NCBI GenBank assembly: GCA_964545915.1
Contig: CAZJHQ010000001.1
Span: forward strand, 248,341-312,340
Source: an uncultured Candidatus Kuenenia sp.
GTDB taxonomy: Bacteria > Planctomycetota > Planctomycetia > Pirellulales > UBA1268
Direction: 5' to 3'
DNA length: 64,000 bases
Part shown: positions 1 to 64,000 of the stretch, piece after piece
Position numbering within the stretch: the first letter of the stretch is position 1
How the letters are laid out: the number at the start of each line of letters is the position of its first letter
The notes under the pieces: model-generated
Database searches by the model: none
Seen by the model: only the letters and a program-made list of their open reading frames with translations
What the model was told of the DNA's origin: nothing
Translations under genes and position numbers: made by a program

Positions 1-260
1 AACTGGGGCTGGAGTTGTTTGGCCTCGTGGAACACGACAACCGCAAGAGCATCCTGCTGAACTTCGCGGGCGTCGAGTTCCTTTCCAGCGCCGCCCTCGG
101 CAAGCTGATCACGCTCGACCGGAAGGTGAAGTCGCACAAAGGCCGCCTCAAACTCTGTGCGATTCGTCCGGAGATCCTCGAGGTCTTTCAGATCACGAAG
201 CTCAACAAAGTGTTCGACATCCGCACCGAAGAGGCGGAGGCGATCGCGGCCTTCGCGTGA
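1..260 (+). CDS. STAS-domain anti-sigma-factor antagonist (5' end probably outside window)
   Basis: Translation ...LNFAGVEFLSSAALGKLITLDRKVKSHKGRLKLCAIRPEILEVFQITKLNKVFDI... is a typical SpoIIAA/RsbV-like STAS fold. The frame is open to base 1 and the gene lies directly upstream of an RsbW-like kinase. Confidence 0.75.
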   Translation, partial: LGLELFGLVEHDNRKSILLNFAGVEFLSSAALGKLITLDRKVKSHKGRLKLCAIRPEILEVFQITKLNKVFDIRTEEAEAIAAFA

Positions 261-297
261 CCAACCGGTCCGCCGGCCGCAGCCGCGGGGGATTGCC

Positions 298-735
298 ATG
301 GAACATCGTCCCGCCGAGTCCGGCTGGAGTCGTGAGGTCGATCTCCCCAGCCAGCGCGGGGCGAGCCGCATCGTCACGGACGACCTGCTCGAGCAACTCG
401 GCATCTACGGTTGGTCCCCCTCCGACATCTTCGCGATTCACCTCGCCGCCGAGGAAGCGATCGTCAATGCCATCGTCCATGGCAACAAGCTCGACCCCGC
501 CAAGCAGGTGCACGTGTCCTGCGAAGTGACGCCGGACCTGGCCCGAATCCGGATCACCGACGAGGGGGAAGGCTTCGACCCCAGCCAGGTGCCCGACTGC
601 ACGGCCGACGACCGGCTGGAGATGCCGGGCGGACGCGGGGTGATGCTCATGAAATCGTTCATGACGCGGATCGAATACAACGCGAAGGGCAACAGCGTGC
701 TCTTGGAAAAGCGGCACGACCCGTCCGCTAGCTGA
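298..735 (+). CDS. Anti-sigma regulatory factor, RsbW/SpoIIAB-like serine kinase (HATPase_c)
   Basis: ATG at 298 inside ORF 157..735. N-box-like EAIVNAIVHGN and G1-like DEGEGFD motifs. Adjacent to the STAS gene. Confidence 0.8.
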   Translation: MEHRPAESGWSREVDLPSQRGASRIVTDDLLEQLGIYGWSPSDIFAIHLAAEEAIVNAIVHGNKLDPAKQVHVSCEVTPDLARIRITDEGEGFDPSQVPDCTADDRLEMPGGRGVMLMKSFMTRIEYNAKGNSVLLEKRHDPSAS

Positions 736-788
736 GGCCCGACCCGTATCGATTTCGCAGCCCGGATGCGGTATTCTCAGAGGCTCGA

Positions 789-860
789 TCCCCGATAGCT
801 CAACGGTAGAGCGGCCGGCTGTTAACCGGTAGGTTGTAGGTTCGAATCCTACTCGGGGAG
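789..860 (+). tRNA. tRNA-Asn (anticodon GTT)
   Basis: Acceptor stem tccccga/tcgggga, T-arm gtaggttcgaatcctac, anticodon loop ctGTTaa flanked by stem ccgg/ccgg. 72 nt cloverleaf drawn by hand. Confidence 0.85.
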
Positions 861-973
861 CTTGCCGGCCAACTGTCGAGTCCAGTGCGGCGTCTGGGGC
901 TCCACGCCAACCGGGAGTCGTGCGGGCACGGCCGCACGGATTGCGTCGCATCCATGCAGGGGTGCGGCGAACT

Positions 974-1777
974 TCAGAACCGCCACCCGAGGCCAGAGTC
1001 CACGAAGTACGCCGCCGCATCCTGAGTGAGGCCCCAGCCCATGCGGCAGCCGATCTCGAGGCTGGGCGTGATCATGAAGTGCGTGCCGGGGCCCACGAAG
1101 GGCCGTACTTTCTCGTCCTCGAGGCCGTCGGTCCAACTGCCGAACCACTCGGCGTGAACCTCCCAGCGTTCGGTGACCGGCATGCGGAGCACGGCCGAGG
1201 GCAACCACTTGTCGAAGAGCCCCTCCGCGCTGTCGGCAAGCACGTAGCGGATCGCGGCGTCCAGCCGCCATGTGCGCGGCAACTCCCAGCCGAACGCATA
1301 GGTGATCGCCGGCTCCGTGCCCCACACATCACCCGAGAGCGGCGTGAACGCCTCGACGATCACGCTCGATCGCGGCGCCCAACCGCCCTGCTCAGTCACC
1401 AGCGCCTTGAAGCCGTAGAGGATGTTCGACTCCGAGGCGAGTTCGTCTCCCTCGACGCCCTCGCCCCCCTCGACGGCCGTCACGACACTGCCTCCCGAGC
1501 CCGATTCGTAATTGAAACCGAGCCGCCACTCGAAACGCTCGGTGGCCCCGCGGCGAATGAGCAGTTCCGGAAAGCTGTTCGTGGCCGGTGTGCCGCGGTT
1601 GTCGATGAACGAGTAGGAGGCCTCCGTGAGCACGTGGCCCACCGCCACAGGCCGTGTGGCGGGGGTGAATGCATCGCGGTCGGTATCGAGCTCCTGAAGC
1701 TCCTGACCGCGGGCCGGCGATCCGGCAATCAGCGTTGCCAGCACGATCGCGTGTCGCAGCCCTCGGCTTGTCGGCAT
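974..1777 (-). CDS. Outer-membrane beta-barrel transporter-like protein (MetA-pathway/phenol-degradation-like family)
   Basis: ATG at 1777 within ORF 974..1927. Signal peptide MPTSRGLRHAIVLATLIAGSPARG, alternating beta-strand pattern and C-terminal ...GLGWRF typical of OM barrels. Confidence 0.6.
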   Translation of the reverse strand: MPTSRGLRHAIVLATLIAGSPARGQELQELDTDRDAFTPATRPVAVGHVLTEASYSFIDNRGTPATNSFPELLIRRGATERFEWRLGFNYESGSGGSVVTAVEGGEGVEGDELASESNILYGFKALVTEQGGWAPRSSVIVEAFTPLSGDVWGTEPAITYAFGWELPRTWRLDAAIRYVLADSAEGLFDKWLPSAVLRMPVTERWEVHAEWFGSWTDGLEDEKVRPFVGPGTHFMITPSLEIGCRMGWGLTQDAAAYFVDSGLGWRF

Positions 1778-1788
1778 GTGGCTTCCGG

Positions 1789-2364
1789 TCAGTAGACGCC
1801 GATCGCGGTCCAGCCGTCGGCGGGGCGGTTGATGTTGAACGTCATGGCGGACTGCGCGATGCGGATGCCGGGCAGCACGTCCGACAGCGGATTGCCGCCA
1901 CGAATGACAGACTGGCCGCACACCCACACTTCCACGCCATTGGCAACCAGTTTTTCGACCAGTTCGCGGTTCGGATTGGAGCCGCCGGCTGGGGACTTCT
2001 CATGGGCTTCGTCCTTGAGCGCCGCCACGGTCGCGTTGAAATGGAGAATCACGGCAATCTGGGGCCGTGGGCCCGACAGGCCCTGGAGGGCATGGAGGTT
2101 GACCAGGCGGGCTGCACTCTCAAGCCCCCGATTCGGTTTGCCGGCCGGTGCCGCCGCCGTTGTGTCGAAGTAGATCTTTCCTCCACTTCGGATCCGCTCG
2201 CCGGCGTCCGGCAGCGCGACGACCGAACCATACTTTTCGATCTGCGGAAACTGGAGGGACGGCAGCCCGGCGCCCGGTTCCGCCGCTGGAGACAAAGACG
2301 TGACGAGCGAGGCATAGACGACGGCGAGGAGTACGAATGGGAGGCGGCGATGCAAAGAACTCAT
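1789..2364 (-). CDS. DsrE/DsrF-like sulfur-relay family protein, secreted
   Basis: ATG at 2364 (C-terminal 191 codons of ORF 1789..3423). Signal peptide, then ...IAVILHFNATVAALKD...VEVWVCGQSV... resembling the DsrE family. Sits in the sulfur cluster. Confidence 0.6.
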   Translation of the reverse strand: MSSLHRRLPFVLLAVVYASLVTSLSPAAEPGAGLPSLQFPQIEKYGSVVALPDAGERIRSGGKIYFDTTAAAPAGKPNRGLESAARLVNLHALQGLSGPRPQIAVILHFNATVAALKDEAHEKSPAGGSNPNRELVEKLVANGVEVWVCGQSVIRGGNPLSDVLPGIRIAQSAMTFNINRPADGWTAIGVY

Positions 2365-2393
2365 CAGTGTTCTCTCCTGGGGATACGAGGCGA

Positions 2394-3272
2394 TCAGAAG
2401 CGAAGGAACGTCTTGAAGATGATGAAGGCCGCGACGATGACGATCGCCACGGCGAACACACGGGCGAGCGTCGGGCCGCCGATCTTGCGGCCGATCCACG
2501 AGCCGACGAACAGGGCGGGGACACCGCCCCCCACGAAGCTGCCGGCGATGTCGAGCGGAATGCTGCGACCGGCGGCAACCTGGGCGGCTACGGCCGCGGC
2601 GCCCACGAGCGTCATCACGAAGAGCGACGTGCCGACCGCGCGAAACACGTCCATCGTGGCGAAGGCGACGAGCGCCGGCACGATCAGGAACCCGCCCCCG
2701 ACACCGAACAGGCCGGAGAGCAGCCCGACCAAGAGCCCGACGAGCGTGAGGAGCACGAAGCAGCGCGTGGTCATCCGCAGCCGGCCCTCGGCATCGCGAC
2801 TGCAGGTCGGGCCGACCCCCGTGGCAAACACCCCGGCCGCCGCCCTCTCGGTGCGATCCGCCGCCTTGCGCCACATCCTGGCGGCGATCAGCAGCATGAG
2901 TCCCGCAAACGCGGCCATGAGTGTCTGCGGCGGCACGTGCCCGCCGAGCCAGCTGCCGGCCGGAGCGGTCAGCATCCCAGCCGCCGCGAAGAGCAGCCCC
3001 GTGCGAACTTCGACCTGGCCATACCACCACCGCTCGACTGCACCGAAGAGCGCCGTCGCCGCCACCGTGACGAGCGAGATGCTCACGGCCGTCCGCGGAT
3101 CGACGCCGATCCAGTAGACGAGCAGCGGCACGGCGAAGATCGCGCCGCCGCCGCCGGTGAGGCCGAGCGACAGGCCGACGATGCCACCGGCCGCCACCGA
3201 CGCCGCCGCTGCCCACGTGGGGGGAGTCGTGACCGCAACGGCGTCGATGGTCGCCAGGAGGGAGGCGATCAT
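2394..3272 (-). CDS. TauE/SafE (TSUP) family sulfite/anion exporter
   Basis: 292-aa polytopic membrane protein with two Gly-rich repeats (GLTGGGGAIFAVPLL, GLFGVGGGFLIVPAL). 4-nt overlap with the upstream PDO gene. Confidence 0.8.
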   Translation of the reverse strand: MIASLLATIDAVAVTTPPTWAAAASVAAGGIVGLSLGLTGGGGAIFAVPLLVYWIGVDPRTAVSISLVTVAATALFGAVERWWYGQVEVRTGLLFAAAGMLTAPAGSWLGGHVPPQTLMAAFAGLMLLIAARMWRKAADRTERAAAGVFATGVGPTCSRDAEGRLRMTTRCFVLLTLVGLLVGLLSGLFGVGGGFLIVPALVAFATMDVFRAVGTSLFVMTLVGAAAVAAQVAAGRSIPLDIAGSFVGGGVPALFVGSWIGRKIGGPTLARVFAVAIVIVAAFIIFKTFLRF

Positions 3273-4672
3273 GCGGGGAGCTTCGCGGCGAGCCAGGCCT
3301 TGTAACCGCCCACGATGTCGTGCACGTCACGGCGGCCCAGCTTCTGCAGCAGGCTTGCGGCGATCGCGGAGCGGTAGCCTCCTTCACAGTGCACGGCCAC
3401 GGGCCGGCCGGCCGGGATCTCACTCATTCGTTCGTCGAGATGCGTGAGCGGGATGTTGAGGCTCCCTGCGATATGCCCGCCTGCATGCTCCGCCTCGCTC
3501 CGCACGTCCACGACGATCGGCGCCGCACCGGCGTCGGGCCGCTTTCCGGCGAGCCATTCGCCGAGGGCCGGCGCGGTGATCCGCGCCGTCCGCTCCACGA
3601 GATCGTCTCGCTTTGCCAGGGCGTTCATGCCGCCGGCGAGGTAGCCCGCAACGTTGTCGAAGCCGATCCGGCCGAGCCGCATCACGGCTTCTTCCTCGCC
3701 ACCTTCCTCGGCGATCACGACGATCGGCCTGTCATGAGAGAGCATCGATCCCGCCCAGGTCGCATACTTGCCGTTCAAGGCGATGTTGAGGGATCCCTTC
3801 AGGTGCCCCCCTTCGAAGTCGATGCCGTCGCGGACGTCGAGCAGCTGGCCGTCCGACTTTTCGAGCGCGAGCACCTCGTCGAGCGACAGCGGCTTGAGTG
3901 TCTTCTCCATCGCCGCGCCGAGCGATGCCCGCTCCTTGCGGTTGAGAATCGCGTCGTGCACGAAGTAGTCCGGCGCCTCCGGTTGGTCAGCCGTGACGAT
4001 CGCCTTGAACGCCTCGCGGCTCATCGGCTGGAGGGCGTAATTGAACTTCTTCTGCTCGCCGATTGTGGAGACCGTCTCCTTCGACAGGCTCTTGCCGCAC
4101 ATGCTGCCCGCCCCGTGGGCCGGATAGACGAGCGTGGCGTCGGGCAGCTTCACGAGCTTGTTGGTGATGCTGTCGTAGAGCATGTCGGCCAGTTCGTCGG
4201 CGGTCACGCCGATGCTCGCCAGCAGGTCGGGCCGGCCCACATCGCCGATGAAGAGCGTGTCGCCGGTGAGCACGGCCAGCGGCTCGGTGCGGCTCTTCGC
4301 CAGGTCGTAGACGAGGATCGAGATGCCTTCCGGCGTGTGGCCCGGCGTCTCCATGATCTCAAGCTTCACGTCGCCGAACTCGACGATGTCACCGTCCTTC
4401 ATGTGGACGCATTCGAATTCCGCCTCCGCCTGCCGGCCGAGGTGGATCGTCGCCCCGGCCTTGTCGCGCAGCTCGATGTGCCCGGCGATGAAGTCGGCGT
4501 GGAAGTGCGTGAGGAAGACGTGCTTGATCGTGTACCCGCCGGCCTTGGCGTCGGCGAGGTATTGATCGATGTCGCGCTGGGGATCGACCACCGCGGCCGT
4601 CTTCGTCTTCTCGTCGGTGATCATGTACGACGCGTGCGACAGGCATGCGAGGTAATACTGCTGGATCTTCAT
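3269..4672 (-). CDS. Persulfide dioxygenase (MBL fold) fused to two rhodanese domains
   Basis: N-terminal metallo-beta-lactamase motif FLTHFHADFIAGH. C-terminal rhodanese modules with active-site loop HCEGGYRS. Same architecture as CstB/ETHE1-rhodanese fusions. Confidence 0.85.
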   Translation of the reverse strand: MKIQQYYLACLSHASYMITDEKTKTAAVVDPQRDIDQYLADAKAGGYTIKHVFLTHFHADFIAGHIELRDKAGATIHLGRQAEAEFECVHMKDGDIVEFGDVKLEIMETPGHTPEGISILVYDLAKSRTEPLAVLTGDTLFIGDVGRPDLLASIGVTADELADMLYDSITNKLVKLPDATLVYPAHGAGSMCGKSLSKETVSTIGEQKKFNYALQPMSREAFKAIVTADQPEAPDYFVHDAILNRKERASLGAAMEKTLKPLSLDEVLALEKSDGQLLDVRDGIDFEGGHLKGSLNIALNGKYATWAGSMLSHDRPIVVIAEEGGEEEAVMRLGRIGFDNVAGYLAGGMNALAKRDDLVERTARITAPALGEWLAGKRPDAGAAPIVVDVRSEAEHAGGHIAGSLNIPLTHLDERMSEIPAGRPVAVHCEGGYRSAIAASLLQKLGRRDVHDIVGGYKAWLAAKLPA

Positions 4673-4715
4673 GGCGATGTCTCCAGTGATGTTGGGGGAA
4701 CGGGTAGCCGGCGCG

Positions 4716-5675
4716 TCACTTGCCGACGACGGCAGGAAAGCCGGCCTTCACGAGCTGCGGATAGCCGGGCTTGATCGCCCGGACGTCGTACCCGAGCGGC
4801 TTGAGGATCGCGGCGGCCTCGGCGCAGCGGCCGCCCGCGAGGCAGTAGCAGTAGATGACCTTGTCCTTGGGCAGGGTCTTCGCGAGTTCCTGCGGGGGCA
4901 CGCCGCGCTCGAGCACGCTCAACGGAAGCAGGCCGGCCCCGGCCAGATGTCCCTGCTGCCACTCATCCGGCTCGCGCACGTCGATGATCACCGCTTTCTG
5001 CTCGCGCACGGCCTGCTTCACGACGTCGAGCGAGTCCTTCGTGTGCTCGGCGACCGCAGTGCCGGACGCCGCTCCGAGCACGAGCCCGAGCAGGATGGCG
5101 CGGGAACAGGTCGTGGCCGTACGGCAGGCCCCACCCGACGCCTGGTTCCACGGGATACGGGCGATCAGCATCGCCATGCCGCAGGTATCGGTGATCCCGG
5201 CGAACACGAGGCCGCAGCCCACGAAGCCGGCCAAGCCCGCGCCGATCGCCTGCCAGTTGACCGGCGATTCCGGGCCGAAGGCGGCCAGCGCCGCACCGAC
5301 GGCGACGAGCGCGCCGGCGGCGATCCGCACCTGCCGTTCGAGCGACATCACCTTGCGGCCGCGGACGACCGGCACCCCGGCAGCCTCGCAGGCGGCCGTG
5401 CCCCCTTCGACACTGACCACGTCCTTGATGCCCGCGGCGAGCAGCTTTTCGCAGGCCTTCTGACTGCGGGTGCCCGACTTGCAGACGAAGTACACGGGCC
5501 CACTGCCTGCGAGCGACGTCACGGCCTGTGCATCGAGCCGGTCGAGCGGGATGTTGTGGGCGAAATCGACATGCACCTCGCCGAACTCGGCGGGCGTGCG
5601 GACGTCGATGAGGGTCAACTTGTCGCCCTTGCGGCGAAGATCGGCGAGCGTCGTCGGGGAAATCGTGGCAACCAT
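4716..5675 (-). CDS. Rhodanese - DUF2892-like membrane segment - rhodanese sulfurtransferase
   Basis: Two rhodanese active-site loops (FVCKSGTRS and YCLAGGRC) separated by a hydrophobic Gly-rich segment (...GLAGFVGCGLVFAGITDTCGMAMLIA...). Confidence 0.75.
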   Translation of the reverse strand: MVATISPTTLADLRRKGDKLTLIDVRTPAEFGEVHVDFAHNIPLDRLDAQAVTSLAGSGPVYFVCKSGTRSQKACEKLLAAGIKDVVSVEGGTAACEAAGVPVVRGRKVMSLERQVRIAAGALVAVGAALAAFGPESPVNWQAIGAGLAGFVGCGLVFAGITDTCGMAMLIARIPWNQASGGACRTATTCSRAILLGLVLGAASGTAVAEHTKDSLDVVKQAVREQKAVIIDVREPDEWQQGHLAGAGLLPLSVLERGVPPQELAKTLPKDKVIYCYCLAGGRCAEAAAILKPLGYDVRAIKPGYPQLVKAGFPAVVGK

Positions 5676-5777
5676 GAAATCATCCTCCGTGGGGTCAGGA
5701 ACGAATCACTTGAGTCGAGGTGTCGTGATATTACGATACGTTTTGAAACCGGCAGCGGGACCGTAGCGGCACGACGC

Positions 5778-6131
5778 CTAGGTGGACACCCCGGTTCGCT
5801 GGGACTTCGGGCCGCCGAAGCGGGACTCGATGCAGGCCATGATGCTGGCGAGGTGGGGCTCGGCGATCGTGTAATAGACACACCGCCCCTCCTTCTCCAC
5901 GTCGAGGAAGCCGCACCGCTGCATCAGCCGCAGGTGCTCGGAAGCCATGTGGCTCGGAATCTCGCAAGCCTCGGCCAATTCGCCCACCGTGTAGCGGCCG
6001 CCGAGCAGCATCTGCACGATGCGGAGCCGGTGGGGATGGGCGAGGGTCTTCAGGCATTCGGCCGCCTGGCCCAGGTTTTCGAGGCTCGTGAGCTTCGGCG
6101 GACGGGCGGGTTTGCGCTTCGTGTCGACCAT
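5778..6131 (-). CDS. ArsR-family repressor, SqrR/BigR-like persulfide sensor
   Basis: wHTH core AECLKTLAHPHRLRIVQMLL...YTVGELA with two conserved Cys (AEC-LK and MAC-IES), as in BigR/SqrR. ATG at 6131 is preferred; the maximal ORF start at 6212 sits inside a perfect palindrome. Divergent from SQR. Confidence 0.75.
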   Translation of the reverse strand: MVDTKRKPARPPKLTSLENLGQAAECLKTLAHPHRLRIVQMLLGGRYTVGELAEACEIPSHMASEHLRLMQRCGFLDVEKEGRCVYYTIAEPHLASIMACIESRFGGPKSQRTGVST

Positions 6132-6202
6132 GACCACGGCTCTGACGGTGGCGGGCTGGGGGGCCTGAACTCGCGCCGGAACTCCCAGCGCCTGGGAATC
6201 AT

Positions 6203-6218
6203 ATCGGAACATTCCGAT
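6203..6218. promoter_or_regulatory. Candidate ArsR/SqrR operator: perfect 16-bp palindrome ATCGGAACATTCCGAT
   Basis: Read directly in the intergenic region between the divergent repressor and sqr genes. Confidence 0.4.
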
Positions 6219-6314
6219 GTGTCAATGAGTTTTTCCAGCGGGGCCACAACAGTAATGGAAATATCGCGATGAGTCGATATATACTCGACGTATCCCAACG
6301 GAGCATCGACAGCC

Positions 6315-7502
6315 ATGCCTGACCACCATCGCGTCCTTATTCTTGGGGGCGGCACCGCCGGAATCACCGTGGCCGCCCGGCTGCGGAGGGCCGCCGCCCG
6401 CCTCGACATCGGGATCGTCGAGCCCTCCGAGAGCCACTTCTACCAGCCGCTCTGGACGCTCGTGGGGGCCGGCGTTTTCCCGCCGGAGGCCAGTCGCCGC
6501 CAGGAGGCCGACTTCATCCCCGCCGGGGTCGACTGGATCCGGGACCGCGTGACCGAGATCCTGCCCGACCAGAAGGCGGTCGCCACGGCCTCGGGCCGAC
6601 GGCTCACCTACGATTGGCTCGTCGTCGCCTTGGGCATCCAGATCGACTGGACGGCGATCCCGGGCCTCGCCGGGGGCATCGGCACCCGCGGCATCTGCAG
6701 CAACTATTCCTTCGAGCACGTCGCCTACACCTGGGAGACGATCCGCGGCTTCAAAGGAGGCACGGCCCTCTTCACCGTGCCCAACACGGCCGTGAAGTGC
6801 GGCGGCGCGCCCCAAAAGATCATGTATCTCGCCGATGACGCGTTTCGACGCCAGGGGGTGCGCGACCGCACGCAGATCGTGTTCGCCTCCCCGGCCAAGG
6901 CGATCTTCGCGGTGGAGAAGTATCGCAAGACGCTCGAGCAGGTCGTGGCCCGCAAAGGCATCGACGCCCGGTTCCGCCAGAATCTCGTCGAACTGCGACC
7001 CGACGCCCACGAGGCGGTCCTCGAGCATCTCGACACCCACGAGCGGAGCGTCGTCTCCTACGACATGATCCATGTGACACCGCCGATGAGCGCCCCCGAC
7101 GTGATCAAGCGCAGCCCGCTCGCCAACGAGCAGGGCTGGTGCGCGGCCGACAAGTTCACGCTGCGACACCCGACCTATCCCGACGTCTTCGCCCTGGGCG
7201 ACGCGGCGGGCCTGCCCACCTCGAAGACCGGCGCCGCGATCCGCAAGCAAGCGCCGGTGCTCGTGCATAACCTGCTTGCTGCAATGGGGGGGAAGCCGTG
7301 CGATGCGGCCTATGACGGCTACACGTCGTGCCCGGTGGTCACTGGCTACGGCCGGATGGTGCTCGCCGAGTTCGACTACGACAACAAGCCGAAGGAATCG
7401 TTTCCCATCGACCAGTCGAAGGAGCGCTACAGCATGTGGCTTCTGAAAACACAGGTGCTGCCGCGGCTCTACTGGTACGGCATGCTCCGCGGGAGGGTCT
7501 GA
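6315..7502 (+). CDS. sqr: Sulfide:quinone oxidoreductase (FAD-dependent pyridine nucleotide-disulfide oxidoreductase family)
   Basis: N-terminal FAD fold VLILGGGTAGITVA, ...FALGDAAGLPTSKTGAA..., about 395 aa. Genomic context with PDO, rhodanese and SqrR. Confidence 0.8.
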   Translation: MPDHHRVLILGGGTAGITVAARLRRAAARLDIGIVEPSESHFYQPLWTLVGAGVFPPEASRRQEADFIPAGVDWIRDRVTEILPDQKAVATASGRRLTYDWLVVALGIQIDWTAIPGLAGGIGTRGICSNYSFEHVAYTWETIRGFKGGTALFTVPNTAVKCGGAPQKIMYLADDAFRRQGVRDRTQIVFASPAKAIFAVEKYRKTLEQVVARKGIDARFRQNLVELRPDAHEAVLEHLDTHERSVVSYDMIHVTPPMSAPDVIKRSPLANEQGWCAADKFTLRHPTYPDVFALGDAAGLPTSKTGAAIRKQAPVLVHNLLAAMGGKPCDAAYDGYTSCPVVTGYGRMVLAEFDYDNKPKESFPIDQSKERYSMWLLKTQVLPRLYWYGMLRGRV

Positions 7503-7562
7503 ATCCCGTGCGGGACGTTCGCCTGCTCCGCGGCGTTTCGTCGCGAGGTGCCTTCGTCCCGA

Positions 7563-8696
7563 CTACCCGCCTCGATCGATGACCTTGTCCTTCATTGGCG
7601 AGTGTGTCGTCATGCGGACGAGATAGATGCACCAGATGATGGCTGCGGCGTTGAGCACCGCAAACACCAGGAATACCGGCAATCCCCCGATCCGGAGCGC
7701 CGCGGCATGGGATGCGGCCGACGCGGCAAGATCGACGGCAGTGAGGCGGATCGCTTCGCGAACGACCGCGACGGCGACGAGGCCGACGATCCAGCCGGCG
7801 GTCGCCGCGACCAGCAGGGGCCACGACAGCCGGCCACGGATCGCCGCAATGAACCAGACTGCTGCCTGCACGGCCACCGCCCCGCCGAGGATGGCCAGCC
7901 ACGGACCGGCCAGTGGCCCCGCCACGGCGGCCCGGACGGCAGCCGAAAGCGTCGACCAGTAGAGCACCGCAGCGGTCACGCAACCGACCAACCCGGCACC
8001 GGCCGTCAGGGCCAGCCGTCTCACCGGCGACAGCCCCGCCACCGCCGCGGTGGGCTGCGGGACGGCGTGGGTGCCGACGCCGGTGAGCCTGCCCTGCCAT
8101 GCCAGCTCGATCGCCAGGCTTGGAAATGCCAGGAAAAACCAGGCGGCCAGCCGCGGCAGGAGGCCGGGGGATTCGTACCGCAGGCCGCCGGATTCATACA
8201 GCCGCGGCCACGCCGCGTGGTCAAGCATGAGCAGGTGATTCTCCGTCCAGCTCAGGGCGATGAACAGGAACCCCGCGCAGACGGCGACGGCCACGAGCGG
8301 CCGCCAGACCCACTGGCGCCTGCTGATCCAGGCCGATTTCTGCAGGTAGAGCAGGTAGAAGCAGACGATCAGCACCGGCAGAATCGCCATCCAGCGATGC
8401 GAAAGCAGCAGATTGGCCGTGGCGAACTCCCGGCCGTAGAGCATCTGGACGAACAACAGCGGCGCCACTCCGGCCGTGATGGCCAGCCCCGTGGCGAATG
8501 GCAGCCAGTCGAGCAGGATCCCCTGCCACTCACAGGCCGCACAGCGGGCCTTTCCCAGCAGCCGGCCGCAGGCAAGATACGTCGCTCCGGCCAGTACGTA
8601 GTGCATGAACACCATGTGCACCACGAAGGTCGACAGGTAGAGCACGAGATAGAAGGCGGTAGCACCGGGCAGGCCGAAGGGGAGGGCCGCGTTCAT
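7563..8696 (-). CDS. Polytopic membrane protein of unknown function (partner of the bd-like cytochrome)
   Basis: 377 aa, about 10 hydrophobic helices. 4-nt overlap with the upstream gene 8693..10111 suggests co-translation. Confidence 0.6.
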   Translation of the reverse strand: MNAALPFGLPGATAFYLVLYLSTFVVHMVFMHYVLAGATYLACGRLLGKARCAACEWQGILLDWLPFATGLAITAGVAPLLFVQMLYGREFATANLLLSHRWMAILPVLIVCFYLLYLQKSAWISRRQWVWRPLVAVAVCAGFLFIALSWTENHLLMLDHAAWPRLYESGGLRYESPGLLPRLAAWFFLAFPSLAIELAWQGRLTGVGTHAVPQPTAAVAGLSPVRRLALTAGAGLVGCVTAAVLYWSTLSAAVRAAVAGPLAGPWLAILGGAVAVQAAVWFIAAIRGRLSWPLLVAATAGWIVGLVAVAVVREAIRLTAVDLAASAASHAAALRIGGLPVFLVFAVLNAAAIIWCIYLVRMTTHSPMKDKVIDRGG

Positions 8697-10111
8697 CGGA
8701 GTGGCCCCGTTGCGGCAAGTCGCGCATCACCAGGGCCCGTGCCCGCCTCGTCGAGCCAGCGACCGATTTGCGCGAGCACCGCGGCATCGTACGCCTCCTC
8801 CCAGGCCGGAGGCCTGCCGGCCCGGATCCAGCCGATCAGCTGCACGACCGCCTCGACCTCCGCCGGCGTGCCGGCGAAGGGCGGCATGAAGGGCTTCGTC
8901 CGCTGGAGCTGCGCGATGTTGAGCCGCCGCTGGTCGATCGACCACGTCGCCGCCAGCTCGCACACGGCGTTCATGCCCTCGAGCGTATGGCACACGGAGC
9001 ACTGCACCCGAAAAACCTTCGCGCCGAGTGCCACCTGGGCGTTGGGGTACGCCGCCGCATCCCGCAGCGGATAGGGGTCGTCGGTGGCACAGCCCCTCTG
9101 CCGGAGCTGCTCGATCCCGTCGCGGGCGATCGAGTTGGAGTAGAGGTACTCCCGGATCGTGAACGGCTTCCGCACGCCTTCGCGCACGAACTCGCCCCCG
9201 GCCGTGGCGGCGAACGCCAGGGCCAGCAGCAGCGTGGCGGTGGCGCCGTTGACGTACAGCCGCTGGCGCAGGATGGCCACGACGGCGTACAGGCCGACGA
9301 GCGTCGAACTGCCCACGGCCATCGTGAGAAACAGTGTCATCGGCACGCTTCCGCCCGTCGTCCAGCCGCGGCTGTCGGCGGGCATGGTCGCCAGATACCA
9401 GGCCCCCACCAGCGGCATCGCCAGCATGGCGACCAGCGGCCGGGCACACACGGCCACCAGTTCGTGCCGCTCCTCACGGGTGAACCCGCCCACCGCATTG
9501 ACGAGAACACAGGCTGCCAGCGCAGCGATCGCTGCCGCGGAGATCGTGCGAAAGATGAGCGAGGGCAGGAATCCGGGATTGAAAAACCCGGCCCACACGT
9601 CGTGTGTCTCCAGCCATCCGCCAGGGGTCAGCTGCCAGGACAGGATCCCGTTGATCCAGAAGAGGCTCATCCAAGAGGCACCCGAGTAGAGCAGGAGCAG
9701 CTGCAGCCGCGCCGGGTCGGTGAGCCGTGGCCCGTAGCGGTAGAAGAGATAGCCGGCCACGACCTCCAGACAGAAGAACGTCCACTCGGTGGCCCACACC
9801 CAGTGAAACTCCCGCACCATCGTGGCGATCGTGCGGGGGCTGACCTGAATGCTCGTAAACCACATCGCCACGCCCGTGACGGCGCCGAGCACGAAGCTCA
9901 CGAGCACGAGCACCTTGAAGTAGTCGTCGGCGAATCGGCGGGCCAGCCGGCAGGCACCCCGCATGTGGAGCCACTGCAGGTAGCAGAGCAGCATGCCCCC
10001 GCCGATGGCGAATTGCGCGAGAAAGACGTGGAAGATGCCCAGGCCGCCGATCACCAGCCCCTTCATGAGCGGGCCGACGTCGATGACGGGAAAGTATTCC
10101 AGGGGTTGCAT
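8693..10111 (-). CDS. Cytochrome bd-like (CydA-like) membrane domain fused to a C-terminal c-type cytochrome domain
   Basis: N-terminal helices resemble quinol oxidase subunit I (...GLGIFHVFLAQFAIGGGMLL...). C-terminal soluble domain carries a CSVCH haem-c motif followed by ...MPPF.... Confidence 0.6.
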   Translation of the reverse strand: MQPLEYFPVIDVGPLMKGLVIGGLGIFHVFLAQFAIGGGMLLCYLQWLHMRGACRLARRFADDYFKVLVLVSFVLGAVTGVAMWFTSIQVSPRTIATMVREFHWVWATEWTFFCLEVVAGYLFYRYGPRLTDPARLQLLLLYSGASWMSLFWINGILSWQLTPGGWLETHDVWAGFFNPGFLPSLIFRTISAAAIAALAACVLVNAVGGFTREERHELVAVCARPLVAMLAMPLVGAWYLATMPADSRGWTTGGSVPMTLFLTMAVGSSTLVGLYAVVAILRQRLYVNGATATLLLALAFAATAGGEFVREGVRKPFTIREYLYSNSIARDGIEQLRQRGCATDDPYPLRDAAAYPNAQVALGAKVFRVQCSVCHTLEGMNAVCELAATWSIDQRRLNIAQLQRTKPFMPPFAGTPAEVEAVVQLIGWIRAGRPPAWEEAYDAAVLAQIGRWLDEAGTGPGDARLAATGPLR

Positions 10112-10321
10112 ATCACGTCATGATATCCCCGGGATGTCGAGGTCGTCGCCGGCCCAGGGGCTGGAGATTCCCAAAAACGCATCGCCCTCGGCTCATCGAG
10201 CAAAGGTTTCTGTTGGCAAGCCCGTGCTGACAGGGCACCCGTGACGTAAGCGGTCTCGAGCCCCAGGGTGCTCCCTGCCGGGTAGTGCCGTTCCCTGCGC
10301 ACTTCGGGCTTACGTCGCTTT

Positions 10322-10630
10322 TTACGTCACTTCCGAGCCGACTTTGCCGTATTCCTCGAGAAAACCACAATTCGAACTGTTCCTACTCGGGGAGTTTCTT
10401 CGCAGCGTGCCGTAAGAGTTCGCCCCGAGCTGCCTTGCGTTTCCCGGCTCGCCCCGGTCTTTCCGCTCATCTTCTGCGATCCAGCGCGCCATCTCGTCCG
10501 CCGAGAACACGCGGGGCTCTGGAAGCACCGCCCCTTCAGCCCGAAGCCGCGCAGCCAGGAAGAGCATTAACTCTTGCTTCTCAGCAGGCGAGAGCGAAAC
10601 GGCCGCGGCCTCTATATCAGCGAGTGTCAC
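10322..10630 (-). CDS. Small hypothetical protein, N-terminus resembles an addiction-module component
   Basis: GTG at 10630 gives VTLADIEAAAVSLSPAEKQELMLFLAARLRAEG.... The tail looks low-complexity and may not be coding. Confidence 0.3.
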   Translation of the reverse strand: MTLADIEAAAVSLSPAEKQELMLFLAARLRAEGAVLPEPRVFSADEMARWIAEDERKDRGEPGNARQLGANSYGTLRRNSPSRNSSNCGFLEEYGKVGSEVT

Positions 10631-10840
10631 CAGCCGCACAAGTGTATACCCATGGAGGGCGACCTGCAAAGACCGCGCACCCTGCCCACGATCGCATCTG
10701 CCGAACCGCTTTCGCCAGTGTGCGACCCCTTGCGGTTCCCTGCGAAGTTCCAACTGCGTCGGATTCTGCGTCGCCTCGATTCTGCAAACACTTACGGAAC
10801 TTTGGGGTGGCCTTGGCCGCGAACCCGACGCCTTCAGTTC

Positions 10841-10918
10841 ACCTCGCGGTGACGGTCGTGCCGGGTTCGTCACGCGACCAGATCGTCGGCTGGCTTGGCG
10901 ACGCCTCGAAAATCAGGC
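10841..10918 (+). pseudogene. DUF167 (YggU-like) gene fragment
   Basis: Translates to HLAVTVVPGSSRDQIVGWLGDASKIR. This matches residues of the intact DUF167 gene at 45301..45600 (LTLKVVPGSSRDEVVGWLGDSLKVK), then similarity breaks off. Confidence 0.6.
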
Positions 10919-11060
10919 AGGCCTCCCGCATCGGCTGATCTCGAACGACGGCTATCACCTCCCGAAGAAACAGATATGGCAAAACACCCAGACAGGGATG
11001 CTGCATTCGAAATTCACTCGGCCTCACCTTGCGTATGTCAGGGTCCGAATCCGGGGGTGA

Positions 11061-11323
11061 AACTGCTGCCCGAAAAGCGGTGAGCCTCCGGCGATGCTGA
11101 TCTACAGCCTCGTCATTGTCTGGTTCACCCGCGAAGGACATCGCCGATGGCGGCCCGCAGGTCACGCGTGGTATGCGACGAACCGCGATCCATCGTTCGC
11201 CGACATGCCCGCCGAACTGAAATGACGCAGCATGCGCGGCTGCATTTTGGCACTGCCGTTTGACAAGCGGGTGCCGCGGAAACTCTTCCGCATCCTGGAA
11301 AACACGGTCAGCATGGCCGCGTA
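11061..11323 (+). mobile_element. DDE transposase C-terminal remnant (IS701/IS4-like) with in-frame stop
   Basis: MLIYSLVIVWFTREGHRRWRPAGHAWYATNRDPSFADMPAELK*RSMRG...PRKLFRILENTVSMAA* resembles the conserved C-terminus of IS701-like transposases. TGA at 11218-11220 interrupts it and no N-terminal catalytic part is present. Confidence 0.55.
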
Positions 11324-11566
11324 AACTGCAAAGCCCGAGTTTACAACGCTGGGCATCAGCCCGAAGACGGTCTACGAGATCGAGGGGCGGCCCTGCTACG
11401 CGACCGAGGACGGCAAGGGGAAACCGGTCGAGGCGATCTTCGCGTCGCAGGAGCCGCTGCTCCACCGGATGCGGTGCACGCGACACGATCCACCCGCCAG
11501 GTGTGATACGATGCCATCGTGTCGCTCGTCGCGAGCGTCACAGGGGCTAACAACAGCGAGGCGGTC

Positions 11567-12703
11567 ATGTCGAAGCGAGGCGATGTGGGCGGATGGGCAG
11601 CCGTCGTCACGGCAGTGGCTATGCTGCTACCGGGCCCGGCAGCAGCGTGCGACAACCCCGTCTATCGCTATGCCCTCGAGCGGTGGCAGCCGGACGACTT
11701 CCTGATCGTGGCGCCGGCATCCGCCCTGAAGACGCTGCGGCAGGCGATCGACGCGGTCGCGAGCCGCGGGCCGCGGCCCAACGTCGCGGTCCTCGATCCG
11801 ACGGAGGCGGCGCAGCTCGGTCGTCAGGCCGATCCCGAGCGGATGGTGCTACTCGCCCCACCGGGCGGATGGCAGACGGGCGGGGTCGACGAGGCCTGGA
11901 GCGGCCCGCCCACGGCCGAATCGCTCGCCCGCATCACGGACTCACCGGCGCGGCGGGAGCTCGCCAAGCGGCTCATTGCCGGCGAGGCCATCGTGTGGCT
12001 CGTCGTCGCCCGCGGCGAAGCCGACGACGATGGGCGGAAGCGAATCGATCCCTTGATCACCGAATACATCCAGGATGTCGTCGCGATGGACAAGGCTCGG
12101 CAGGACGAACCGGCGGCGGGCGAGTCCGACGCACCGACCGTGAAGCCGAGCGACAAGGCGGTCTTCTGGCCTCCCAGGATGTCGGTGCTGCGGTTGCGGG
12201 CCGACGACCCGCAGGAGCGGGTGTTCGTGGCGATGCTGATGGCCTCGGCCGAGCCGGATGTGGCCGAGGCCGCGGCCGTGTTCCCGGTGTTCGGTCGCGG
12301 CCGAACGCTCGGCGGCATCCCGCTTGCGAAGCTCGACGCGGAGCAGTTTCGGTCGGCGTGCGATTTCCTCACCGGCGCCTGCTCGTGCGAGGTGAAGGAG
12401 ATGACCCCCGGAAGCGACCTGCTCTTGGCGGCCGACTGGAACACGGTGCCCAGGCTCATTCCGCGGCGCGGCGGAGAGGCGTTCGCCGATTTCGAGCAGG
12501 GCGATGAGAGCACCGCGGACACGCCGCAGACGGAGCGGACGGAGGCCGAGCCCAACCCGACCGTGCATGCGTCCCCAGCAGCCACGCCTGCGGCGGCCAC
12601 CTCCCCGGCGGCCGGCCGGGCGACGCCGCCCCTGGCCGTCTGGCTCGCCGTCGCGGCCGGGCTGCTGTGTTGCCTGGCGTGGCTCGCGCGGGTGAGCCGC
12701 TGA
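11567..12703 (+). CDS. Secreted/anchored hypothetical protein (signal peptide, C-terminal TM anchor)
   Basis: ATG at 11567 in ORF 11519..12703. Signal peptide ...AVAMLLPGPAAAC, conserved-looking CDNPVYRYALERW, Pro/Ala-rich spacer and terminal hydrophobic helix. Confidence 0.6.
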   Translation: MSKRGDVGGWAAVVTAVAMLLPGPAAACDNPVYRYALERWQPDDFLIVAPASALKTLRQAIDAVASRGPRPNVAVLDPTEAAQLGRQADPERMVLLAPPGGWQTGGVDEAWSGPPTAESLARITDSPARRELAKRLIAGEAIVWLVVARGEADDDGRKRIDPLITEYIQDVVAMDKARQDEPAAGESDAPTVKPSDKAVFWPPRMSVLRLRADDPQERVFVAMLMASAEPDVAEAAAVFPVFGRGRTLGGIPLAKLDAEQFRSACDFLTGACSCEVKEMTPGSDLLLAADWNTVPRLIPRRGGEAFADFEQGDESTADTPQTERTEAEPNPTVHASPAATPAAATSPAAGRATPPLAVWLAVAAGLLCCLAWLARVSR

Positions 12704-12773
12704 CTGCTTGCGGAGATGCCGCTGACCGGATTCCCGGTGCCATTTCCCCGTGTCATCAATCTGGAGAAAAACG

Positions 12774-15617
12774 ATGCGCGACGTCAGAAATATGGCACTG
12801 CGGGGCGGGATGCTGTGTGCAACCGCGGTGGCGGTGTGGTTGGGGGTGGCCAGCGCCGGCGGTGAGCCGGCGCGGGCGGGCGAGGCGGATGCGCTGCGGC
12901 GGGAAACGGGATGGCCGAACGGGCTGGTGGTGGTGCTGGACGAACCCGGCCTGGCCCTGGATCTGGGCAAAGACGGTCGCCAGCTCGTGATGTTTTTGAG
13001 CACCGACCCGCAGGCCGCGCATGCGGTGCGGGAGCAGATCCTGGCGGCGGGGCTGGCGGGCATCGTGACGGCCGATGTCTGGGATGGCGCGGCGATTCCG
13101 CTGCGCGGAAAACTCGCGAACGTGGTGGCGGTGGGGAATGCGGCCGCGGCGCCGCCGGCGGAGGAGCTGCGACGGGTGGTGATCCCGGGCGGCAGCATCT
13201 ACCGGAAGCGAGGCGGGCAGTGGGTCGATGAGAAGACGCCCTGGCCGGCGGAGTATGACGACTGGACGAACGTCGACGGTCTCGCTTCCGGCAACGCGGT
13301 GAGCCGCGATCGTGAGGCGACGATGCCCAAGGGTTTCCAGTGGATCGGCGGCATGGGTAGCCACAAGCAGGATGGCACCGATCCGTTGATCGAGCGGGAC
13401 ACTGCGGTCATGGACTATTGGGTGGCGGCGAAGGCCTACAAAGCCGCGGGCCCCATGCCGGGGAACGCCCTGTCACCGGAGCTGGCGGAGCGGCTGACGC
13501 TGAAGCCGTTGCCGGTGAACCTTTCGCACCCCACGCGTGTCGGGCGGGATGCGTTCAACGGTTTGCCACGGTGGACGCACCTGTACTCGAGCCGCGGCCT
13601 GACGAGCCTGACCCTCGGCGGAGGAAACGCCTATTTCCCGCTGCAGCCGGTCAACACCTGGGGGAAGGCGGTCACGGAAGACCGTGTCACGCCGATCCGG
13701 GCGGTGGATCTGCGAACCGGGGAGGTCCGTGCCACGTTCAACGACGCGCCGGCGTGGCGGACACCGGTGCAGAAGGGGGCGCGTGAGGATCGCATCCAGG
13801 TGGCGTACGACCGGGGCCGCGTGTACATCGCGGGGCCGGGTCGGGTGACGGCGTCGGACGCCAAATCGGGCGCGTTGCTGTGGTCGGTGGATGGGGAAGG
13901 GGCGACGATGACGTTTCCGGTGATCAGCCCGGACGGCAAGACGCTCTACTGCCTCGACGGCGACGGCGTGCCGCAGACGATTCGTTACTTTGGCATGCGA
14001 CAGGTGCGGGCGGTCGTGGCGATCGACACGGCCACCGGCAAACTCCGCTGGCGATCCGCGGTTACCAGCAACGAGGCTTCGCAACTGCTCGCGCTGGATG
14101 ACGGCGTCTTGGTGGGCCGCCTTCCGCATCACGGCTGGAACGTGGGCGCAAAGAAGAAAAAAACTTCGGGCGAAGACGAGCCGTACGTGACCGGAGTGGA
14201 TCGCTTCGATGTCAGTGGCAAGAAGCTGTGGACGACCAGCCGGGTGCCGGGGAAGGGATCGGCTTTGGGGGATGGCCAGATCGGCAACGGCGGGATGAAC
14301 ATGCTCGTCAAGGACGGTGCGGTGTTCGTGGCGGAACACTGGCGGACGGTGCGGATCGACCTCGCGAGCGGCGCAGCGGAGTCGTTCTCGCATCCGAACA
14401 TCGGCTGCCAGCGGCTGTTCGGGCTGGCCGATTCGATCGCATGTGCGAATCTGGTGCTGTGGAGCTGGCCGGGTGGGCAGACCAATCCTTCGTGGACATA
14501 CACCGGGATAGCGCACCCGGAGTGTGGGAGCGGATTCAGCGTGGCGAACGGGCGGTTCTACATTCGCTCGATGAACATGTGCGACTGCAACTTTCATCTC
14601 CGCACGAGCCAGTGCTTCCATGCGGAGGATCCGCCGGAGCCGGTTGCGGACGCGCAGCGGCTGACGACCGCCAAAGGCATCCCGGGGCCGGTGCGAACCG
14701 TGCCGGCAGCGCCGCCGGAGCCGCATGGCTCATCGTTGATTCGGGCGGAATGGCGGCTGGGGTATTACGGCGAGCTGCACTCGGCCTGGAGCCCGGTGGT
14801 GGTGCGTCCGGATGACACCCCGCAAGGCGCCCCGCCGCGACTGGGTGAGGTGACGTTTACGCCGCGGGTGCATGCGCAGCGGCTCGAGGCGCGGAATGGG
14901 GAGGAGCTGGTCTGGGCGCAGCAGCTGGGCGGGCGGCCGGCTGGCCAGCCGGTCGTGAGCGACGGCCTCGTCATCCAGGCAAGCCGTGACGGCTTCGTCT
15001 ACGCCTTCGAGGCGGCCACGGGTGCGCCACGGTGGCGATTCCTCGCGGCCCGGGCCGACCGGCGGCTGGTCAACAGCGGGCAGCTGGAATCGGTCTGGCC
15101 GTGCGTGGGGGCCGTGCTGCACGACGGCACGCTCGCGGTCGTGGCCGGCATATCGCCCGAGACCGACGGCGGGGGCATGGCCTGGGGCTTGGACCCGGCG
15201 ACGGGGGCGATCCGCTGGAAGATCGAGATCGCGACGGCGCCGATCAGGTCCGAGGGCGGCGCGTCGACGCCGGGCCGGGAGAGTGCGGAGTTCGCGGGGT
15301 TCCACGGGTTTAAGGGGACTCGGGCCTTGGGCCGCGGGTTTGCGATGCAGGGCGTGAAGGTCGTGCAGGGAAAACTCTGCGTCGGCTATTTCCGGACGAA
15401 GAACTTCGGGTCGCACGGATCGCCGTTCTGGGCATGGGTGGCGCTCGACCCGGCGACGGATCGGAGCGTCGACCTGTGCACCCGGTGGTATGGCGAGCCG
15501 AGGCGACCGAAGTCCGGCCCGCGCGAGGAACCGCAGCCTGGGAGCTCACTCCGGTTCTTCGAGTGGGAGGACGGCTCGGTCACCGAAGGGCCGAATCCGC
15601 CTGGGACCAAGAAGTAG
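12774..15617 (+). CDS. PQQ-like beta-propeller repeat protein, secreted
   Basis: ATG at 12774 in ORF 12750..15617. Signal peptide, then repeated ...A.D..TG...W... propeller blades (AVDLRTGEVRATF, ASDAKSGALLWSV, AIDTATGKLRWRS, AFEAATGAPRWRF, GLDPATGAIRWKI). Confidence 0.75.
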   Translation: MRDVRNMALRGGMLCATAVAVWLGVASAGGEPARAGEADALRRETGWPNGLVVVLDEPGLALDLGKDGRQLVMFLSTDPQAAHAVREQILAAGLAGIVTADVWDGAAIPLRGKLANVVAVGNAAAAPPAEELRRVVIPGGSIYRKRGGQWVDEKTPWPAEYDDWTNVDGLASGNAVSRDREATMPKGFQWIGGMGSHKQDGTDPLIERDTAVMDYWVAAKAYKAAGPMPGNALSPELAERLTLKPLPVNLSHPTRVGRDAFNGLPRWTHLYSSRGLTSLTLGGGNAYFPLQPVNTWGKAVTEDRVTPIRAVDLRTGEVRATFNDAPAWRTPVQKGAREDRIQVAYDRGRVYIAGPGRVTASDAKSGALLWSVDGEGATMTFPVISPDGKTLYCLDGDGVPQTIRYFGMRQVRAVVAIDTATGKLRWRSAVTSNEASQLLALDDGVLVGRLPHHGWNVGAKKKKTSGEDEPYVTGVDRFDVSGKKLWTTSRVPGKGSALGDGQIGNGGMNMLVKDGAVFVAEHWRTVRIDLASGAAESFSHPNIGCQRLFGLADSIACANLVLWSWPGGQTNPSWTYTGIAHPECGSGFSVANGRFYIRSMNMCDCNFHLRTSQCFHAEDPPEPVADAQRLTTAKGIPGPVRTVPAAPPEPHGSSLIRAEWRLGYYGELHSAWSPVVVRPDDTPQGAPPRLGEVTFTPRVHAQRLEARNGEELVWAQQLGGRPAGQPVVSDGLVIQASRDGFVYAFEAATGAPRWRFLAARADRRLVNSGQLESVWPCVGAVLHDGTLAVVAGISPETDGGGMAWGLDPATGAIRWKIEIATAPIRSEGGASTPGRESAEFAGFHGFKGTRALGRGFAMQGVKVVQGKLCVGYFRTKNFGSHGSPFWAWVALDPATDRSVDLCTRWYGEPRRPKSGPREEPQPGSSLRFFEWEDGSVTEGPNPPGTKK

Positions 15618-16140
15618 GGGACGCGGGGCGAGCCTCCTGGGCTGCATCATCGGCGGTTCCGCCAAGACCTTTTGGCAGGTGGCACCCGCAGGTGAGCCAA
15701 GGCCGGGCGTCACCGCAAACTCCCGCAGTGGAACCAAATGAAGACGTGCAGGCGGTCAAAGAAGATGTCGGCCTGTGGTTCAACATGACGGCACTGATGG
15801 CGGCCCACCAGCGACGGCTTGATGCCCGGGCGGTGCCACTGACGTGCCAGTGAGTTTCAAGTCCTTCTGCATCGAAGGGCGGCAGTGAATCGCGACGGGG
15901 AGCAACACGTTCTCGGCATGCACCCCAGCGCCCGGTGCGACCTACTGCTCCTTCCTGCAGACTTCCAACTGCGTCGGATTCTGCGTCGCTTTCCCGCGAC
16001 AACCCCCGCTTTTCCGAACGAAAACGCAATTGTGCGTGATCCCTGTCGGGGGTAGTGCGTTTCCGCACACGCGGCTGAACTGCCCGGTTGTCCACCCGAC
16101 CCGACAAGCTCTCCGCCGCGCCGGTCGCGAACTTTTTCCG

Positions 16141-16261
16141 CGCGGGGCAGGGGATGGTGATCTTCGTCCCGCCGAGGGCCAAACACGACAAGAAGCGGAG
16201 CCCGGGGTTCTATCAAGACGTGAGCGAGTACCTCACCGACCTCGGCGTGCCGCAGGTTTGA
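16141..16261 (+). pseudogene. DUF2075 ATPase gene 3'-terminal fragment, copy R0 (last ~40 codons plus stop)
   Basis: Encodes ...ARQGMVIFVPPRAKHDKKRSPGFYQDVSEYLTDLGVPQV*, homologous to the end of the gene at 18516. Confidence 0.8.
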
Positions 16262-16268
16262 TCGCTAA

Positions 16269-16508
16269 TCACGCGCTCCGCTGCAGCACGCTTCCAAGCG
16301 CTTGTAGGGCTAGCGGTTGCGGCAACGGCTTACCGGCCTCCTCCAGCGTTTCAATCGCCTCTTCGACCATTTCGCAGAGTTCGACGAACACCTTCGTGGC
16401 GTCGTCGCCATAGGATCCGCCGTACATCAGCTGTGGACAGGTGCCGACGAAGCAATTGTCTTCGTCTGACCACTCGACAACCTTCACGTATCGGTCGCCT
16501 TTCGCCAT
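16269..16508 (-). CDS. hicB: HicB-family antitoxin
   Basis: MAKGDRYVKVVEWSDEDNCFVGTCPQLMYGGSYGDD...EEAGKPLPQP is a typical HicB N-terminal fold. Directly downstream of hicA. Confidence 0.8.
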   Translation of the reverse strand: MAKGDRYVKVVEWSDEDNCFVGTCPQLMYGGSYGDDATKVFVELCEMVEEAIETLEEAGKPLPQPLALQALGSVLQRSA

Positions 16509-16701
16509 TGGTTCACCTCGTTGATGGCCTCTTGAACCGTTTTCTCGAGATGCCGCCGAGCATCATCGCCATCCCTACCCGAATCGTAACCACTTTGGCA
16601 ACGAGCGGGTGACTGTAGTTCCGATGGCTTCCCTTGCCTGATCGCTCCTCGAATCCAGCCTTCACGAGATCCCTGACGAGTTCGCGGATTTTTCGGGGCA
16701 T
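16484..16701 (-). pseudogene. hicA: HicA toxin, apparent 1-nt frameshift
   Basis: From ATG 16701: MPRKIRELVRDLVKAGFEERSGKGSHRNYSHPLVAKVVTI. The expected continuation SGRDGDDARRHLEKTVQEAINEV is in the adjacent frame (ORF 16484..16903), with the shift near 16585. Confidence 0.7.
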
Positions 16702-16728
16702 GCGACCGTTCCTTCGGGCAACACGCAA

Positions 16729-16772
16729 GGCGTGTACAGGCGTACCGTCTTTCGTCAAGCCCCCCCGCGGGC
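16729..16772 (-). promoter_or_regulatory. J motif copy J0 (minus strand: TTGACG-N16-TACACG), upstream of hicA
   Basis: Plus strand reads ggcgtgtacaggcgtaccgtctttcgtcaagcccccccgcggg. Same motif as at 19223, 20398 and 23023. Confidence 0.45.
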
Positions 16773-18516
16773 GACTGAGCCTGCTTTGGTTGGCGTCTCC
16801 TACGTTTGCTTCTTCGAGGACGGTTTCCAACGTCACAAGCTCGTATCGGTGCCGATGGTTTTCCTGCCGCCGGCACAAAGCATACGCCCGTACACGGCAG
16901 CATCAGGCCTTCGGCCCGGGATTCCTGGCTCGGGCGCCGGGCTCGGCCGTGCGATCCGCCTGGCTATCGATGCCTCCCTCCCTCTCCCTCTGGGAGAGGG
17001 CCGGGGTGAGGGTGCCTCGGCCGCCCCGCGTCTCGACCCTGCCACCATCAACCCCGCCACCTGGGGCACCGGCTCCTATTCCCCCACGCCCACGATCATC
17101 GAGGCGGCCCGGTCGCTCTACGCCCGCCACACGGTCCACGACATCACCCGCAGCGACGCGGGGGCCGTGAACCTCGCGGCCACGAGCGGGTGCATCGAGT
17201 GGATCATCACCGCGGCGAAGGCCGGGCGGCGGAAGGCGATCGTGTTTGTCACCGGCGTTCCCCGAGTGGGCAAAACGCTCGTGGGCCTGAACGTGGCCAC
17301 GCGGCATGGCGAGCGGTCCGACGCGGCCCACGCGGTGTTCCTCTCGGGCAACGGCCCGCTGGTGGCGGTGCTGCGGGAGGCCCTGGCCCGCGACGACCTC
17401 GACCGCGCGAGGCGCACCGACCCGAAGGCCCGCATCGGCACCTCCAGAAGCGCCGTCAAAGCCTTCATTCAAAACGTCCACCACTTCCGCGACGACACGC
17501 TCCGCGACCCCGCTCCGCCCGACGATCATGTCGTGGTGTTCGACGAGGCCCAGCGGGCGTGGGATGCCCGGCAGCTCGCGAGCTTCATGAAGCGGAAGAA
17601 GGGGCGGCCGGGGTTCACGCAGTCGGAGTCGGAGCTGTTGCTTTCGGCGCTCGACCGGCATGACGACTGGGCCGTGGTGGTCTGTCTCGTGGGGGGCGGC
17701 CAGGAGATCAACACGGGCGAGGCGGGGATCGGCGCGTGGCTGGAGAGCGTCCGCACGGCGTTCCCCGGCTGGGACGTCTTCATTTCGCCGCATCTGACCG
17801 ACTCCGAGTATGCGGCCACCGGTGCCCTCGCTCGGCTCACGGAATCGCGGGCCGGTGCGGCGGCCGCCACGTTCGAGCCGGCCTTGCACCTGGCCACATC
17901 GATGCGTTCCTTCCGCGCCGAATCGCTCTCCCGCTTCGTGAAGGCGTTGCTCGACGGCGAGGTGGACTCGTGCCGCGAGCTCCTGGCCGCCTTTCGCGAG
18001 CAGTATCCGATCGTGCTCACGCGGAGCATGCGGGCGGCCCGGCGGTGGATCCGCCAGCAGCGGCGGGGCACGGAGCGGGCGGGGCTGGTGGCCTCCTCGT
18101 CGGCCCAGCGGCTCAAGCCCCACGCGATCGACATTCGGGTGAACATCGACCCGGTGCACTGGTTTCTGAGCCCCGCGAAAGACACCCGCTCGTCGCTCTA
18201 TCTCGAAGACGCGGCGACGGAGTTTCAGGTGCAGGGGCTGGAGCTCGACTGGACGATCGTCACGTGGGACGCCGACTTACGCTGGTCGGGCGACGACTGG
18301 AGCTATCACAGTTTTCGCGGGGCGAAGTGGACGGACGTGAAGAAGCCCGAGCGGCGGCAGTATCTGAAGAACGCCTACCGCGTGTTGCTCACGCGGGCCC
18401 GGCAGGGGATGGTGATCTTCGTCCCGCCGGGGGCGAAACGCGACAAGACGCGGAGCCCGGGGTTCTACAAGGGGGTAAGCCAGTATCTCGCCGACCTGGG
18501 CGTGCCGCAGGTTTAG
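16732..18516 (+). CDS. DUF2075-type P-loop ATPase / helicase-like protein (start uncertain, possibly 5'-truncated)
   Basis: Walker A FVTGVPRVGKT and Walker B-like HVVVFDEAQRAW. Other DUF2075-like blocks are VVCLVGGGQEINTGEAG and ...KNAYRVLLTRARQGMVIFVP.... The first ~110-145 codons of the maximal ORF overlap the J motif, an antisense PIN fragment and a REP-like hairpin (ccctctcc...ggagaggg). The real start may therefore be the GTG at 17167, or the gene may be truncated. Confidence 0.7.
   Translation: MYRRTVFRQAPPRATEPALVGVSYVCFFEDGFQRHKLVSVPMVFLPPAQSIRPYTAASGLRPGIPGSGAGLGRAIRLAIDASLPLPLGEGRGEGASAAPRLDPATINPATWGTGSYSPTPTIIEAARSLYARHTVHDITRSDAGAVNLAATSGCIEWIITAAKAGRRKAIVFVTGVPRVGKTLVGLNVATRHGERSDAAHAVFLSGNGPLVAVLREALARDDLDRARRTDPKARIGTSRSAVKAFIQNVHHFRDDTLRDPAPPDDHVVVFDEAQRAWDARQLASFMKRKKGRPGFTQSESELLLSALDRHDDWAVVVCLVGGGQEINTGEAGIGAWLESVRTAFPGWDVFISPHLTDSEYAATGALARLTESRAGAAAATFEPALHLATSMRSFRAESLSRFVKALLDGEVDSCRELLAAFREQYPIVLTRSMRAARRWIRQQRRGTERAGLVASSSAQRLKPHAIDIRVNIDPVHWFLSPAKDTRSSLYLEDAATEFQVQGLELDWTIVTWDADLRWSGDDWSYHSFRGAKWTDVKKPERRQYLKNAYRVLLTRARQGMVIFVPPGAKRDKTRSPGFYKGVSQYLADLGVPQV
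16775..16878 (-). pseudogene. Internal PIN (VapC) gene fragment
   Basis: Translates ENHRHRYELVTLETVLEEANVGDANQSRLS, matching residues ~36-70 of the intact PIN gene at 18703..19185 (ENRRHRYELVTSASVLDEVRSGDQSQSGL). Flanked by inverted copies of GTGTAC(A/G)GGCGTA (16731 and 16879-16896). Confidence 0.6.
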
Positions 18517-18713
18517 GCCGACTGGCCGAGTTCAGCCGCCTCGCGTCGTTCGGCTTCTTCTCGCTCGTTCGTCAGCCTTTCCGCATCAAGTTCACGGATA
18601 TGGCGGAGGTAGCCCTCCACGCCCCCGTACTTCTCGAGCAGCTGCTGGCGGATCGCATGTATCTCCGCCACGATCGGATCGTCTTGCTCATCGATGACGG
18701 GTTTAGTGGCCAT
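18513..18713 (-). CDS. Small helical partner protein of the PIN toxin (putative antitoxin)
   Basis: 66 aa, overlaps the PIN gene end by 11 nt. Its stop codon overlaps the DUF2075 stop on the other strand (TTTAG). Confidence 0.55.
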   Translation of the reverse strand: MATKPVIDEQDDPIVAEIHAIRQQLLEKYGGVEGYLRHIRELDAERLTNEREEAERREAAELGQSA

Positions 18714-19185
18714 GGTCGTGCTCCATCAGGTCTGTAGGCGTGCAGATATTCGGAATGTGCTTGTCAAGTCTTCGCAACCATCGTTCGATCGGCCGGCGAC
18801 TGGATTCATTTGCGAGATGAGAGCAGTTCCACGTCAACAAGAAGTCTACTTGGTATGCCGAGGCAAACGCGACGTGAAACGCATCGACGCTCGCTCCCGG
18901 AGGAATCCAGCCCTTCCGCAGAAGTTCCGAACCAATGAATTCTACCTCGGGGCTCAACGTGAGAACGTGAATCCCTTTCAGGGCCGCGGTTCGCAAACCG
19001 CTTTGGCTCTGGTCGCCGCTCCGCACCTCGTCCAAAACGCTGGCAGACGTCACCAACTCGTATCGGTGCCGACGGTTTTCCCACCACGACCTGGTGATCG
19101 CCTGCTTGGCGGCCAGTTCGCCGTCCGGCGAGAGGCGGGCAACCAGGTACGACGGGATCGTGGTCTCGAGGTAGACGCTTGGCAC
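18703..19185 (-). CDS. vapC: PIN-domain (VapC-family) toxin
   Basis: MPSVYLETTIPSYLVA...DAFHVAFASAYQVDFLLTWNCSHLAN has PIN acidic residues and the LLTWN motif of a widespread VapC subfamily. Confidence 0.75.
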   Translation of the reverse strand: MPSVYLETTIPSYLVARLSPDGELAAKQAITRSWWENRRHRYELVTSASVLDEVRSGDQSQSGLRTAALKGIHVLTLSPEVEFIGSELLRKGWIPPGASVDAFHVAFASAYQVDFLLTWNCSHLANESSRRPIERWLRRLDKHIPNICTPTDLMEHDHGH

Positions 19186-19222
19186 GATTGGTTTCCGCGG
19201 CGAGGCGGCGATTCATGCCATG

Positions 19223-19322
19223 GAGTGTACATGCGTACCGTTCTTCGTCGAGCCCCCCGCGGGGGACCAAGGTTGTCCCTCGGATTGGTATCCTGCCTCC
19301 GATGGTTGCCCTCCTACCTATG
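19223..19322 (-). promoter_or_regulatory. J motif copy J1 (long form with GGGAC...GTCCC hairpin and tail), upstream of the PIN gene
   Basis: Plus strand reads gagtgtacatgcgtaccgttcttcgtcgagccccccgcgggggaccaaggttgtccctcggattggtatcc.... The minus strand gives TCGACG-N16-TACACT 38 nt before the GTG start. Confidence 0.45.
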
Positions 19323-19340
19323 GCCGCACTCGAGCGAGAG

Positions 19341-19748
19341 CGGCTCAAGCCCCACGCGATCGACATTCGGGTGAACATCGACCCGGTGCACTGGTTTCTG
19401 AGCCCCGCGAAAGACACCCGCTCGTCGCTCTATCTCGAAGACGCGGCGACGGAGTTTCAGGTGCAGGGGCTGGAGCTCGACTGGACGATCGTCACGTGGG
19501 ACGCCGACTTACGCTGGTCGGGCGACGACTGGAGCTATCACAGTTTTCGCGGGGCGAAGTGGACGGACGTGAAGAAGCCCGAGCGGCGGCAGTATCTGAA
19601 AAACGCCTACCGCGTGTTGCTCACGCGGGCCCGGCAGGGGATGGTGATCTTCGTCCCGCCGGGGGCGAAACGCGACAAGACGCGAAGCCCGGGGTTCTAC
19701 GAGGGGGTGAGCCAGTACCTCACCGACTTGGGCGTGCCGCAGATCTAG
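19341..19748 (+). pseudogene. DUF2075 gene 3'-terminal fragment, copy R2 (last 135 codons plus stop)
   Basis: 408 nt colinear with 18109..18516 and near-identical except the last ~60 nt (...FYEGVSQYLTDLGVPQI* versus ...FYKGVSQYLADLGVPQV*). Confidence 0.85.
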
Positions 19749-19786
19749 GCCGCCTTGCCGAGGTAAGCCGCCTGACTGCGATCGAC

Positions 19787-20032
19787 CTATTTGCCGTTGA
19801 TGCGGCTCCGCCTGCTGGCATGCAAGATCGTGAGCCCGATGATCTCTTCACCCCGGTAACGCACGATGATGTCGTCGGGCCCGAGCTCGCTGTCGGTCGC
19901 CTCTGCCCCCGGTTCGAAGTTCATGTAGATCACGTCCGCCGGCTCGTCATAGGTGCACTGCATCGATCGATGCGGAGCCTGGAGAACGGCCGGGATCGCG
20001 TCGAGAAAATCGCTCAATTGGACGGGGGCCAT
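19787..20032 (-). CDS. DUF2283-domain protein (putative antitoxin)
   Basis: ...DEPADVIYMNFEPGAEATDSELGPDDIIVRYRGEEIIGLTILHAS is a typical DUF2283 pattern. Overlaps the upstream small gene. Confidence 0.65.
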   Translation of the reverse strand: MAPVQLSDFLDAIPAVLQAPHRSMQCTYDEPADVIYMNFEPGAEATDSELGPDDIIVRYRGEEIIGLTILHASRRSRINGK

Positions 20033-20361
20033 ACCTGTCGTCTCCGCTTGAAGATCGCCGCGACTCGCGAGGTCACGAATGCCGTGATCACAAAGCCGTC
20101 CTGCGCATCGACTTCCCTATAGGCTACCACCAGCGCTTTCCCGGAATCCAACCGATGCACGGCCAGCAGTTCGCCGGCGGTGCCTTCGAGCACATATTCG
20201 GCGTTGGTGATCGCCTCGAGCACAGTCGGCCGGAGGCGGGCCAACTCCGGATGCCCTTCCGAGATGTGCTGCCATCGCTCCGCCGAAAGCCGCACCCACA
20301 CCCCGTTCCTCGACCTCGCCCCAGATGGTTCATCGTCGCCTTGCTTCGCGTTCGTGATCAC
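20014..20361 (-). CDS. Small toxin-like protein of uncharacterised family (W-x-H-I-x3-HPE motif), paired with DUF2283
   Basis: ...VWVRLSAERWQHISEGHPELARLRPTVLEAITNAEYVLEG...ALVVAYREVDAQDGFVITAFVTS.... GTG at 20361 chosen because the upstream part of ORF 20014..20520 is antisense to J/R3. Confidence 0.5.
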   Translation of the reverse strand: MITNAKQGDDEPSGARSRNGVWVRLSAERWQHISEGHPELARLRPTVLEAITNAEYVLEGTAGELLAVHRLDSGKALVVAYREVDAQDGFVITAFVTSRVAAIFKRRRQVWPPSN

Positions 20362-20397
20362 AGCGGCATTTTCTCGTTGGCCCGCGAGGAGTGTACA

Positions 20398-20433
20398 TGC
20401 GTACCGTCCTTCGTCAAGCCCCACGCGATCGAC
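20398..20433 (-). promoter_or_regulatory. J motif copy J3 (minus strand: TTGACG-N16-TACACT)
   Basis: Plus strand reads ggagtgtacatgcgtaccgtccttcgtcaagcccc, fused directly to R3 through the shared 9-mer TCAAGCCCC. Confidence 0.5.
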
Positions 20434-20727
20434 ATCCGGGTGAACATCGACCCGGTGCACTGGTTTCTGAGCCCCGCGAAAGACACCCGCTCGTCGCTCT
20501 ATCGCCCCCCCATCTATCACAGTTTTCGCGGGGCGAAGTGGACGGACGTAAAGAAGCCCGAGCGGCGGCAGTATCTGAAGAACGCCTACCGCGTGTTGCT
20601 CACTCGGGCCCGGCAGGGGATGGTGAACCTCGTCCCGCCCGGGGCGAAACGCGACAAGACGCGGAGCCCGGGGCTCTACGAGGGGGTGTGCCAGTACCTC
20701 ACCGACCTCGGCGTGCCGCAGGTTTAG
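20424..20727 (+). pseudogene. DUF2075 gene 3'-terminal fragment, copy R3 (internal deletion)
   Basis: ...KPHAIDIRVNIDPVHWFLSPAKDTRSSLY|RPPI|YHSFRGAKWTDVKKPERRQYLKNAYRVLLTRARQGMVNLVPPGAKRDKTRSPGLYEGVCQYLTDLGVPQV*. About 34 codons are missing relative to the full gene. Confidence 0.85.
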
Positions 20728-21356
20728 GCCGGCGACGCATTCGACTTCATTGCGACCGGCGCCGCCTGCTTGCCGTATAGCAACTGGGCGATCACTGCCG
20801 TGATCAGCGACTTATCCTCGGGATGGCTGGATGCGGTCAGGAGCGTGAGCGCGACCAACGCGGTGTCGGAGATTCGTCGTTCGCCTGCTCCGGCATACAA
20901 CGCGCCATTTTTCTCCAGGAACCAGAGGAAAAGTGCCGCGGCGATACGCTTGTTCCCGTCCACGAAGGGATGGCTCTTCGTCAGGAAATACAACAAGTGG
21001 GCGGCCTTGTCTTCGAGGCTTGGGTAGAGATCCCTGCCCTCGAAGGTCTGCATGACGGCGCCCAGAGCACCCGCGAGTCCGGCATCTTTCTCATGGCCAA
21101 AAAGATCAGATGCGTTGAACCGAGATCGGAGTTGCCGAACGATCCGCAGTGCCTCGTCGTAGTCGATGCCCTTCGCGGGCCCAGTAGCGGGGAGCGTCGG
21201 GGGAAGTCGCTCGTGGTCGTAGTCATCGAGAACGTCCAGTGCGAAGCTGTATTCGCCAACCACCTGCAGGAAAGTGCGCGTTCCCTGGTAGACGTGTTCT
21301 CCAATCATTTCCGGCTCCGATCTGCTATCCATCGTTGTATCTCCAGCTTTGCGCAC
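20724..21356 (-). CDS. Fic/DOC family protein
   Basis: Canonical Fic motif HPFVDGNKRIAAALF. The start may be the internal ATG at 21332. The stop overlaps the R3 stop (TTTAG). Confidence 0.8.
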   Translation of the reverse strand: MRKAGDTTMDSRSEPEMIGEHVYQGTRTFLQVVGEYSFALDVLDDYDHERLPPTLPATGPAKGIDYDEALRIVRQLRSRFNASDLFGHEKDAGLAGALGAVMQTFEGRDLYPSLEDKAAHLLYFLTKSHPFVDGNKRIAAALFLWFLEKNGALYAGAGERRISDTALVALTLLTASSHPEDKSLITAVIAQLLYGKQAAPVAMKSNASPA

Positions 21357-21693
21357 AAATGCGAAACCATTCGGGCGGTTCTTGTCGCCGTCGCGATCAA
21401 ATACTATACATCTGTTCTCTTTCCGCCGTCAAGCCAGCTCGCAAGGTCCCTGTCTTGGTGGTGTCGCGGGATTCGGTATTGAAGCCAATATGCCGACCGA
21501 CAAAAGCTCCGAAACCGTTCGCCCGCTGTTGCAGCTATCGCATAATGGGGGACACGAAGCCGATCAATCCAGTAAGCAACAAGCGCCCTCATGGGGCCGC
21601 TCAAACAAACCGTTGTTGATGGCCGACTGGCATGAACCGCGCGCACGAGCGCCTACATTGCTGGAATAGAACTTCTCACGCCGTTGCAATCAC

Positions 21694-22272
21694 ATGACGC
21701 AGGTTCTCTATAGCCAGCTAGAGATGGCCACAATACTAGGCGTAACCAGTGACGCTGTCGGGCTTAAAATCAAGAAGCTCAAGAGTCGCGGATTCGATGT
21801 GGGCGAGACTCAGGTGCGCGTATCGCAAAAGGAGGGCCGCCGTGACGTCGTTCGAATGATAATGAAGTATCCGGCAGCAACGCTCCGCGCAGTCGCAACA
21901 AGACAGTGTGGGACACTAGCCGTTACTGACGACAGCCTAATACCGGATGTCGTTGTGCTCCGGCCGGAGATTCACTTTGGCGAATTGATGTCCTGCCTTA
22001 CTGCGGCGTTTGCGATGCGGACGCAGCATCCGTTCGGTCGATTCCGTGTCGACTTCTACTTCCCTGATGCAATGCTCGTAGTCGAGTATGACGAAGAATC
22101 GCACGCCAAGACACAGGACAGGGACAGGCGTCGCCAAGCCTATATCGAGGAGCGATTTGGCGTTACGTTTATTCGGGTGAAGGAAGGCAAGGAGATCGTC
22201 GGCTTCCGTAAAGTCATCGGGTATCTGTTCCGGCAACGCGGTTTAGCTGCCGGTACGGCCTCCGACTGCTGA
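21694..22272 (+). CDS. HTH plus PD-(D/E)xK (Vsr/DUF559-like) endonuclease-domain protein
   Basis: N-terminal HTH-like LEMATILGVTSDAVGLKIKKL. C-terminal FRVDFYFPDAMLVVEYDEESH...RRRQAYIEERFGVTFIRV resembles DUF559/Vsr-type nuclease cores. Visibly lower GC than the surroundings. Confidence 0.55.
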   Translation: MTQVLYSQLEMATILGVTSDAVGLKIKKLKSRGFDVGETQVRVSQKEGRRDVVRMIMKYPAATLRAVATRQCGTLAVTDDSLIPDVVVLRPEIHFGELMSCLTAAFAMRTQHPFGRFRVDFYFPDAMLVVEYDEESHAKTQDRDRRRQAYIEERFGVTFIRVKEGKEIVGFRKVIGYLFRQRGLAAGTASDC

Positions 22273-22294
22273 AATCTGAACTACGAATGTGTTT

Positions 22295-22470
22295 AAGAAG
22301 CCCGAGCGGCAAAGGATCTGAAGAACGCCTCCCTTGTGTTACTCACGCGGGCCCGGCAGGGGATGGTGATCTTCGTCCCGCCGGGGGCGAAACGCGACAA
22401 GACGCGGAACCCAGGGTTCTATCAAGGCGTGAGCCAGTACCTCAACGCCCTGGGCGTGCCGCAGGTCTAG
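22295..22470 (+). pseudogene. DUF2075 gene 3'-terminal fragment, copy R4 (degenerate, last ~58 codons)
   Basis: aagaagcccgagcgg...ctcacgcgggcccggcaggggatggtgatcttcgtcccgccggggg...gtgccgcaggtctag, with indels relative to 18341..18516. Confidence 0.8.
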
Positions 22471-22484
22471 GCAGACCGAGCTGG

Positions 22485-22745
22485 TCAACTGGCCTTGGCT
22501 GACGGCCTCGGTGCGGGAGCCCCACGAAGCAGACCCTCGACTGAAATATCCTCATCGATCTCCGGCCAATGGATGCCGTACCCAGCGCCTGCAACCTGCC
22601 AGTTGGCCCGCTGTTCGGGCGTCGCGTGCAACAGCCGCGGATACCAGGCGAGCGGGGCGGAAATGGTCCGGCCATCGGCCAAGTCGACGACCAGGCAATC
22701 ATCGGTGCAATGCATGTTCGTCACGCGTTCACCCTGCGTCGCCAT
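22485..22745 (-). CDS. DUF2442-domain protein
   Basis: ...LVVDLADGRTISAPLAWYPRLLHATPEQRANWQVAGAGYGIHWPEIDEDISVEGLL is the characteristic DUF2442 sequence. Confidence 0.75.
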   Translation of the reverse strand: MATQGERVTNMHCTDDCLVVDLADGRTISAPLAWYPRLLHATPEQRANWQVAGAGYGIHWPEIDEDISVEGLLRGAPAPRPSAKAS

Positions 22746-22971
22746 GGATAGCCTCCCACTCGTCCAAAAGCTCGGCGATGGAATTCTCGATCAACCGTTC
22801 GATCGTTCGCAGCTCGTGAGCCCGAAATCCAAGATTACTGGCGAGGGCCACCGGGGACAACCAGAACTTGCAGGACGCCGCATCTCGATCGACGTGCACG
22901 TGAGCCGGTTCGTTCATCTCGTGCGAATAGAAATAAACGCGGTAGGGTCCACTTCGCAGAATCGTTGGCAT
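22729..22971 (-). CDS. DUF4160-domain protein
   Basis: MPTILRSGPYRVYFYSHEMNEPAHVHVDRDAASCKFWL is the characteristic DUF4160 N-terminus. Overlaps the downstream DUF2442 gene, a common two-gene pair. Confidence 0.75.
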   Translation of the reverse strand: MPTILRSGPYRVYFYSHEMNEPAHVHVDRDAASCKFWLSPVALASNLGFRAHELRTIERLIENSIAELLDEWEAIHGDAG

Positions 22972-23022
22972 CGGGCAACCCGATTGGCGGGGCTTTTAGC
23001 GGCATCGCGCCGCGTTGGCAGG

Positions 23023-23121
23023 AAGTGGACATGCGTCCCGTCCTGCGTCAAGTCCCCCGCGGGGGGCCAAGGTTGTCCCTCGGATTGGTATCCTGCTTCC
23101 CATGGTTGCCGCCCTGCCTAT
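23023..23121 (-). promoter_or_regulatory. J motif copy J5 (long form, degenerate: TTGACG-N16-TCCACT)
   Basis: Plus strand reads aagtggacatgcgtcccgtcctgcgtcaagtcccccgcggggggccaaggttgtccctcggattggtatcc..., colinear with J1. Confidence 0.4.
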
Positions 23122-23526
23122 CGCCACGTTCGAGCCAGCCTTTGGTGCCTCTTGCGCCATCGTGCTCACGCGGAGCATGCGGGCGGCCCGACGGTGGATC
23201 CGCCGGCAGCGGCGGGGCACGGAGCGGGCGGGGCTGGTGGCCTCCTCTTCGGCGAGAGCGGCTCAAGCCCCACGCGATCGACATTCGGGTGAACATCGAC
23301 CCGGTGCACTGGTTTCTGAGCCCCGCGAAAGACACCCGCTCGTCGCTCTATCTCGAAGACGCGGCGACGGAGTTTCAGGTGCAGGGGCTGGAGCTCGACT
23401 GGACGATCGTCACGTGGGACGCCGACTTACGCTGGTCGGGCGACGACTGGAGCTACCACAGTTTCCGCGGGGCGAAGTGGACAGACGTGAAGAAGCCCGA
23501 GCGGCGGCAGTATCTGAAGAACGCCT
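23122..23526 (+). pseudogene. DUF2075 gene fragment, copy R5 (starts further 5', internal deletion, 3' end cut)
   Basis: gccacgttcgagcc (as at ~17866), then a deletion to ...IVLTRSMRAARRWIRRQRRGTERAGLVASSS..., then colinear to ...RRQYLKNA, where homology stops 40 nt before the PLD-helicase gene end. Confidence 0.8.
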
Positions 23527-23565
23527 CAGCCTCTGCGTAACAGCCCCGACGTCTCTGGTCGGGCG

Positions 23566-26500
23566 CTACCCAACTGCAACCCGAGCAAGTCGCGTTGGCA
23601 TGGGCGTCCGCAGGCGCCAGACAATGCTGAGAGGCCGACTGCCCTCGTGGGAGACATAATGGCCTGGACCGAGGAAGGCGTACGGGGAGGCAAGACCGCC
23701 GGTGAGTAGCTTCCGCTCTCGGACAAACAGTAACGGGGTGTAGCCGTGCTCGTGGTGACGGATGTATCGCTGGCCCGTGGGCGAGTCCGCCGAAGTCGTA
23801 CTCTGGGATTGCCAGTGAAAAAGTTCCTCGCTGATCGCGTAGTCCTCGTACATCGTGGTCGGTGAGTAGGCTTCCTCCGTTTTCTGCAGCGTGATGAAAA
23901 AGGCGTCGATTTTCCGGTCGGGTATGTGCAGCACGCCCTCGCGGAAGTCTGGGCGACGATCTAGGTTCCAGTGGCCGAGGCCGATCAGGGCTTCGTCTCG
24001 AGTGTATTCGGCATGGAGCGCGAGCGGGCCGGTGAGATCGGGGAGCAGCTCGGTCGGCCGGGTACGAGTGTGATGCAAGCGGTACTCAAGCACAGCTTTG
24101 ACGTCGGCGAGAGCGCTTGGATTCGCGCGAAGTCGCTCATCTGCTTCGTCGATTGACATGGAGATGCCGTCGACCCCCCAGAGGGTGACGTGCAGCATCG
24201 CCCGGCGTCGTTCGGCGAGACGATCCGACGGCGTCTGCCCATCAAGGTGGGCGAGCAGGAACCGAATTTGCTGTGGGTCATCGATGTGAATCAGGCGGTG
24301 GATGCCCTTGGCAAGGCGGACTTCGTCGGCGGCGACGGGTGCATCGGCGAGCCCCGCGTCGTTGAGTAGCTGGCTCCATAGACCCCGCTTGAGCACCTCA
24401 CTGAGAGTGGTGTCAAGGTATTCCAGCGTCTCGCGGATCGTCGGGGCGCGGCCGAGATGGCGGCCAAGCTCCCGGATATCACCGACCATCTGCGGTCGCC
24501 GCAGGGTAAGTGACTGACGCACATTCTCCAGCACTCGTTGCTGCGCCACCCTCTCCAGCCGGATAAAGCAGCCAGCGGGCAGATGAGGGAATCCGGACTC
24601 GATCTCGCTTTCAAGTCGGCCGGTCGGATCGGTACTGAGCGCGCGAAACCGAGAGGCAAAGCGGAACTGCCGGTGCTGTGCGCCGATGAAGTCGAGGACA
24701 GTCAGGCAGTCTTTATCGTCATGCAAGCGGAGCCCGCGGCCGAGTTGCTGCAGGTAGACGGTAAGGCTCTCAGTCGGCCGTAGGAAGAGAACCGTATCGA
24801 CCTCAGGGATGTCGACGCCCTCGTTGTAGAGGTCGACGACAAAAATAAAGTTAATCTCGCGGCGGACGAGCCGTTCCTTAGCAGCGAGTCTTTCGTCAGT
24901 CAGCGTATCAGCCGAAAGAGCGATCGCAGGGATGTTGTGCTCGGAAAAGAAGTGCGCCATGAAGTTGGCGTGAGCGACGCTGACACAGAACCCCAGCCCT
25001 CGGGATTGACGCGGATCGAGCAGAATCTCGCGTACCTTGTCGAACACGAGCCCAGCGCGTACGTCGTTGCCTGTGTACACCGCGTCGAGGTCTTCGATAC
25101 GGTACCCGCCGCGCTGCCATGTCATGGCGTCAAGATCGACGCTGTCGGCGATTCCGAAGTACTGGAAGGGGCAGAGTAGACGTCGGCTGATTGCGTCGGG
25201 TAGTCGGACCTCAGCGGTCGGTTCCCCGCCAAATGGCGTCAGTACATCAAGACCATCGGCCCGCTCCGGCGTAGCAGTCAGCCCAAGCAAGACCTTGGGC
25301 CTGGTGGTATCGAGCAGTCGCCGGTAGCTCGGTGCTGCGGCGTGATGAAACTCGTCGACCACGATGTAGTCAAACCGGTCTGCAGGCAGATTGTGCAGAT
25401 CGCGACTGTTGTAGCTATGTATCGAGCAGAACAAGTAGTCGTACTGCTCGGGTGTTTTGCCTCCGACGAGGATGTCACCAAAGTTCTGATCGCGGAGGAC
25501 CGCCCGATATGTACCGAGGGCCTGACGGAGAATCTCCTCGCGATGCGCGATAAAGAGCAGCGAGGGCTTTCGGGTGCCGGCCCATCGCTTGTAGTCAAAC
25601 GCAGCGATCATAGTTTTGCCGGTTCCGGTGGCAGCGACAACCAAATGGCGGTTCTTGCCCTGCACCTCGCGCTCGGCTGCCATCGCGTCGAGAATCTCTT
25701 CCTGAAATGGGTAAGGCCGCAGGTCGAACGTGGGCAGTTCGCTGTTCTCGACTGTTCCCCGCGTGCGCTCACGGCTAATCGCTTCTCGAAGCCTTGGCAG
25801 TGCGTTACCGTCGAAGGCCTCGAACTCGTCGTCGTTCCAATACGTTTCGAAGGTTGCGACGATCTTTTGCCAGAGGTGCGGGAGCTCGTACTGGCTGATC
25901 TTGCTCGTCCATTCGAGCCCTTCGGAGAGCGCTGCTCGGGAGACATTTGCAGAGCCGATGTAGGCGCTGCCAAAGCCAGTCGTACGGTGGACTAAATAAG
26001 CCTTGGCGTGCAGTCGGGTGCGCTCTGTGTCGTAGGACACTTTGACTTGGGTGTTGGGCAGATCGCGCAACGCTTCGATCGCGTTCGCATCGGTGGCGCC
26101 CATGTAGCTCGTCGAGATGACTCGAAGCCGCGGTCCGTCCGGATGTGGCGTTGCGGTAAGTACGCGGAGTGCGTCCATCAGTAGGCGAATGCCGCTCCAT
26201 TTGATGAACGAGCAGAGGATGTCGACACGATCAGCGGCAGCGAACTCCTTAGAGAGCTGCGACGCGAGTGAGGGGTCGAGGCGGGCACCGGTGAGCAAGG
26301 CTGAGCGAGCGAGCGGGGTGTCGGGGCGGAGCGTAGCCGTTTCCCTTGGGTCGGCGTGCACGGCGAGCAACCGACGAAGCGGGCTGGCCAGATTGAATCG
26401 ATCGGCCCACTCGTCGCCGAGCTCGGCGACGAGGGCGGCGATCACGCGGTCAACGAGCCGGCGTTGCCGCTCGGCCGCCTCGCGCCCGCGAAGAGTAGAG

Positions 26501-26694
26501 AGGGACTCGGCGAGGATACGCTCAAGGTACTGGGCGATTGCGGTGTGGCCGTCCTCGGCATCGACATCGGCCAACTCGACAAGCCGCGCGTCACCAATGC
26601 CCTCGACTTTTGTTTTTAGGGCGACGTCGACTAGGTGGTCATAAAGACCGTGTGGTACTTTCGGTCGCGGTTCCCTTTGGCTGGGCATCGTCAT
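23566..26694 (-). CDS. PLD-nuclease / SF2 (ResIII-type) helicase / DUF3427 fusion protein (restriction-like defence enzyme)
   Basis: HKD motif RLHAKAYLV...GSANVSRAAL. Helicase motif I AATGTGKT, motif II VVDEFHH and motif VI QQLGRGLR. C-terminal ...FFITLQKTEEAYSPTTMYEDYAISEELFHWQSQS...LLFVRERK...YAFLGPGHYVSHEGSRPLSIVWRL is the DUF3427 signature. The ATG at 26694 overlaps the stop of the upstream gene (ATGA). GC is visibly lower than the neighbours. Confidence 0.85.
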   Translation of the reverse strand: MTMPSQREPRPKVPHGLYDHLVDVALKTKVEGIGDARLVELADVDAEDGHTAIAQYLERILAESLSTLRGREAAERQRRLVDRVIAALVAELGDEWADRFNLASPLRRLLAVHADPRETATLRPDTPLARSALLTGARLDPSLASQLSKEFAAADRVDILCSFIKWSGIRLLMDALRVLTATPHPDGPRLRVISTSYMGATDANAIEALRDLPNTQVKVSYDTERTRLHAKAYLVHRTTGFGSAYIGSANVSRAALSEGLEWTSKISQYELPHLWQKIVATFETYWNDDEFEAFDGNALPRLREAISRERTRGTVENSELPTFDLRPYPFQEEILDAMAAEREVQGKNRHLVVAATGTGKTMIAAFDYKRWAGTRKPSLLFIAHREEILRQALGTYRAVLRDQNFGDILVGGKTPEQYDYLFCSIHSYNSRDLHNLPADRFDYIVVDEFHHAAAPSYRRLLDTTRPKVLLGLTATPERADGLDVLTPFGGEPTAEVRLPDAISRRLLCPFQYFGIADSVDLDAMTWQRGGYRIEDLDAVYTGNDVRAGLVFDKVREILLDPRQSRGLGFCVSVAHANFMAHFFSEHNIPAIALSADTLTDERLAAKERLVRREINFIFVVDLYNEGVDIPEVDTVLFLRPTESLTVYLQQLGRGLRLHDDKDCLTVLDFIGAQHRQFRFASRFRALSTDPTGRLESEIESGFPHLPAGCFIRLERVAQQRVLENVRQSLTLRRPQMVGDIRELGRHLGRAPTIRETLEYLDTTLSEVLKRGLWSQLLNDAGLADAPVAADEVRLAKGIHRLIHIDDPQQIRFLLAHLDGQTPSDRLAERRRAMLHVTLWGVDGISMSIDEADERLRANPSALADVKAVLEYRLHHTRTRPTELLPDLTGPLALHAEYTRDEALIGLGHWNLDRRPDFREGVLHIPDRKIDAFFITLQKTEEAYSPTTMYEDYAISEELFHWQSQSTTSADSPTGQRYIRHHEHGYTPLLFVRERKLLTGGLASPYAFLGPGHYVSHEGSRPLSIVWRLRTPMPTRLARVAVG

Positions 26695-28313
26695 TGTTCT
26701 CCTGGTCCACGGTTGGTAGACGGCAGCAAACTGACGCGGCAAACGTACTCCCCGACGATGAGAAGGTCCCCCGCCTCGCCCGGCTCAATCTCGATCGGTT
26801 CAAACGCCGGATTCACCGGCAGCAGCTGAATGCGGTCGTGCCGCCAACCGTCGGCGGTGACGGTCTTCTCCGAGTGGTACTTCTTGACGGTGAACCGGCC
26901 GCCGTTCTCGCCCGCGCCGTCCGTGCCCAGCTGCACGAGCACGATCCGGCCCTCGCGCGAGCCCGCCGGACACGGGCGGAACAGGCACCATGAGCCGTCC
27001 GGGATCAGCGGCTCCATCGACGTGCCCGTCACCCGCGCCACGAACATGCCGGGCTTGAGCGAAACGCCCGGCACCTCCGTCCAGCCGATCTCCTCCGGCA
27101 CGCTCTCCGGTCCCCAAAAGCCCGCCGCGGCGGTGAGGTCGTAGACCGGGACGCGGGTGGTGTAACGGGCGGTGGGGGGCGGGGACGTGAGGAGGTCGAA
27201 TGGCGGGGCGGAGCCTGAAGAGCGCTGATGATTGGGCGGTAATTCAGACCCGGAGTCCCCGGGTTGCCACCCGGGGCTTTTAGTGGGAGCCAGGGTCCAT
27301 GATCCATCTATAGCCGCGAACTCGAATTCGAAGTTGGTGCCCGGGAGACCCGCGTCGGGGCCGAACCAGTCGCGGAGCAGCGCGGGCAGAGCGTTGTTGC
27401 CAGGGGCACTCGCGGCGTCAGCCGGATGGGCGACATTGCACGCCACCTTCACGAACCGGAAGACCCACTCCCGGCCGTCGGGCAGGCGGACGCGCGTGGG
27501 GCCCGTGGAGCGGGACGGGACCGATTCGATGGTGGGGAGGAAAAGAATGGGTTTGCGATTGGTGTGGGAGAGTTTGGCGCGGAAGGTGATTGTGGGGCGT
27601 ATTCCCTCGCTTGCGCTACGGGCTTCCAAGGCAGCGGGCGCGCGGAGGCGTGACTGGGAGTAGTGCGCGAGACGGAGATCGACGAGTTCGCCCGTGAGCG
27701 ATTCGAAGGCCGCGCGGAACTCGGGCGGGCACGTGAAATCCGCCACGAATCTGTCGCCCCGGCGGGTGAACCACCGCTTGCCGGCCTGGTCGTCCATCCA
27801 CCGCGAGAGCGGCCATTTGAGCCAGTAGGCGGTGAAGGCCTCGGCTGACATGGACGAACTGGGCGGCGGTTCAGACCCGGAGTCCCCGGGCTCCCGCCCG
27901 GGGCTTTTTGGGGAGGTGAGGTCGGCGCGGAGGGCGGGGTGGGATTCCAGGAACTGGCGGCAGGCGGTGGCCAACGCGCTGATCTCCATGCCGCCCCAGA
28001 GCGCATCGTGGTCGAGCAGCACCCGGAGCACGACCATCTTGTAGGACTTCGTCAGGCTCGTCGTCTCGAGCATCCCGAGCCACGCCCCGAACCGCTCGAC
28101 GACACCCTCCTCGCTCGCATCGAGATCCCCCTCGGCCCGGCAAAACCCGAACCAACTGCCGTGCGCCGCTCGCAACGTGTGAGGCAGATAGTGAGCATGC
28201 ACGCAGCCCTCCGGAAGCGCCGGCTCCCGGCCGTCGAGATACCGCTTCAAGAGGGCAAACCCCGTGGCGTCGGCGGCAGTGGCCGCGGGGGCGAGCGAGA
28301 CAAGGCAGACCAT
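26691..28313 (-). CDS. 5'-truncated paralogue (A') of the HIT-PLD-helicase gene: helical region, beta-rich putative DNA-binding segment and S24 LexA-like peptidase
   Basis: 540 aa colinear with the C-terminal half of 29113..32955 (offset 2392 nt). It has one in-frame ~129-nt deletion and a divergent last ~45 codons. It retains AAAGFW, GTSMEP and FTVKKY. The start codon is created at the junction with a J-type motif. Confidence 0.65.
   Translation of the reverse strand: MVCLVSLAPAATAADATGFALLKRYLDGREPALPEGCVHAHYLPHTLRAAHGSWFGFCRAEGDLDASEEGVVERFGAWLGMLETTSLTKSYKMVVLRVLLDHDALWGGMEISALATACRQFLESHPALRADLTSPKSPGREPGDSGSEPPPSSSMSAEAFTAYWLKWPLSRWMDDQAGKRWFTRRGDRFVADFTCPPEFRAAFESLTGELVDLRLAHYSQSRLRAPAALEARSASEGIRPTITFRAKLSHTNRKPILFLPTIESVPSRSTGPTRVRLPDGREWVFRFVKVACNVAHPADAASAPGNNALPALLRDWFGPDAGLPGTNFEFEFAAIDGSWTLAPTKSPGWQPGDSGSELPPNHQRSSGSAPPFDLLTSPPPTARYTTRVPVYDLTAAAGFWGPESVPEEIGWTEVPGVSLKPGMFVARVTGTSMEPLIPDGSWCLFRPCPAGSREGRIVLVQLGTDGAGENGGRFTVKKYHSEKTVTADGWRHDRIQLLPVNPAFEPIEIEPGEAGDLLIVGEYVCRVSLLPSTNRGPGEQ
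27209..27288. repeat. Hairpin repeat inserted in frame (core cagacccggagtCCCCGGGttgccaCCCGGGGctttt)
   Basis: Same core at 27857, 29601 and 30249, and a related one at 37040-37155. Translated on the minus strand as KSPGWQPGDSGSELPPNHQRSSGS. Confidence 0.6.
27857..27912. repeat. Hairpin repeat inserted in frame (core CCCCGGGctcccgCCCGGGG)
   Basis: Translated as KSPGREPGDSGSEPPP; same family as 27209. Confidence 0.6.
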
Positions 28314-28318
28314 CCCTA

Positions 28319-28362
28319 GGAGTGTACGGGGCGGAGGGACAACGTTGGTCCGAGCCAGAAAC
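28319..28362 (-). promoter_or_regulatory. Short J-type motif upstream of A' (AGTGTACG...GGGACAACGTTGGTCC)
   Basis: ggagtgtacggggcggagggacaacgttggtcc is colinear with 32962-32995 and 37222-37258. Confidence 0.35.
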
Positions 28363-28377
28363 CCCGCTGGCCGGCCA

Positions 28378-28405
28378 TTGACAAGAAACTACACGGGCGT
28401 ACAGC
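28378..28405 (+). promoter_or_regulatory. Sigma-70-like promoter TTGACA-N16-TACAGC for the plus-strand NTase-like pair
   Basis: ttgacaagaaactacacgggcgtacagc lies 40 nt upstream of ATG 28445. Homologous module at 33021. Confidence 0.35.
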
Positions 28406-28444
28406 ATCAAGCAATCAGCCCAGCCCCAGACGTTTCGGTGTCCA

Positions 28445-28870
28445 GTGATTCCCCCCTTCGTGCCAGACGGTCGGCTCCCGGAAGGCCTCCATGTCGCCTC
28501 TGAGGGCGAAATGCTCAGCCGGTTTGCCACAGGCTCGCCCCAGCGAAGTCTCTTGGGCCGAACGATAAGCCACTGGATTCGGCTTTGCCGATCGGCAGGA
28601 GCGACGCGACTGTGCGTCGATGGCAGTTTCGTGACCGCGAAGGAGGTACCGAACGATGCCGACGTGGTCGTTTTGCTCGGGCCGGATTTCGCCACTCGGA
28701 TCGCGCGCGGCAATGTCGACGCAATTCTCCTGGCCGAAATCCTCGATTCACGACCGAATGAGCACTTGTTCGCTGCGGAAGATCGCCGGGACTGGGACGA
28801 CTGGATAGACTTTTTTAGTCGGACGATCGATCCGACGGTCCGCAAAGGACTCGTGGAGGTGACGCTGTGA
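28445..28870 (+). CDS. Nucleotidyltransferase-fold protein (DUF6932-like), TA-like module component
   Basis: ...LPEGLHVASEGEMLSRF...RLCVDGSFVTAKEVPNDADVVVLL... matches the pattern I associate with DUF6932/MNT-like NTases. Confidence 0.5.
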   Translation: MIPPFVPDGRLPEGLHVASEGEMLSRFATGSPQRSLLGRTISHWIRLCRSAGATRLCVDGSFVTAKEVPNDADVVVLLGPDFATRIARGNVDAILLAEILDSRPNEHLFAAEDRRDWDDWIDFFSRTIDPTVRKGLVEVTL

Positions 28871-29073
28871 TTTCGAACGCCGCGGAATACGAGAAGGCCC
28901 ATGGTGACCTACGAATCCTCGAGCAGCGCATTGCGGACCTCGAGCGTGAGCATCCGATCGGTGAAAAGGGATTCACCAAGGCAGGTGTGCGGAAGATGAT
29001 CGCCAAGATCAACGAAGAACTCGCCGCATTCGAAGGCCGCGAGGAAGCGAGGCTTGCCGCGTCCAGAATCTGA
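28867..29073 (+). CDS. Small helical protein coupled to the NTase-like gene
   Basis: GTGA start/stop overlap with 28445..28870. 68 aa, coiled-coil-like (...HGDLRILEQRIADLEREHP...). Confidence 0.45.
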   Translation: MISNAAEYEKAHGDLRILEQRIADLEREHPIGEKGFTKAGVRKMIAKINEELAAFEGREEARLAASRI

Positions 29074-29112
29074 GCACAGCAACCGTGCGCCCGGCACGAT
29101 TCGACGAGGCCG

Positions 29113-32100
29113 TCATACTTGCGGTGCGATCGTCATAAATTCACCAACAATCACGATATCTGCGGCCTGCTCCGGCTCGATCTCGATCGGCTCAAATGCC
29201 GGATTCACCGGTAGCAGCTGAAGCGAAGTGTGCCGCCAGCCGTCGGCGGTGACGGTCTTCTCCGAGTGGTACTTCTTGACGGTGAACCGGCCGCCGTTCT
29301 CGCCCGCGCCGTCCGTGCCCAGCTGCACGAGCACGATCCGGCCCTCGCGCGAGCCCGCCGGACACGGGCGGAACAGGCACCATGAGCCGTCCGGGATCAG
29401 CGGCTCCATCGACGTGCCCGTCACCCGCGCCACGAACATGCCGGGCTTGAGCGAAACGCCCGGCACCTCCGTCCAGCCGATCTCCTCCGGCACGCTCTCC
29501 GGTCCCCAAAAGCCCGCCGCGGCGGTGAGGTCGTAGACCGGGACGCGGGTGGTGTAACGGGCGGTGGGGGGCGGGGACGTGAGGAGGTCGAATGGCGGGG
29601 CGGAGCCTGAAGAGCGTTGATGATTGGGCGGTAATTCAGACCCGGAGTCCCCGGGTTTCCACCCGGGGCTTTTAGTGGGAGCCAAGGTCCATGATCCATC
29701 TATAGAGGTGAACTCGACTTCGAAGTTGGTGCCCGGGAGGCCCGCGTCAGGACCGAACCAGTCGCGGAGAAGCGCGGGGAGGGCATTGTTGCCACGGGCA
29801 CTCGGGGCGTCGGCGGGGTGGGCGACGTTGCACGCCACCTTCACGAACCGGAAGACCCACTCCCGCCCGTCGGGGAGGCGGACGCGCGTGGGGCCCGTGG
29901 GGCGGGACGGGACCGATTCCACGGTGGGGAGGAACAGGATCGGTTTACCGCCGGAGTGGGAGACCTTCGCGCGGAAGGTGGTATTGGGGCCGTTTCCCTC
30001 GCTTGCGCTACGGGCTTCCAAGGCAGCGGGCGCGCGGAGGCGTGACTGGGAGTAGTGCGCGAGACGGAGATCGACGAGTTCGCCCGTGAGCGATTCGAAG
30101 GCCGCGCGGAACTCGGGCGGGCACGTGAAATCCGCCACGAATCTGTCGCCCCGGCGGGTGAACCACCGCTTGCCGGCCTGGTCGTCCATCCACCGCGAGA
30201 GCGGCCATTTGAGCCAGTAGGCGGTGAAGGCCTCGGCTGACATGGACGAACTGGGCGGCGGTTCAGACCCGGAGTCCCCGGGCTCCCGCCCGGGGCTTTT
30301 TGGGGAGGTGAGGTCGGCGCGGAGGGCGGGGTGGGATTCCAGGAACTGGCGGCAGGCGGTGGCCAACGCGCTGATCTCCATGCCGCCCCAGAGCGCATCG
30401 TGGTCGAGCAGCACCCGGAGCACGACCATCTTGTAGGACTTCGTCAGGCTCGTCGTCTCGAGCATCCCGAGCCACGCCCCGAACCGCTCGACGACACCCT
30501 CCTCGCTCGCATCGAGATCCCCCTCGGCCCGGCAAAACCCGAACCAACTGCCGTGCGCCGCTCGCAACGTGTGAGGCAGATAGTGAGCATGCAAAAGCTC
30601 CGTCGGCGTCGGCCGCCGCCCGAGCTCCGCCCGCATGCTGCGATACGCCTCCTCCACCGCGGCCCGGCCCGCCGGCAAAAACTGCGCGAGCAGCTCCTTT
30701 GCCTCGAGCTCCACGTCGAGCACGCAGCCCTCCGGAAGCGCCGGCTCCCGGCCGTCGAGATACCGCTTCAAGAGGGCAAACCCCGTGGCGTCGGCGGCGG
30801 TGGTCGCGGGGGCGAGCGAGAGCAGATGCACGAGCCGGCTCGCGAACACGCGGTGATTGCCCACGAAGTCGATCACCTCCAACCGCAGCTTGCCCTCCGC
30901 CGCCCGCAGGCCGCGGCCAAGCTGCTGCAAGAACACGATTTTTGATTCGGTGGGCCGGAGCATCACCACGCGGTCGACCAGCGGGATGTCGACGCCCTCG
31001 TTGAAGAGGTCGACCACGCAGAGGGCCAAGAGGGTGCCCGCGTGGAAGGCGGCGAGGGAGGCCATGCGCGGGTCGGAGACGGGGCCGCCCGGGCCGGCCG
31101 CATCCGAAAACACGGCCGCCGCGGCCACGCCCCGCTTCCGGAGCCAATCCCGGGCAAACACGGCATGCCGCCGCGAACAGCAGAAGACGAGCGTGCGACC
31201 GGCCGGGGCGGCCTGCCACTCGGCCCAGAGTCGTTCCATGCGGGGAGCGTTTTCCAGGGCCGCTTCGAGCACGGCCGGATCGAAGCGGCCGTTGCGCCAG
31301 GGGATCTGCTCGAAGTCGACGTCGTCCTTGAGCCCCCGATACCGAAACGGCACGAGCGACCCCTCCGCGATCCCGTCGCCGATCGTGGCCTGGGCCGCGA
31401 GGATGTCGTCGAAGAGCGTGGCCACGTCGACGCCGTCTGTCCGCTCGGGCGTGGCCGTGAGGCCAAGCGTGAACGACGGGGTAGTCCGCGACAGCTCCGA
31501 CAGCCGCGCGAGCACGCGGCGGTAGCTCGGCGCCTCGGCATGGTGCACCTCGTCGATCACGCAGTAATCAAACGGGGCCGCCGCCGCGAGGGCCGCGAGA
31601 CCGTCGGGCCGGGAGAGTTTTTGGATCGATGCGATGACGAGCTGGCCGGCGAGGTCGCACGACGACCCGGCGACGTAGGACACGCTCGCGGGCGCGATCG
31701 CCTGCCGGAGCGTGGCCTCGGCCTGCGCGAGGATTTCTGCTCTGTGGGCGATCACGAGCACCCGCGGCGGCCGGCCGAGCTCGCGGCCCACGGCGAGCAC
31801 ATCGAACGCCGCGAGCCAGGTTTTGCCAAGGCCCGTGGCCACGGCGACGAGGGCTTTTGAGTAGCCATCGGCCCGGATCGCGGCCAGGGAGGCGAGGGCT
31901 TCCTGCTGCCAGGGGCGGGGGGTGAACGTGGCGGGCGGGACCGCGCGGGCCGCAGCGGGCGCGGGCTCGCCGTCCCACACGCGACGCACCTCGGCCGCCT
32001 CCGCGGCCCGGGCCGCATACCGCTCGACCACCTCGGGCGAGAGCGGCGTGGCCTGCTGCCAGAGGTCGTCGAACGCGGCGGCGAGTTCGCGGTCGAGGGC

Positions 32101-32955
32101 GTCGTTGCCCCAAGTTTTGCCGACGATATTCCACTCGATCCCCGTTTGAAGTGCCGCCCGCGAGAGATTGCTTGACCCCACGACCACGATGCCATCCGAC
32201 GAGTCTGTAATCCGCCAAGCCTTCGGATGAAATGAACCGGGGTTGCCGCGAAGATTTTCAAGTTCCGCGAGCCGCGCTTCAAACCTGGGCCCGGCGTAAC
32301 TGATCCAGCCCAAAAGCTGTCGTAGTGCTTCCGGCTGCGTAAGACCGAGGTAATCGCCTGCAAGGACCCGCACCTTCGCCCCCGCGGCGATCGCGCTGAA
32401 CAGACTTTGTCCGATGACATCCAACCCCGAAGTCTTCACGAACGCCACCAGCAGGTCGACCTCGCTGGCCCCTGGCAGCCGCTCGGCAAGCCGTGGCCAG
32501 AGCGGCTGATCGGGCCCGGTGGTGAGCGAGAGCCGCAGATCCCCGTCATCGCCAGGAGGTGGCCCCGCCAAATAATTCCCCTTCTCCGGGATCACGTGCC
32601 GCACGCCGCCGCGGGGGTCGGCCATGTCGCCGGCATACCGCGGGATCACGTGCACATGCACATGCGGCACGGTTTGGCCGGCGGCGGTGCCGGCATTGAA
32701 GCCGACGTTGTATCCATCGGGCTTTGGGTCGAGCCGCTCATCGAGCAGGGCTTTCACCTCGCCGACGAGCGCCATGAGCGCCTCCTGCTCCGCGGCCGTG
32801 CACTCGAAAAACGTCGGCACGACCCGCCGCGTAATCACGAGCACATGCCCCGGTGACACCGGGAACCGGTCGTAGATCGCGAACGCAAGCGTATTCGCGC
32901 AGACCCACTCCGCCTCGGGGACTTCCAGAAACGGCGAGGGGGCGGCGGGCGTCAT
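29113..32955 (-). CDS. Multidomain fusion (A): HIT hydrolase, PLD nuclease, SF2 helicase, helical region, beta-rich putative DNA-binding segment, S24 LexA-like autopeptidase
   Basis: ATG at 32955 in ORF 29113..33048 (1,280 aa). HIT histidine motif TVPHVHVHVIP. Single HKD motif FHPKAWRI...GSSNLSRAAL. Helicase motif I ATGLGKTW, motif II VIDEVHH and motif VI QQLGRGLR. S24 elements: VYDLTAAAGFW (Ala-Gly site), GTSMEPLIPDG (Ser) and RFTVKKY (Lys). Confidence 0.85.
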   Translation of the reverse strand: MTPAAPSPFLEVPEAEWVCANTLAFAIYDRFPVSPGHVLVITRRVVPTFFECTAAEQEALMALVGEVKALLDERLDPKPDGYNVGFNAGTAAGQTVPHVHVHVIPRYAGDMADPRGGVRHVIPEKGNYLAGPPPGDDGDLRLSLTTGPDQPLWPRLAERLPGASEVDLLVAFVKTSGLDVIGQSLFSAIAAGAKVRVLAGDYLGLTQPEALRQLLGWISYAGPRFEARLAELENLRGNPGSFHPKAWRITDSSDGIVVVGSSNLSRAALQTGIEWNIVGKTWGNDALDRELAAAFDDLWQQATPLSPEVVERYAARAAEAAEVRRVWDGEPAPAAARAVPPATFTPRPWQQEALASLAAIRADGYSKALVAVATGLGKTWLAAFDVLAVGRELGRPPRVLVIAHRAEILAQAEATLRQAIAPASVSYVAGSSCDLAGQLVIASIQKLSRPDGLAALAAAAPFDYCVIDEVHHAEAPSYRRVLARLSELSRTTPSFTLGLTATPERTDGVDVATLFDDILAAQATIGDGIAEGSLVPFRYRGLKDDVDFEQIPWRNGRFDPAVLEAALENAPRMERLWAEWQAAPAGRTLVFCCSRRHAVFARDWLRKRGVAAAAVFSDAAGPGGPVSDPRMASLAAFHAGTLLALCVVDLFNEGVDIPLVDRVVMLRPTESKIVFLQQLGRGLRAAEGKLRLEVIDFVGNHRVFASRLVHLLSLAPATTAADATGFALLKRYLDGREPALPEGCVLDVELEAKELLAQFLPAGRAAVEEAYRSMRAELGRRPTPTELLHAHYLPHTLRAAHGSWFGFCRAEGDLDASEEGVVERFGAWLGMLETTSLTKSYKMVVLRVLLDHDALWGGMEISALATACRQFLESHPALRADLTSPKSPGREPGDSGSEPPPSSSMSAEAFTAYWLKWPLSRWMDDQAGKRWFTRRGDRFVADFTCPPEFRAAFESLTGELVDLRLAHYSQSRLRAPAALEARSASEGNGPNTTFRAKVSHSGGKPILFLPTVESVPSRPTGPTRVRLPDGREWVFRFVKVACNVAHPADAPSARGNNALPALLRDWFGPDAGLPGTNFEVEFTSIDGSWTLAPTKSPGWKPGDSGSELPPNHQRSSGSAPPFDLLTSPPPTARYTTRVPVYDLTAAAGFWGPESVPEEIGWTEVPGVSLKPGMFVARVTGTSMEPLIPDGSWCLFRPCPAGSREGRIVLVQLGTDGAGENGGRFTVKKYHSEKTVTADGWRHTSLQLLPVNPAFEPIEIEPEQAADIVIVGEFMTIAPQV
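29601..29680. repeat. Hairpin repeat inserted in frame (copy in gene A)
   Basis: Counterpart of 27209-27288. Translated KSPGWKPGDSGSELPPNHQRSSGS. Confidence 0.6.
30249..30304. repeat. Hairpin repeat inserted in frame (copy in gene A)
   Basis: Counterpart of 27857-27912. Confidence 0.6.
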
Positions 32956-32961
32956 GCCCGG

Positions 32962-32995
32962 CAGTGTACGACCCCGCGGGACAACCTTGGTCCTG
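32962..32995 (-). promoter_or_regulatory. Short J-type motif immediately upstream of gene A
   Basis: cagtgtacgaccccgcgggacaaccttggtcc. On the minus strand this reads GGACCAAGGTTGTCCCGCGGGGTCGTACACT, ending 9 nt before the ATG. It forms an inverted repeat (AGTGTACG/CGTACACT) with 33042-33049. Confidence 0.35.
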
Positions 32996-33020
32996 GGTAG
33001 ACTGCGTCGAAGGAGAGCTG

Positions 33021-33049
33021 TTGACACAAAAAGTGAACCTGCGTACACT
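33021..33049 (+). promoter_or_regulatory. Sigma-70-like promoter TTGACA-N17-TACACT for the plus-strand antitoxin/ParE pair
   Basis: Read directly; lies 22 nt upstream of ATG 33071. Confidence 0.45.
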
Positions 33050-33070
33050 CACCAAGAACAAGGTGACCAT

Positions 33071-33325
33071 ATGACGACTCTCAATTCGCTGCTGACAGAT
33101 GCCACCCAACTGCCGCTCGCAGAGCGGATCGAGTTGATCGAGGCGCTATGGGAGACGGTGCCCGAAGAGGCTCTGCCGCCGTTGTCCGAAGAGTGGATGG
33201 CAGAGATCGAGCGGCGGTCTGCTGAGTTCAAGGCGGGGATTGCAAAAACGACTCCGTGGGAGACTGTCCACGCCGAAGCTCTCGAGCGACTTCAAAAGAA
33301 GACTCATCGCAGCCAGGGTGGGTGA
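33071..33325 (+). CDS. Addiction-module antitoxin component (TIGR02574-like)
   Basis: MTTLNSLLTDATQLPLAERIELIEALWETVPEE...LSEEWMAEIERRSAEFKAG is the hallmark sequence of this antitoxin family. Confidence 0.8.
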   Translation: MTTLNSLLTDATQLPLAERIELIEALWETVPEEALPPLSEEWMAEIERRSAEFKAGIAKTTPWETVHAEALERLQKKTHRSQGG

Positions 33326-33624
33326 TGGCGGATGTCTCACTTCTCGATGGTGCCAGAGCGGATTTCGATGCCGCCCTCGATTGGTACGCTACGAGAAGTG
33401 AATCAGCGGCTCTTCATTTTGCCGCTGCCGTGGCGGACGCGGTGCAACGCGTCTCCCGCGAGCCTGGACGGTTTGCACTGATCGACGGAATCCATCGGCA
33501 GGCCCGGGTGAAGCGATTCCCCTATCGGCTCATTTTTCTGGTCGACGGCAACATGATTGCGGTTGTTGCAGTCGCACACCACAGTCGCCGGCCTGGCTAC
33601 TGGCGACACCGCAACGGATCGTAG
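33325..33624 (+). CDS. ParE/RelE-family toxin
   Basis: ATGA overlap with the antitoxin. ...ADFDAALDWYATRS...RVKRFPYRLIFLVDGNMIAVVAVAHHSRRPGYW is a typical ParE-like C-terminus. Confidence 0.75.
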   Translation: MADVSLLDGARADFDAALDWYATRSESAALHFAAAVADAVQRVSREPGRFALIDGIHRQARVKRFPYRLIFLVDGNMIAVVAVAHHSRRPGYWRHRNGS

Positions 33625-33646
33625 CGCCGTGTTTCCCCCCGAACCA

Positions 33647-33904
33647 ATTATTGCAGTTTACTGCCGCTATTGGCACGCCGGCTACAAGCGGCAACTCGAG
33701 ATCTACCAGTGGCTGCTGCGGCAGAACGGATTCCAGGTGTCGCCAACGGCCTACTGGGTCTATGCCAATGGTGACGCGGCCGCCGACCAGTTTGACCAGA
33801 CGCTGCGGTTTCGGATGACCGTGATTGCCTATGACGGGCGGGACGACTGGGTCGAACCTCACATCATGGCCGCGCGGGAGTGCCTGCTGAACGACACGCC
33901 ACAA
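33647..33904 (+). pseudogene. PD-(D/E)xK nuclease-family C-terminal fragment
   Basis: ...YKRQLEIYQWLLRQNGFQVSPTAYWVYANGD...VIAYDGRDDWVEPHIMAAREC... resembles the C-terminal third of Cas4-like PD-(D/E)xK proteins. No N-terminal part or plausible start is present. Confidence 0.4.
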
Positions 33905-34010
33905 GTTGCCAACATATCGGATCCGATATATGCTTCCGGTGCCCGAAACCGAGCAGCGAAAGCCGGTCGTCTGGCTGCACGGTCGCGCGAAGGCGCTGAA
34001 CGGGGACGCT

Positions 34011-34361
34011 ATGACCATGACGAGCAAGAAGCGAAAGGCACTCACCGCCGCCGGCTGGCGGGTGGGCGACGCGGCCGATTGTCTCGGGCTCACCGCTGAA
34101 GAGCGGCAGCTCGTCCATCTGCGGCTGACTCTCGCTCTCGCCATTCGGCGTCAACGCCAAGCCAGCGGTCTCTCCCAGAAGCAGCTCGGCGAGCGGATCG
34201 GCACCACGCAGCCGCGGGTCGCCAAGATCGAGGTCGGGGCTCCGGATGTCTCCCTGGACCAGCTCGTTCGGGCCTACACCGCCGCTGGCGGGCGAATCCA
34301 ATGCCAGCCGCCACGATCTCCCGTAAAGACGAAGTCGAGCCGGCTGAGGGTCGCACTATGA
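34011..34361 (+). CDS. XRE-family HTH protein (HigA-like antitoxin)
   Basis: ...RRQRQASGLSQKQLGERIGTTQPRVAKIEVGAPDVSLDQLVRAY is a classic Cro/C1 HTH. Confidence 0.7.
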   Translation: MTMTSKKRKALTAAGWRVGDAADCLGLTAEERQLVHLRLTLALAIRRQRQASGLSQKQLGERIGTTQPRVAKIEVGAPDVSLDQLVRAYTAAGGRIQCQPPRSPVKTKSSRLRVAL

Positions 34362-34513
34362 ACAATGAAATTGCAGCAATGGTTGCCGTCGCAGCACGGT
34401 TGCCCGCTGCCGAACGACGTGAATTGATCGATGCGATCGCAGATACGCTCGCCGACGAAGCATGCGAACCGCTGTCGCGGCCGACTCCGCGCGACTGGCT
34501 GTCGCCCGTCTGA
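34358..34513 (+). CDS. Small addiction-module-component-like protein
   Basis: MNNEIAAMVAVAARLPAAERRELIDAIADTLADE.... 4-nt overlap with the HTH gene. Confidence 0.4.
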   Translation: MNNEIAAMVAVAARLPAAERRELIDAIADTLADEACEPLSRPTPRDWLSPV

Positions 34514-34570
34514 TAAAGTGCCCCACGATCGATCGCCACACAATCGGCTTCCGAACCACGAGAGGTGAGT

Positions 34571-36919
34571 ATGCGCCCACGAATCGCCCTGGCCTTGATG
34601 GCCGCACTGTTGCCCGCCGGCCTGGCACCGCCTGTGGCTCGCGCCCAGGTGATCGGCGACCAGGTGACCGCGGCCGAAATCCGGGAGATTGCACGGGAGG
34701 CGTATGTCTACGGCTTCCCGATGGTGGACAACCTCCGCATCCAACACTCGTACTGCGTTGACAAGACCAGCCCGGAATACAAGGCCCCGTACAACCGGCT
34801 GCTCAACATCCCGCGGGTCTACACGCCCGATGACAAGGCCATGCAGACGCCCAACTCCGACACCCCGTACTCGTGGGTCGGGTTCGACCTGCGGGCCGAG
34901 CCGGTCGTCGTCACCGTGCCCCGGATTGAAAAGGGGCGGTACTGGAGCCTGCAACTCATCGACCTCTACACCCACAACTTCGACTATCTCGGGTCCCGCG
35001 CGACGGGCAACGACGGCGGCCGCTTCCTGATCGCCGGGCCCTCGTGGGCTGGGGAGATCCCGAAAGGCATCACGAAGGTGATCCGGTGCGAGACGGACCT
35101 CGCCCTCGGGCTGTTCCGCACCCAACTCTTCAACCCTGCCGACCTGGAGAACGTCAAGAAGATCCAGTCGGAGTATGCCGTCGAGCCGCTCTCGGCCTTC
35201 CTCGGCGAACCGGCCCCGAAGGCCGCGCCGGCCATCGACTTCCCGAAGCCGCTCACGCCCGCGGAACAGAAGACCGCGCTCGAGTTCTTCAACCAGTTGA
35301 ACTTCTGCCTCGGCTTGTGCAGCCCGAACCCAGGCGAGAAGGAGCTGCTGGATCGCTTCGCGCGGATCGGGATCGGCCCGGGGCGGACGATCGACTTCGA
35401 CAAACTCTCGCCCGAGCACCGCAAGGCCTACGAGGCCGGCATCGCCGACGCCTGGGCGGACTTCGCGGGGATCAAGCAGCGGATCGAGAAGGGCGAGGTG
35501 ACCTCCGGGGACGTTTTCGGGACCCGGGAATACCTGAAGAACAACTACCTCTACCGGATGGCCGCCGCTGTCCTCGGCATCTATGGCAACTCGAAGCAGG
35601 AGGCCATGTATCCGGTGTTTCTGGTGGACGCCGACGGGCAGAAGCTGAACGGCTCGAACCGGTACGTGCTCCGGTTTCCGCCCGGCCGGCTGCCGCCCGT
35701 GGACGCATTCTGGTCGCTCACCATGTATGACCAGCCGGCCAGCCTGCTGGTGGCCAACCCGCTCAACCGCTACCTGCTCAACTCCACCATGCTCGAGCAG
35801 TTCACGTACGACCCCGACGGCGGGTTGACGCTTCTGGTCCAGAACGAGTCTCCGGGCCGGGACCGCGAGGCGAACTGGCTGCCCGCCCCGAAGGGCGATT
35901 TCTGCTGCTATCTCCGGCTTTACCGGCCGAAGGCCGAAGCCCTCGACGGGCGGTGGACCGCACCGAAGCTGACCCGCGTGGCGGTGCCGGTGACCCCGGA
36001 AACCTACATCCGGGCCGAGACCGACCGGCAGTTCGGTGAGGTCGTCGGGATGGCCGGCGGGGTCAACCGGCTGTACCACTTCCGCAAGCCCACGCCGCTC
36101 GACAAGCAGAACATCGTGCGGATGAACCGGGACACCCTCTACTCGATGGGGATCGTCGACACGTCGAAAGGGGCGACTATCACCGTTCCGGAGATCCCCA
36201 AGGGCCGCTACGTCTCCGTCTATCTCGTCGACAACGACCACTACTGCCCGTTCGTGATCTACACGGCGGGCAAGCACGAGCTGCCGAAGGACACCAAGTA
36301 CCTCGGCGTCGGCGTCCGCATCAAGGTCTTAAACCCCAACGACCCGGCCGAGATCGCCCTCGTCAACAAGCTGCAGGACCAGTTCGTCATCGAGGCCGGC
36401 AGCGCCGACCCGCTACCCCCGCTCCGTTGGGACCTCACGTCGCTGAAGACGCTCACGACCCAGTACGAGAAAGATGGGGCAGCGTACGGCAGCTACAAGG
36501 GCATGATGGGGGCCCGCGGCAAGGTGGACGAGAAGACCCGGCACATCGCCGCCGCCGCGGCGTGGGGGCTCTTTCCGGAACGCGACGCCACCTACCTCAA
36601 CTACAGCGGCAACCATGACATCAAGGTCGGGCACAAGGCGACCTACAAGGTGCCGGACAACGACGCGTTCTGGTCGATTACCGTGTACGGCAAGGACGGC
36701 TTCATGAAGAGCGAGAACTGCATCCTGAACTCGTCCAACGTAAAGCTGAACCAGGATGGCACCTTCACCGTGTATTTCGGCTCCAAGGAGCTGTGCGGCG
36801 ACGTGCCGAACCGGCTGGACGTCACCGACGGGTGGAACTTCCTCATGCGGGTGTACCGCCCCGGGGCGTCCGTCTTGGACGGCACCTACCAGCTGCCGAG
36901 GCCCGAACCGTTGAGGTAG
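34571..36919 (+). CDS. Secreted tandem DUF1254/DUF1214 protein (two repeats of the pair)
   Basis: Signal peptide MRPRIALALMAALLPAGLAPPVARA. AREAYVYGFPMVDNLR (DUF1254) and ...FWSLTMYD... (DUF1214) blocks, with a second set (...FWSITVYGKDGF...). Confidence 0.75.
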   Translation: MRPRIALALMAALLPAGLAPPVARAQVIGDQVTAAEIREIAREAYVYGFPMVDNLRIQHSYCVDKTSPEYKAPYNRLLNIPRVYTPDDKAMQTPNSDTPYSWVGFDLRAEPVVVTVPRIEKGRYWSLQLIDLYTHNFDYLGSRATGNDGGRFLIAGPSWAGEIPKGITKVIRCETDLALGLFRTQLFNPADLENVKKIQSEYAVEPLSAFLGEPAPKAAPAIDFPKPLTPAEQKTALEFFNQLNFCLGLCSPNPGEKELLDRFARIGIGPGRTIDFDKLSPEHRKAYEAGIADAWADFAGIKQRIEKGEVTSGDVFGTREYLKNNYLYRMAAAVLGIYGNSKQEAMYPVFLVDADGQKLNGSNRYVLRFPPGRLPPVDAFWSLTMYDQPASLLVANPLNRYLLNSTMLEQFTYDPDGGLTLLVQNESPGRDREANWLPAPKGDFCCYLRLYRPKAEALDGRWTAPKLTRVAVPVTPETYIRAETDRQFGEVVGMAGGVNRLYHFRKPTPLDKQNIVRMNRDTLYSMGIVDTSKGATITVPEIPKGRYVSVYLVDNDHYCPFVIYTAGKHELPKDTKYLGVGVRIKVLNPNDPAEIALVNKLQDQFVIEAGSADPLPPLRWDLTSLKTLTTQYEKDGAAYGSYKGMMGARGKVDEKTRHIAAAAAWGLFPERDATYLNYSGNHDIKVGHKATYKVPDNDAFWSITVYGKDGFMKSENCILNSSNVKLNQDGTFTVYFGSKELCGDVPNRLDVTDGWNFLMRVYRPGASVLDGTYQLPRPEPLR

Positions 36920-36964
36920 CCGCACGGCAACCGCGGCAAGGCAAACCATCCCTGTGAGTGTCCG

Positions 36965-37213
36965 CCGGTCCCGATCGGCCAGCCGATGCCAGAGCGGTCG
37001 ATCGGGCCCGGTGGTGAGCGAGACCGCGGTTCCCAGGGAGGCCGGAGCAAAAGCGCTGGGGCTGCCGGCTGTGGGGCGATCCACGGTTTGCATGGATGGG
37101 TGGGTGGCCTGCGCACCCGGTGTCCCCCGGCTTCCGCCGGGGGCTTCTTGGGCGACAAGGTAATTCCCCTTCTCCGGAATCACGTGCCGCACGCCGCCGC
37201 GGGGATCGGCCAT
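36965..37213 (-). pseudogene. Fragment (A'') of the HIT-PLD-helicase gene: end of HIT domain to start of PLD region, with hairpin-repeat insertion
   Basis: MADPRGGVRHVIPEKGNYL-[VAQEAPGGSRGTPGAQATHPSMQTVDRPTAGSPSAFAPASLGTA]-VSLTTGPDRPLWHRLADR aligns with gene A GDMADPRGGVRHVIPEKGNYLAGPPPGDDGDLRLSLTTGPDQPLWPRLAER. It is preceded by a J-type motif (37222-37258) and TTGACA (37267). Confidence 0.7.
37040..37155. repeat. Hairpin repeat (core CCCCCGGcttccgCCGGGGG) inserted in the A'' fragment
   Basis: Related to the 27209 family. It is absent from the homologous position of intact gene A, which shows it is an insertion. Confidence 0.55.
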
Positions 37214-37420
37214 GTCCCCTGCAGGCCGGTTCGCCCCGGCGGGACAACTTTAGTCCGGGCCATTGATTGACATAGACGTGGTCAGCCGCGCACTCCTTTC
37301 CTACGGAAGCCACGGAATCGGCCATGTACGAGTGTTTGATGATGTGCAGGCACAGCCACCGCTCGTGACCGTGCGGGCGATCCGTTTCAAGCCGCCACAC
37401 ACAACCACGGAGGAAATCCT

Positions 37421-37627
37421 GTGAAGACGCTCGGGATCGAACAGGCCGCCCTTGATTCATGTGTGCGCGAGGCGCAGGACGATCGCGTATTGCTCACCCG
37501 CGATGGGCAGCCTGTCGCGGTGGTGGTCGGGAGGGCGTGGACCGGGCGATCGTCGGCGCCCTGCGGAAGACGGACCTGCGCTCCTGCGGATTGCTGTTTC
37601 GGGCACTGCGTGAGTGTCTGTCTATGA
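37421..37627 (+). CDS. Phd/YefM-like antitoxin N-terminus, possibly decayed
   Basis: MKTLGIEQAALDSCVREAQDDRVLLTRDGQPVAVVVG is antitoxin-like. The remainder is Cys/Arg-rich and implausible. Confidence 0.3.
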   Translation: MKTLGIEQAALDSCVREAQDDRVLLTRDGQPVAVVVGRAWTGRSSAPCGRRTCAPADCCFGHCVSVCL

Positions 37628-37909
37628 CACACGTGAGGTGCACCGAACGCTGGCCCGCGGCCGATGCGGCGTGTAGAATGCACGCAGCATCAGGAACGAC
37701 ACGTCCCCCAAGGCGTGTTGGAAACGCCTCGGCGGCGTTTCGGCAACCGGGCCACTGCAAGGCACACGGTGCTTCCGCCTGCATGAAAATGCCGGCGGGA
37801 TGTGCGTGAGGGGTTTTCCTCTCACGAAAAGAATGTTGCAGCAGTCCGCTGGGCGGCAGACGCCCGTCAGGCTGGTTCTTGGTGCGTGGCTCATTCTGGA
37901 GTACGCACG

Positions 37910-38230
37910 ATGGCCGAGAACTATTTTCCCGACCTTTTTCGTAGCCGGCAGCAGCGGATTCAGGCGGCGGACACCGCCGTGGCCGAGGCCCGGCGGGCCG
38001 TCGAACGGTCCAAGACCGGCGACCAGCAGCGGCTGATCAGGACCGCCGCTCGCAAGAGCGAACGGGCCGCGAAGCTCTACCAGGAGGTGGGGCTCGGGCT
38101 GCTCGCCAAGCAGCAGTTCGCGGCCGCCGCCCGCTTCTACTCGCTCTGCAAGGACACCGAGCGAGCGAAGCTCAATCAGGAGCGATGGTCGGCCGTGTCC
38201 ACGTATTGGGAGGAGCCCGAGAGCAAGTAG
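37910..38230 (+). CDS. Hypothetical helical protein
   Basis: ATG at 37910 in ORF 37802..38230. Coding-like composition; no recognisable family. Confidence 0.4.
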   Translation: MAENYFPDLFRSRQQRIQAADTAVAEARRAVERSKTGDQQRLIRTAARKSERAAKLYQEVGLGLLAKQQFAAAARFYSLCKDTERAKLNQERWSAVSTYWEEPESK

Positions 38231-38264
38231 CCGCGCCGGCACCCATCACACAAGGAGCATCGCC

Positions 38265-38531
38265 ATGGCCGCCCCGGAAACCCGCACCCGCCAACAGATC
38301 TACGAGGAGATCTACGCCCGGTTCACGCGAATGGAAGTGCCTCCCTGCCCGCAGTGCGGCACGTCCAACACGGCATCCGTGCAGGTAGGCATCGTCTGGA
38401 TCACGATCTGGATGGCCTCCACGTGCCCGAAGTTCAAGCTGATTCCTAACGGGCCGAAGCCCGGCAACTGGTTCTGCAATACCTGCCAGAAGTTCTTTGA
38501 CGTTCCCTACGAGCAAACCCAAGGAGGCTAG
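38265..38531 (+). CDS. Small zinc-ribbon protein
   Basis: CPQC...CNTC pairs. 88 aa. Confidence 0.5.
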   Translation: MAAPETRTRQQIYEEIYARFTRMEVPPCPQCGTSNTASVQVGIVWITIWMASTCPKFKLIPNGPKPGNWFCNTCQKFFDVPYEQTQGG

Positions 38532-38533
38532 TC

Positions 38534-38977
38534 ATGAGCGAGCGACGTGTTTTGACGCTGTACCCCTACCTGCTCCACGACTCGTGTTGGGTGTTCGACG
38601 ACGTCCGCACGGGACTCAAGGAAGAGGCCTTCGTGCTGGGAATGACGGAGATGATCTCCCGCGTGGTGGAGGCCAAGGGCATCCCCGATGCTACGAAGGG
38701 ATTTACGCTGACCTTCGCTGACGAGCCGTTCGGCGGCTATGACGCCGAGCTGCAGTGGCTGCGGGAGGACCCCTGTTCGGGCAACTGGTACGCGGGCACC
38801 ATCGCCGGGAAACGCATGGAAGGCTGGCTCTGCCCGGCGCTGCTCCTCTACTTCGAGCAGGCGCCGCGGCGGATCTTCGTGCGGTGCGATCCGCTGCCGG
38901 CCGGTTTGAACCCGATCTGGAATCCCCGGCCGGGCGAGCAGGCACGGCGGTTCGTCGAGGCACCGCCACCCCTCTGA
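38534..38977 (+). CDS. Conserved hypothetical protein
   Basis: 147 aa, 3 nt after the previous gene. ...LYPYLLHDSCWVFDDVRTGLKEEAFVLGMTEMI... looks like a conserved family that I cannot name with confidence. Confidence 0.5.
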   Translation: MSERRVLTLYPYLLHDSCWVFDDVRTGLKEEAFVLGMTEMISRVVEAKGIPDATKGFTLTFADEPFGGYDAELQWLREDPCSGNWYAGTIAGKRMEGWLCPALLLYFEQAPRRIFVRCDPLPAGLNPIWNPRPGEQARRFVEAPPPL

Positions 38978-39012
38978 CGCCGATCGGCTAGCCGCTGGCC
39001 GCGCGTCGGCGG

Positions 39013-39225
39013 CTAGCCGAGAAACCGGAACCGCGGCACGGTCTGTCCGTCCACGACGACCGTCTCCGCGAACATGGCCGCCGGCCGCACCCAGAGGCCG
39101 CGGTCGCCGTACTCCTGCCGGTAGACGACAAGTTGCTCGAGTGTCTCGCTGTGCCGCGCGACGCCGAGGACCGTGTATTCGTTGCCCTTGTAGTGCCGGT
39201 AGCGGCCCGGCGTGATCTCGGCCAT
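39013..39225 (-). CDS. DUF1653-domain protein
   Basis: MAEITPGRYRHYKGNEYTVLGVARHSETLEQLVVYRQEYGD..LWVRP...F is the hallmark DUF1653 sequence. Confidence 0.8.
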   Translation of the reverse strand: MAEITPGRYRHYKGNEYTVLGVARHSETLEQLVVYRQEYGDRGLWVRPAAMFAETVVVDGQTVPRFRFLG

Positions 39226-39245
39226 GCGTTGCCTCCTGTTGCTCT

Positions 39246-39653
39246 TCAGCCCCGATTCATCCACGTGATCGAGAGCTGCAGCACCGTGGCGATCGACACC
39301 CAGACGAAGTAGGGCACCTGGGCCGCGGCCACCCAGCGATAGTGCGGCCAGACGGCCAGCATCATCCAGACGATCGTGCCCCAGACGACGAGGATATCCA
39401 CGGCCGCCAGCGGCAGATTCCGCATCCCGAACTGGATCGGCGTGAACACGAGATTCGCCACGAGGTTGATGGCGAACGGCAGGGCGACAAGGAGCGGCAG
39501 CCGGCCCCGCCCCGCCTGCACGAACACGAAGCCGAAGGTCGCGAGGATGATGGGATAGAGGATCTGCCAGATTAGGCCGATCGTCCGCGGAGCAGGCGTC
39601 CATGACGGCTTGGCCAGGCTCTGATACCACTCCATCCACGGAACGTCGGTCAT
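39246..39653 (-). CDS. tspO: TspO/MBR family tryptophan-rich sensory protein
   Basis: ...WYQSLAKPSWTPAPRTIGLIWQILYPII...VPYFVWVSIATVLQLSITWMN. Confidence 0.85.
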   Translation of the reverse strand: MTDVPWMEWYQSLAKPSWTPAPRTIGLIWQILYPIILATFGFVFVQAGRGRLPLLVALPFAINLVANLVFTPIQFGMRNLPLAAVDILVVWGTIVWMMLAVWPHYRWVAAAQVPYFVWVSIATVLQLSITWMNRG

Positions 39654-39703
39654 GGCGGCTCCTCGCGACTCCCGCTACGCGGCCAGGGGCAGCCGATCGT
39701 AGA

Positions 39704-40762
39704 TCACTTGGGCGTGGCCTTCAGAAACGAAAACGGCTCCGCGGGCCGCAGGGAACCGCTCGCGTCGCCACTGTAGGTTTCGCCAGCCTTGAGCGGCAGC
39801 TTCTTCACAGCGGCCCCGGCCGTGAAGTCGAGCTTTTCCAGCGGCATCCAGAACACCGTCGGGCTGGTGGCCGAGTCGAAGTAGAGGGTCCGGGCCTTCT
39901 GGTCGTGCACCGTCCGCCAGATCGTGCTCGCGACGTTTGGTTCACCAGGGGTCGTGATGCCCAGCGGCGCCGAAGCGTTGCGGATCACGCTGAAGACCGA
40001 TGCGATCGCCCGACTACCGGCGAGATTCTCCGGGATCGCATCGATGTAGAAGCTGGCCCGCACGAAGCGATCGCTGGCGCGGATCGTGCCCGGCAGCATC
40101 ACGTCGCCGCCGATTTGCCGCCAGTAAGCATTCAGCGCGAGCTGCTCGTCGAAGGGAGGCGAGTTGGTCATCACGTTGTAGCGGCGACCGTGGTGCACCT
40201 TCAGGCGTCCGCCGAGATACTCGAAGATCGCCGAATCGCCCGACGGGTCGGAGATCGACAGGTGCCCGACTCCCGGCTCCCCATTCGGAAGCACCGGCGC
40301 CACGATCGTGAAGGGTTCCTTTTCCAGTGCCGCCACCGCCTCGGCAACCGTCGCGTAGTTGTCGAGCACATACTGGGCCCAACCGCCGATCGACAGGTGC
40401 GGTCGCCCGGCAACGCTCGTGCCGTAATCGCTCTCAGCGAGGTAAAGAATGTTGGCGACGAGCCCCTTCTCGTTCATGCCGTCGGCGGTCGCTATCCCGT
40501 AGAAACTCACGCCCACCGAACCAAACCGGCTCGTCCACTCGAGGCTGGCCGGCCCGGCATTGCCGTGCCGTTTCATCCCGCGCGGAAAGACCCACATCTC
40601 TGAACCAGGATCCTCGACCCAATCCATCGATCGCCCGACGACCACTGTGCCGTCGGCGAACGCTCGCATGCATCGGGTGCATGCGACAGCCGGCGTCGTG
40701 GCGAGGAGCGATCCGGCCAGTGCCGCGGTCGACGCCCATCGCATGAAGCTCGAGCAAGTCAT
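39704..40762 (-). CDS. Choloylglycine hydrolase-family linear amide C-N hydrolase (Ntn, Cys nucleophile)
   Basis: Signal peptide ending ...PAVA|CTR. ...GRSMDW...GMNEKGL.... 352 aa. Confidence 0.75.
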   Translation of the reverse strand: MTCSSFMRWASTAALAGSLLATTPAVACTRCMRAFADGTVVVGRSMDWVEDPGSEMWVFPRGMKRHGNAGPASLEWTSRFGSVGVSFYGIATADGMNEKGLVANILYLAESDYGTSVAGRPHLSIGGWAQYVLDNYATVAEAVAALEKEPFTIVAPVLPNGEPGVGHLSISDPSGDSAIFEYLGGRLKVHHGRRYNVMTNSPPFDEQLALNAYWRQIGGDVMLPGTIRASDRFVRASFYIDAIPENLAGSRAIASVFSVIRNASAPLGITTPGEPNVASTIWRTVHDQKARTLYFDSATSPTVFWMPLEKLDFTAGAAVKKLPLKAGETYSGDASGSLRPAEPFSFLKATPK

Positions 40763-40804
40763 CGGAAAATCCTCCAGGTGTGAGAAATCATGCGGCGGGA
40801 GGCA

Positions 40805-41029
40805 TCAGTTTCCGAGCCCCGCGCAGCCGCCCATGCCGCACTGCGGGCGGCCGCAGCCCTCGGCCGCAGCCGAAGGTCCACCGCCGCCGGCCACGTGACC
40901 GCTGACGACGCTCAACAGCTTGGTGAGCTTGGCGCTCTGGCAGTGCGGGCACGCAGGCTTCTCGTTGCCGCGAATGAGCAGCTCGACTTTTCGGCTGCAC
41001 TTCTCACAGGAATATTCGTACAACGGCAT
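40805..41029 (-). CDS. FmdB-family zinc-ribbon protein
   Basis: MPLYEYSCEKCSRKVELLIRGNEKPACPHCQSAKLTKLLS is the canonical FmdB/CxxC N-terminus. Confidence 0.8.
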   Translation of the reverse strand: MPLYEYSCEKCSRKVELLIRGNEKPACPHCQSAKLTKLLSVVSGHVAGGGGPSAAAEGCGRPQCGMGGCAGLGN

Positions 41030-41065
41030 CGGCTTCAGCTCCCTGACGCGAGGATTGCATTTTAC

Positions 41066-41671
41066 ATGGACACGTTCGACGCGATCAATCAACGGCGATC
41101 GGTGAAGGCTTACGACCCAAACTATCGCTTCACCGCCGCTGAGGAAACGAAACTCCTCGAGGCTGCGATCCAATCGCCGACGTCGTTCAACATGCAGAAC
41201 TGGCGATTCGTGGTCGTCCGCGACCCCGACCTGCGGAAACAGATCCGTGCCGCCGCTGTCGATCAGGCACAGGTAACCGACGCGTCGCTCCTGATCGTGC
41301 TTACCGCCGACCTCAAGGCTTGGAAGAAGTCGCCCGAGCGGTATTGGCGGAACGCCGCGCCCGAGATCCAGAAACTGGTCACGGGCTGGATGGGGCCGTT
41401 CTACGAAGGGAAGGAGCAGCTGCAGCGGGATGAGGCGATGCGGTCGTGCGGGATCGCGGGGCAGACGATCATGCTCGCGGCCAAGGCCATGGGTTACGAC
41501 TCCTGCCCGATGATCGGCTTCGACCCTGTGAAGGTAACCGAGATCATCAACCTCCCGAGCGACCACGTGATCGGCTTCATGGTCGCCGTCGGCAAGGCCG
41601 TGAAACCTGCCCTGCCGAAGGGCGGCCAACTGGCCCTGTCCGAGGTGGTGGTGCAGGACCGGTTCGCGTGA
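41066..41671 (+). CDS. Nitroreductase family protein
   Basis: MDTFDAINQRRSVKAYDP...MQNWRFVVV.... 201 aa. Confidence 0.85.
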   Translation: MDTFDAINQRRSVKAYDPNYRFTAAEETKLLEAAIQSPTSFNMQNWRFVVVRDPDLRKQIRAAAVDQAQVTDASLLIVLTADLKAWKKSPERYWRNAAPEIQKLVTGWMGPFYEGKEQLQRDEAMRSCGIAGQTIMLAAKAMGYDSCPMIGFDPVKVTEIINLPSDHVIGFMVAVGKAVKPALPKGGQLALSEVVVQDRFA

Positions 41672-41689
41672 GGCGCTTTTGCGCCCCGG

Positions 41690-42202
41690 ACGGCCACTGC
41701 CTTGGACGGTCCGTGACGCGCGCTGCTCGTCGCCCTTCTTGAACGTCCCAATGTGTTCCGCCCGCGCCACGATGTGCCCGTCCATGGCCCGCTCCAGTTC
41801 AGCCTTCGTCGGATGCTCCAAGCCTCTGAGCATGCAGTCGAGCGCGTAGAGCTTGAAGAAGTAGCGATGTCGGCCAATTGGTGGACACGGCCCGCCGTAG
41901 CCGACCTTCTTCCAGTCGTTTCGGCCTTCGTGCGTCCCCGGCGGCAGGTCCGCTCCGCCAATACCCTCGAGAAGGCCCGTGACGTCGGGCGGAATGTCGT
42001 AGAGCACCCAGTGAACCCACACACGCTTCGGCGCGGCAGGGTCAGGAGCGTCGGGGTCATCCACGATCAACGCCAAACTCTTCATGCCCTCGGGAACCCC
42101 AGACCACTCCAAGGCCGGTGAAATATCGTCGCCTTCGCAGGTATATCGGCGCGGTATGGGTTCGCCGTACTCGAAGGCCGGGGAAGTGATCCGGAGGGCC
42201 AT
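41690..42202 (-). CDS. YbhB/YbcL (PEBP) family protein; no in-frame stop at the expected end
   Basis: MALRITSPAFEYGEPIPRRYTCEGDDISPALEWSGVPEG...GYGGPCPPIGRHRYFFKLYALD...GTFKKG. The frame stays open antisense through the nitroreductase gene down to 40805. The lower coordinate given is only the end of the domain-like part. Confidence 0.6.
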
Positions 42203-42389
42203 GGCAAGAGTCCTTCGCAGGAAAACAGACAACTCGCACTACGACGAAATACTACGAATGCTGCTTTGCCCCGGGTACGCGCTGGTGCCCGTGACGCTCA
42301 CCAGCCACAGCCAGCCCCGCTCACGTGTCACTGCGTAGGATTGCGCATGTCATAGCCCGTTCGAAAGCCAGAGATCCGGGGAGGTAGCC

Positions 42390-42806
42390 ATGGCCGTACC
42401 CAGCACGCTTTCTCAGGCCGAACTTCTATCGAAGCTTGTGGCTGTCGCGACGACGAACACCGGCACTGCCCTGACGGCCACAGACGGCACCATCACGGGC
42501 ACACTCACGGCGATCAAGGCGAAATGGTTCCTTGGCGGCCGGAAGGTCACGAGCAATTTCAGATGTACGCTCGACCCGGCCACTCATGAGGCGCACTTCC
42601 GGGAGTCGGCCGTGGAGAGCTCGTGGGGACTACCGCCGCCCACGTTCACCATCGAGACCACGTCGCAATTCGGCTCCCGCGTGAACACAACCCAGACGGA
42701 CACGGGCGTGGGGGGCGGCGGCAGACTCGAGTTTGGCAAGTTCCGGCAAGACTTCGAGCGGGTGGTGCAGGACGCCGGCTGGAAGTTCGTCTACGAAATC
42801 GCCTGA
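42390..42806 (+). CDS. Hypothetical protein
   Basis: 138-aa ORF preceded by ggggagg. Coding-like composition; family not recognised. Confidence 0.5.
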   Translation: MAVPSTLSQAELLSKLVAVATTNTGTALTATDGTITGTLTAIKAKWFLGGRKVTSNFRCTLDPATHEAHFRESAVESSWGLPPPTFTIETTSQFGSRVNTTQTDTGVGGGGRLEFGKFRQDFERVVQDAGWKFVYEIA

Positions 42807-42811
42807 CGGCC

Positions 42812-43339
42812 GTGCCCACCACGATCTCGATCAACCGGGCGCCCGTCCTCACGCTCTGGGCAGCCGTCGTCGCACAGCGACTCGGGTTCCGCTGGGATGA
42901 GTCGCTGAGCCTCGGCAAGGCATTGGCGGGCCTAAACGCCCAGTCCAAGGGACGGCGGCTGGGGATCTTCAAGCCGCACGAGGAGAAGACGAAGGCGGCC
43001 CGTAAGCGGGAGCGCGGCGAGAAGTTCTGGATTGAACTCTGTGGCCGCCTAGTGCCAGCGAAGAACACAGCGGACGGCATCCGTGCACTGACCGGCCGGA
43101 GCGTGGCCACCGCCGAAAGCGCGGAGGCCTATCTGGAGGAGACGAAGTTTGGCGACGATCTGGAGGCGGCTCGCGCCGCGATGACGACGCTGGCCCATGC
43201 GTACCGACCGCGGGACTTGGCGAACGAGGCCTTCGCTCTCTACGAGGAGTTCCGGCCCGCGATCCCCGAAGGCGTGAAGGGCTGGGGGGCCAAGCGGCTC
43301 CTCGACCTCCGGACAATCCGATCGCTCGCGAACGCCTAG
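42812..43339 (+). CDS. Hypothetical protein
   Basis: GTG at 42812 in ORF 42623..43339, right after the previous stop. ...NRAPVLTLWAAVVAQRLGFRWDESLSLGKALAGLNAQSKG... looks conserved. Confidence 0.5.
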   Translation: MPTTISINRAPVLTLWAAVVAQRLGFRWDESLSLGKALAGLNAQSKGRRLGIFKPHEEKTKAARKRERGEKFWIELCGRLVPAKNTADGIRALTGRSVATAESAEAYLEETKFGDDLEAARAAMTTLAHAYRPRDLANEAFALYEEFRPAIPEGVKGWGAKRLLDLRTIRSLANA

Positions 43340-43392
43340 AACGTGCCTACTGGCCTCATGTGCCTCAGACCACATCGCTCCCCTGCGGAGAG

Positions 43393-45012
43393 TTACCGGC
43401 GACGCTCCTCCGCCTCGATCTGCTTGTAAACAGCCTCAGCCTCCTCTGCTTCTTTGATGCGACCCGTTGCCCTGAGTATTCCGGCCCTCAGGCCAATGAG
43501 GTCGCCAGTAATCGAGCCGGTTCGGACATCGTCCTGCGCGGTGAATCGGGCGAAGGCATCCTCGATGAGACGTTCCGCCTCCTCGCGCTCATTCATCGCG
43601 ATGTAACTGACGGTGAGCAGGTGAATGGTTTGCAGAGTCTCTCGGCTGCCTCGGCCCGTTGTCTTTTCGAGCATGGCCAGGGATCGGCGAAGGAGCGCAC
43701 GCGCTTCCTCCATCTCGCCGGCCGCGAGTTGATATTTCGCCAGTGAGTACAAAGCAACACCCGTGTTGGACAGCGGCTCGCCCTTCGTCCTCTCTAGGGC
43801 GGCAAGGACTTCGCGGCCCTCCTTCACCGCATCGTCGATCTTCACGTTCGCGTAGAGTGCCTCGGCGAGCCGGTGTCGCAGGCCGATAACCAGTGCGTCA
43901 TCATCCCCACGGACCTTCCGCTGCAGTGCGATTGCACGACGATAGAGATCGACGGCCTTGTCTGGTTTACCGGCTTCGAGCATATGGTCACCGTAGTCAC
44001 CCAGTGCGTCGGCAAGCAGGGCCAGGTTGGATGCAGGGACCGACTCAAGCTTTGCGAGGAGTTCTTGATGAAGTCGGTCGGACTCCGCCTGTCGCCCCAC
44101 GAGCGCCAGCGAGTCGGCTTTCAAGTGCATGGTGACGAGTGTGCGCGACGCATTCGGACCAAAACTTCTCCTGTAGACATCGAAGGCCTCGGTGGCGAGT
44201 GTCGTGGCCTCTCGGGCGCGCTCCTTCCCCTGGCTGAGCAGGACCTGAGCCAACCGGGAGCATGACTCCGCCACGTCGGGGTGGCTCCTAGGAAGCATGG
44301 TTCGCCGGAGTTCCAGACTGCGCCGGATGAGAGACTCTGCGATCGTGATATCGCCAAGTGCCCCCATGATGGCGCCGAGCGAACACAGGCTTTGAGCCGT
44401 CAAGGGATCGGCCAATCCCTTGGTGCGCTCCCGGACGTGAATCGCCCTCCGCATCAAAGGCTCGGCTTCCTGGGCGCGGTCTTGCACATATAGGAACCAT
44501 CCGAGGTTGTTGAGCGCGTGACCAGTCGCAGAGTGCTCCGGACCGACTGCTTCCTCCGCCAACGCGAGTGCTTTGCGATACAGAGACTCCGCCTCCTTTG
44601 GGCTCGCGACCGTCTGCGCGAGGTCACCCATGGCATAGGCCAGCGCAGTCACATCCGGCGGATCGGCTCGTTCAAGGATGGCGATCGCGTCGCGAAGAAG
44701 CGGGGAGGCGGCGATCTTGTCGTCGACCTCAAGGTAGGCCACTGCCAAAGCGCGCTTGGCCGCGCCGGTCCAAGGATCTTCCGCGCCGAGCGTTTTTTCG
44801 GAGGTCGATACGGCGGCTTTGCCTGCCTCGATCGCCTTCGTGTAGTCGCCTCGCTCACAGAGTTCTCGGACCTGCCGCGTCATTGCGGCCACGTGCGCCT
44901 TCTCGTCCTTGCGTGCCTCTGGCAGGTCGCCAGCAATCGCCTGCACGTGCGTGACGGCGATCCAAACCAAGAGTAAGGACTGGGGGAGGAAGGACAAGAA
45001 TGTGTGACGCAT
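43393..45012 (-). CDS. Tetratricopeptide (TPR_12-type) repeat protein, secreted
   Basis: Signal peptide, then more than 10 repeats of the ...A...L..LA.VY...G.Y.EAE.L..RAL.I.E... pattern. Confidence 0.8.
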   Translation of the reverse strand: MRHTFLSFLPQSLLLVWIAVTHVQAIAGDLPEARKDEKAHVAAMTRQVRELCERGDYTKAIEAGKAAVSTSEKTLGAEDPWTGAAKRALAVAYLEVDDKIAASPLLRDAIAILERADPPDVTALAYAMGDLAQTVASPKEAESLYRKALALAEEAVGPEHSATGHALNNLGWFLYVQDRAQEAEPLMRRAIHVRERTKGLADPLTAQSLCSLGAIMGALGDITIAESLIRRSLELRRTMLPRSHPDVAESCSRLAQVLLSQGKERAREATTLATEAFDVYRRSFGPNASRTLVTMHLKADSLALVGRQAESDRLHQELLAKLESVPASNLALLADALGDYGDHMLEAGKPDKAVDLYRRAIALQRKVRGDDDALVIGLRHRLAEALYANVKIDDAVKEGREVLAALERTKGEPLSNTGVALYSLAKYQLAAGEMEEARALLRRSLAMLEKTTGRGSRETLQTIHLLTVSYIAMNEREEAERLIEDAFARFTAQDDVRTGSITGDLIGLRAGILRATGRIKEAEEAEAVYKQIEAEERRR

Positions 45013-45300
45013 GACAGTTTTCTCTAGCGACCCGGGGTTCGACTATCTGTGGCTACGGAACTCTACGCAGGAATTCTGTGGCCCCAGCCGGCGTGGGCTC
45101 CTCGTTGCACGCGTTGGGGAGGACACGTCGTCAGGTATGTGCGTGCACCGCAGCTAAACTGAGGCTGGAATGGCGGGTAGCGAAATTGGTCGATGGGTAT
45201 TGGACAATTCGCTCACTGGCCAACGGATAGACTTCGCGCCGCGGGCCGCGGACACCCGGCGCGCAGCAATTTCCTCTGGCCCGGAGCGGGGTGGTGTCGT

Positions 45301-45600
45301 ATGGGACGCTTGACCCTGAAGGTCGTGCCGGGGTCGTCGCGGGACGAGGTCGTGGGGTGGCTCGGCGACTCGCTGAAGGTGAAGGTGAAAGCACCGCCCG
45401 AGAAGGGGCGGGCCAATGAGGCCGTTGTCGCCCTGCTCGCCGACCGCCTCGGGATCGACCCGTCGAGCATCGCCGTGGTGAGCGGCCACGGGTCGCCCGC
45501 GAAGGTCGTGGCCATCAATGGCATCGACGACAACGCGATCCGGCAGGCGTTTCCCAGCGAAAAGCCCCGAAAAACCAGTGGTGTGAGGAAGCGGGAATAA
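45301..45600 (+). CDS. DUF167 (YggU) family protein
   Basis: LTLKVVPGSSRDEVVGWLGDSLKVKVKAPPEKGRANEAVVALLADRLGI...V.SG..S..K. Confidence 0.8.
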   Translation: MGRLTLKVVPGSSRDEVVGWLGDSLKVKVKAPPEKGRANEAVVALLADRLGIDPSSIAVVSGHGSPAKVVAINGIDDNAIRQAFPSEKPRKTSGVRKRE

Positions 45601-45669
45601 GCGAGTTACCCGTTCGGGAGACGCACCTATTCCCGGTTGCTTACTCCGCCGATTTTCCCGACGTTTTCG

Positions 45670-45894
45670 TCATCCACAGCGGCGGCGGGCGAGTTGCCGG
45701 GCCTGGGCCCGCCGCGATGCATGGCTTTCCAGCAGATAGATACCGCGGCCGGCCAGCCACTGGGCCAGCGACACGCAGAGATGGCGAGCGCGGCCAGTGG
45801 GCCGCCGCTCGTAGAGTTTCAGGATGACCGAGCCGTCGGGCATGTAGCGAACATGCCGCACTGGCCGGTCGTTGAATGTGGTGATTTTCACCAC
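45670..45894 (-). CDS. Small hypothetical protein
   Basis: GGAAGG 6 nt upstream of the GTG start. 74 aa. Confidence 0.35.
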   Translation of the reverse strand: MVKITTFNDRPVRHVRYMPDGSVILKLYERRPTGRARHLCVSLAQWLAGRGIYLLESHASRRAQARQLARRRCG

Positions 45895-45917
45895 GGGACC
45901 TTCCGTGAAAAAAAGAA

Positions 45918-45995
45918 GGCGGGGGCGACGCCCGAAGGCACCGCCCCTGCCGTGAGAAAGACAAAAGAGCCGACCGGGCTATGACGCCCGGCGGC
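45918..45995. repeat. Direct repeat copy 1 (hairpin plus copy of the recombinase gene 3' end)
   Basis: ggcgggggcgacgcccgaaggcaccgcccctgccgtga...gggctatgacgcccggcggc is about 77 nt matching 47682-47759. Confidence 0.7.
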
Positions 45996-46094
45996 CAAAG
46001 GCCCGCTGACCTGTTGGCCAGCCCGCCTCGGGGCTGCGTAGAGTTCCAGCGAGCCGTTCCCGCTCACCTACTCCCAACTGAAAAGGGCTGACCC

Positions 46095-46499
46095 ATGCTG
46101 TCGCCGACCACGCCGCTCGTGATGCGGCTCGTTCTCGCCGCCGCCGTGACGGAGCCAGCGGCTGCCCACGCTGCGGACGCCCCGCACGCCGATGCCGCCG
46201 CCAAGGACGCGTGCATCAAGGCCGGCAACGAGTGCCTGCGGGCCTGCCGCGAATGCATCCTGGGCTGCGACTGCCCGGGCTGCGAGAAAACCTGCCTGAC
46301 CTGCATCGAGACGTGTCGGACGTGCGTCGCGCTACTCGAGTACGACTCGCCGCTGGCCGAGGAGATGTGTGAGGTCTGCGAGGAGGCGTGCGAGCAGTGC
46401 GCCGGCGAATGCACGAAATGCGGTGACGCGCCATGCTGCAAGGCGTGCGCGGCAGCGTGCCGGTCGTGCCACGACGCCTGCAAGGCGATGACGAGGTGA
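46095..46499 (+). CDS. Cys-rich four-helix-bundle copper-binding protein (DUF326 / Csp-like), with signal peptide
   Basis: More than 20 Cys in repeated CxxxC/CxxC spacing (ECLRACRECILGCDC, CLTCIETCRTC, CEVCEEACEQCAGECTKC, CCKACAAACRSCHDAC). Confidence 0.7.
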   Translation: MLSPTTPLVMRLVLAAAVTEPAAAHAADAPHADAAAKDACIKAGNECLRACRECILGCDCPGCEKTCLTCIETCRTCVALLEYDSPLAEEMCEVCEEACEQCAGECTKCGDAPCCKACAAACRSCHDACKAMTR

Positions 46500-46528
46500 G
46501 CCCCGGCGGGGCTACCGGCGGATGCCCA

Positions 46529-46873
46529 TCATGACTCGCGAAACACGAAGTAGACGGCGCCGCAGATGCAGAGGGCTGCCCACAGGTAGTTGAGCTTCAG
46601 GGGTTGCTTCATGTAGAGCACCGCAAACGGCACGAACACCGAGAGCGCGATCACCTCCTGCAGGATCTTCAGCTGCCCGAGGTTCATCGTCGTGTAGCCG
46701 ATCCGGTTGGCGGGCACCTGCAGTAGGTACTCGGCAAGCGCGACGCCCCAGCTCACGAGGGCGGCGATAAACCATGGCCGGCCACTCATGTCCTTGAGGT
46801 GGGCGTACCACGCGAACGTCATGAACACGTTTGAGCAGATCAGCAGGAGCGTCGTCTGGAGCAGGACGGGCAT
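46529..46873 (-). CDS. DMT-superfamily small membrane protein (DUF486)
   Basis: ATG at 46873. MPVLLQTTLLLICSNVFMTFAWYAHLK...LGQLKILQEVI... is the typical DUF486 sequence. Confidence 0.75.
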   Translation of the reverse strand: MPVLLQTTLLLICSNVFMTFAWYAHLKDMSGRPWFIAALVSWGVALAEYLLQVPANRIGYTTMNLGQLKILQEVIALSVFVPFAVLYMKQPLKLNYLWAALCICGAVYFVFRES

Positions 46874-46963
46874 GGTGTGTAAGCACTCACGGGTTGGGAA
46901 TCCGGCACCCACGAAACCTCGCAGCCGAAGTCCAAGGGAGCCGGGCGGCAAGCCACTACCGGC

Positions 46964-47362
46964 TCAGTCGACTCGTGCCAGCGGCACATGCGGGTACGAC
47001 AGGATTCGCTGATCCATCGTTACGAGTTCGCAGCCGTGATGCCGCGCCGTAGCAACGATGATCTGATCGGCCGGGTCGCGGTGAAAGGATCCAGGTAGGC
47101 TGCACGCGTCGGCGGCAATGTCCGGAGTAAGCTCAAGGAGCTTTACTCCGGGATAGGCGAGCGCTGCGTGGAGCCATTGATCGGTTGGCATCGGCAGCCT
47201 GAGGCGTCCGTGCTCTACCAGTTTCGCAACCTCCCAGCAGGAGATTGCACTGACGCCGATGTGCCGCGTTTCGTGCTGAGAGATGAACGACTTGGCCGTC
47301 GTCGACAGCCGATCATCCTGATGCACCCACCAGACCCACACGTGTGTGTCGAGGACAATCAC
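46964..47362 (-). CDS. vapC: PIN-domain VapC toxin
   Basis: MIVLDTHVWVWW...SAISCWEVAKL...DPADQIIVATA. Confidence 0.8.
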   Translation of the reverse strand: MIVLDTHVWVWWVHQDDRLSTTAKSFISQHETRHIGVSAISCWEVAKLVEHGRLRLPMPTDQWLHAALAYPGVKLLELTPDIAADACSLPGSFHRDPADQIIVATARHHGCELVTMDQRILSYPHVPLARVD

Positions 47363-47589
47363 CGTGCTGCTTCCCAGTCGCCTTCCGCGACGCTCTCGAA
47401 GGGGCCGATGTACTCCACCTTCATTCCGCTGAGCGGATACCGGGACGTGCCGTCTGCATGGGGGGCGACGATCGGGCTGATCGTGACATCCACCCTTTGC
47501 CCAGGCTCATATGGCAACTGGTCGAGAATGACAGAACCATGCGCTCCGACAGTCGCTTGAACATGAACATGCTTATCGGGTTGATTCAT
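47359..47589 (-). CDS. Putative VapB-type antitoxin
   Basis: 76 aa, 4-nt overlap with vapC. Confidence 0.55.
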   Translation of the reverse strand: MNQPDKHVHVQATVGAHGSVILDQLPYEPGQRVDVTISPIVAPHADGTSRYPLSGMKVEYIGPFESVAEGDWEAAR

Positions 47590-47681
47590 GGATTTGGCAC
47601 CTCATCGGGTAACGACCACGAGCTCAAGTATACGGTCGCGCAGTGTAGACAGCACTGTGGGGACCGTGGTGTTTGAAAGCG

Positions 47682-47759
47682 GGCAGGGGCGGCATCCGAA
47701 GGCACCGCCCCTGCCGTGACGAACATAAGCAGGCCGAGCGGGCTATGACGCCCGGCGGC
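47682..47759. repeat. Direct repeat copy 2 (recombinase gene 3' end plus 11-bp-stem terminator-like hairpin GGCAGGGGCGG...CCGCCCCTGCC)
   Basis: See copy 1 at 45918. The hairpin at 47682-47715 lies just downstream of the recombinase stop on the minus strand. Confidence 0.7.
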
Positions 47760-49435
47760 GTTTGCCGCCGCCCTTGCGTTCGCCGGCCTTCAGCCAGTGC
47801 TTGCTGCACCACTGGGGAACTCGGTCCGGTTTCTCGGTCAGTCGATGGTAGGGCTCGGGAAGCCCTGCCTCCTCCATCAACTTCGTGATCCGGGCGCAGT
47901 TGTGCATGTTGTCCTTCGTGAGATCGAGTTCCTTGGCGATCTCCTTGTAGGTTTTCCCGTCCAGTCGTCGCTGCACGATCACGCAGGCGTGCTTCACCAA
48001 CTGCGGCTCGTCGTACGCATTGACCACGAGCGTTCGCTGGAGCATCACCGCGGGCTCGCCAGCCGGCGAATCGCCTTCCGCCGGTGCCGCCTGGCGGAGC
48101 GGGGCCGCAACGGCCGACGGTAGCGCCGCCACGAGGTTGAGCGTGAACTCCAACCGCGGCACGACCCGCTTGCCGTCGATCCGCATGAACGGCACCACGC
48201 GGATCGGCCCATCGAGCAATTGCCGCAGGATCACCGCCGCCCGGGCCTCGTCGCCTAGCAACTGCCCCTTCACGGCCTCGATCGGTACGTTCCCGGAGGC
48301 AATAAACCCGGTTCCAGCACTTTCCCTTCGCCGATGCGGAGCAGCGGTAGGACCCGTTTGTCTTCCCGTAGGAATACATCGGGGCTCCGCAGATGCCGCA
48401 GGTGAAGACACCGGAGAGGAGGCCGCGCCGCTGGCGCGTCGTGCCGCGGAGCGGATGGCCCGCGCGACGGACCGGCTTCTGAAACACCCGCCGTTTATCG
48501 ACGACCTCGTTGGCCTGGTACCAGAGGTGGTCCGACACGATCCGCAGATGAGGGCTCTCCCGCGTCTGGATCTTGTCCTCGTCGTTCCAGACGGGCTCCG
48601 ATTTACCGGTCCGGAGCTTCCTCTTGTAGATTCTCACGCGATAGGTTTCGAACCCTCGATACTTGGTCCGCCGGATGATCGCGTTGACGTTGCCAGGCGT
48701 CCATTTCGCCTGCCTCGCCCACTTGACCTTGGCGAACTTGATCGAGTCGAGCCACTCACCCACCTCGGCGGACGTCTCACCCGCCGCGATCCTTTCAAAG
48801 ATCTCCCGGATGATCAGGGCCTTCTCGGGATCGATCTCGTCGTAGAACGGCCCCTTGGCGGGCTCGGTCTCCGTCGCCGGCACGGTACACCGGCGCTTGT
48901 AGCCGATGACCGTGTTGCCCACCGCGGCCCCGCGGGCCCATAGGCCGTCGTGGGCCCGCCGGATCCGCTGCCGGGTATAGAAGTTCGACCGCGAGTGCTG
49001 CATCTGGCACATATGCAGCCGGTCGGGCCAGTCGTCGTCGGCCGTGTCGATGTAGTCCGACGGGCAGATCACCCGCACGCCGGCGTCCACCGCGGACTCG
49101 AAGAGCTCGCCGGCCTTCGTGTGGTGGCGGTAGAGGCGGCTCGACTCTTCGGCGATGATCAGGTCCCACCGCTTGGACTCGATGCCGGCCCAGACCTGAT
49201 TGATGCCGGGGCGGTCGGCGATCTCACCGCTGATCTCGGGCTCCTTGATGACGTCGACCGTCACCTGCGAGGGCTTGGTGCCCTTGGGCAGGCTGGTATC
49301 GAGGAAAGCCCGGCAGGCGGTGATCTGATCGTCGATGCTCGACTGCCGCTGCTCCTCGGTCGAAAACCGGGCATGGATCAGGACGCGAAGCTCGCGGCCC
49401 TTCGGCAGCTGGAGGGGTTGGCGGAGGTGCATCAT
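47743..49435 (-). pseudogene. Large serine recombinase, apparently frameshifted near 48310
   Basis: From ATG 49435: resolvase domain RVLIHARFSTEEQRQSSIDDQ...RWDLIIAEESSRLYR, recombinase domain and zinc module ...CGICGAPMYSYGKTNGSYRCSASAKGKCWNRV. The plausible C-terminus (...IASGNVPIEAVKGQLL...TYKEIAKELDLTKDNMHNCARITKLM...) is in another frame (ORF 47743..48411). Confidence 0.75.
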
Positions 49436-49552
49436 CGCCCACCTCCCTTCCGGCCCTTGGATCGTTTGGCTTTCGTGGTGCCGGAATTTGCGCCGGGCGA
49501 CCCACCCTTTTTGGGTTTTCCCCGAGTGATACCGCGTTTGTTGGATCCCTGT

Positions 49553-49700
49553 CGGGGAGCTACGCCACTCATGTCTTGAGTGGCAGTCAGAGGCAGGAGG
49601 TGACAAAACCTTCTGCCTCTCGTCGTTTCTGGAGGTTGGTGGTTTGGGCACTTCTGCTTCGTGCCACTCGATGCCACCTCCTGCCCCCCAGGGGGGCAGG
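49553..49700. repeat. Structured repeat copy 1 (two conserved hairpins plus 10-bp palindrome) upstream of the recombinase
   Basis: cggggagctacGCCACTCatgtcttGAGTGGCagtcaGAGGCAGGAGGtgacaaaaCCTTCTGCCTC...ccacctCCTGCCCCCCaGGGGGGCAGG. Homologous to 54352-54475. Confidence 0.6.
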
Positions 49701-49902
49701 GCAGGAAGCAGAAGACAGATCACCCGCCATCCACTCTGGACAAACGCCGACTCATATGTGCGCAACTTGACGAACGCTACCGGTCGAGGAAGGTGATCCG
49801 GACACTCGCGTCGACTGAAAACCCGCTGTTCTTCCAGGCCGTGGAAGACGCGCTGCCCCTGGGCCGCGCCGGCACGACGCGGCCCAAGAAACTCGTGCAG
49901 CG

Positions 49903-50049
49903 ATGAGCCGTCGCATGCCCGAGGCCCGCTCCCGTCCCTTACACGGTTTTACCATCGTGGAGCTGCTCGTCGTGGTCGCGATCATCGGCGTGCACACTGA
50001 CATCGCGATCATTTCTCCGCGACAGTGCCTGGACCGCCTCGACCCGTAG
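49903..50049 (+). pseudogene. Truncated prepilin-type N-terminal (DUF1559-like) gene fragment
   Basis: MSRRMPEARSRPLHGFTIVELLVVVAIIGV, then unrelated sequence and a stop. The canonical GFT(L/I)VELLVV methylation motif is present without the body of the protein. Confidence 0.65.
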
Positions 50050-50139
50050 AGTGACCTGCAGGCCCACGCGGCGCCCTCCGCGGTTGTGGCGAGAGAGGTG
50101 GCATGCACATTCGCCCACGAGCCGTTATGCTGCGGCATC

Positions 50140-51381
50140 ATGATCCACAAACACTCCCTCCTTGCCCTCGCCTGCACGCTCGCCGCCATCGGTATCGGTT
50201 CTGCGCAGGCGGAGGTGGCCGTCGACAATAGTCAACCGCCCACACCGTCTGCGACCAAGGCGCGGCTCGCCCCGCCGTTCACCGGCGCGGCACCCGGAGC
50301 GATTCTTTCGCACCAGGAAATCGGCACGGACATCAAGCACGCTCGGGCCTGGAAAGTCCGCTACGTCTCGAAGGACGTCCACGGCGTGCCCACCGAAGTG
50401 AGCGGCCTGGTCATCGGGCCGAAGGAAAAGGGGGAGAACCGCAAGGTGCTGACCTGGTGCCACGGCACGACCGGGCTCGGCGATGCCGCCTGCCCGTCGG
50501 CCCAACCGAATCCGGCACGTGAACTCGCGACCTACTTCGACGCGGCCTCCACGCAGCAGATCGACTTCGGCGTGCCCGGACTGCAAGGCTTCATCGACGA
50601 CGGCTACGTCGTCTGCGCCACGGATTACCAGGGCCTCGGCAGCCCGGGGCAGCATCAATACATGGTCAACCGCACCCAGGCGCGGGATGCGGTGTACCTC
50701 GTCCATGCCGCGCGCACGCTTGGCGACGTCGGTGCCGGCATCGCAGTCGGCAGCGCCGGATGGTCACAAGGCGGCGGCGCGGCGGCGGCCGTGGCCGAGC
50801 TCGATCCCCAGGATTACGGGGACTTGAAGGTGATCGGCACGGTCTGCATGTCGCCGAGCGTGGCCACCATCATCTTCAACAGCCCCAGAGGCGGCCTGGT
50901 GGCCGCATTGTCGAGCGGCCAAGCCGCCGCGCCCGACCCCCACGGCGTCATGATGCTTGCCGGCGCCCAGGCGGCGAATCCCTCGAGCTTGCAGCTTGCC
51001 GATGTGTTGACGCCGCTCGGAGTGGCCAGCGTCGAAAAGGCTTGGAACATCCAGCCCGTGCATCACCTCGGCAACACACTCGGTCGCCTGCAGGTGCTCG
51101 AGGGCCCGATCCTGAAATCACCCGTAAATCTCGACCGCTGGAAAGGCGCGATCACCGCCGGCTCGGCGGGCACACGGAAACCGGTCTGCCCCGTGCTCGT
51201 CTGCATCGACGGATTCAAGGGGGGCACGGTGCAGCCGGTTGCCTGGCAGACAGCCTACGCCGACAAGGTCAAGGAACTCGGTGGCAGCGTCGAGATCAAG
51301 GACTACCCGAACGACGATCACTTCTCGCTGCCCGAGCACTGCGCTCCCGACGCACGGAAGTGGTTGAACGACTTGTTTTGA
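50140..51381 (+). CDS. Secreted lipase-family alpha/beta hydrolase
   Basis: Signal peptide MIHKHSLLALACTLAAIGIGSAQA. Nucleophile elbow GWSQGG. LIP-like layout. Confidence 0.65.
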   Translation: MIHKHSLLALACTLAAIGIGSAQAEVAVDNSQPPTPSATKARLAPPFTGAAPGAILSHQEIGTDIKHARAWKVRYVSKDVHGVPTEVSGLVIGPKEKGENRKVLTWCHGTTGLGDAACPSAQPNPARELATYFDAASTQQIDFGVPGLQGFIDDGYVVCATDYQGLGSPGQHQYMVNRTQARDAVYLVHAARTLGDVGAGIAVGSAGWSQGGGAAAAVAELDPQDYGDLKVIGTVCMSPSVATIIFNSPRGGLVAALSSGQAAAPDPHGVMMLAGAQAANPSSLQLADVLTPLGVASVEKAWNIQPVHHLGNTLGRLQVLEGPILKSPVNLDRWKGAITAGSAGTRKPVCPVLVCIDGFKGGTVQPVAWQTAYADKVKELGGSVEIKDYPNDDHFSLPEHCAPDARKWLNDLF

Positions 51382-51407
51382 TTTCCGTCCCCCCGTGCAT
51401 CGCTTCC

Positions 51408-53084
51408 ATGAACCCCCCCGCCGTTGCTGAATATGTCCTGAAGCGGCTCTCGCAGCTTGGCATCGACCGGATCTTCGGCGTGCCGGGCGACTACGCGTTT
51501 TCGATCGACGACGCGGCCGAGCGGGTGCCCGGCCTCTCATGGGTGGGCTGTGCCAACGAACTCAACGCCGCCTACGCGGCCGACGGCTACGCCCGCATCC
51601 GCGGCGCCGCGCTGCTCTCGACCACCTACGGCGTGGGCGAACTCTCAGCCATCAACGGCGTGATGGGCAGCAAGGCGCACCGCCTGCCGGTGTTCCACCT
51701 GGTCGGCATGCCCAGCGAGCGCATCCAGCGGCTCGGGCTGGTCACGCACCACAACCTGGGCGACACGGTGTACGACCGCTTCCAGTCGATCTCGGCGACG
51801 GCCTGCTGCGTGACCGCGGTGCTGACCCCGGACAACTGCGTCGACGAGCTCGACCGCGTGATCCGCGAGGCACTCCGCCAGAGCATGCCGGCGTATATCG
51901 TCATCTCCGAGCTGCACGGGAACATGCCGATCGCCGGAACGCCCGTCGTCGGCAAGCCCCTCGGGTCGATCAAGCGCCAGCACAGCGTGCAGGCCGAGCT
52001 GGACGCCGCGGTCGGCACCGTGCTCGCGCGGCTTGCCGCCGCGAAGAACCCGGTGGCGGTGGTCACATCGCTCGTCTCGCGGTACGGCGTGCGCGACCGC
52101 GCGGCTGAATTCGTGCGGCGCGCGAACATCCCCGTCGTGACGACGCCGAACGACAAGGGCACGCTCGACGAGTCGATGCCGCAGTTCATGGGGCTCTACG
52201 CGGGCGTCTGGTCGAGCTCGAAGGAGGTCTGCAACGCGGTGGCCGCGGCAGACCTGGTGCTCGACATCGGCGGCGTGGTGACGAGCGAGCTGAACACTGG
52301 CCTGTGGACCGGCACGCTCGATCCCTCGAAGGTGGTCAGCATCCAGGACAATTGGGTGCGCGCGGGGGGTAAGGTCTTCGTCGGTGCGGCGATCGACGAC
52401 GTGCTCGAGGCGCTGGTCGCCAAGGCCACGCCACGCCCCGCGGTAAAGATGCCGCGCGTCGAACAGGCGCCGCTCGTCGGGGCCGCCGGCGACGCGATCT
52501 CGTCGGACTCGTTCTACCCGCGGCTGCAGCGGCAGCTGTGCAGCGGCGACACGCTGGTGATCGAGACCGGCACGTGCATGCTGCATGCGAACCGGATGCT
52601 GCTGCCAGCGGGAGTGAGCGTTGAAGAGCAGGGCCTGTGGGGCTCGATCGGCTGGGCCACGCCCGCCTGCCTGGGCGTGGCGATGGCGAAGACGTCCGGC
52701 CGCACCTGGATGGTGACGGGCGACGGCTCGCACCAACTGACGGTGAACGAACTGGCGGTCATGGGCCGCTACGGCGTCAAGCCGCGGATCTTCGTCCTGA
52801 ACAACGGCCTGTACGGCGTCGAGGACGTGCTCAGCGAGCGCGGCCACCCGTACGACGACCTGGCGCAGGTGAACTACCACTTGCTGCCCGAGGCGTTCGG
52901 ATGCAAGGGCTGGATCGTGGCGAAGGTGCGCACGAACGCCGAACTCGACGCGGCACTCGCGACAATCGCGTCGGAGGACGCTGCGGCCTACGTCGAGGTG
53001 ATGATCCCGAACGAAGAGAGCCAGCCCATGCCCGAGGCGGTCGTCGACATCGGGTACAAGCTGCAGACACCTCCCGTCGGCTGA
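51408..53084 (+). CDS. Thiamine-diphosphate-dependent alpha-keto-acid decarboxylase (indolepyruvate/phenylpyruvate decarboxylase family)
   Basis: N-terminal ...GIDRIFGVPGDYAF...NELNAAYAADGYAR.... TPP motif GDGSHQLTVNELAVM...VLNNGLYG. Confidence 0.8.
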   Translation: MNPPAVAEYVLKRLSQLGIDRIFGVPGDYAFSIDDAAERVPGLSWVGCANELNAAYAADGYARIRGAALLSTTYGVGELSAINGVMGSKAHRLPVFHLVGMPSERIQRLGLVTHHNLGDTVYDRFQSISATACCVTAVLTPDNCVDELDRVIREALRQSMPAYIVISELHGNMPIAGTPVVGKPLGSIKRQHSVQAELDAAVGTVLARLAAAKNPVAVVTSLVSRYGVRDRAAEFVRRANIPVVTTPNDKGTLDESMPQFMGLYAGVWSSSKEVCNAVAAADLVLDIGGVVTSELNTGLWTGTLDPSKVVSIQDNWVRAGGKVFVGAAIDDVLEALVAKATPRPAVKMPRVEQAPLVGAAGDAISSDSFYPRLQRQLCSGDTLVIETGTCMLHANRMLLPAGVSVEEQGLWGSIGWATPACLGVAMAKTSGRTWMVTGDGSHQLTVNELAVMGRYGVKPRIFVLNNGLYGVEDVLSERGHPYDDLAQVNYHLLPEAFGCKGWIVAKVRTNAELDAALATIASEDAAAYVEVMIPNEESQPMPEAVVDIGYKLQTPPVG

Positions 53085-53115
53085 GCGACAGGCGAATGGT
53101 CTTGGAGGGATCGAC

Positions 53116-53490
53116 GTGACTGACCGACCATCGCCCGTGATTCGCCTGGCGACTCCCGCCGACGTGCTGCCGCTGACGGCCCTCGAGGCCCGCTACTCCA
53201 TCGGTAACCTCCCGCCGGAGTCCCGTGACAACGGCTTCATCTCGATCCGGCACTCCGCGGAGTGGTTCACCGCCGCGAGCCGCGACACAGCCAGCCTCGA
53301 TCTCGCGGGCGATGGCCGATCTCACGGAGGCCACGTTCTTTTGCGGTCGGCTCCTGGCAAGCCAGCGAGTCGCCTGTCGCGGCCCGGTCCTGATTGCGGA
53401 GGCGGCGCGAGGCCAGGGGATCTATACGGCGTTCAACGAGGCGACGCGTGCGGCCTGCGCGGCCGCGCCGACGGCACGGCTGACCCTCAT
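53116..53490 (+). pseudogene. GNAT acetyltransferase remnant (frameshifted)
   Basis: VIRLATPADVLPLTALEARY... in one frame and ...VLIAEAARGQGIYTAFNEA... in another. Confidence 0.4.
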
Positions 53491-53491
53491 C

Positions 53492-53794
53492 AGTGACTCG
53501 GTTCCAGAACTCCCCGGCGTGCGGACGCGGCACGTCCCCTGGCGAGAGTCGACGGAAACCGCGGACCTCGCCCGCGGTGACATCGGCATCTCCTGGCTGC
53601 CCGATCACCCGTCGAGCCTCGGCAAGTGCGGGCTGAAGGTGCTGCAGTACATGGCGGCCGGACTGCCGGTGGTGGCCAACTCCGTGGGCATTCACGCGCG
53701 TCTGATCATCCACGGCGAAACAGGATTTCTCGCGGATGATCCCCCGGCCTGCCGGCGGGCCATCGCCACGCTGGCCGCCGCGGCTACGCGACGC
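53492..53794 (+). pseudogene. Glycosyltransferase family-1 C-terminal fragment
   Basis: ...DIGISWLPDHPSSLGKCGLKVLQYMAAGLPVVANSVGIHARLIIHGETGFLADDP..., fused in frame to the GNAT remnant without an N-terminal GT domain. Confidence 0.5.
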
Positions 53795-53799
53795 TGGGC

Positions 53800-54180
53800 G
53801 TGGCGGCGATGGACTGGTTCAAAAGACCCAGCCCGTTGCAGGATGGGTTCGAGTGGTTTCGCGTCACCGGCACACGGGCCCGGATGCAGGTCGATATGCT
53901 CCGCGAGCAGATCGCCCGTCGGGCCCGCCAGGTCGCGTGTGCGGAGTTCCTCGACGCGCAGATGGCAGATCTGCTCCGATGCTTCGTGGCTCGCGGCCGC
54001 CCGACCACGGTCGTGGTCACCGCCGACCACGGCGAATGCCTCGGTGAGCAGGGGCTGTATGGGCATGCAATCCATCATGAGAAGGTGCTCGAGGTGCCGC
54101 TGCTCATCTTCCGACTCAACGCACCCCCCCATGCGGCGCCCGAGACGAGGCGACACAGCATGCCATCACAGGCGGCCTGA
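53800..54180 (+). pseudogene. Sulfatase/alkaline-phosphatase-superfamily C-terminal fragment
   Basis: ...TTVVVTADHGECLGEQGLYGHAIHHEKVLEVPLLIF... without the catalytic N-terminal half. Confidence 0.45.
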
Positions 54181-54351
54181 GTTGAAGAACTGGGCCATCG
54201 AGGCTTTGTTGGGGAAGGCAGGCTTGGATGGCCCCTCCACTTCCAGCACATGGGGCTTCTGGGGGAGTTCCGACTGCATGGGATTGTGCGTCGCCCCCGG
54301 GTAAAAGAACCCATCATCGACTTGGAAAACGCAGTGGTGCGGCTTCCTCCT

Positions 54352-54475
54352 CGGGGAGCTACGCCACTCCGGCACGGAGTGGCACGACGAGGCAGCGGGT
54401 GGCAAAACCTTCCGCCTCGCGGCGTTTTTTTGGGGCTGGAGATCTGGGTTGTCCCATCCCTGCCACCTGCTGCCG
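54352..54475. repeat. Structured repeat copy 2 (orphan)
   Basis: cggggagctacGCCACTCCGgcaCGGAGTGGCacgacGAGGCAGCGGGtggcaaaaCCTTCCGCCTC...ccacctgctgcc. Same order of elements as 49553, with a compensatory extension of the first stem. Confidence 0.6.
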
Positions 54476-54671
54476 GCGTGCATGTGCAACCATCGCTCTC
54501 AACGGTGCCGCTCATCGGAGTGCGGTGGATGCAGCCCCGGGATCCCGGTCACGGAGACCGAGGCGAGCCTGGATCGCCCAGCTCTGGCCCGCCATGCCCC
54601 TCTTGCATCCGCCGGATTTCCTTTGAACAATAATCGTTCCAACGACTGTCACCTCCCGGCGCTGCCCGGCC

Positions 54672-55997
54672 ATGACCACGACCGACTGGACCCTGCTCTC
54701 GCTGCACCTCGCGGCCATGCTCGGCACGGCGCTCGTGCTCGGGCAGGCGGCCAGGCGGATCGGCATCCCGGCGGTGGTCGGGGAGATCGCCGGTGGGCTT
54801 TTGCTCGGGCCGACGGTGCTCGGCCGGCTGGCCCCCGACGCTCACGCCTGGCTGTTTCCGCCGACGGGCCCGATCACCTCCGCCCGGACGGCGATCGCCC
54901 GCGTCGGCATGCTGTTCTTCATCGTCACGATCGGGCTCGACATCAGCGTCGCCGAGTTTCGCCGGATCGGCCGCAAGGCGGTGTCCGTGGGGACGATCGG
55001 CACGTTCGTGCCGCTGATCCTCGGATTCGTCATGTGCTACGTGTTTCCCGACGTCATCGGCGTGACGCGGAAGGACCTGTTCGCGACGGCGCTGTTCATG
55101 GGGTCGATCCTTTCGCTCTCGGCCAACCCGGTGATCGCCCGCATCCTCATGGACATGGGCCTGTTCAAGAGCGAGATCGGCCGGACGATCATGTCGGCGA
55201 CGCTCGTGGACGACCTCGTCGGCTGGGGCCTCTTCGCCGTGATCCTGGCGGAGTTCGCACCACAGGCGACCGGCCAGGGTCAGGGGATGGCGATCTTCGG
55301 ACTGGTGTTCCTCTTCGTCGGCGGGATCCTCGTCGCCGGCAGGTTTCTCCTGCCGCCGCTGCTGGACCGGGTGAACCGCACGATGCCGCAGCCGGCGTCG
55401 CTCATCTCCTGCATCGTGCTCCTCGCGCTCCTCGGCGCCGCCGGCTCGGAGCAGCTCGGCCTGCACTCGTTCCTGGGGGCGTTCGTCGTCGGCATCGCGC
55501 TGGCCGACGTCTCCCGGAAATACCCGCGGCCTTTCGCGGCGATCGGCGAATTCTCCTACGCGGTCTTCACGCCGATCTTCTTCGTCTCGATGGCGATCGG
55601 GGCCGACTTCGTCGCGGGCTTCGACCTGTGGCTCGTGGCCCTCGTCACGATCGTCGCCTTCGTCGGCAAGATCTGCGGGGTCTTTCTCGGCGGGAGGCTC
55701 GCCGGCATGGACGGCCGTCAGGCGCTGGCCGTGGGATGCGGCCTGAACGCCCGGGGCATCCTCGGCATCGTGATGGCCGCGGCGGCCTACGATGCGCAGC
55801 TCATCGACCTCCGCCTCTTCGTGGCCTGCGTGCTGATGTGCGTCGCGACGACCATGGCCGCGGGCCCGGCGCTCAGCCTCATCCTCGGCCGGCGGCCGCT
55901 GAGCGCGGCACGAGCCGGGTCGCTTGGCGAGGTGCCGGCGACTGCCCTATCATCGGCCCATCGACCGGCCGACTTCCTGGAGGCGACGCCCCGATGA
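54672..55997 (+). CDS. Cation:proton antiporter (CPA2 / Kef-type Na+/H+ exchanger family)
   Basis: 441 aa, about 12 TM. ...GIPAVVGEIAGGLLLGPTVLG... is a typical N-terminal motif. Confidence 0.8.
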   Translation: MTTTDWTLLSLHLAAMLGTALVLGQAARRIGIPAVVGEIAGGLLLGPTVLGRLAPDAHAWLFPPTGPITSARTAIARVGMLFFIVTIGLDISVAEFRRIGRKAVSVGTIGTFVPLILGFVMCYVFPDVIGVTRKDLFATALFMGSILSLSANPVIARILMDMGLFKSEIGRTIMSATLVDDLVGWGLFAVILAEFAPQATGQGQGMAIFGLVFLFVGGILVAGRFLLPPLLDRVNRTMPQPASLISCIVLLALLGAAGSEQLGLHSFLGAFVVGIALADVSRKYPRPFAAIGEFSYAVFTPIFFVSMAIGADFVAGFDLWLVALVTIVAFVGKICGVFLGGRLAGMDGRQALAVGCGLNARGILGIVMAAAAYDAQLIDLRLFVACVLMCVATTMAAGPALSLILGRRPLSAARAGSLGEVPATALSSAHRPADFLEATPR

Positions 55998-56449
55998 TCC
56001 TCGACTCGCTGCCGCAGTGGCGGCGGTACGCCGCGTTGAACGCCCGGCTGGCCAAGGCCTTCGCCTTTCTGGAGCAGGCCACGCCCGACATTGCCGACGG
56101 CCGCCACGAGATCGACGGCGACGCCATCTTCGCGCTCGTGCAGCGCTACCAGACGCGGCCCGCGGCGGGGCCGCTCGAAGCCCACCGCCGGTACCTCGAC
56201 GTCCAATACCTCGCGTGCGGCCGCGAGGTGATCCAGTGGGCGCCGCTGGCAAGCCTGGCCACGGTCGCGCGGCCCTACGACGAGAAGCAGGACGCCGGGC
56301 TCTTCGCAGCCGACGTGGATGTGGTGCCGGTGCCGGTGGTGGCCGGCCAGTTCATGATCCTCTTTCCAGACGACGCCCACGCCCCGTGCTGCGCCTGGGC
56401 CGAACCTGAACCGGTGGTGAAGATCGTGGTCAAGGTCGCGGTCGGGTAG
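55994..56449 (+). CDS. YhcH/YjgK/YiaL (DUF386) family protein
   Basis: MILDSLPQWRRY...GRHEIDGDAIFALVQRYQTRP...EAHRRYLDVQY...FMILFPDDAHAPC. ATGA overlap with the antiporter gene. Confidence 0.75.
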   Translation: MILDSLPQWRRYAALNARLAKAFAFLEQATPDIADGRHEIDGDAIFALVQRYQTRPAAGPLEAHRRYLDVQYLACGREVIQWAPLASLATVARPYDEKQDAGLFAADVDVVPVPVVAGQFMILFPDDAHAPCCAWAEPEPVVKIVVKVAVG

Positions 56450-57159
56450 CCCGCCTGACCAGGCCGCTGCCCCGCCGCAGATGCTCCCCGGGCTCGCACC
56501 ACGGGTCCGGCGGCCAGAGGAAGCCGAGGCGCCCTGCACACTCGACGGGGGGAATGGAAGCGTTCGCTCTGGTCCTGGTGAAGCGAATCGCTCCACCGGG
56601 ACCACGCTGCTGGTGCGAATCACTCCACCCCCCTGGAGCGATTGGCCGCAGCCGGTCTGGCGGCACTCCGCCGCCGAGGTCTCGAAGTCGTTGAGGCTCG
56701 CGACGCGTGGGGCGGGTATTTTTCCCGCTTTTTTGGCCGCCACTGGCCACTCGCCCCGGAAGCCGTGCGGTTTGGCACGCGGCCTGCATTCCGAAAGCAG
56801 TCGGTTGGGAGGGGGTTCGCGTTCGCTGTCCAGGCTGCTGCGTCGGCATCCTGTCCGGTTCGCCCACGGGCGGGCCGAACAGGATTCGCAGTTCGCCAAA
56901 GCACGGCACTGACCTTTCCCAGCTTGGTTGTTGTGGTTCGTCATCACACAGGGGGAGGGTTTCATGTGCAGGTTTTTGCTTTCTTTGGGCCGGCTACTGG
57001 AGTGCACCGCCGTGAGTCTCGTGCTCGCGGTTACCGACTGGCTGTTGCGCTGACCCGGATCCGGTCTGCAGCGCCGCCTGTCAGCGGCATACAGGATGTT
57101 GAAGCACGGCTCGTCTCTTCTCTGCTCTTTTCCTTTTCTTTTCTTTCACCGAGGTACCC

Positions 57160-57699
57160 ATGTCTTGCACGCTCCCGGCGGCGAAGAACGCTTTCCAACC
57201 CAACACACCGACCGTCCCCAGCGTCGTGGTCGTCGATCCGCGGTTCGACGCCTACACGTCACTGGCATCCGCCGCGCAACACGGCCTGTGCACGGTGCAC
57301 TTCCGCGGCAGCGGGGCAGCGGCCCTGCACCTGCTCTCCAAGCACCGGGCCGACGCCGTGATCGTCGGCGCGGAGCTCGACGACATGTCCAGACAGGACT
57401 TCGTGGACTTGCTGGGCTCGCAGCGGTTCGCGACGCAGCAGGCCGCCAGCCGCCCCGTGGTGCTCACGCCCGAGGCCTCGACCGACCCGCTCATGGCCGC
57501 GGAACACGGCCAGCTGGCGGAAGGCGGCGCCGTGGTCCGTCACCCGGTCCTCTGGCGGGACGTCGACAACCATATCCGCAGGCGAACCGCCCGCGGGCAT
57601 GCCGTCCCGCGAGCAGCACTCGTCATGCGGGCCCTGAACACGCTGCCTGTCGGTGCCAGCATCGCCGCCTTGGCAATCAGCGTGTTACTCTTGCGGTAA
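57160..57699 (+). CDS. Hypothetical protein with degenerate receiver-like N-terminal domain and C-terminal TM helix
   Basis: ...VVVVDPRFDAYTSL...ADAVIVGAELDDMSRQDFVDLL.... Weak similarity only. Confidence 0.4.
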   Translation: MSCTLPAAKNAFQPNTPTVPSVVVVDPRFDAYTSLASAAQHGLCTVHFRGSGAAALHLLSKHRADAVIVGAELDDMSRQDFVDLLGSQRFATQQAASRPVVLTPEASTDPLMAAEHGQLAEGGAVVRHPVLWRDVDNHIRRRTARGHAVPRAALVMRALNTLPVGASIAALAISVLLLR

Positions 57700-57763
57700 C
57701 GCTGCCGGCACGACGGCGTTCGCCCGGCAAATCCCGAGCACCGCAAACGGTCGACGGCCTGGG

Positions 57764-57910
57764 TCAGGCAGCGGCCGGCACCGGCGCGACGGTCCCGATC
57801 ACGGCCGCGTCATCCGCGTGGAACTCGGTCGGGTGATCCTCGGGCCGCTCGCCGTAGAGTTCGTGCATGCCTGCGATCGCCGCCAGATACTCGTTGAAGT
57901 GGGGGTCCAT
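57764..57910 (-). CDS. Small hypothetical protein
   Basis: Strong RBS GGAGGA 7 nt upstream of ATG 57910. 48 aa (MDPHFNEYLAAIAGMHELYGERPEDHPTEFH...). Confidence 0.4.
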   Translation of the reverse strand: MDPHFNEYLAAIAGMHELYGERPEDHPTEFHADDAAVIGTVAPVPAAA

Positions 57911-58008
57911 GATTGAGTCCTCCGTGACTGGAGAACTATACGCAGCCGATCCACGTTGGATCGGCTTCGCCCACCTTGCCCAACCTGCCGCGCCAGGGCC
58001 GACGGCGG

Positions 58009-58491
58009 TCACTCGCACTGCGAGCACTGGCCCTTGAGCAGCACTTCCCGCACCGAGCCGATGCCGCCCGCGGCCGACGGAGCCGACTTCGAGCCGCGCG
58101 GCCGTCGGGTCCGGTCCGGCTTCGGCGTGATCGCCACGTCTACGCCCTCCAGACACGACACCTCACCGCAGGTGGTGCAGACGAAGTGCGGATGCTCGTC
58201 CTTCTTTCCCGGGCCGGCCTGCGGCCGCCGGATCTCGAACCGCCAGACGTGATCCCCGAGCTCCATCCGGCTTACCAGCCTGGCCTCCGTGAGCTCCGTG
58301 AGGTTGCGGTAGATCGTCGCCCGATCGAACCCTCGGTCGGACAGCGCCGCGGAAACCTCGGCGTGGGTCTTGGGGCCGCGGGCCCGCAGCAGGTGCTGGA
58401 GCACCGCCAGACGGGCCGCCGTGCACCGCAGGCCCGCGTCGCGGACGAGGGCCTTGACCGCATCGAGATCTGGGGAGGCGTTCCGACTCAC
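58009..58491 (-). CDS. Fur-family metalloregulator (Zur/PerR-like)
   Basis: ...RCTAARLAVLQHLL...HAEV...DRATIYRNL..L....L.... HPHFVCTTCGEVSC and terminal CSQC zinc-site pairs. Confidence 0.8.
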   Translation of the reverse strand: MSRNASPDLDAVKALVRDAGLRCTAARLAVLQHLLRARGPKTHAEVSAALSDRGFDRATIYRNLTELTEARLVSRMELGDHVWRFEIRRPQAGPGKKDEHPHFVCTTCGEVSCLEGVDVAITPKPDRTRRPRGSKSAPSAAGGIGSVREVLLKGQCSQCE

Positions 58492-58500
58492 CGTGTCAGT

Positions 58501-59064
58501 CTACACGACGGCCGCCGCCGCCAAAAAGTCCACGATCACAGCCATGAACGCGGGCAGGTCGGCCGGCTTGCGGCTCGACACGAAATGCCGGTCGACGACG
58601 ACAGGGGTGTCTTCCCAGATCGCGCCGGCATTCATGAGATCATCTTTGATCCCCGGGCTCCCGGTCACGCGCACGCCGCGATACACCCCCGCCGAAATGG
58701 GAATCCAGCCGCCGTGGCAGATCGCCGCCACCAGCTTGCCATGGGCCGCGAACTCGCGAACCAGGTCGAGCACCTTCTCGTGCCGCCGCAACTTGTCGGG
58801 CATCCAGCCCCCTGGAATCACGATCCCATGGAAGTCGCCCGCCTCCATGTCGCCCAGCGCCGCGTCGCTCGTGCATGGGTAGCCGTGCTTGCCGGAGTAG
58901 GTGCGGCCCTGCATGAGACCCGCCACGGTCACGTGACAAGCGGCCTCTTCGAGCCGCAGTTTCGGATACCAGAGCTCGAGATCTTCGTAGTCTTCGTCCA
59001 CCAGCATCAACACGCGGATGCCATCGAGCGGGCGCTGCAAGCCGGGAACATGGGCCATGGTCAT
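58501..59064 (-). CDS. DJ-1/PfpI family protein
   Basis: ...GIVIPGG...GKLVAAICHGGWIPISAG... nucleophile-elbow Cys. Confidence 0.8.
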   Translation of the reverse strand: MTMAHVPGLQRPLDGIRVLMLVDEDYEDLELWYPKLRLEEAACHVTVAGLMQGRTYSGKHGYPCTSDAALGDMEAGDFHGIVIPGGWMPDKLRRHEKVLDLVREFAAHGKLVAAICHGGWIPISAGVYRGVRVTGSPGIKDDLMNAGAIWEDTPVVVDRHFVSSRKPADLPAFMAVIVDFLAAAAVV

Positions 59065-59534
59065 GGTCTCCTCGAGGGGCGGGGGATGGGCCAGAACACA
59101 GCCGGGTTCCGTGGCTCACAAGCGACTCTTGTCCGGGGGCAATTGTCGCCCTCATCCCCGCGAAAGGCGAGCCCCGCCCGAAACCCCTCTCGCGAACTAC
59201 CACAGCCATTGGTCCCGGAGATGGCTCCGGAGGGGCGGCAGGATGGGATTTCCGCACCGTTTTCATGGTGGAGGAAAAGCCGCTTGACGGCTTTGGCGGT
59301 CACGCTACATTCACGCCCCGGCCAACAGGAAGTGGTCAGCGGGACGTCCGACCCAACATCTTGCGATAGCATGCAGATGGAGCTGCTTTCCGGCGTTCGC
59401 GTTTTTCCGCCGCCTCCCGCCGGCTGAGGGGGTTCAATTGGTTCCGATCCCCGGCCGATAATCGCTTGTAGAACGACTATACGCAAGTATACTTACCGGG
59501 CTCGATACTTTTCCCCGCAAGGAGCACCGCCCCT

Positions 59535-62500
59535 ATGGCCGCTTTCGACGCATCCGCCACCCTCCCCGGCCCCCAGACCTCCGGCACCGGGGCGAACCCC
59601 GCCGCAGAGCGGACAGCGATCGAAATCCGGCCCACATTCTGCCCGGTCGACGTGGACACCCCCTTTGACACGACCGAGTGGGAACTGCGGACGGCCGCCA
59701 TCAAGGGGGAGGATGGCAAGGTGCTCTTCGAGCAGCCGGCCTGCGAGATTCCGGCCGCCTGGAGCCAGCTCGCCACCAACGTCGTCGTCAGCAAGTATTT
59801 CTACGGTGAAATCCACACGCCGGAGCGCGAACACTCGGTGAAGCAGCTCGTGCATCGCGTCGCCCGCACGATCGCCGACTGGGGCACCAAGGACGGCTAC
59901 TTCAAGACCAAGCAGGACGGCGAGAACTTCTACCGCGACCTGGCCTGGCTCTGCGTCCACCAGCATGGCGCCTTCAACTCCCCGGTCTGGTTCAACGTCG
60001 GCCTGTTCAATCAGTACGGCGTCAAGGGTGCGCCCTGCAACTGGCGCTGGGATGAGGCGAAACGCGACGTCGTCATGCCCGACAACCCCTATGAGTATCC
60101 CCAGGGCAGTGCCTGCTTCATCCAGAGCGTGAAGGACAACATGGAGGACATCATGGACCTCGCCCGCAGCGAGGCCATGCTCTTCAAGTTCGGCTCCGGC
60201 ACCGGCACCGACCTGTCCACGCTCCGCAGCCAGCGCGAGAAGCTCGCCGGCGGCGGCAAGCCCTCCGGCCCGCTGTCCTTCATGCGGGTCTATGACCAGG
60301 TGGCGGCCGTGGTGAAGAGCGGCGGCAAGACCCGCCGGGCCGCCAAGATGCAGTCACTGAAGGTGACGCATCCCGACATCATGGAGTTCATCGAGTGCAA
60401 GAGCAAGGAGGAGAAGAAGGCGCGGATCCTCATCGAGAAGGGGGGCTACGACTCCAACTTCAACGGCGAGGCTTATAGCTCGATCCTCTTCCAGAACGCG
60501 AACCTCTCCGTCCGCGTCACCGACGACTTCATGGAGGCCGCCGACCGCGACGACACCTGGACCACCCGCTGGGTGACGGATTCGTCGAAGGCCGGGCCGA
60601 GTTTCAAGGCCCGCGAGGTCATGAACCGGATGGCTGAGTGCGCCTGGCAGTGTGGCGATCCGGGCGTGCAGTACGACACCACGATCAACCGCTGGCACAC
60701 CTGCCCCAACTCCGGCCGCATCAACGCGTCGAACCCCTGCTCGGAGTACATGTTCCTCGACGACACGGCCTGCAACCTGGCGAGCATCAACCTGATGAAG
60801 TTCCGCAAGCCCGACGGCGTATTCGACGTCGAACGGTTCGCCGCGGCCTGCCGGATCTTCTTCATTGCACAGGAAATCCTCGTCGACCACGCCAGCTATC
60901 CCACGCAGCGGATCGCCCGCAACAGCCATCTCTACCGGCCCCTGGGCCTCGGCTATTCGAATCTCGGCAGCCTGCTGATGGCCGACGGCCTGGCCTACGA
61001 CAGCGATGCCGGCCGCGGCCTGTGCGGCGCCCTGACGGCGATCCTCCACGGGGCGGCCAACCGCACGAGCGCCGAACTGGCGGCGGCGGTCGGCCCGTTC
61101 GAGGGCTTCGCCGCCAACCGCGAGCCGATGCTCGGCGTGATGCGGATGCACCGCGACGCCGTGGAGAAGATCGACCCCTCGTGCCCCAAGACGCTGCACG
61201 ACGCCGCCCGCAAGATCTGGGACGAGGTGCTCGCCGGCGGCCAGCGGCACGGCTACCGCAATGCCCAGGCGACGGTCCTCGCCCCCACCGGCACGATCTC
61301 CTTCCTCATGGACTGCGACACGACGGGCATCGAGCCCGACATCGCACTGGTGAAGTACAAGCAGCTCGCCGGCGGTGGCATGCTCAAGATCGTCAATCAG
61401 ACGGTGCCGCTGGCCCTGCGGACGCTCGGCTATGACGAGCCGACGGTGGAGGGCGTGCTGGCCTACATCGACAAGAACGACACGATCGAGGGGGCGCCCG
61501 GTCTCAAGGACCAGCACCTGGCCGTCTTCGACTGTGCCTTCAAGCCGCGGCTCGGCAAGCGGAGCATCGCCTGGCAGGCCCACGTGAAGATGATGGCGGC
61601 TGCCCAGCCGTTCATCTCGGGGGCGATCTCGAAGACCGTGAACATGCCACGGGAGACCACACCCGCCGATATCGCCGGCGCCTACATGGAAGGCTGGCGG
61701 ATGGGACTCAAGGCCCTGGCGATCTATCGCGACGGGTCAAAGGAGAGCCAGCCGCTCAACACCAGCACCGAGACCGACAAGGCGGCCGCCAAGGTGACCG
61801 CCGCCCCGCGGCGTGAGCGGCTGCCTGACACGCGGCGCAGCGTGACCCACAAGTTCAACGTGGGGGGCCACGAGGGCTACATCACCGTCGGCCTCTACGA
61901 CGACGGGCGGCCGGGCGAACTGTTCATCACGATGGCGAAGGAAGGCAGCACGATCGGCGGCCTGATGGACGCCTTCGGCACCGCCGTGTCGATGAGCCTG
62001 CAATACGGCGTGCCGCTGGAGGTGTATGTCAAGAAGTTCTCGCACACGCGGTTCGAGCCGTGGGGCTATACGAAGAACCCCGACATCCCGGTGGCGAAGA
62101 GCCTCGTCGATTATCTCTTCCGTTGGATGGGCACCGAGTTCATTCCGGGCTATCGCGAGGCGAACCGACCCGGCGGGTATGGCGGCGGCGAGGAGGCCGC
62201 CGCGGGTGACGACACGGAAACGGAGCGCAAGCCCGCCGCCACGACGGCGAGCGGGCTGGCCGATGGTCAAGGAAAGGCCAAGAGCACCGGCGAGACGACC
62301 GTGAGCCGCGGGAAGCATCCGGCGGGCACCAACGGGCATGCCGCCACGGCACAAAAAACCGCGGCCAAGGCCTCGGCGGCGTTGCTGGAGCGGGCCGGCC
62401 TCAAGATGGCGGTCGATCCGGCCGCCAGCCCGGCCGACCGGCAGAGCCAGTTTGCCAAGTTCCAGATCGACGCGCCGGCCTGCGACAACTGCGGCTCGAT

Positions 62501-62564
62501 CACGGTCCGCAACGGCAACTGTTATCTGTGCCACAACTGCGGCAACAGCATGGGGTGCTCGTGA
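59535..62564 (+). CDS. nrdJ: Class II (adenosylcobalamin-dependent) ribonucleotide reductase
   Basis: 1,009 aa. ...NPCSEYMFLDDTACNLASINL..., ...GLGYSNLG..., ...ISKTVNMP.... C-terminal Cys cluster CDNCGSITVRNGNCYLCHNCGNSMGCS. AAGGAG RBS. Confidence 0.9.
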   Translation: MAAFDASATLPGPQTSGTGANPAAERTAIEIRPTFCPVDVDTPFDTTEWELRTAAIKGEDGKVLFEQPACEIPAAWSQLATNVVVSKYFYGEIHTPEREHSVKQLVHRVARTIADWGTKDGYFKTKQDGENFYRDLAWLCVHQHGAFNSPVWFNVGLFNQYGVKGAPCNWRWDEAKRDVVMPDNPYEYPQGSACFIQSVKDNMEDIMDLARSEAMLFKFGSGTGTDLSTLRSQREKLAGGGKPSGPLSFMRVYDQVAAVVKSGGKTRRAAKMQSLKVTHPDIMEFIECKSKEEKKARILIEKGGYDSNFNGEAYSSILFQNANLSVRVTDDFMEAADRDDTWTTRWVTDSSKAGPSFKAREVMNRMAECAWQCGDPGVQYDTTINRWHTCPNSGRINASNPCSEYMFLDDTACNLASINLMKFRKPDGVFDVERFAAACRIFFIAQEILVDHASYPTQRIARNSHLYRPLGLGYSNLGSLLMADGLAYDSDAGRGLCGALTAILHGAANRTSAELAAAVGPFEGFAANREPMLGVMRMHRDAVEKIDPSCPKTLHDAARKIWDEVLAGGQRHGYRNAQATVLAPTGTISFLMDCDTTGIEPDIALVKYKQLAGGGMLKIVNQTVPLALRTLGYDEPTVEGVLAYIDKNDTIEGAPGLKDQHLAVFDCAFKPRLGKRSIAWQAHVKMMAAAQPFISGAISKTVNMPRETTPADIAGAYMEGWRMGLKALAIYRDGSKESQPLNTSTETDKAAAKVTAAPRRERLPDTRRSVTHKFNVGGHEGYITVGLYDDGRPGELFITMAKEGSTIGGLMDAFGTAVSMSLQYGVPLEVYVKKFSHTRFEPWGYTKNPDIPVAKSLVDYLFRWMGTEFIPGYREANRPGGYGGGEEAAAGDDTETERKPAATTASGLADGQGKAKSTGETTVSRGKHPAGTNGHAATAQKTAAKASAALLERAGLKMAVDPAASPADRQSQFAKFQIDAPACDNCGSITVRNGNCYLCHNCGNSMGCS

Positions 62565-63031
62565 ACGCCCGTTGAACGGCCATGCCGATCGTAGGGCCGG
62601 CACGAAAAAACGGTGGAGGCGGCGGAGGTGACGGGTCGATGTTTGGTGCAGCGAAACTCGACCTGTCGCCGCATTCCGTCGGAGGTGCCAACCCCCTTGC
62701 GTTGATCCGGATCCCCTGACGCCCCGTGGCATTCGCCGCCGGGCACGATCCGCATCAGTCTCGCAGTGTTCTACCCCGTTCGCAGGCGGACGACAGGATC
62801 GATTCATGGGGCCGTGGCGGCCAAGGTCGCCACGGCCCTTTTTCGTGCGCCAGCCCAAAGTCCCCGGCGACGCAGCACGCCTGAAAAGGTGCGGTCGTGC
62901 CGGTCGTGCGGCGTGGGGCGGCGGCGTTTGCCGGGCGCCAAAACGGGAATTAGCATACATCTGTCCGGTGAGCGACGCGGCGGTGGCGGCCGCGTCCGAT
63001 CGATGCCGGACGACTCTCCGGGAGGTGACTC

Positions 63032-64000
63032 GTGCGTCGGCCGCTCCACTGCCTGATTGTGGCGGTTTTGATCTTCTCGCTCTCGGTCGACACAGCCAGG
63101 GCCTGCTGGCATCTGCGTCGCGCCCACCGCGTCCATGCCATGCATGGCTGTCCCCCTGCGCCTGCCTGCCAGGGTGGATGGTCGATGGCCGTCGTGGTGT
63201 CCGACGTCGCCGTGGGATGTGGCTCGGCCGTCGATCCCTGCATGGGTCCTGTGTTTTCCGGCCACAGTCGCTTCAGCGCGGGGCACTTCGTGGAGGAGAG
63301 CGTCTGCGGCCCGGTCGTGGAATGCTGTGACGGACCGGTCGCCCGCGTGGCGACTCAAGTCGTCGCCGCCGAGCAGGCGTTCATGGCCGCGGAATCCGCT
63401 CCGGTCGTGGCGGCCCCCGCACCGCAGCCGGCCTTCCAGGCGCCGGCCGTGGTGGCGGAGAGCATTGCCCCGACGGCGCCGGCGGCCGCGGAACCGGTCC
63501 GCGCGCCCGGCCCCATCGAGCCCGTGCCGGCGGCGAAAGGCGAGCAGTCGGTCGTGTCCGTGGCCGAACCGCAGCCCGTCAATCCGCTCCCCCAGGCTGA
63601 GCGGACCGTGCAGCCGGCATCGGCCGACACGCCCGTCGAACCGCTGTTTCCCGAGCCCGTTGTGCCCGCTCCGGAAAAGCCGGCCGTGCGGGTGAAAGAA
63701 TCCGCACCCGAGGATCAAGTTGCAGCCGAGCCGGTCATCCCGGAACTGCGTCCGGAGGCACCCGCGCCGCCGGTCGCCGAACCGGCGGCACAGCCTGCCG
63801 GCGACGTGACGAACACCCCGGCCGTCGCCCCGGAGCCGCCCACGCCCAAGGAGCCGGACGTGCGGGAAGAGGTGAAAGAGGAAGTCGCGCCGCCGGTCGC
63901 GCCCGAGGAGCCGGCCGAGCCCAACCTCTTCGAGGAGGTGGAGGCGACCCCGGTGCCTCCCGCCACCGCCTCCGAGGTTTTCGGTCCGATTCCTGTCGAG
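63032..64000 (+). CDS. Secreted Pro/Ala/Glu-rich protein (3' end outside window)
   Basis: GGGAGG then GTG at 63032. Signal peptide RRPLHCLIVAVLIFSLSVDTARA. The frame is open to the window end, so it is absent from the ORF track, which lists only closed ORFs. Confidence 0.6.
   Translation, partial: MRRPLHCLIVAVLIFSLSVDTARACWHLRRAHRVHAMHGCPPAPACQGGWSMAVVVSDVAVGCGSAVDPCMGPVFSGHSRFSAGHFVEESVCGPVVECCDGPVARVATQVVAAEQAFMAAESAPVVAAPAPQPAFQAPAVVAESIAPTAPAAAEPVRAPGPIEPVPAAKGEQSVVSVAEPQPVNPLPQAERTVQPASADTPVEPLFPEPVVPAPEKPAVRVKESAPEDQVAAEPVIPELRPEAPAPPVAEPAAQPAGDVTNTPAVAPEPPTPKEPDVREEVKEEVAPPVAPEEPAEPNLFEEVEATPVPPATASEVFGPIPVE

Follow-up and report, generated by a model that had tools for sequence, protein, structure and literature searches.

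A probable homologous-recombination-driven accretion array of toxin-antitoxin cassettes among remnants of an Nhi-like helicase gene in a freshwater Planctomycetaceae defence island

At rhs and cdiA loci, orphan toxin-immunity arrays consist of 3' fragments of the main gene followed by small genes; the C-terminal toxin domains of the orphans differ from one another, the matching immunity gene of each lies on the same strand, and homologous recombination of orphans with the main gene can rearrange the locus. Chromosomal integron arrays hold compact promoterless cassettes between repeats, and many of these are toxin-antitoxin (TA) pairs, which are typical of such integrons and whose addiction may stabilise the array. 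Streptococcal integrative elements and CIMEs accrete in tandem at the 3' end of fda or tRNA-Lys (PMC7563491). Chromosomal TA "islets", small TA-only insertions without mobility genes, erode with time; addiction has been proposed to keep them in place, and homologous recombination in the genes on either side to spread them (PMC13617665, Mol Biol Evol 2026). The closest described counterparts of the gene that concerns us here are Nhi (nuclease-helicase immunity), Nhi-like, a DUF2075 defence protein (Millman et al., bioRxiv 10.1101/2022.05.11.491447), and the PADLOC candidate PDC-S41; these sources mention neither repetition of gene fragments nor an association with TA cassettes.

Like the TA islets (PMC13617665), the cassettes in our window, by which we mean the whole 64-kb stretch of DNA analysed, are flanked by a pair of conserved defence genes that converge, and mobile-element genes are absent. 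Unlike the islets, they form a repeat-scaffolded tandem array, toxin-first with one shared promoter copy, in which the flanking gene appears to have been duplicated at each step, its remnants (promoter/ATG and 3' end) staying between the cassettes. Within 16146-23526 the 3' end of a DUF2075 gene is present six times (R0 to R5), with a different convergent cassette after each copy. The initial annotation had described this layout, and blastn, the repeat search and Pfam confirm it; the first two agree on the repeat copies, and a blastn search of the gene region against the 64-kb window found no copies beyond these. The cassette order recurs at 99.5-99.9% identity in eight or more independently assembled metagenomes, on contigs from separate samples, assemblers and projects (JGI, ENA); for example, L102 is collinear with window positions 15420-29574, L103 with 17276-29321 and L106 with 15695-25564, each at 99.5-99.9%. 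Because the same order recurs in so many independent assemblies, the six-copy array is no assembly artefact: it is real and stable within the population.

The longest copy of the gene (16900..18516, plus strand) encodes a DUF2075/SLFN-g3 helicase (Pfam PF09848, E 2.7e-77) of the Nhi-like, PDC-S41 type. It had been taken for an intact gene; in fact it is 5'-truncated, and comparison with the full-length relatives L001 and L003 shows that ~158 residues are missing from its N terminus. Its homology to L001 begins at aa 159, it covers only positions 178-652 of the PDC-S41 profile, and it has no J-spacer-ATG region (described below) of its own. By contrast, L001 and L003 match PDC-S41 end to end and have, as in Nhi-like (bioRxiv 10.1101/2022.05.11.491447), an N-terminal region and the DUF2075/SLFN-g3 helicase domain. 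No full-length Nhi-like gene is left in this genome.

The repeat copies, all on the plus strand, differ in extent and condition. R0 (16146..16261) comprises the last ~38 codons and the stop (blastn 88% to 18401-18514), and R1 (18107-18516) is the 3' end of the longest copy. R2 (19302..19748) is an intact 148-aa mini-ORF covering PF09848 profile positions 247-353, in which ATG plus 8 codons lead in frame straight into the C-terminal ~137 aa; its region gives a blastn match at 19339-19773 (97%). Over 18107-18368 (262 nt) R1 and R2 do not differ at all, and 12 of the 13 positions at which they do differ fall within the last 90 nt, beside the cassette. R3, joined to the motif J2 (20388..20727; motif match, repeat search, blastn), matches at 20414-20503 (99%) and 20514-20731 (94%) with an internal gap of ~102 nt; its internal deletion is in frame. 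R4 (22295..22470) holds the last ~58 codons and the stop (blastn 88.5%, match 22295-22476). R5 (23102..23526), identified by blastn and the repeat search, starts with ATG plus 8 codons, continues with a piece matching gene positions 17866-17890 and, after an internal deletion, with 18010-18376 (blastn match 23159-23526, 97.6%, from gene position 18010 on); it is frameshifted and its 3' end is cut off. Orphan copies match the main gene at 88-100%. Across loci the repeats are coding fragments of 115 to ~650 nt, and the R tails are never shorter than ~70 nt.

Five predicted TA or TA-like pairs and a Fic gene remain among the helicase remnants; the cassettes facing the R copies are on the minus strand. 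Cassette F (16269..16704), a hicB-like gene (16269-16508) with hicA (16513-16704; Pfam HicA_toxin E 1.1e-07), begins 8 nt past the R0 stop and is also found in L003 and L098; beyond it, at 16811..16864 (minus), a fragment of a PIN toxin gene survives (codons ~35-52, 78% to 19028-19081 within the PIN gene of cassette A, repeat family D11). Cassette A (18513..19185) encodes a 66-aa protein (18513-18713) and a PIN protein (18703-19185; Pfam PIN). Cassette G (19787..20385), a DUF2283 gene (19787-20032; Pfam) with a 123-aa partner (20014-20385), begins 39 nt past the R2 stop, and between the two is what remains of the 3' end of an A-type antitoxin (19749-19773). R3 is followed by a gene for a Fic-domain protein (20724..21356; Pfam Fic E 9.6e-14) that is PDC-S23-like (PADLOC E 1.5e-60). 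The convergent stop codons reported to overlap in two cases are those of A with R1 and of Fic with R3. A DUF559 (Vsr-like) endonuclease gene (21694..22272, plus strand; Pfam E 1.8e-08; GC ~56-60%) is inserted within a DUF2075 remnant. Cassette B (22485..22971; Pfam), DUF2442 (22485-22745) with DUF4160 (22729-22971), begins 15 nt past the R4 stop, and 40 nt beyond the end of R5 begins a gene for a PLD-ResIII helicase-DUF3427 protein (23566..26742, minus; Pfam), which is type IV restriction-like (PADLOC mREase_IV E 1.4e-235). Wherever roles can be assigned (hicAB, the DUF4258(-like) toxin with DUF2283, an MqsA-like cassette), the antitoxin abuts R and the toxin adjoins J. The cassette boundary on the J side is the -10 box of J; on the R side, the reading frames of four unrelated cassette proteins all terminate in GCC-TAA, which overlaps the stop of R. 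No family was found for several cassette partners.

The motif J has three matches with at most 3 mismatches in the window, against 0 expected. J0 (16729..16768) is a motif match with 2 mismatches (repeat family D7); J1 with its spacer (19222..19301; motif match, alignment) is the native 5' region of the gene; J3 (21399..21450; alignment) is a diverged J with spacer and ATG, its J box at ~21399-21432; and J4 with spacer (23022..23101) includes a weaker fourth J copy at 23022-23061. The initial annotation placed the same promoter-like J at the head of every module. This holds for most of them, with Fic headed by the diverged J3, but the PLD-helicase has no J. A promoter-like box is indeed present, as in J3 (TTGACG-18-TATAGT at 21432-21403), but it is only part of the story: in L096, L100, L098, L001 and L003 a J-like box, spacer and ATG stand directly before a full-length gene of 695-751 aa, and this 5' region can be aligned with the spacer found in the orphans. 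J, spacer and ATG (~79 nt from the first J base to the ATG, including a 45-nt spacer) are thus the full-length gene's own upstream region and start. The J-R junctions keep this region, the ATG and 8 codons, with "MVAALPIA" fused to differing internal positions of the gene (aa ~481 in L088, and 518, 551, 557 and 559). The orphan copies are therefore internally deleted duplicates of the whole gene, nested deletion derivatives of it, and did not arise by duplication of an att site. All seven deletion events are in frame, and a single shared internal R deletion is found beside six different cassettes. In one junction type, that of J2-R3-type units, J is fused directly to R at the shared TCAAGCCCC and spacer and ATG are gone; no J precedes R0 or R4.

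We compared the array with 21 J-bearing metagenome loci and two relatives. Twenty-nine R-cassette-J units fall into eight recurring classes (seven groups by clustering itself, eight after a manual split of A and A2) with within-class cassette identities of 94-100%. Cassette combinations and neighbours vary between arrays: the window has A-G-Fic-B, L085 has G-C-D-B, L093 has A-B and L098 has C, so that the arrangement is not static among related loci. In two close variants the identity to the window jumps from ~92-96% to 100% inside a repeat. L104 shows 10 mismatches in 270 nt and then 0 in the following 830 nt, switches ~160 nt into R and lacks unit A; L107 is 92% identical in its left part and 100% identical from window position 20575, inside R3. 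The contrast between R1 and R2, 262 identical nt and then 12 differences in 90 nt, points the same way. The recombination joints therefore fall inside R, and the suggestion of a recombination hotspot with cassette polymorphism stands. Deletions alone, starting from a single long array in an ancestor and with no reordering or gain, would account for the orders seen across loci as well.

The hotspot is bounded by gene X (29113..33048, minus; Pfam), a conserved convergent neighbour encoding a HIT-PLD-helicase-S24 peptidase and syntenic in L003. X' (26691..28313, minus; Peptidase_S24) duplicates the 3' 1.6 kb of X but is truncated at its 5' end and has lost an internal stretch in frame (96% to 29172-30593, 98% to 30720-30821). 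Next to it and convergent with X is a cassette (28445..29073, plus) of DUF6932 (28445-28870; Pfam E 3.1e-21) and a 68-aa protein (28867-29073), and X' with this cassette mirrors the architecture of the DUF2075 array. In L102 and L104 X itself is cut down to a 3' S24 fragment. Gene X thus shows the same decay pattern as the helicase copies.

We consider it probable that the locus is an accretion array driven by homologous recombination. The repeating unit would be an entire transcription unit, made up of J and spacer, ATG, the Nhi-like nuclease-helicase gene (DUF2075, PDC-S41) and a convergent cassette, promoterless and toxin-first, which the J region of the next unit would drive on the other strand. 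Campbell-type or ends-in recombination may have linked units with different cassettes in tandem; the one hint of a circle, and an ambiguous one, is an exact 125-nt end overlap in L091. Blocks of units would have been swapped between lineages and lost by RecA-type recombination in the shared gene sequence, for which the breakpoints inside repeats give partial support. Redundant helicase copies then decay by internal deletion, as the nested deletions show. Only the interior of a copy would be free to delete, since its flanks are the promoter of the preceding TA pair and an antitoxin 3' end, and loss of either would release the toxin. Such putative addiction would explain why remnants keep J-ATG at one end and their own stop at the other, and they would go on acting as homology arms. 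Two features remain unexplained by accretion, namely the in-frame deletions, which neutral decay alone does not predict, and the GCC-TAA ends of four proteins. Moreover, addiction alone would permit R tails of ~0 nt, against the observed minimum of ~70 nt, and homologous recombination does not account for the first arrival of non-homologous cassettes with tight boundaries.

Could the units instead be a selected functional device, in which the Nhi promoter, ATG and open frame are kept per unit? Transcription and translation converging on the antitoxin end might couple TA expression to regulation of the defence gene, or C-terminal helicase fragments might modulate the full-length protein. The in-frame deletions with retained ATG would fit, as would the intact mini-ORFs R2 and L097, which span the final third of the SLFN-g3 helicase profile, the 90-100% conservation of J and spacer even beside diverged R copies, and the common plan of promoterless, toxin-first cassettes that share J and whose antitoxin 3' end overlaps or abuts the R stop. 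However, of the 18 orphan ORFs that could be evaluated 10 are interrupted by later frameshifts or premature stops, J2-R3-type units have lost spacer and ATG, R0 and R4 lack J, a full-length Nhi-like gene that might be regulated is missing from the genome, and the antisense R tail has no significant RNA structure. The conservation of J could also reflect concerted evolution, given the identity gradient of A2 units (cassette 65%, R tail ~82%, J ~97%). We regard this explanation as unlikely.

Site-specific accretion, in which integrase-less elements (CIME-like or satellite-like) insert serially in the 3' part of the gene through a trans-acting recombinase and bring replacement 3' ends, seems to us still more doubtful. 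As in CIME accretion (PMC7563491), cargo blocks are each bounded by a target-gene 3'-end repeat and vary in order and content between strains; the layout runs from gene 3' end through cargo and conserved J to the next 3' end, and the newest-looking copy adjoins the longest gene. J and R have TCAAGCCCC(N)CGCG in common, at which one junction type and one truncation (L109) lie, and a large serine recombinase gene is located 24 kb away. But CIME accretion is site-specific, driven by an integrase that uses short att sites in one fixed place (PMC7563491), whereas here the repeats reach ~650 nt and the junctions vary from aa 481 to 559, all with the native 5' UTR and ATG. No integrase or transposase lies beside the arrays in the window, L085, L088, L090, L098 or L102-L111, so that a recombinase is adjacent in none of more than ten loci. 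These points speak against the earlier proposal of serially integrating elements that carry the target 3' end. J is absent from viral contigs, and the array unit has no match among plasmids or phages. The L104 and L107 breakpoints lie at different places within R, and the J-fused junction always comes with cassette G, so that a single microhomology deletion fits it better than an event that happened repeatedly.

A strict integron-like or polymorphic-toxin-like system is very improbable and already contradicted. As in integrons, small promoterless cassettes, many of them TA pairs, are arrayed between repeats, and cassette ends read GCCTAAAC, loosely resembling the inverse core RYYYAAC. Unlike integrons, the window has no intI, attI or attC and no other tyrosine recombinase, its repeats are coding-gene fragments without attC-like folding (z -1.1 to +1.4), and its cassettes each have a promoter copy and are convergent with the scaffold gene. 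Likewise, 3' gene fragments followed by small genes recall the rhs and cdiA orphan arrays, but these fragments are near-identical and carry no variable toxin domains, the variable part being a separate convergent TA operon. Of the likeness first drawn to both systems, exchange mediated by the repeats survives, while their defining features are absent. Finally, an assembly artefact is practically out of the question: repeats of 300-400 nt that are nearly identical are well known to cause misassembly, and several related contigs (L005, L032) stop at a repeat boundary, but order and junctions are identical in the supporting contigs and each repeat copy has private differences and deletions.

The helicase clade of the window is a candidate phage-defence family. 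More generally, an accretion array of this kind would extend the known framework of TA islets and accretion arrays, in that here the gene remnants themselves would scaffold the cassettes.

The array of DUF2075 3' ends is real, reproducible and polymorphic. Besides the longest gene copy (16900-18516, whose 3' end we call R1), a blastn search of the full window with the gene region as query finds five further 3' copies: R0 (16146-16259, 88% identity, the last ~38 codons), R2 (19339-19773, 97%), R3 (20414-20503 plus 20514-20731, 99% and 94%, with an internal gap of ~102 nt), R4 (22295-22476, 88.5%) and R5 (23159-23526, 97.6%, starting at gene position 18010), with none in the remainder of the 64 kb. 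An independent repeat search of the window returned the same repeat families. That each copy has different genes behind it, as the initial annotation had stated, agrees with the Pfam matches: hicB/hicA, a 66-aa protein with PIN, DUF2283 with a 123-aa protein, Fic and then a DUF559 endonuclease, DUF2442/DUF4160, and a PLD-helicase-DUF3427 gene; the two overlapping convergent stop pairs also proved correct (18513-18516 and 20724-20727). J, the promoter-like motif at the head of the modules, has three window matches at ≤3 mismatches where 0 are expected, plus a weaker fourth copy, and its reverse complement reads TTGACG-16-TACACT. R1 and R2 share 262 identical nt followed by 12 differences within the cassette-proximal 90 nt (13 in all), and when the last 110 nt of the R copies are compared pairwise for identity, no clear grouping by cassette emerges. 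An Rfam search of 15500-29500 (E up to 0.1) gave no match, and a terminator scan gave a count not above that of shuffled sequences.

The possibility that the array arose in assembly is contradicted by contigs from other samples, in which the same order recurs. A protein identical to the window's DUF4160 protein is encoded on ten contigs from JGI and ENA samples, eight of which are collinear with the window at 99.5-99.9%: L102 over 15420-29574, L103 over 17276-29321, L105 over 18497-29301, L106 over 15695-25564, L108, L110 and L111 over shorter stretches, and L109 over 19379-23278 with divergence beyond. The other two, L104 and L107, match the window only in part, and three more contigs (L086, L087, L101) show the same order. 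Several genome contigs of close relatives, L005 and L032 among them, end exactly where the repeated 3' segment starts, as if short-read assemblies commonly broke at arrays of this kind and left them under-reported.

The longest DUF2075 gene, initially taken as intact, turned out to be itself truncated, since its homology to full-length relatives begins only at residue 159. It covers positions 178-652 of the 657 in the PADLOC PDC-S41 profile (E 5.4e-212) and so does not match end to end, while the relative at locus L001 covers 3-652 (E 1.3e-258). The SLFN-g3/DUF2075 helicase domain is complete in the window copy (PF09848, E 2.7e-77, profile positions 1-353 of 354), the N-terminal nuclease domain is missing, and the upstream part of the ORF consists of J0, the first J instance, and a PIN remnant. 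From a D...ExK-like motif and the published architecture we infer that the L001 N-terminus is nuclease-like; it has no Pfam match, and a sequence search for solved-structure relatives of the full-length protein returned none. The full-length relatives share the described architecture of Nhi-like defence proteins. The PIN toxin gene remnant (16811-16864, codons ~35-52), which lies between J0 and the 5'-truncated gene, shows that toxin-antitoxin (TA) cassettes can also be destroyed.

What, then, are J and the orphan copies? Scanning metagenome contigs for J gave 21 loci, and DUF2075 sequence adjoins J in every one. At L096 and L100 the ATG of a full-length gene lies 79 nt after J, and by alignment a diverged J, spacer and ATG stand before the 695-751-aa genes of L098, L001 and L003. 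Since J, spacer and ATG precede full-length genes, J is the native 5' region of the DUF2075 gene, and the same stretch holds, pointing the other way, the promoter of the upstream cassette. Orphans that keep the spacer have the ATG and eight codons (MVAALPIA) joined to gene residue ~481 (L088), 518, 551, 557 or 559, and in one orphan type J is fused straight to R at a common TCAAGCCCC. Because they retain the gene's 5' UTR and ATG with varying fusion points, the orphans are thus nested internal-deletion derivatives of whole gene copies and not duplicated attachment sites. One internal R deletion (~aa 600-635) is common to copies beside six different cassettes. Most orphan copies are decaying: 10 of the 18 evaluable orphan ORFs carry a later frameshift or premature stop, and the R2 mini-ORF (19302-19748, 148 aa) is among those intact. 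An origin of J from an IS256 transposase, hinted at by L001, is ruled out, as the transposase fragment begins only after the spacer; L001 holds two such IS256-type fragments (3770-3930 and ~5705-5800), one of which starts directly behind the spacer of J, at the place that an orphan repeat should occupy.

Eight recurring classes (A, A2, B, C, D, E, F and G) account for the 29 stretches from an R stop to the next J, with 94-100% identity among cassette copies of a class, the clustering itself giving seven groups with A2 inside A at 65%; beyond these there are the Fic/DUF559 and an MqsA-like cassette. By Pfam, the cassettes are made of two small adjacent co-oriented genes of known toxin or antitoxin families, as type II TA modules are, and the predicted modules match HicA, PIN, DUF2283, DUF4258, DUF4160/DUF2442 and MqsA-like families, with no family match for the 66-aa, 75-aa, 80-aa and 123-aa partners. 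All cassettes with assignable roles are toxin-first, and the predicted antitoxin gene abuts R; no cassette has a promoter of its own, and the first gene of each begins within ~50 nt of J. The DUF559/Vsr-like endonuclease gene (21694-22272, plus strand, ~56-60% GC in 1-kb windows) interrupts a DUF2075 remnant, with a diverged J on one side and R4 on the other, and is the only plus-strand gene in the array. Cassette positions in L107 (contig k141_505838) are also taken by a second hicA pair and by a 548-aa gene of ComM/Mg-chelatase-like type.

The initial idea of a recombination hotspot is right in substance, for cassette sets differ across loci and the joints lie inside the repeats. The window reads F-gene-A-G-Fic-B, L085 gene-G-C-D-B, L093 gene-A-B, L098 F-gene-C followed by restriction-modification genes, L096 and L100 E-gene, L083 E-R-A2, L001 gene-D followed by an IS256 fragment, and L003 F-F'-gene-MqsA-like. 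In L104 a gene 89-92% identical to the window's is joined straight to cassette G, unit A being absent, and identity switches ~160 nt into R, with 10 mismatches over the 270 nt before that point and none over the 830 nt after it. The left part of L107 is 92% identical and carries different cassettes, including the ComM-like gene, and identity is 100% from window position 20575, inside R3. In L109, R5 is cut at 23281 and followed by a SinI-type restriction-modification system in place of the DUF3427 gene. One short contig, L091 (1401 nt in whole), has ends that overlap exactly over 125 nt and enclose R-A-J-R, which would fit either a circular unit or identical tandem repeats. Among distant homologues (tblastn, the best 80 of ~580 confirmed matches, ~60% identity, many phyla) there is one gene copy per locus. 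The phenomenon is lineage-specific in this sample, because self-blastn of the last 420 nt at 78 loci with a complete gene found extra 3' copies only in the planctomycete relative L003. A convergent overlapping partner as a trait of the family was rejected, such partners in distant homologues being mostly spurious ORFs.

Among known systems, the mechanism proposed below fits the published view of TA islets, in which they are addictive leftovers spreading through recombination at the genes beside them (PMC13617665), and the array is a variant of TA islets or accretion arrays, involving no new class of machinery. Serial integration of elements carrying a copy of the target 3' end, which the initial annotation had considered, shares with the array the repeated gene end and was not borne out, since the junctions are heterogeneous, carry the gene's 5' UTR and ATG, and have no adjacent integrase. 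In the accretion of ICEs, IMEs and CIMEs an integrase acts at att sites at the same core position each time, whereas here the junctions fall at aa ~481, 518, 551, 557 or 559 or in a direct J-R fusion, and the array thus differs from site-specific accretion of integrative elements (PMC7563491). An integron would similarly line up cassettes between repeats, and would require an intI tyrosine recombinase with attI beside them, and attC sites, imperfect palindromes of 57-141 nt; the separators here are coding fragments of 115-650 nt whose antisense tails fold no better than shuffles (z -1.1 to +1.4). In the window, L085, L088, L090, L098 and L102-L111, the ORFs flanking the arrays hold no integrase domain, and no integrase or transposase gene adjoins the array there or at any related locus. 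Rhs/CDI loci have orphan modules too, with alternative C-terminal toxin domains and immunity genes, whereas here each orphan matches the C-terminus of the main gene at 88-100% identity and the variable genes lie on the other strand. A diversity-generating retroelement is dismissed: the 13 R1/R2 differences mix transitions and transversions and are not adenine-specific, and Pfam scans found no reverse transcriptase domain. Our search of the literature on DUF2075 and TA, PDC-S41 and defence-island gene fragments found no account of this arrangement.

The locus as a whole is a defence island, in which the DUF3427 protein matches type IV restriction models and Fic matches PDC-S23 (PADLOC). GC in the array is 0.56-0.64 versus 0.66-0.71 in most flanking 1-kb windows. 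A convergent HIT-PLD-helicase-S24 gene, X (29113-33048, minus strand), forms the boundary of the array, and X' (26691-28313) is its 5'-truncated copy with an in-frame deletion, 96-98% identical to X yet 78% in the last ~80 nt. Between X and X' lies a convergent cassette of DUF6932 and a 68-aa gene, the array pattern in mirror image. In L003, DUF2075 and X are direct convergent neighbours with only two cassettes and one orphan R tail between them. Several further observations concern these surroundings. L102 and L104 are without segment 29575-32699, which reduces X to a 3' S24 fragment; a 54-nt repeat within X and X' (27233-27286, 27860-27913 and 29625-29678, on the strand opposite to the genes, GGTTCAGACCCGGAGTCCCCGGG...) encodes a repeated PGDSGSE-type motif; and the island has a further TA module in an Unstab_antitox and ParE toxin pair (33071-33609, plus strand), which follows a TACACT -10-like box a short way upstream of X. 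L003 has a tRNA-Arg(CCG) at 7896-7969, ~150 nt upstream of its first R tail; the corresponding place in the window lacks one, the window's sole tRNA being tRNA-Asn (789-861). A large serine recombinase ORF (47624-49765, minus strand; Resolvase, Recombinase and Zn_ribbon_recom domains) lies 24 kb from the array, with no link seen between the two. J is absent from viral contigs, and the unit has no match in plasmid and phage collections.

The copies are derivatives of the whole gene, the arrays are polymorphic with joints at varied places inside the repeats, and no dedicated recombinase is linked to them. How could such arrays arise? We propose that units of J, gene and cassette would be joined in tandem through homologous recombination, either when a looped-out or imported circle integrates or by ends-in recombination, in which a fragment would pair through one end with the 3' part and through the other with the 5' part of the gene already in place, and that crossovers between repeats would then exchange or lose blocks. 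The remnants would owe their shape to addiction to the predicted TA cassettes, which, in every case with assignable roles, start with the toxin gene and have the antitoxin gene next to R: a deletion extending rightward past the end of the helicase copy would first strike the antitoxin, and one extending leftward would take out the promoter of the preceding TA operon, so that only the interior of the helicase copy would be expendable.

Some features are left unexplained by this model. All seven deletions are in frame, against a rough neutral expectation of (1/3)^7 if the events, perhaps not fully independent, are counted separately. Ala-TAA is the end of four terminal cassette proteins that are unrelated to each other, and in all four it is the GCC TAA overlapping the R stop (TTTAGGCCG); Fic extends ~13 residues past its family profile, as though translation had run on to that stop. 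A remnant of the end of the A-type antitoxin is kept beside cassette G and in an L003 orphan. Between A2 units the cassette is 65%, the R tail ~82% and J ~97% identical, which places J above a coding repeat; this high conservation may reflect concerted evolution rather than selection. The R tails are never shorter than ~70 nt and have no special RNA structure. The in-frame deletions, the GCC-TAA ends, the promoterless cassettes, the conservation of J and the ~70-nt minimum keep open both a more precise capture mechanism and a functional reading, in which convergent transcription would run into the antitoxin or C-terminal fragments would act on the full-length protein.

A bolder reading, which we consider unlikely, is that of an integrase-free cassette platform. 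The promoter/start region and the 3' end of the defence gene would serve as portable homology arms, such that a looped-out unit (J, deleted gene, TA cassette) could insert via RecA beside any resident gene copy, and selection would keep the promoter, ATG and open frame of each remnant, from which convergent transcription and translation would run into the antitoxin end, so that the release of toxin would depend on how the Nhi-like gene is regulated. Insertion of such units would let a lineage gather TA and defence cassettes and swap them, in the manner of an integron.

More generally, on the homologous-recombination model the array would be a natural example of how defence islands and TA islets are built and reshuffled without dedicated mobile-element machinery, the homology being supplied by duplicated pieces of a resident defence gene. 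The in-frame deletions and common GCC-TAA junction hint at a selective constraint or a joining mechanism yet to be understood. Such loci break short-read assemblies and are therefore probably under-reported. The position of the TA genes would dictate which gene pieces can never go, and this would explain the remnants of promoter/start and extreme 3' end that are annotated as small 'SLFN-g3 helicase' genes.
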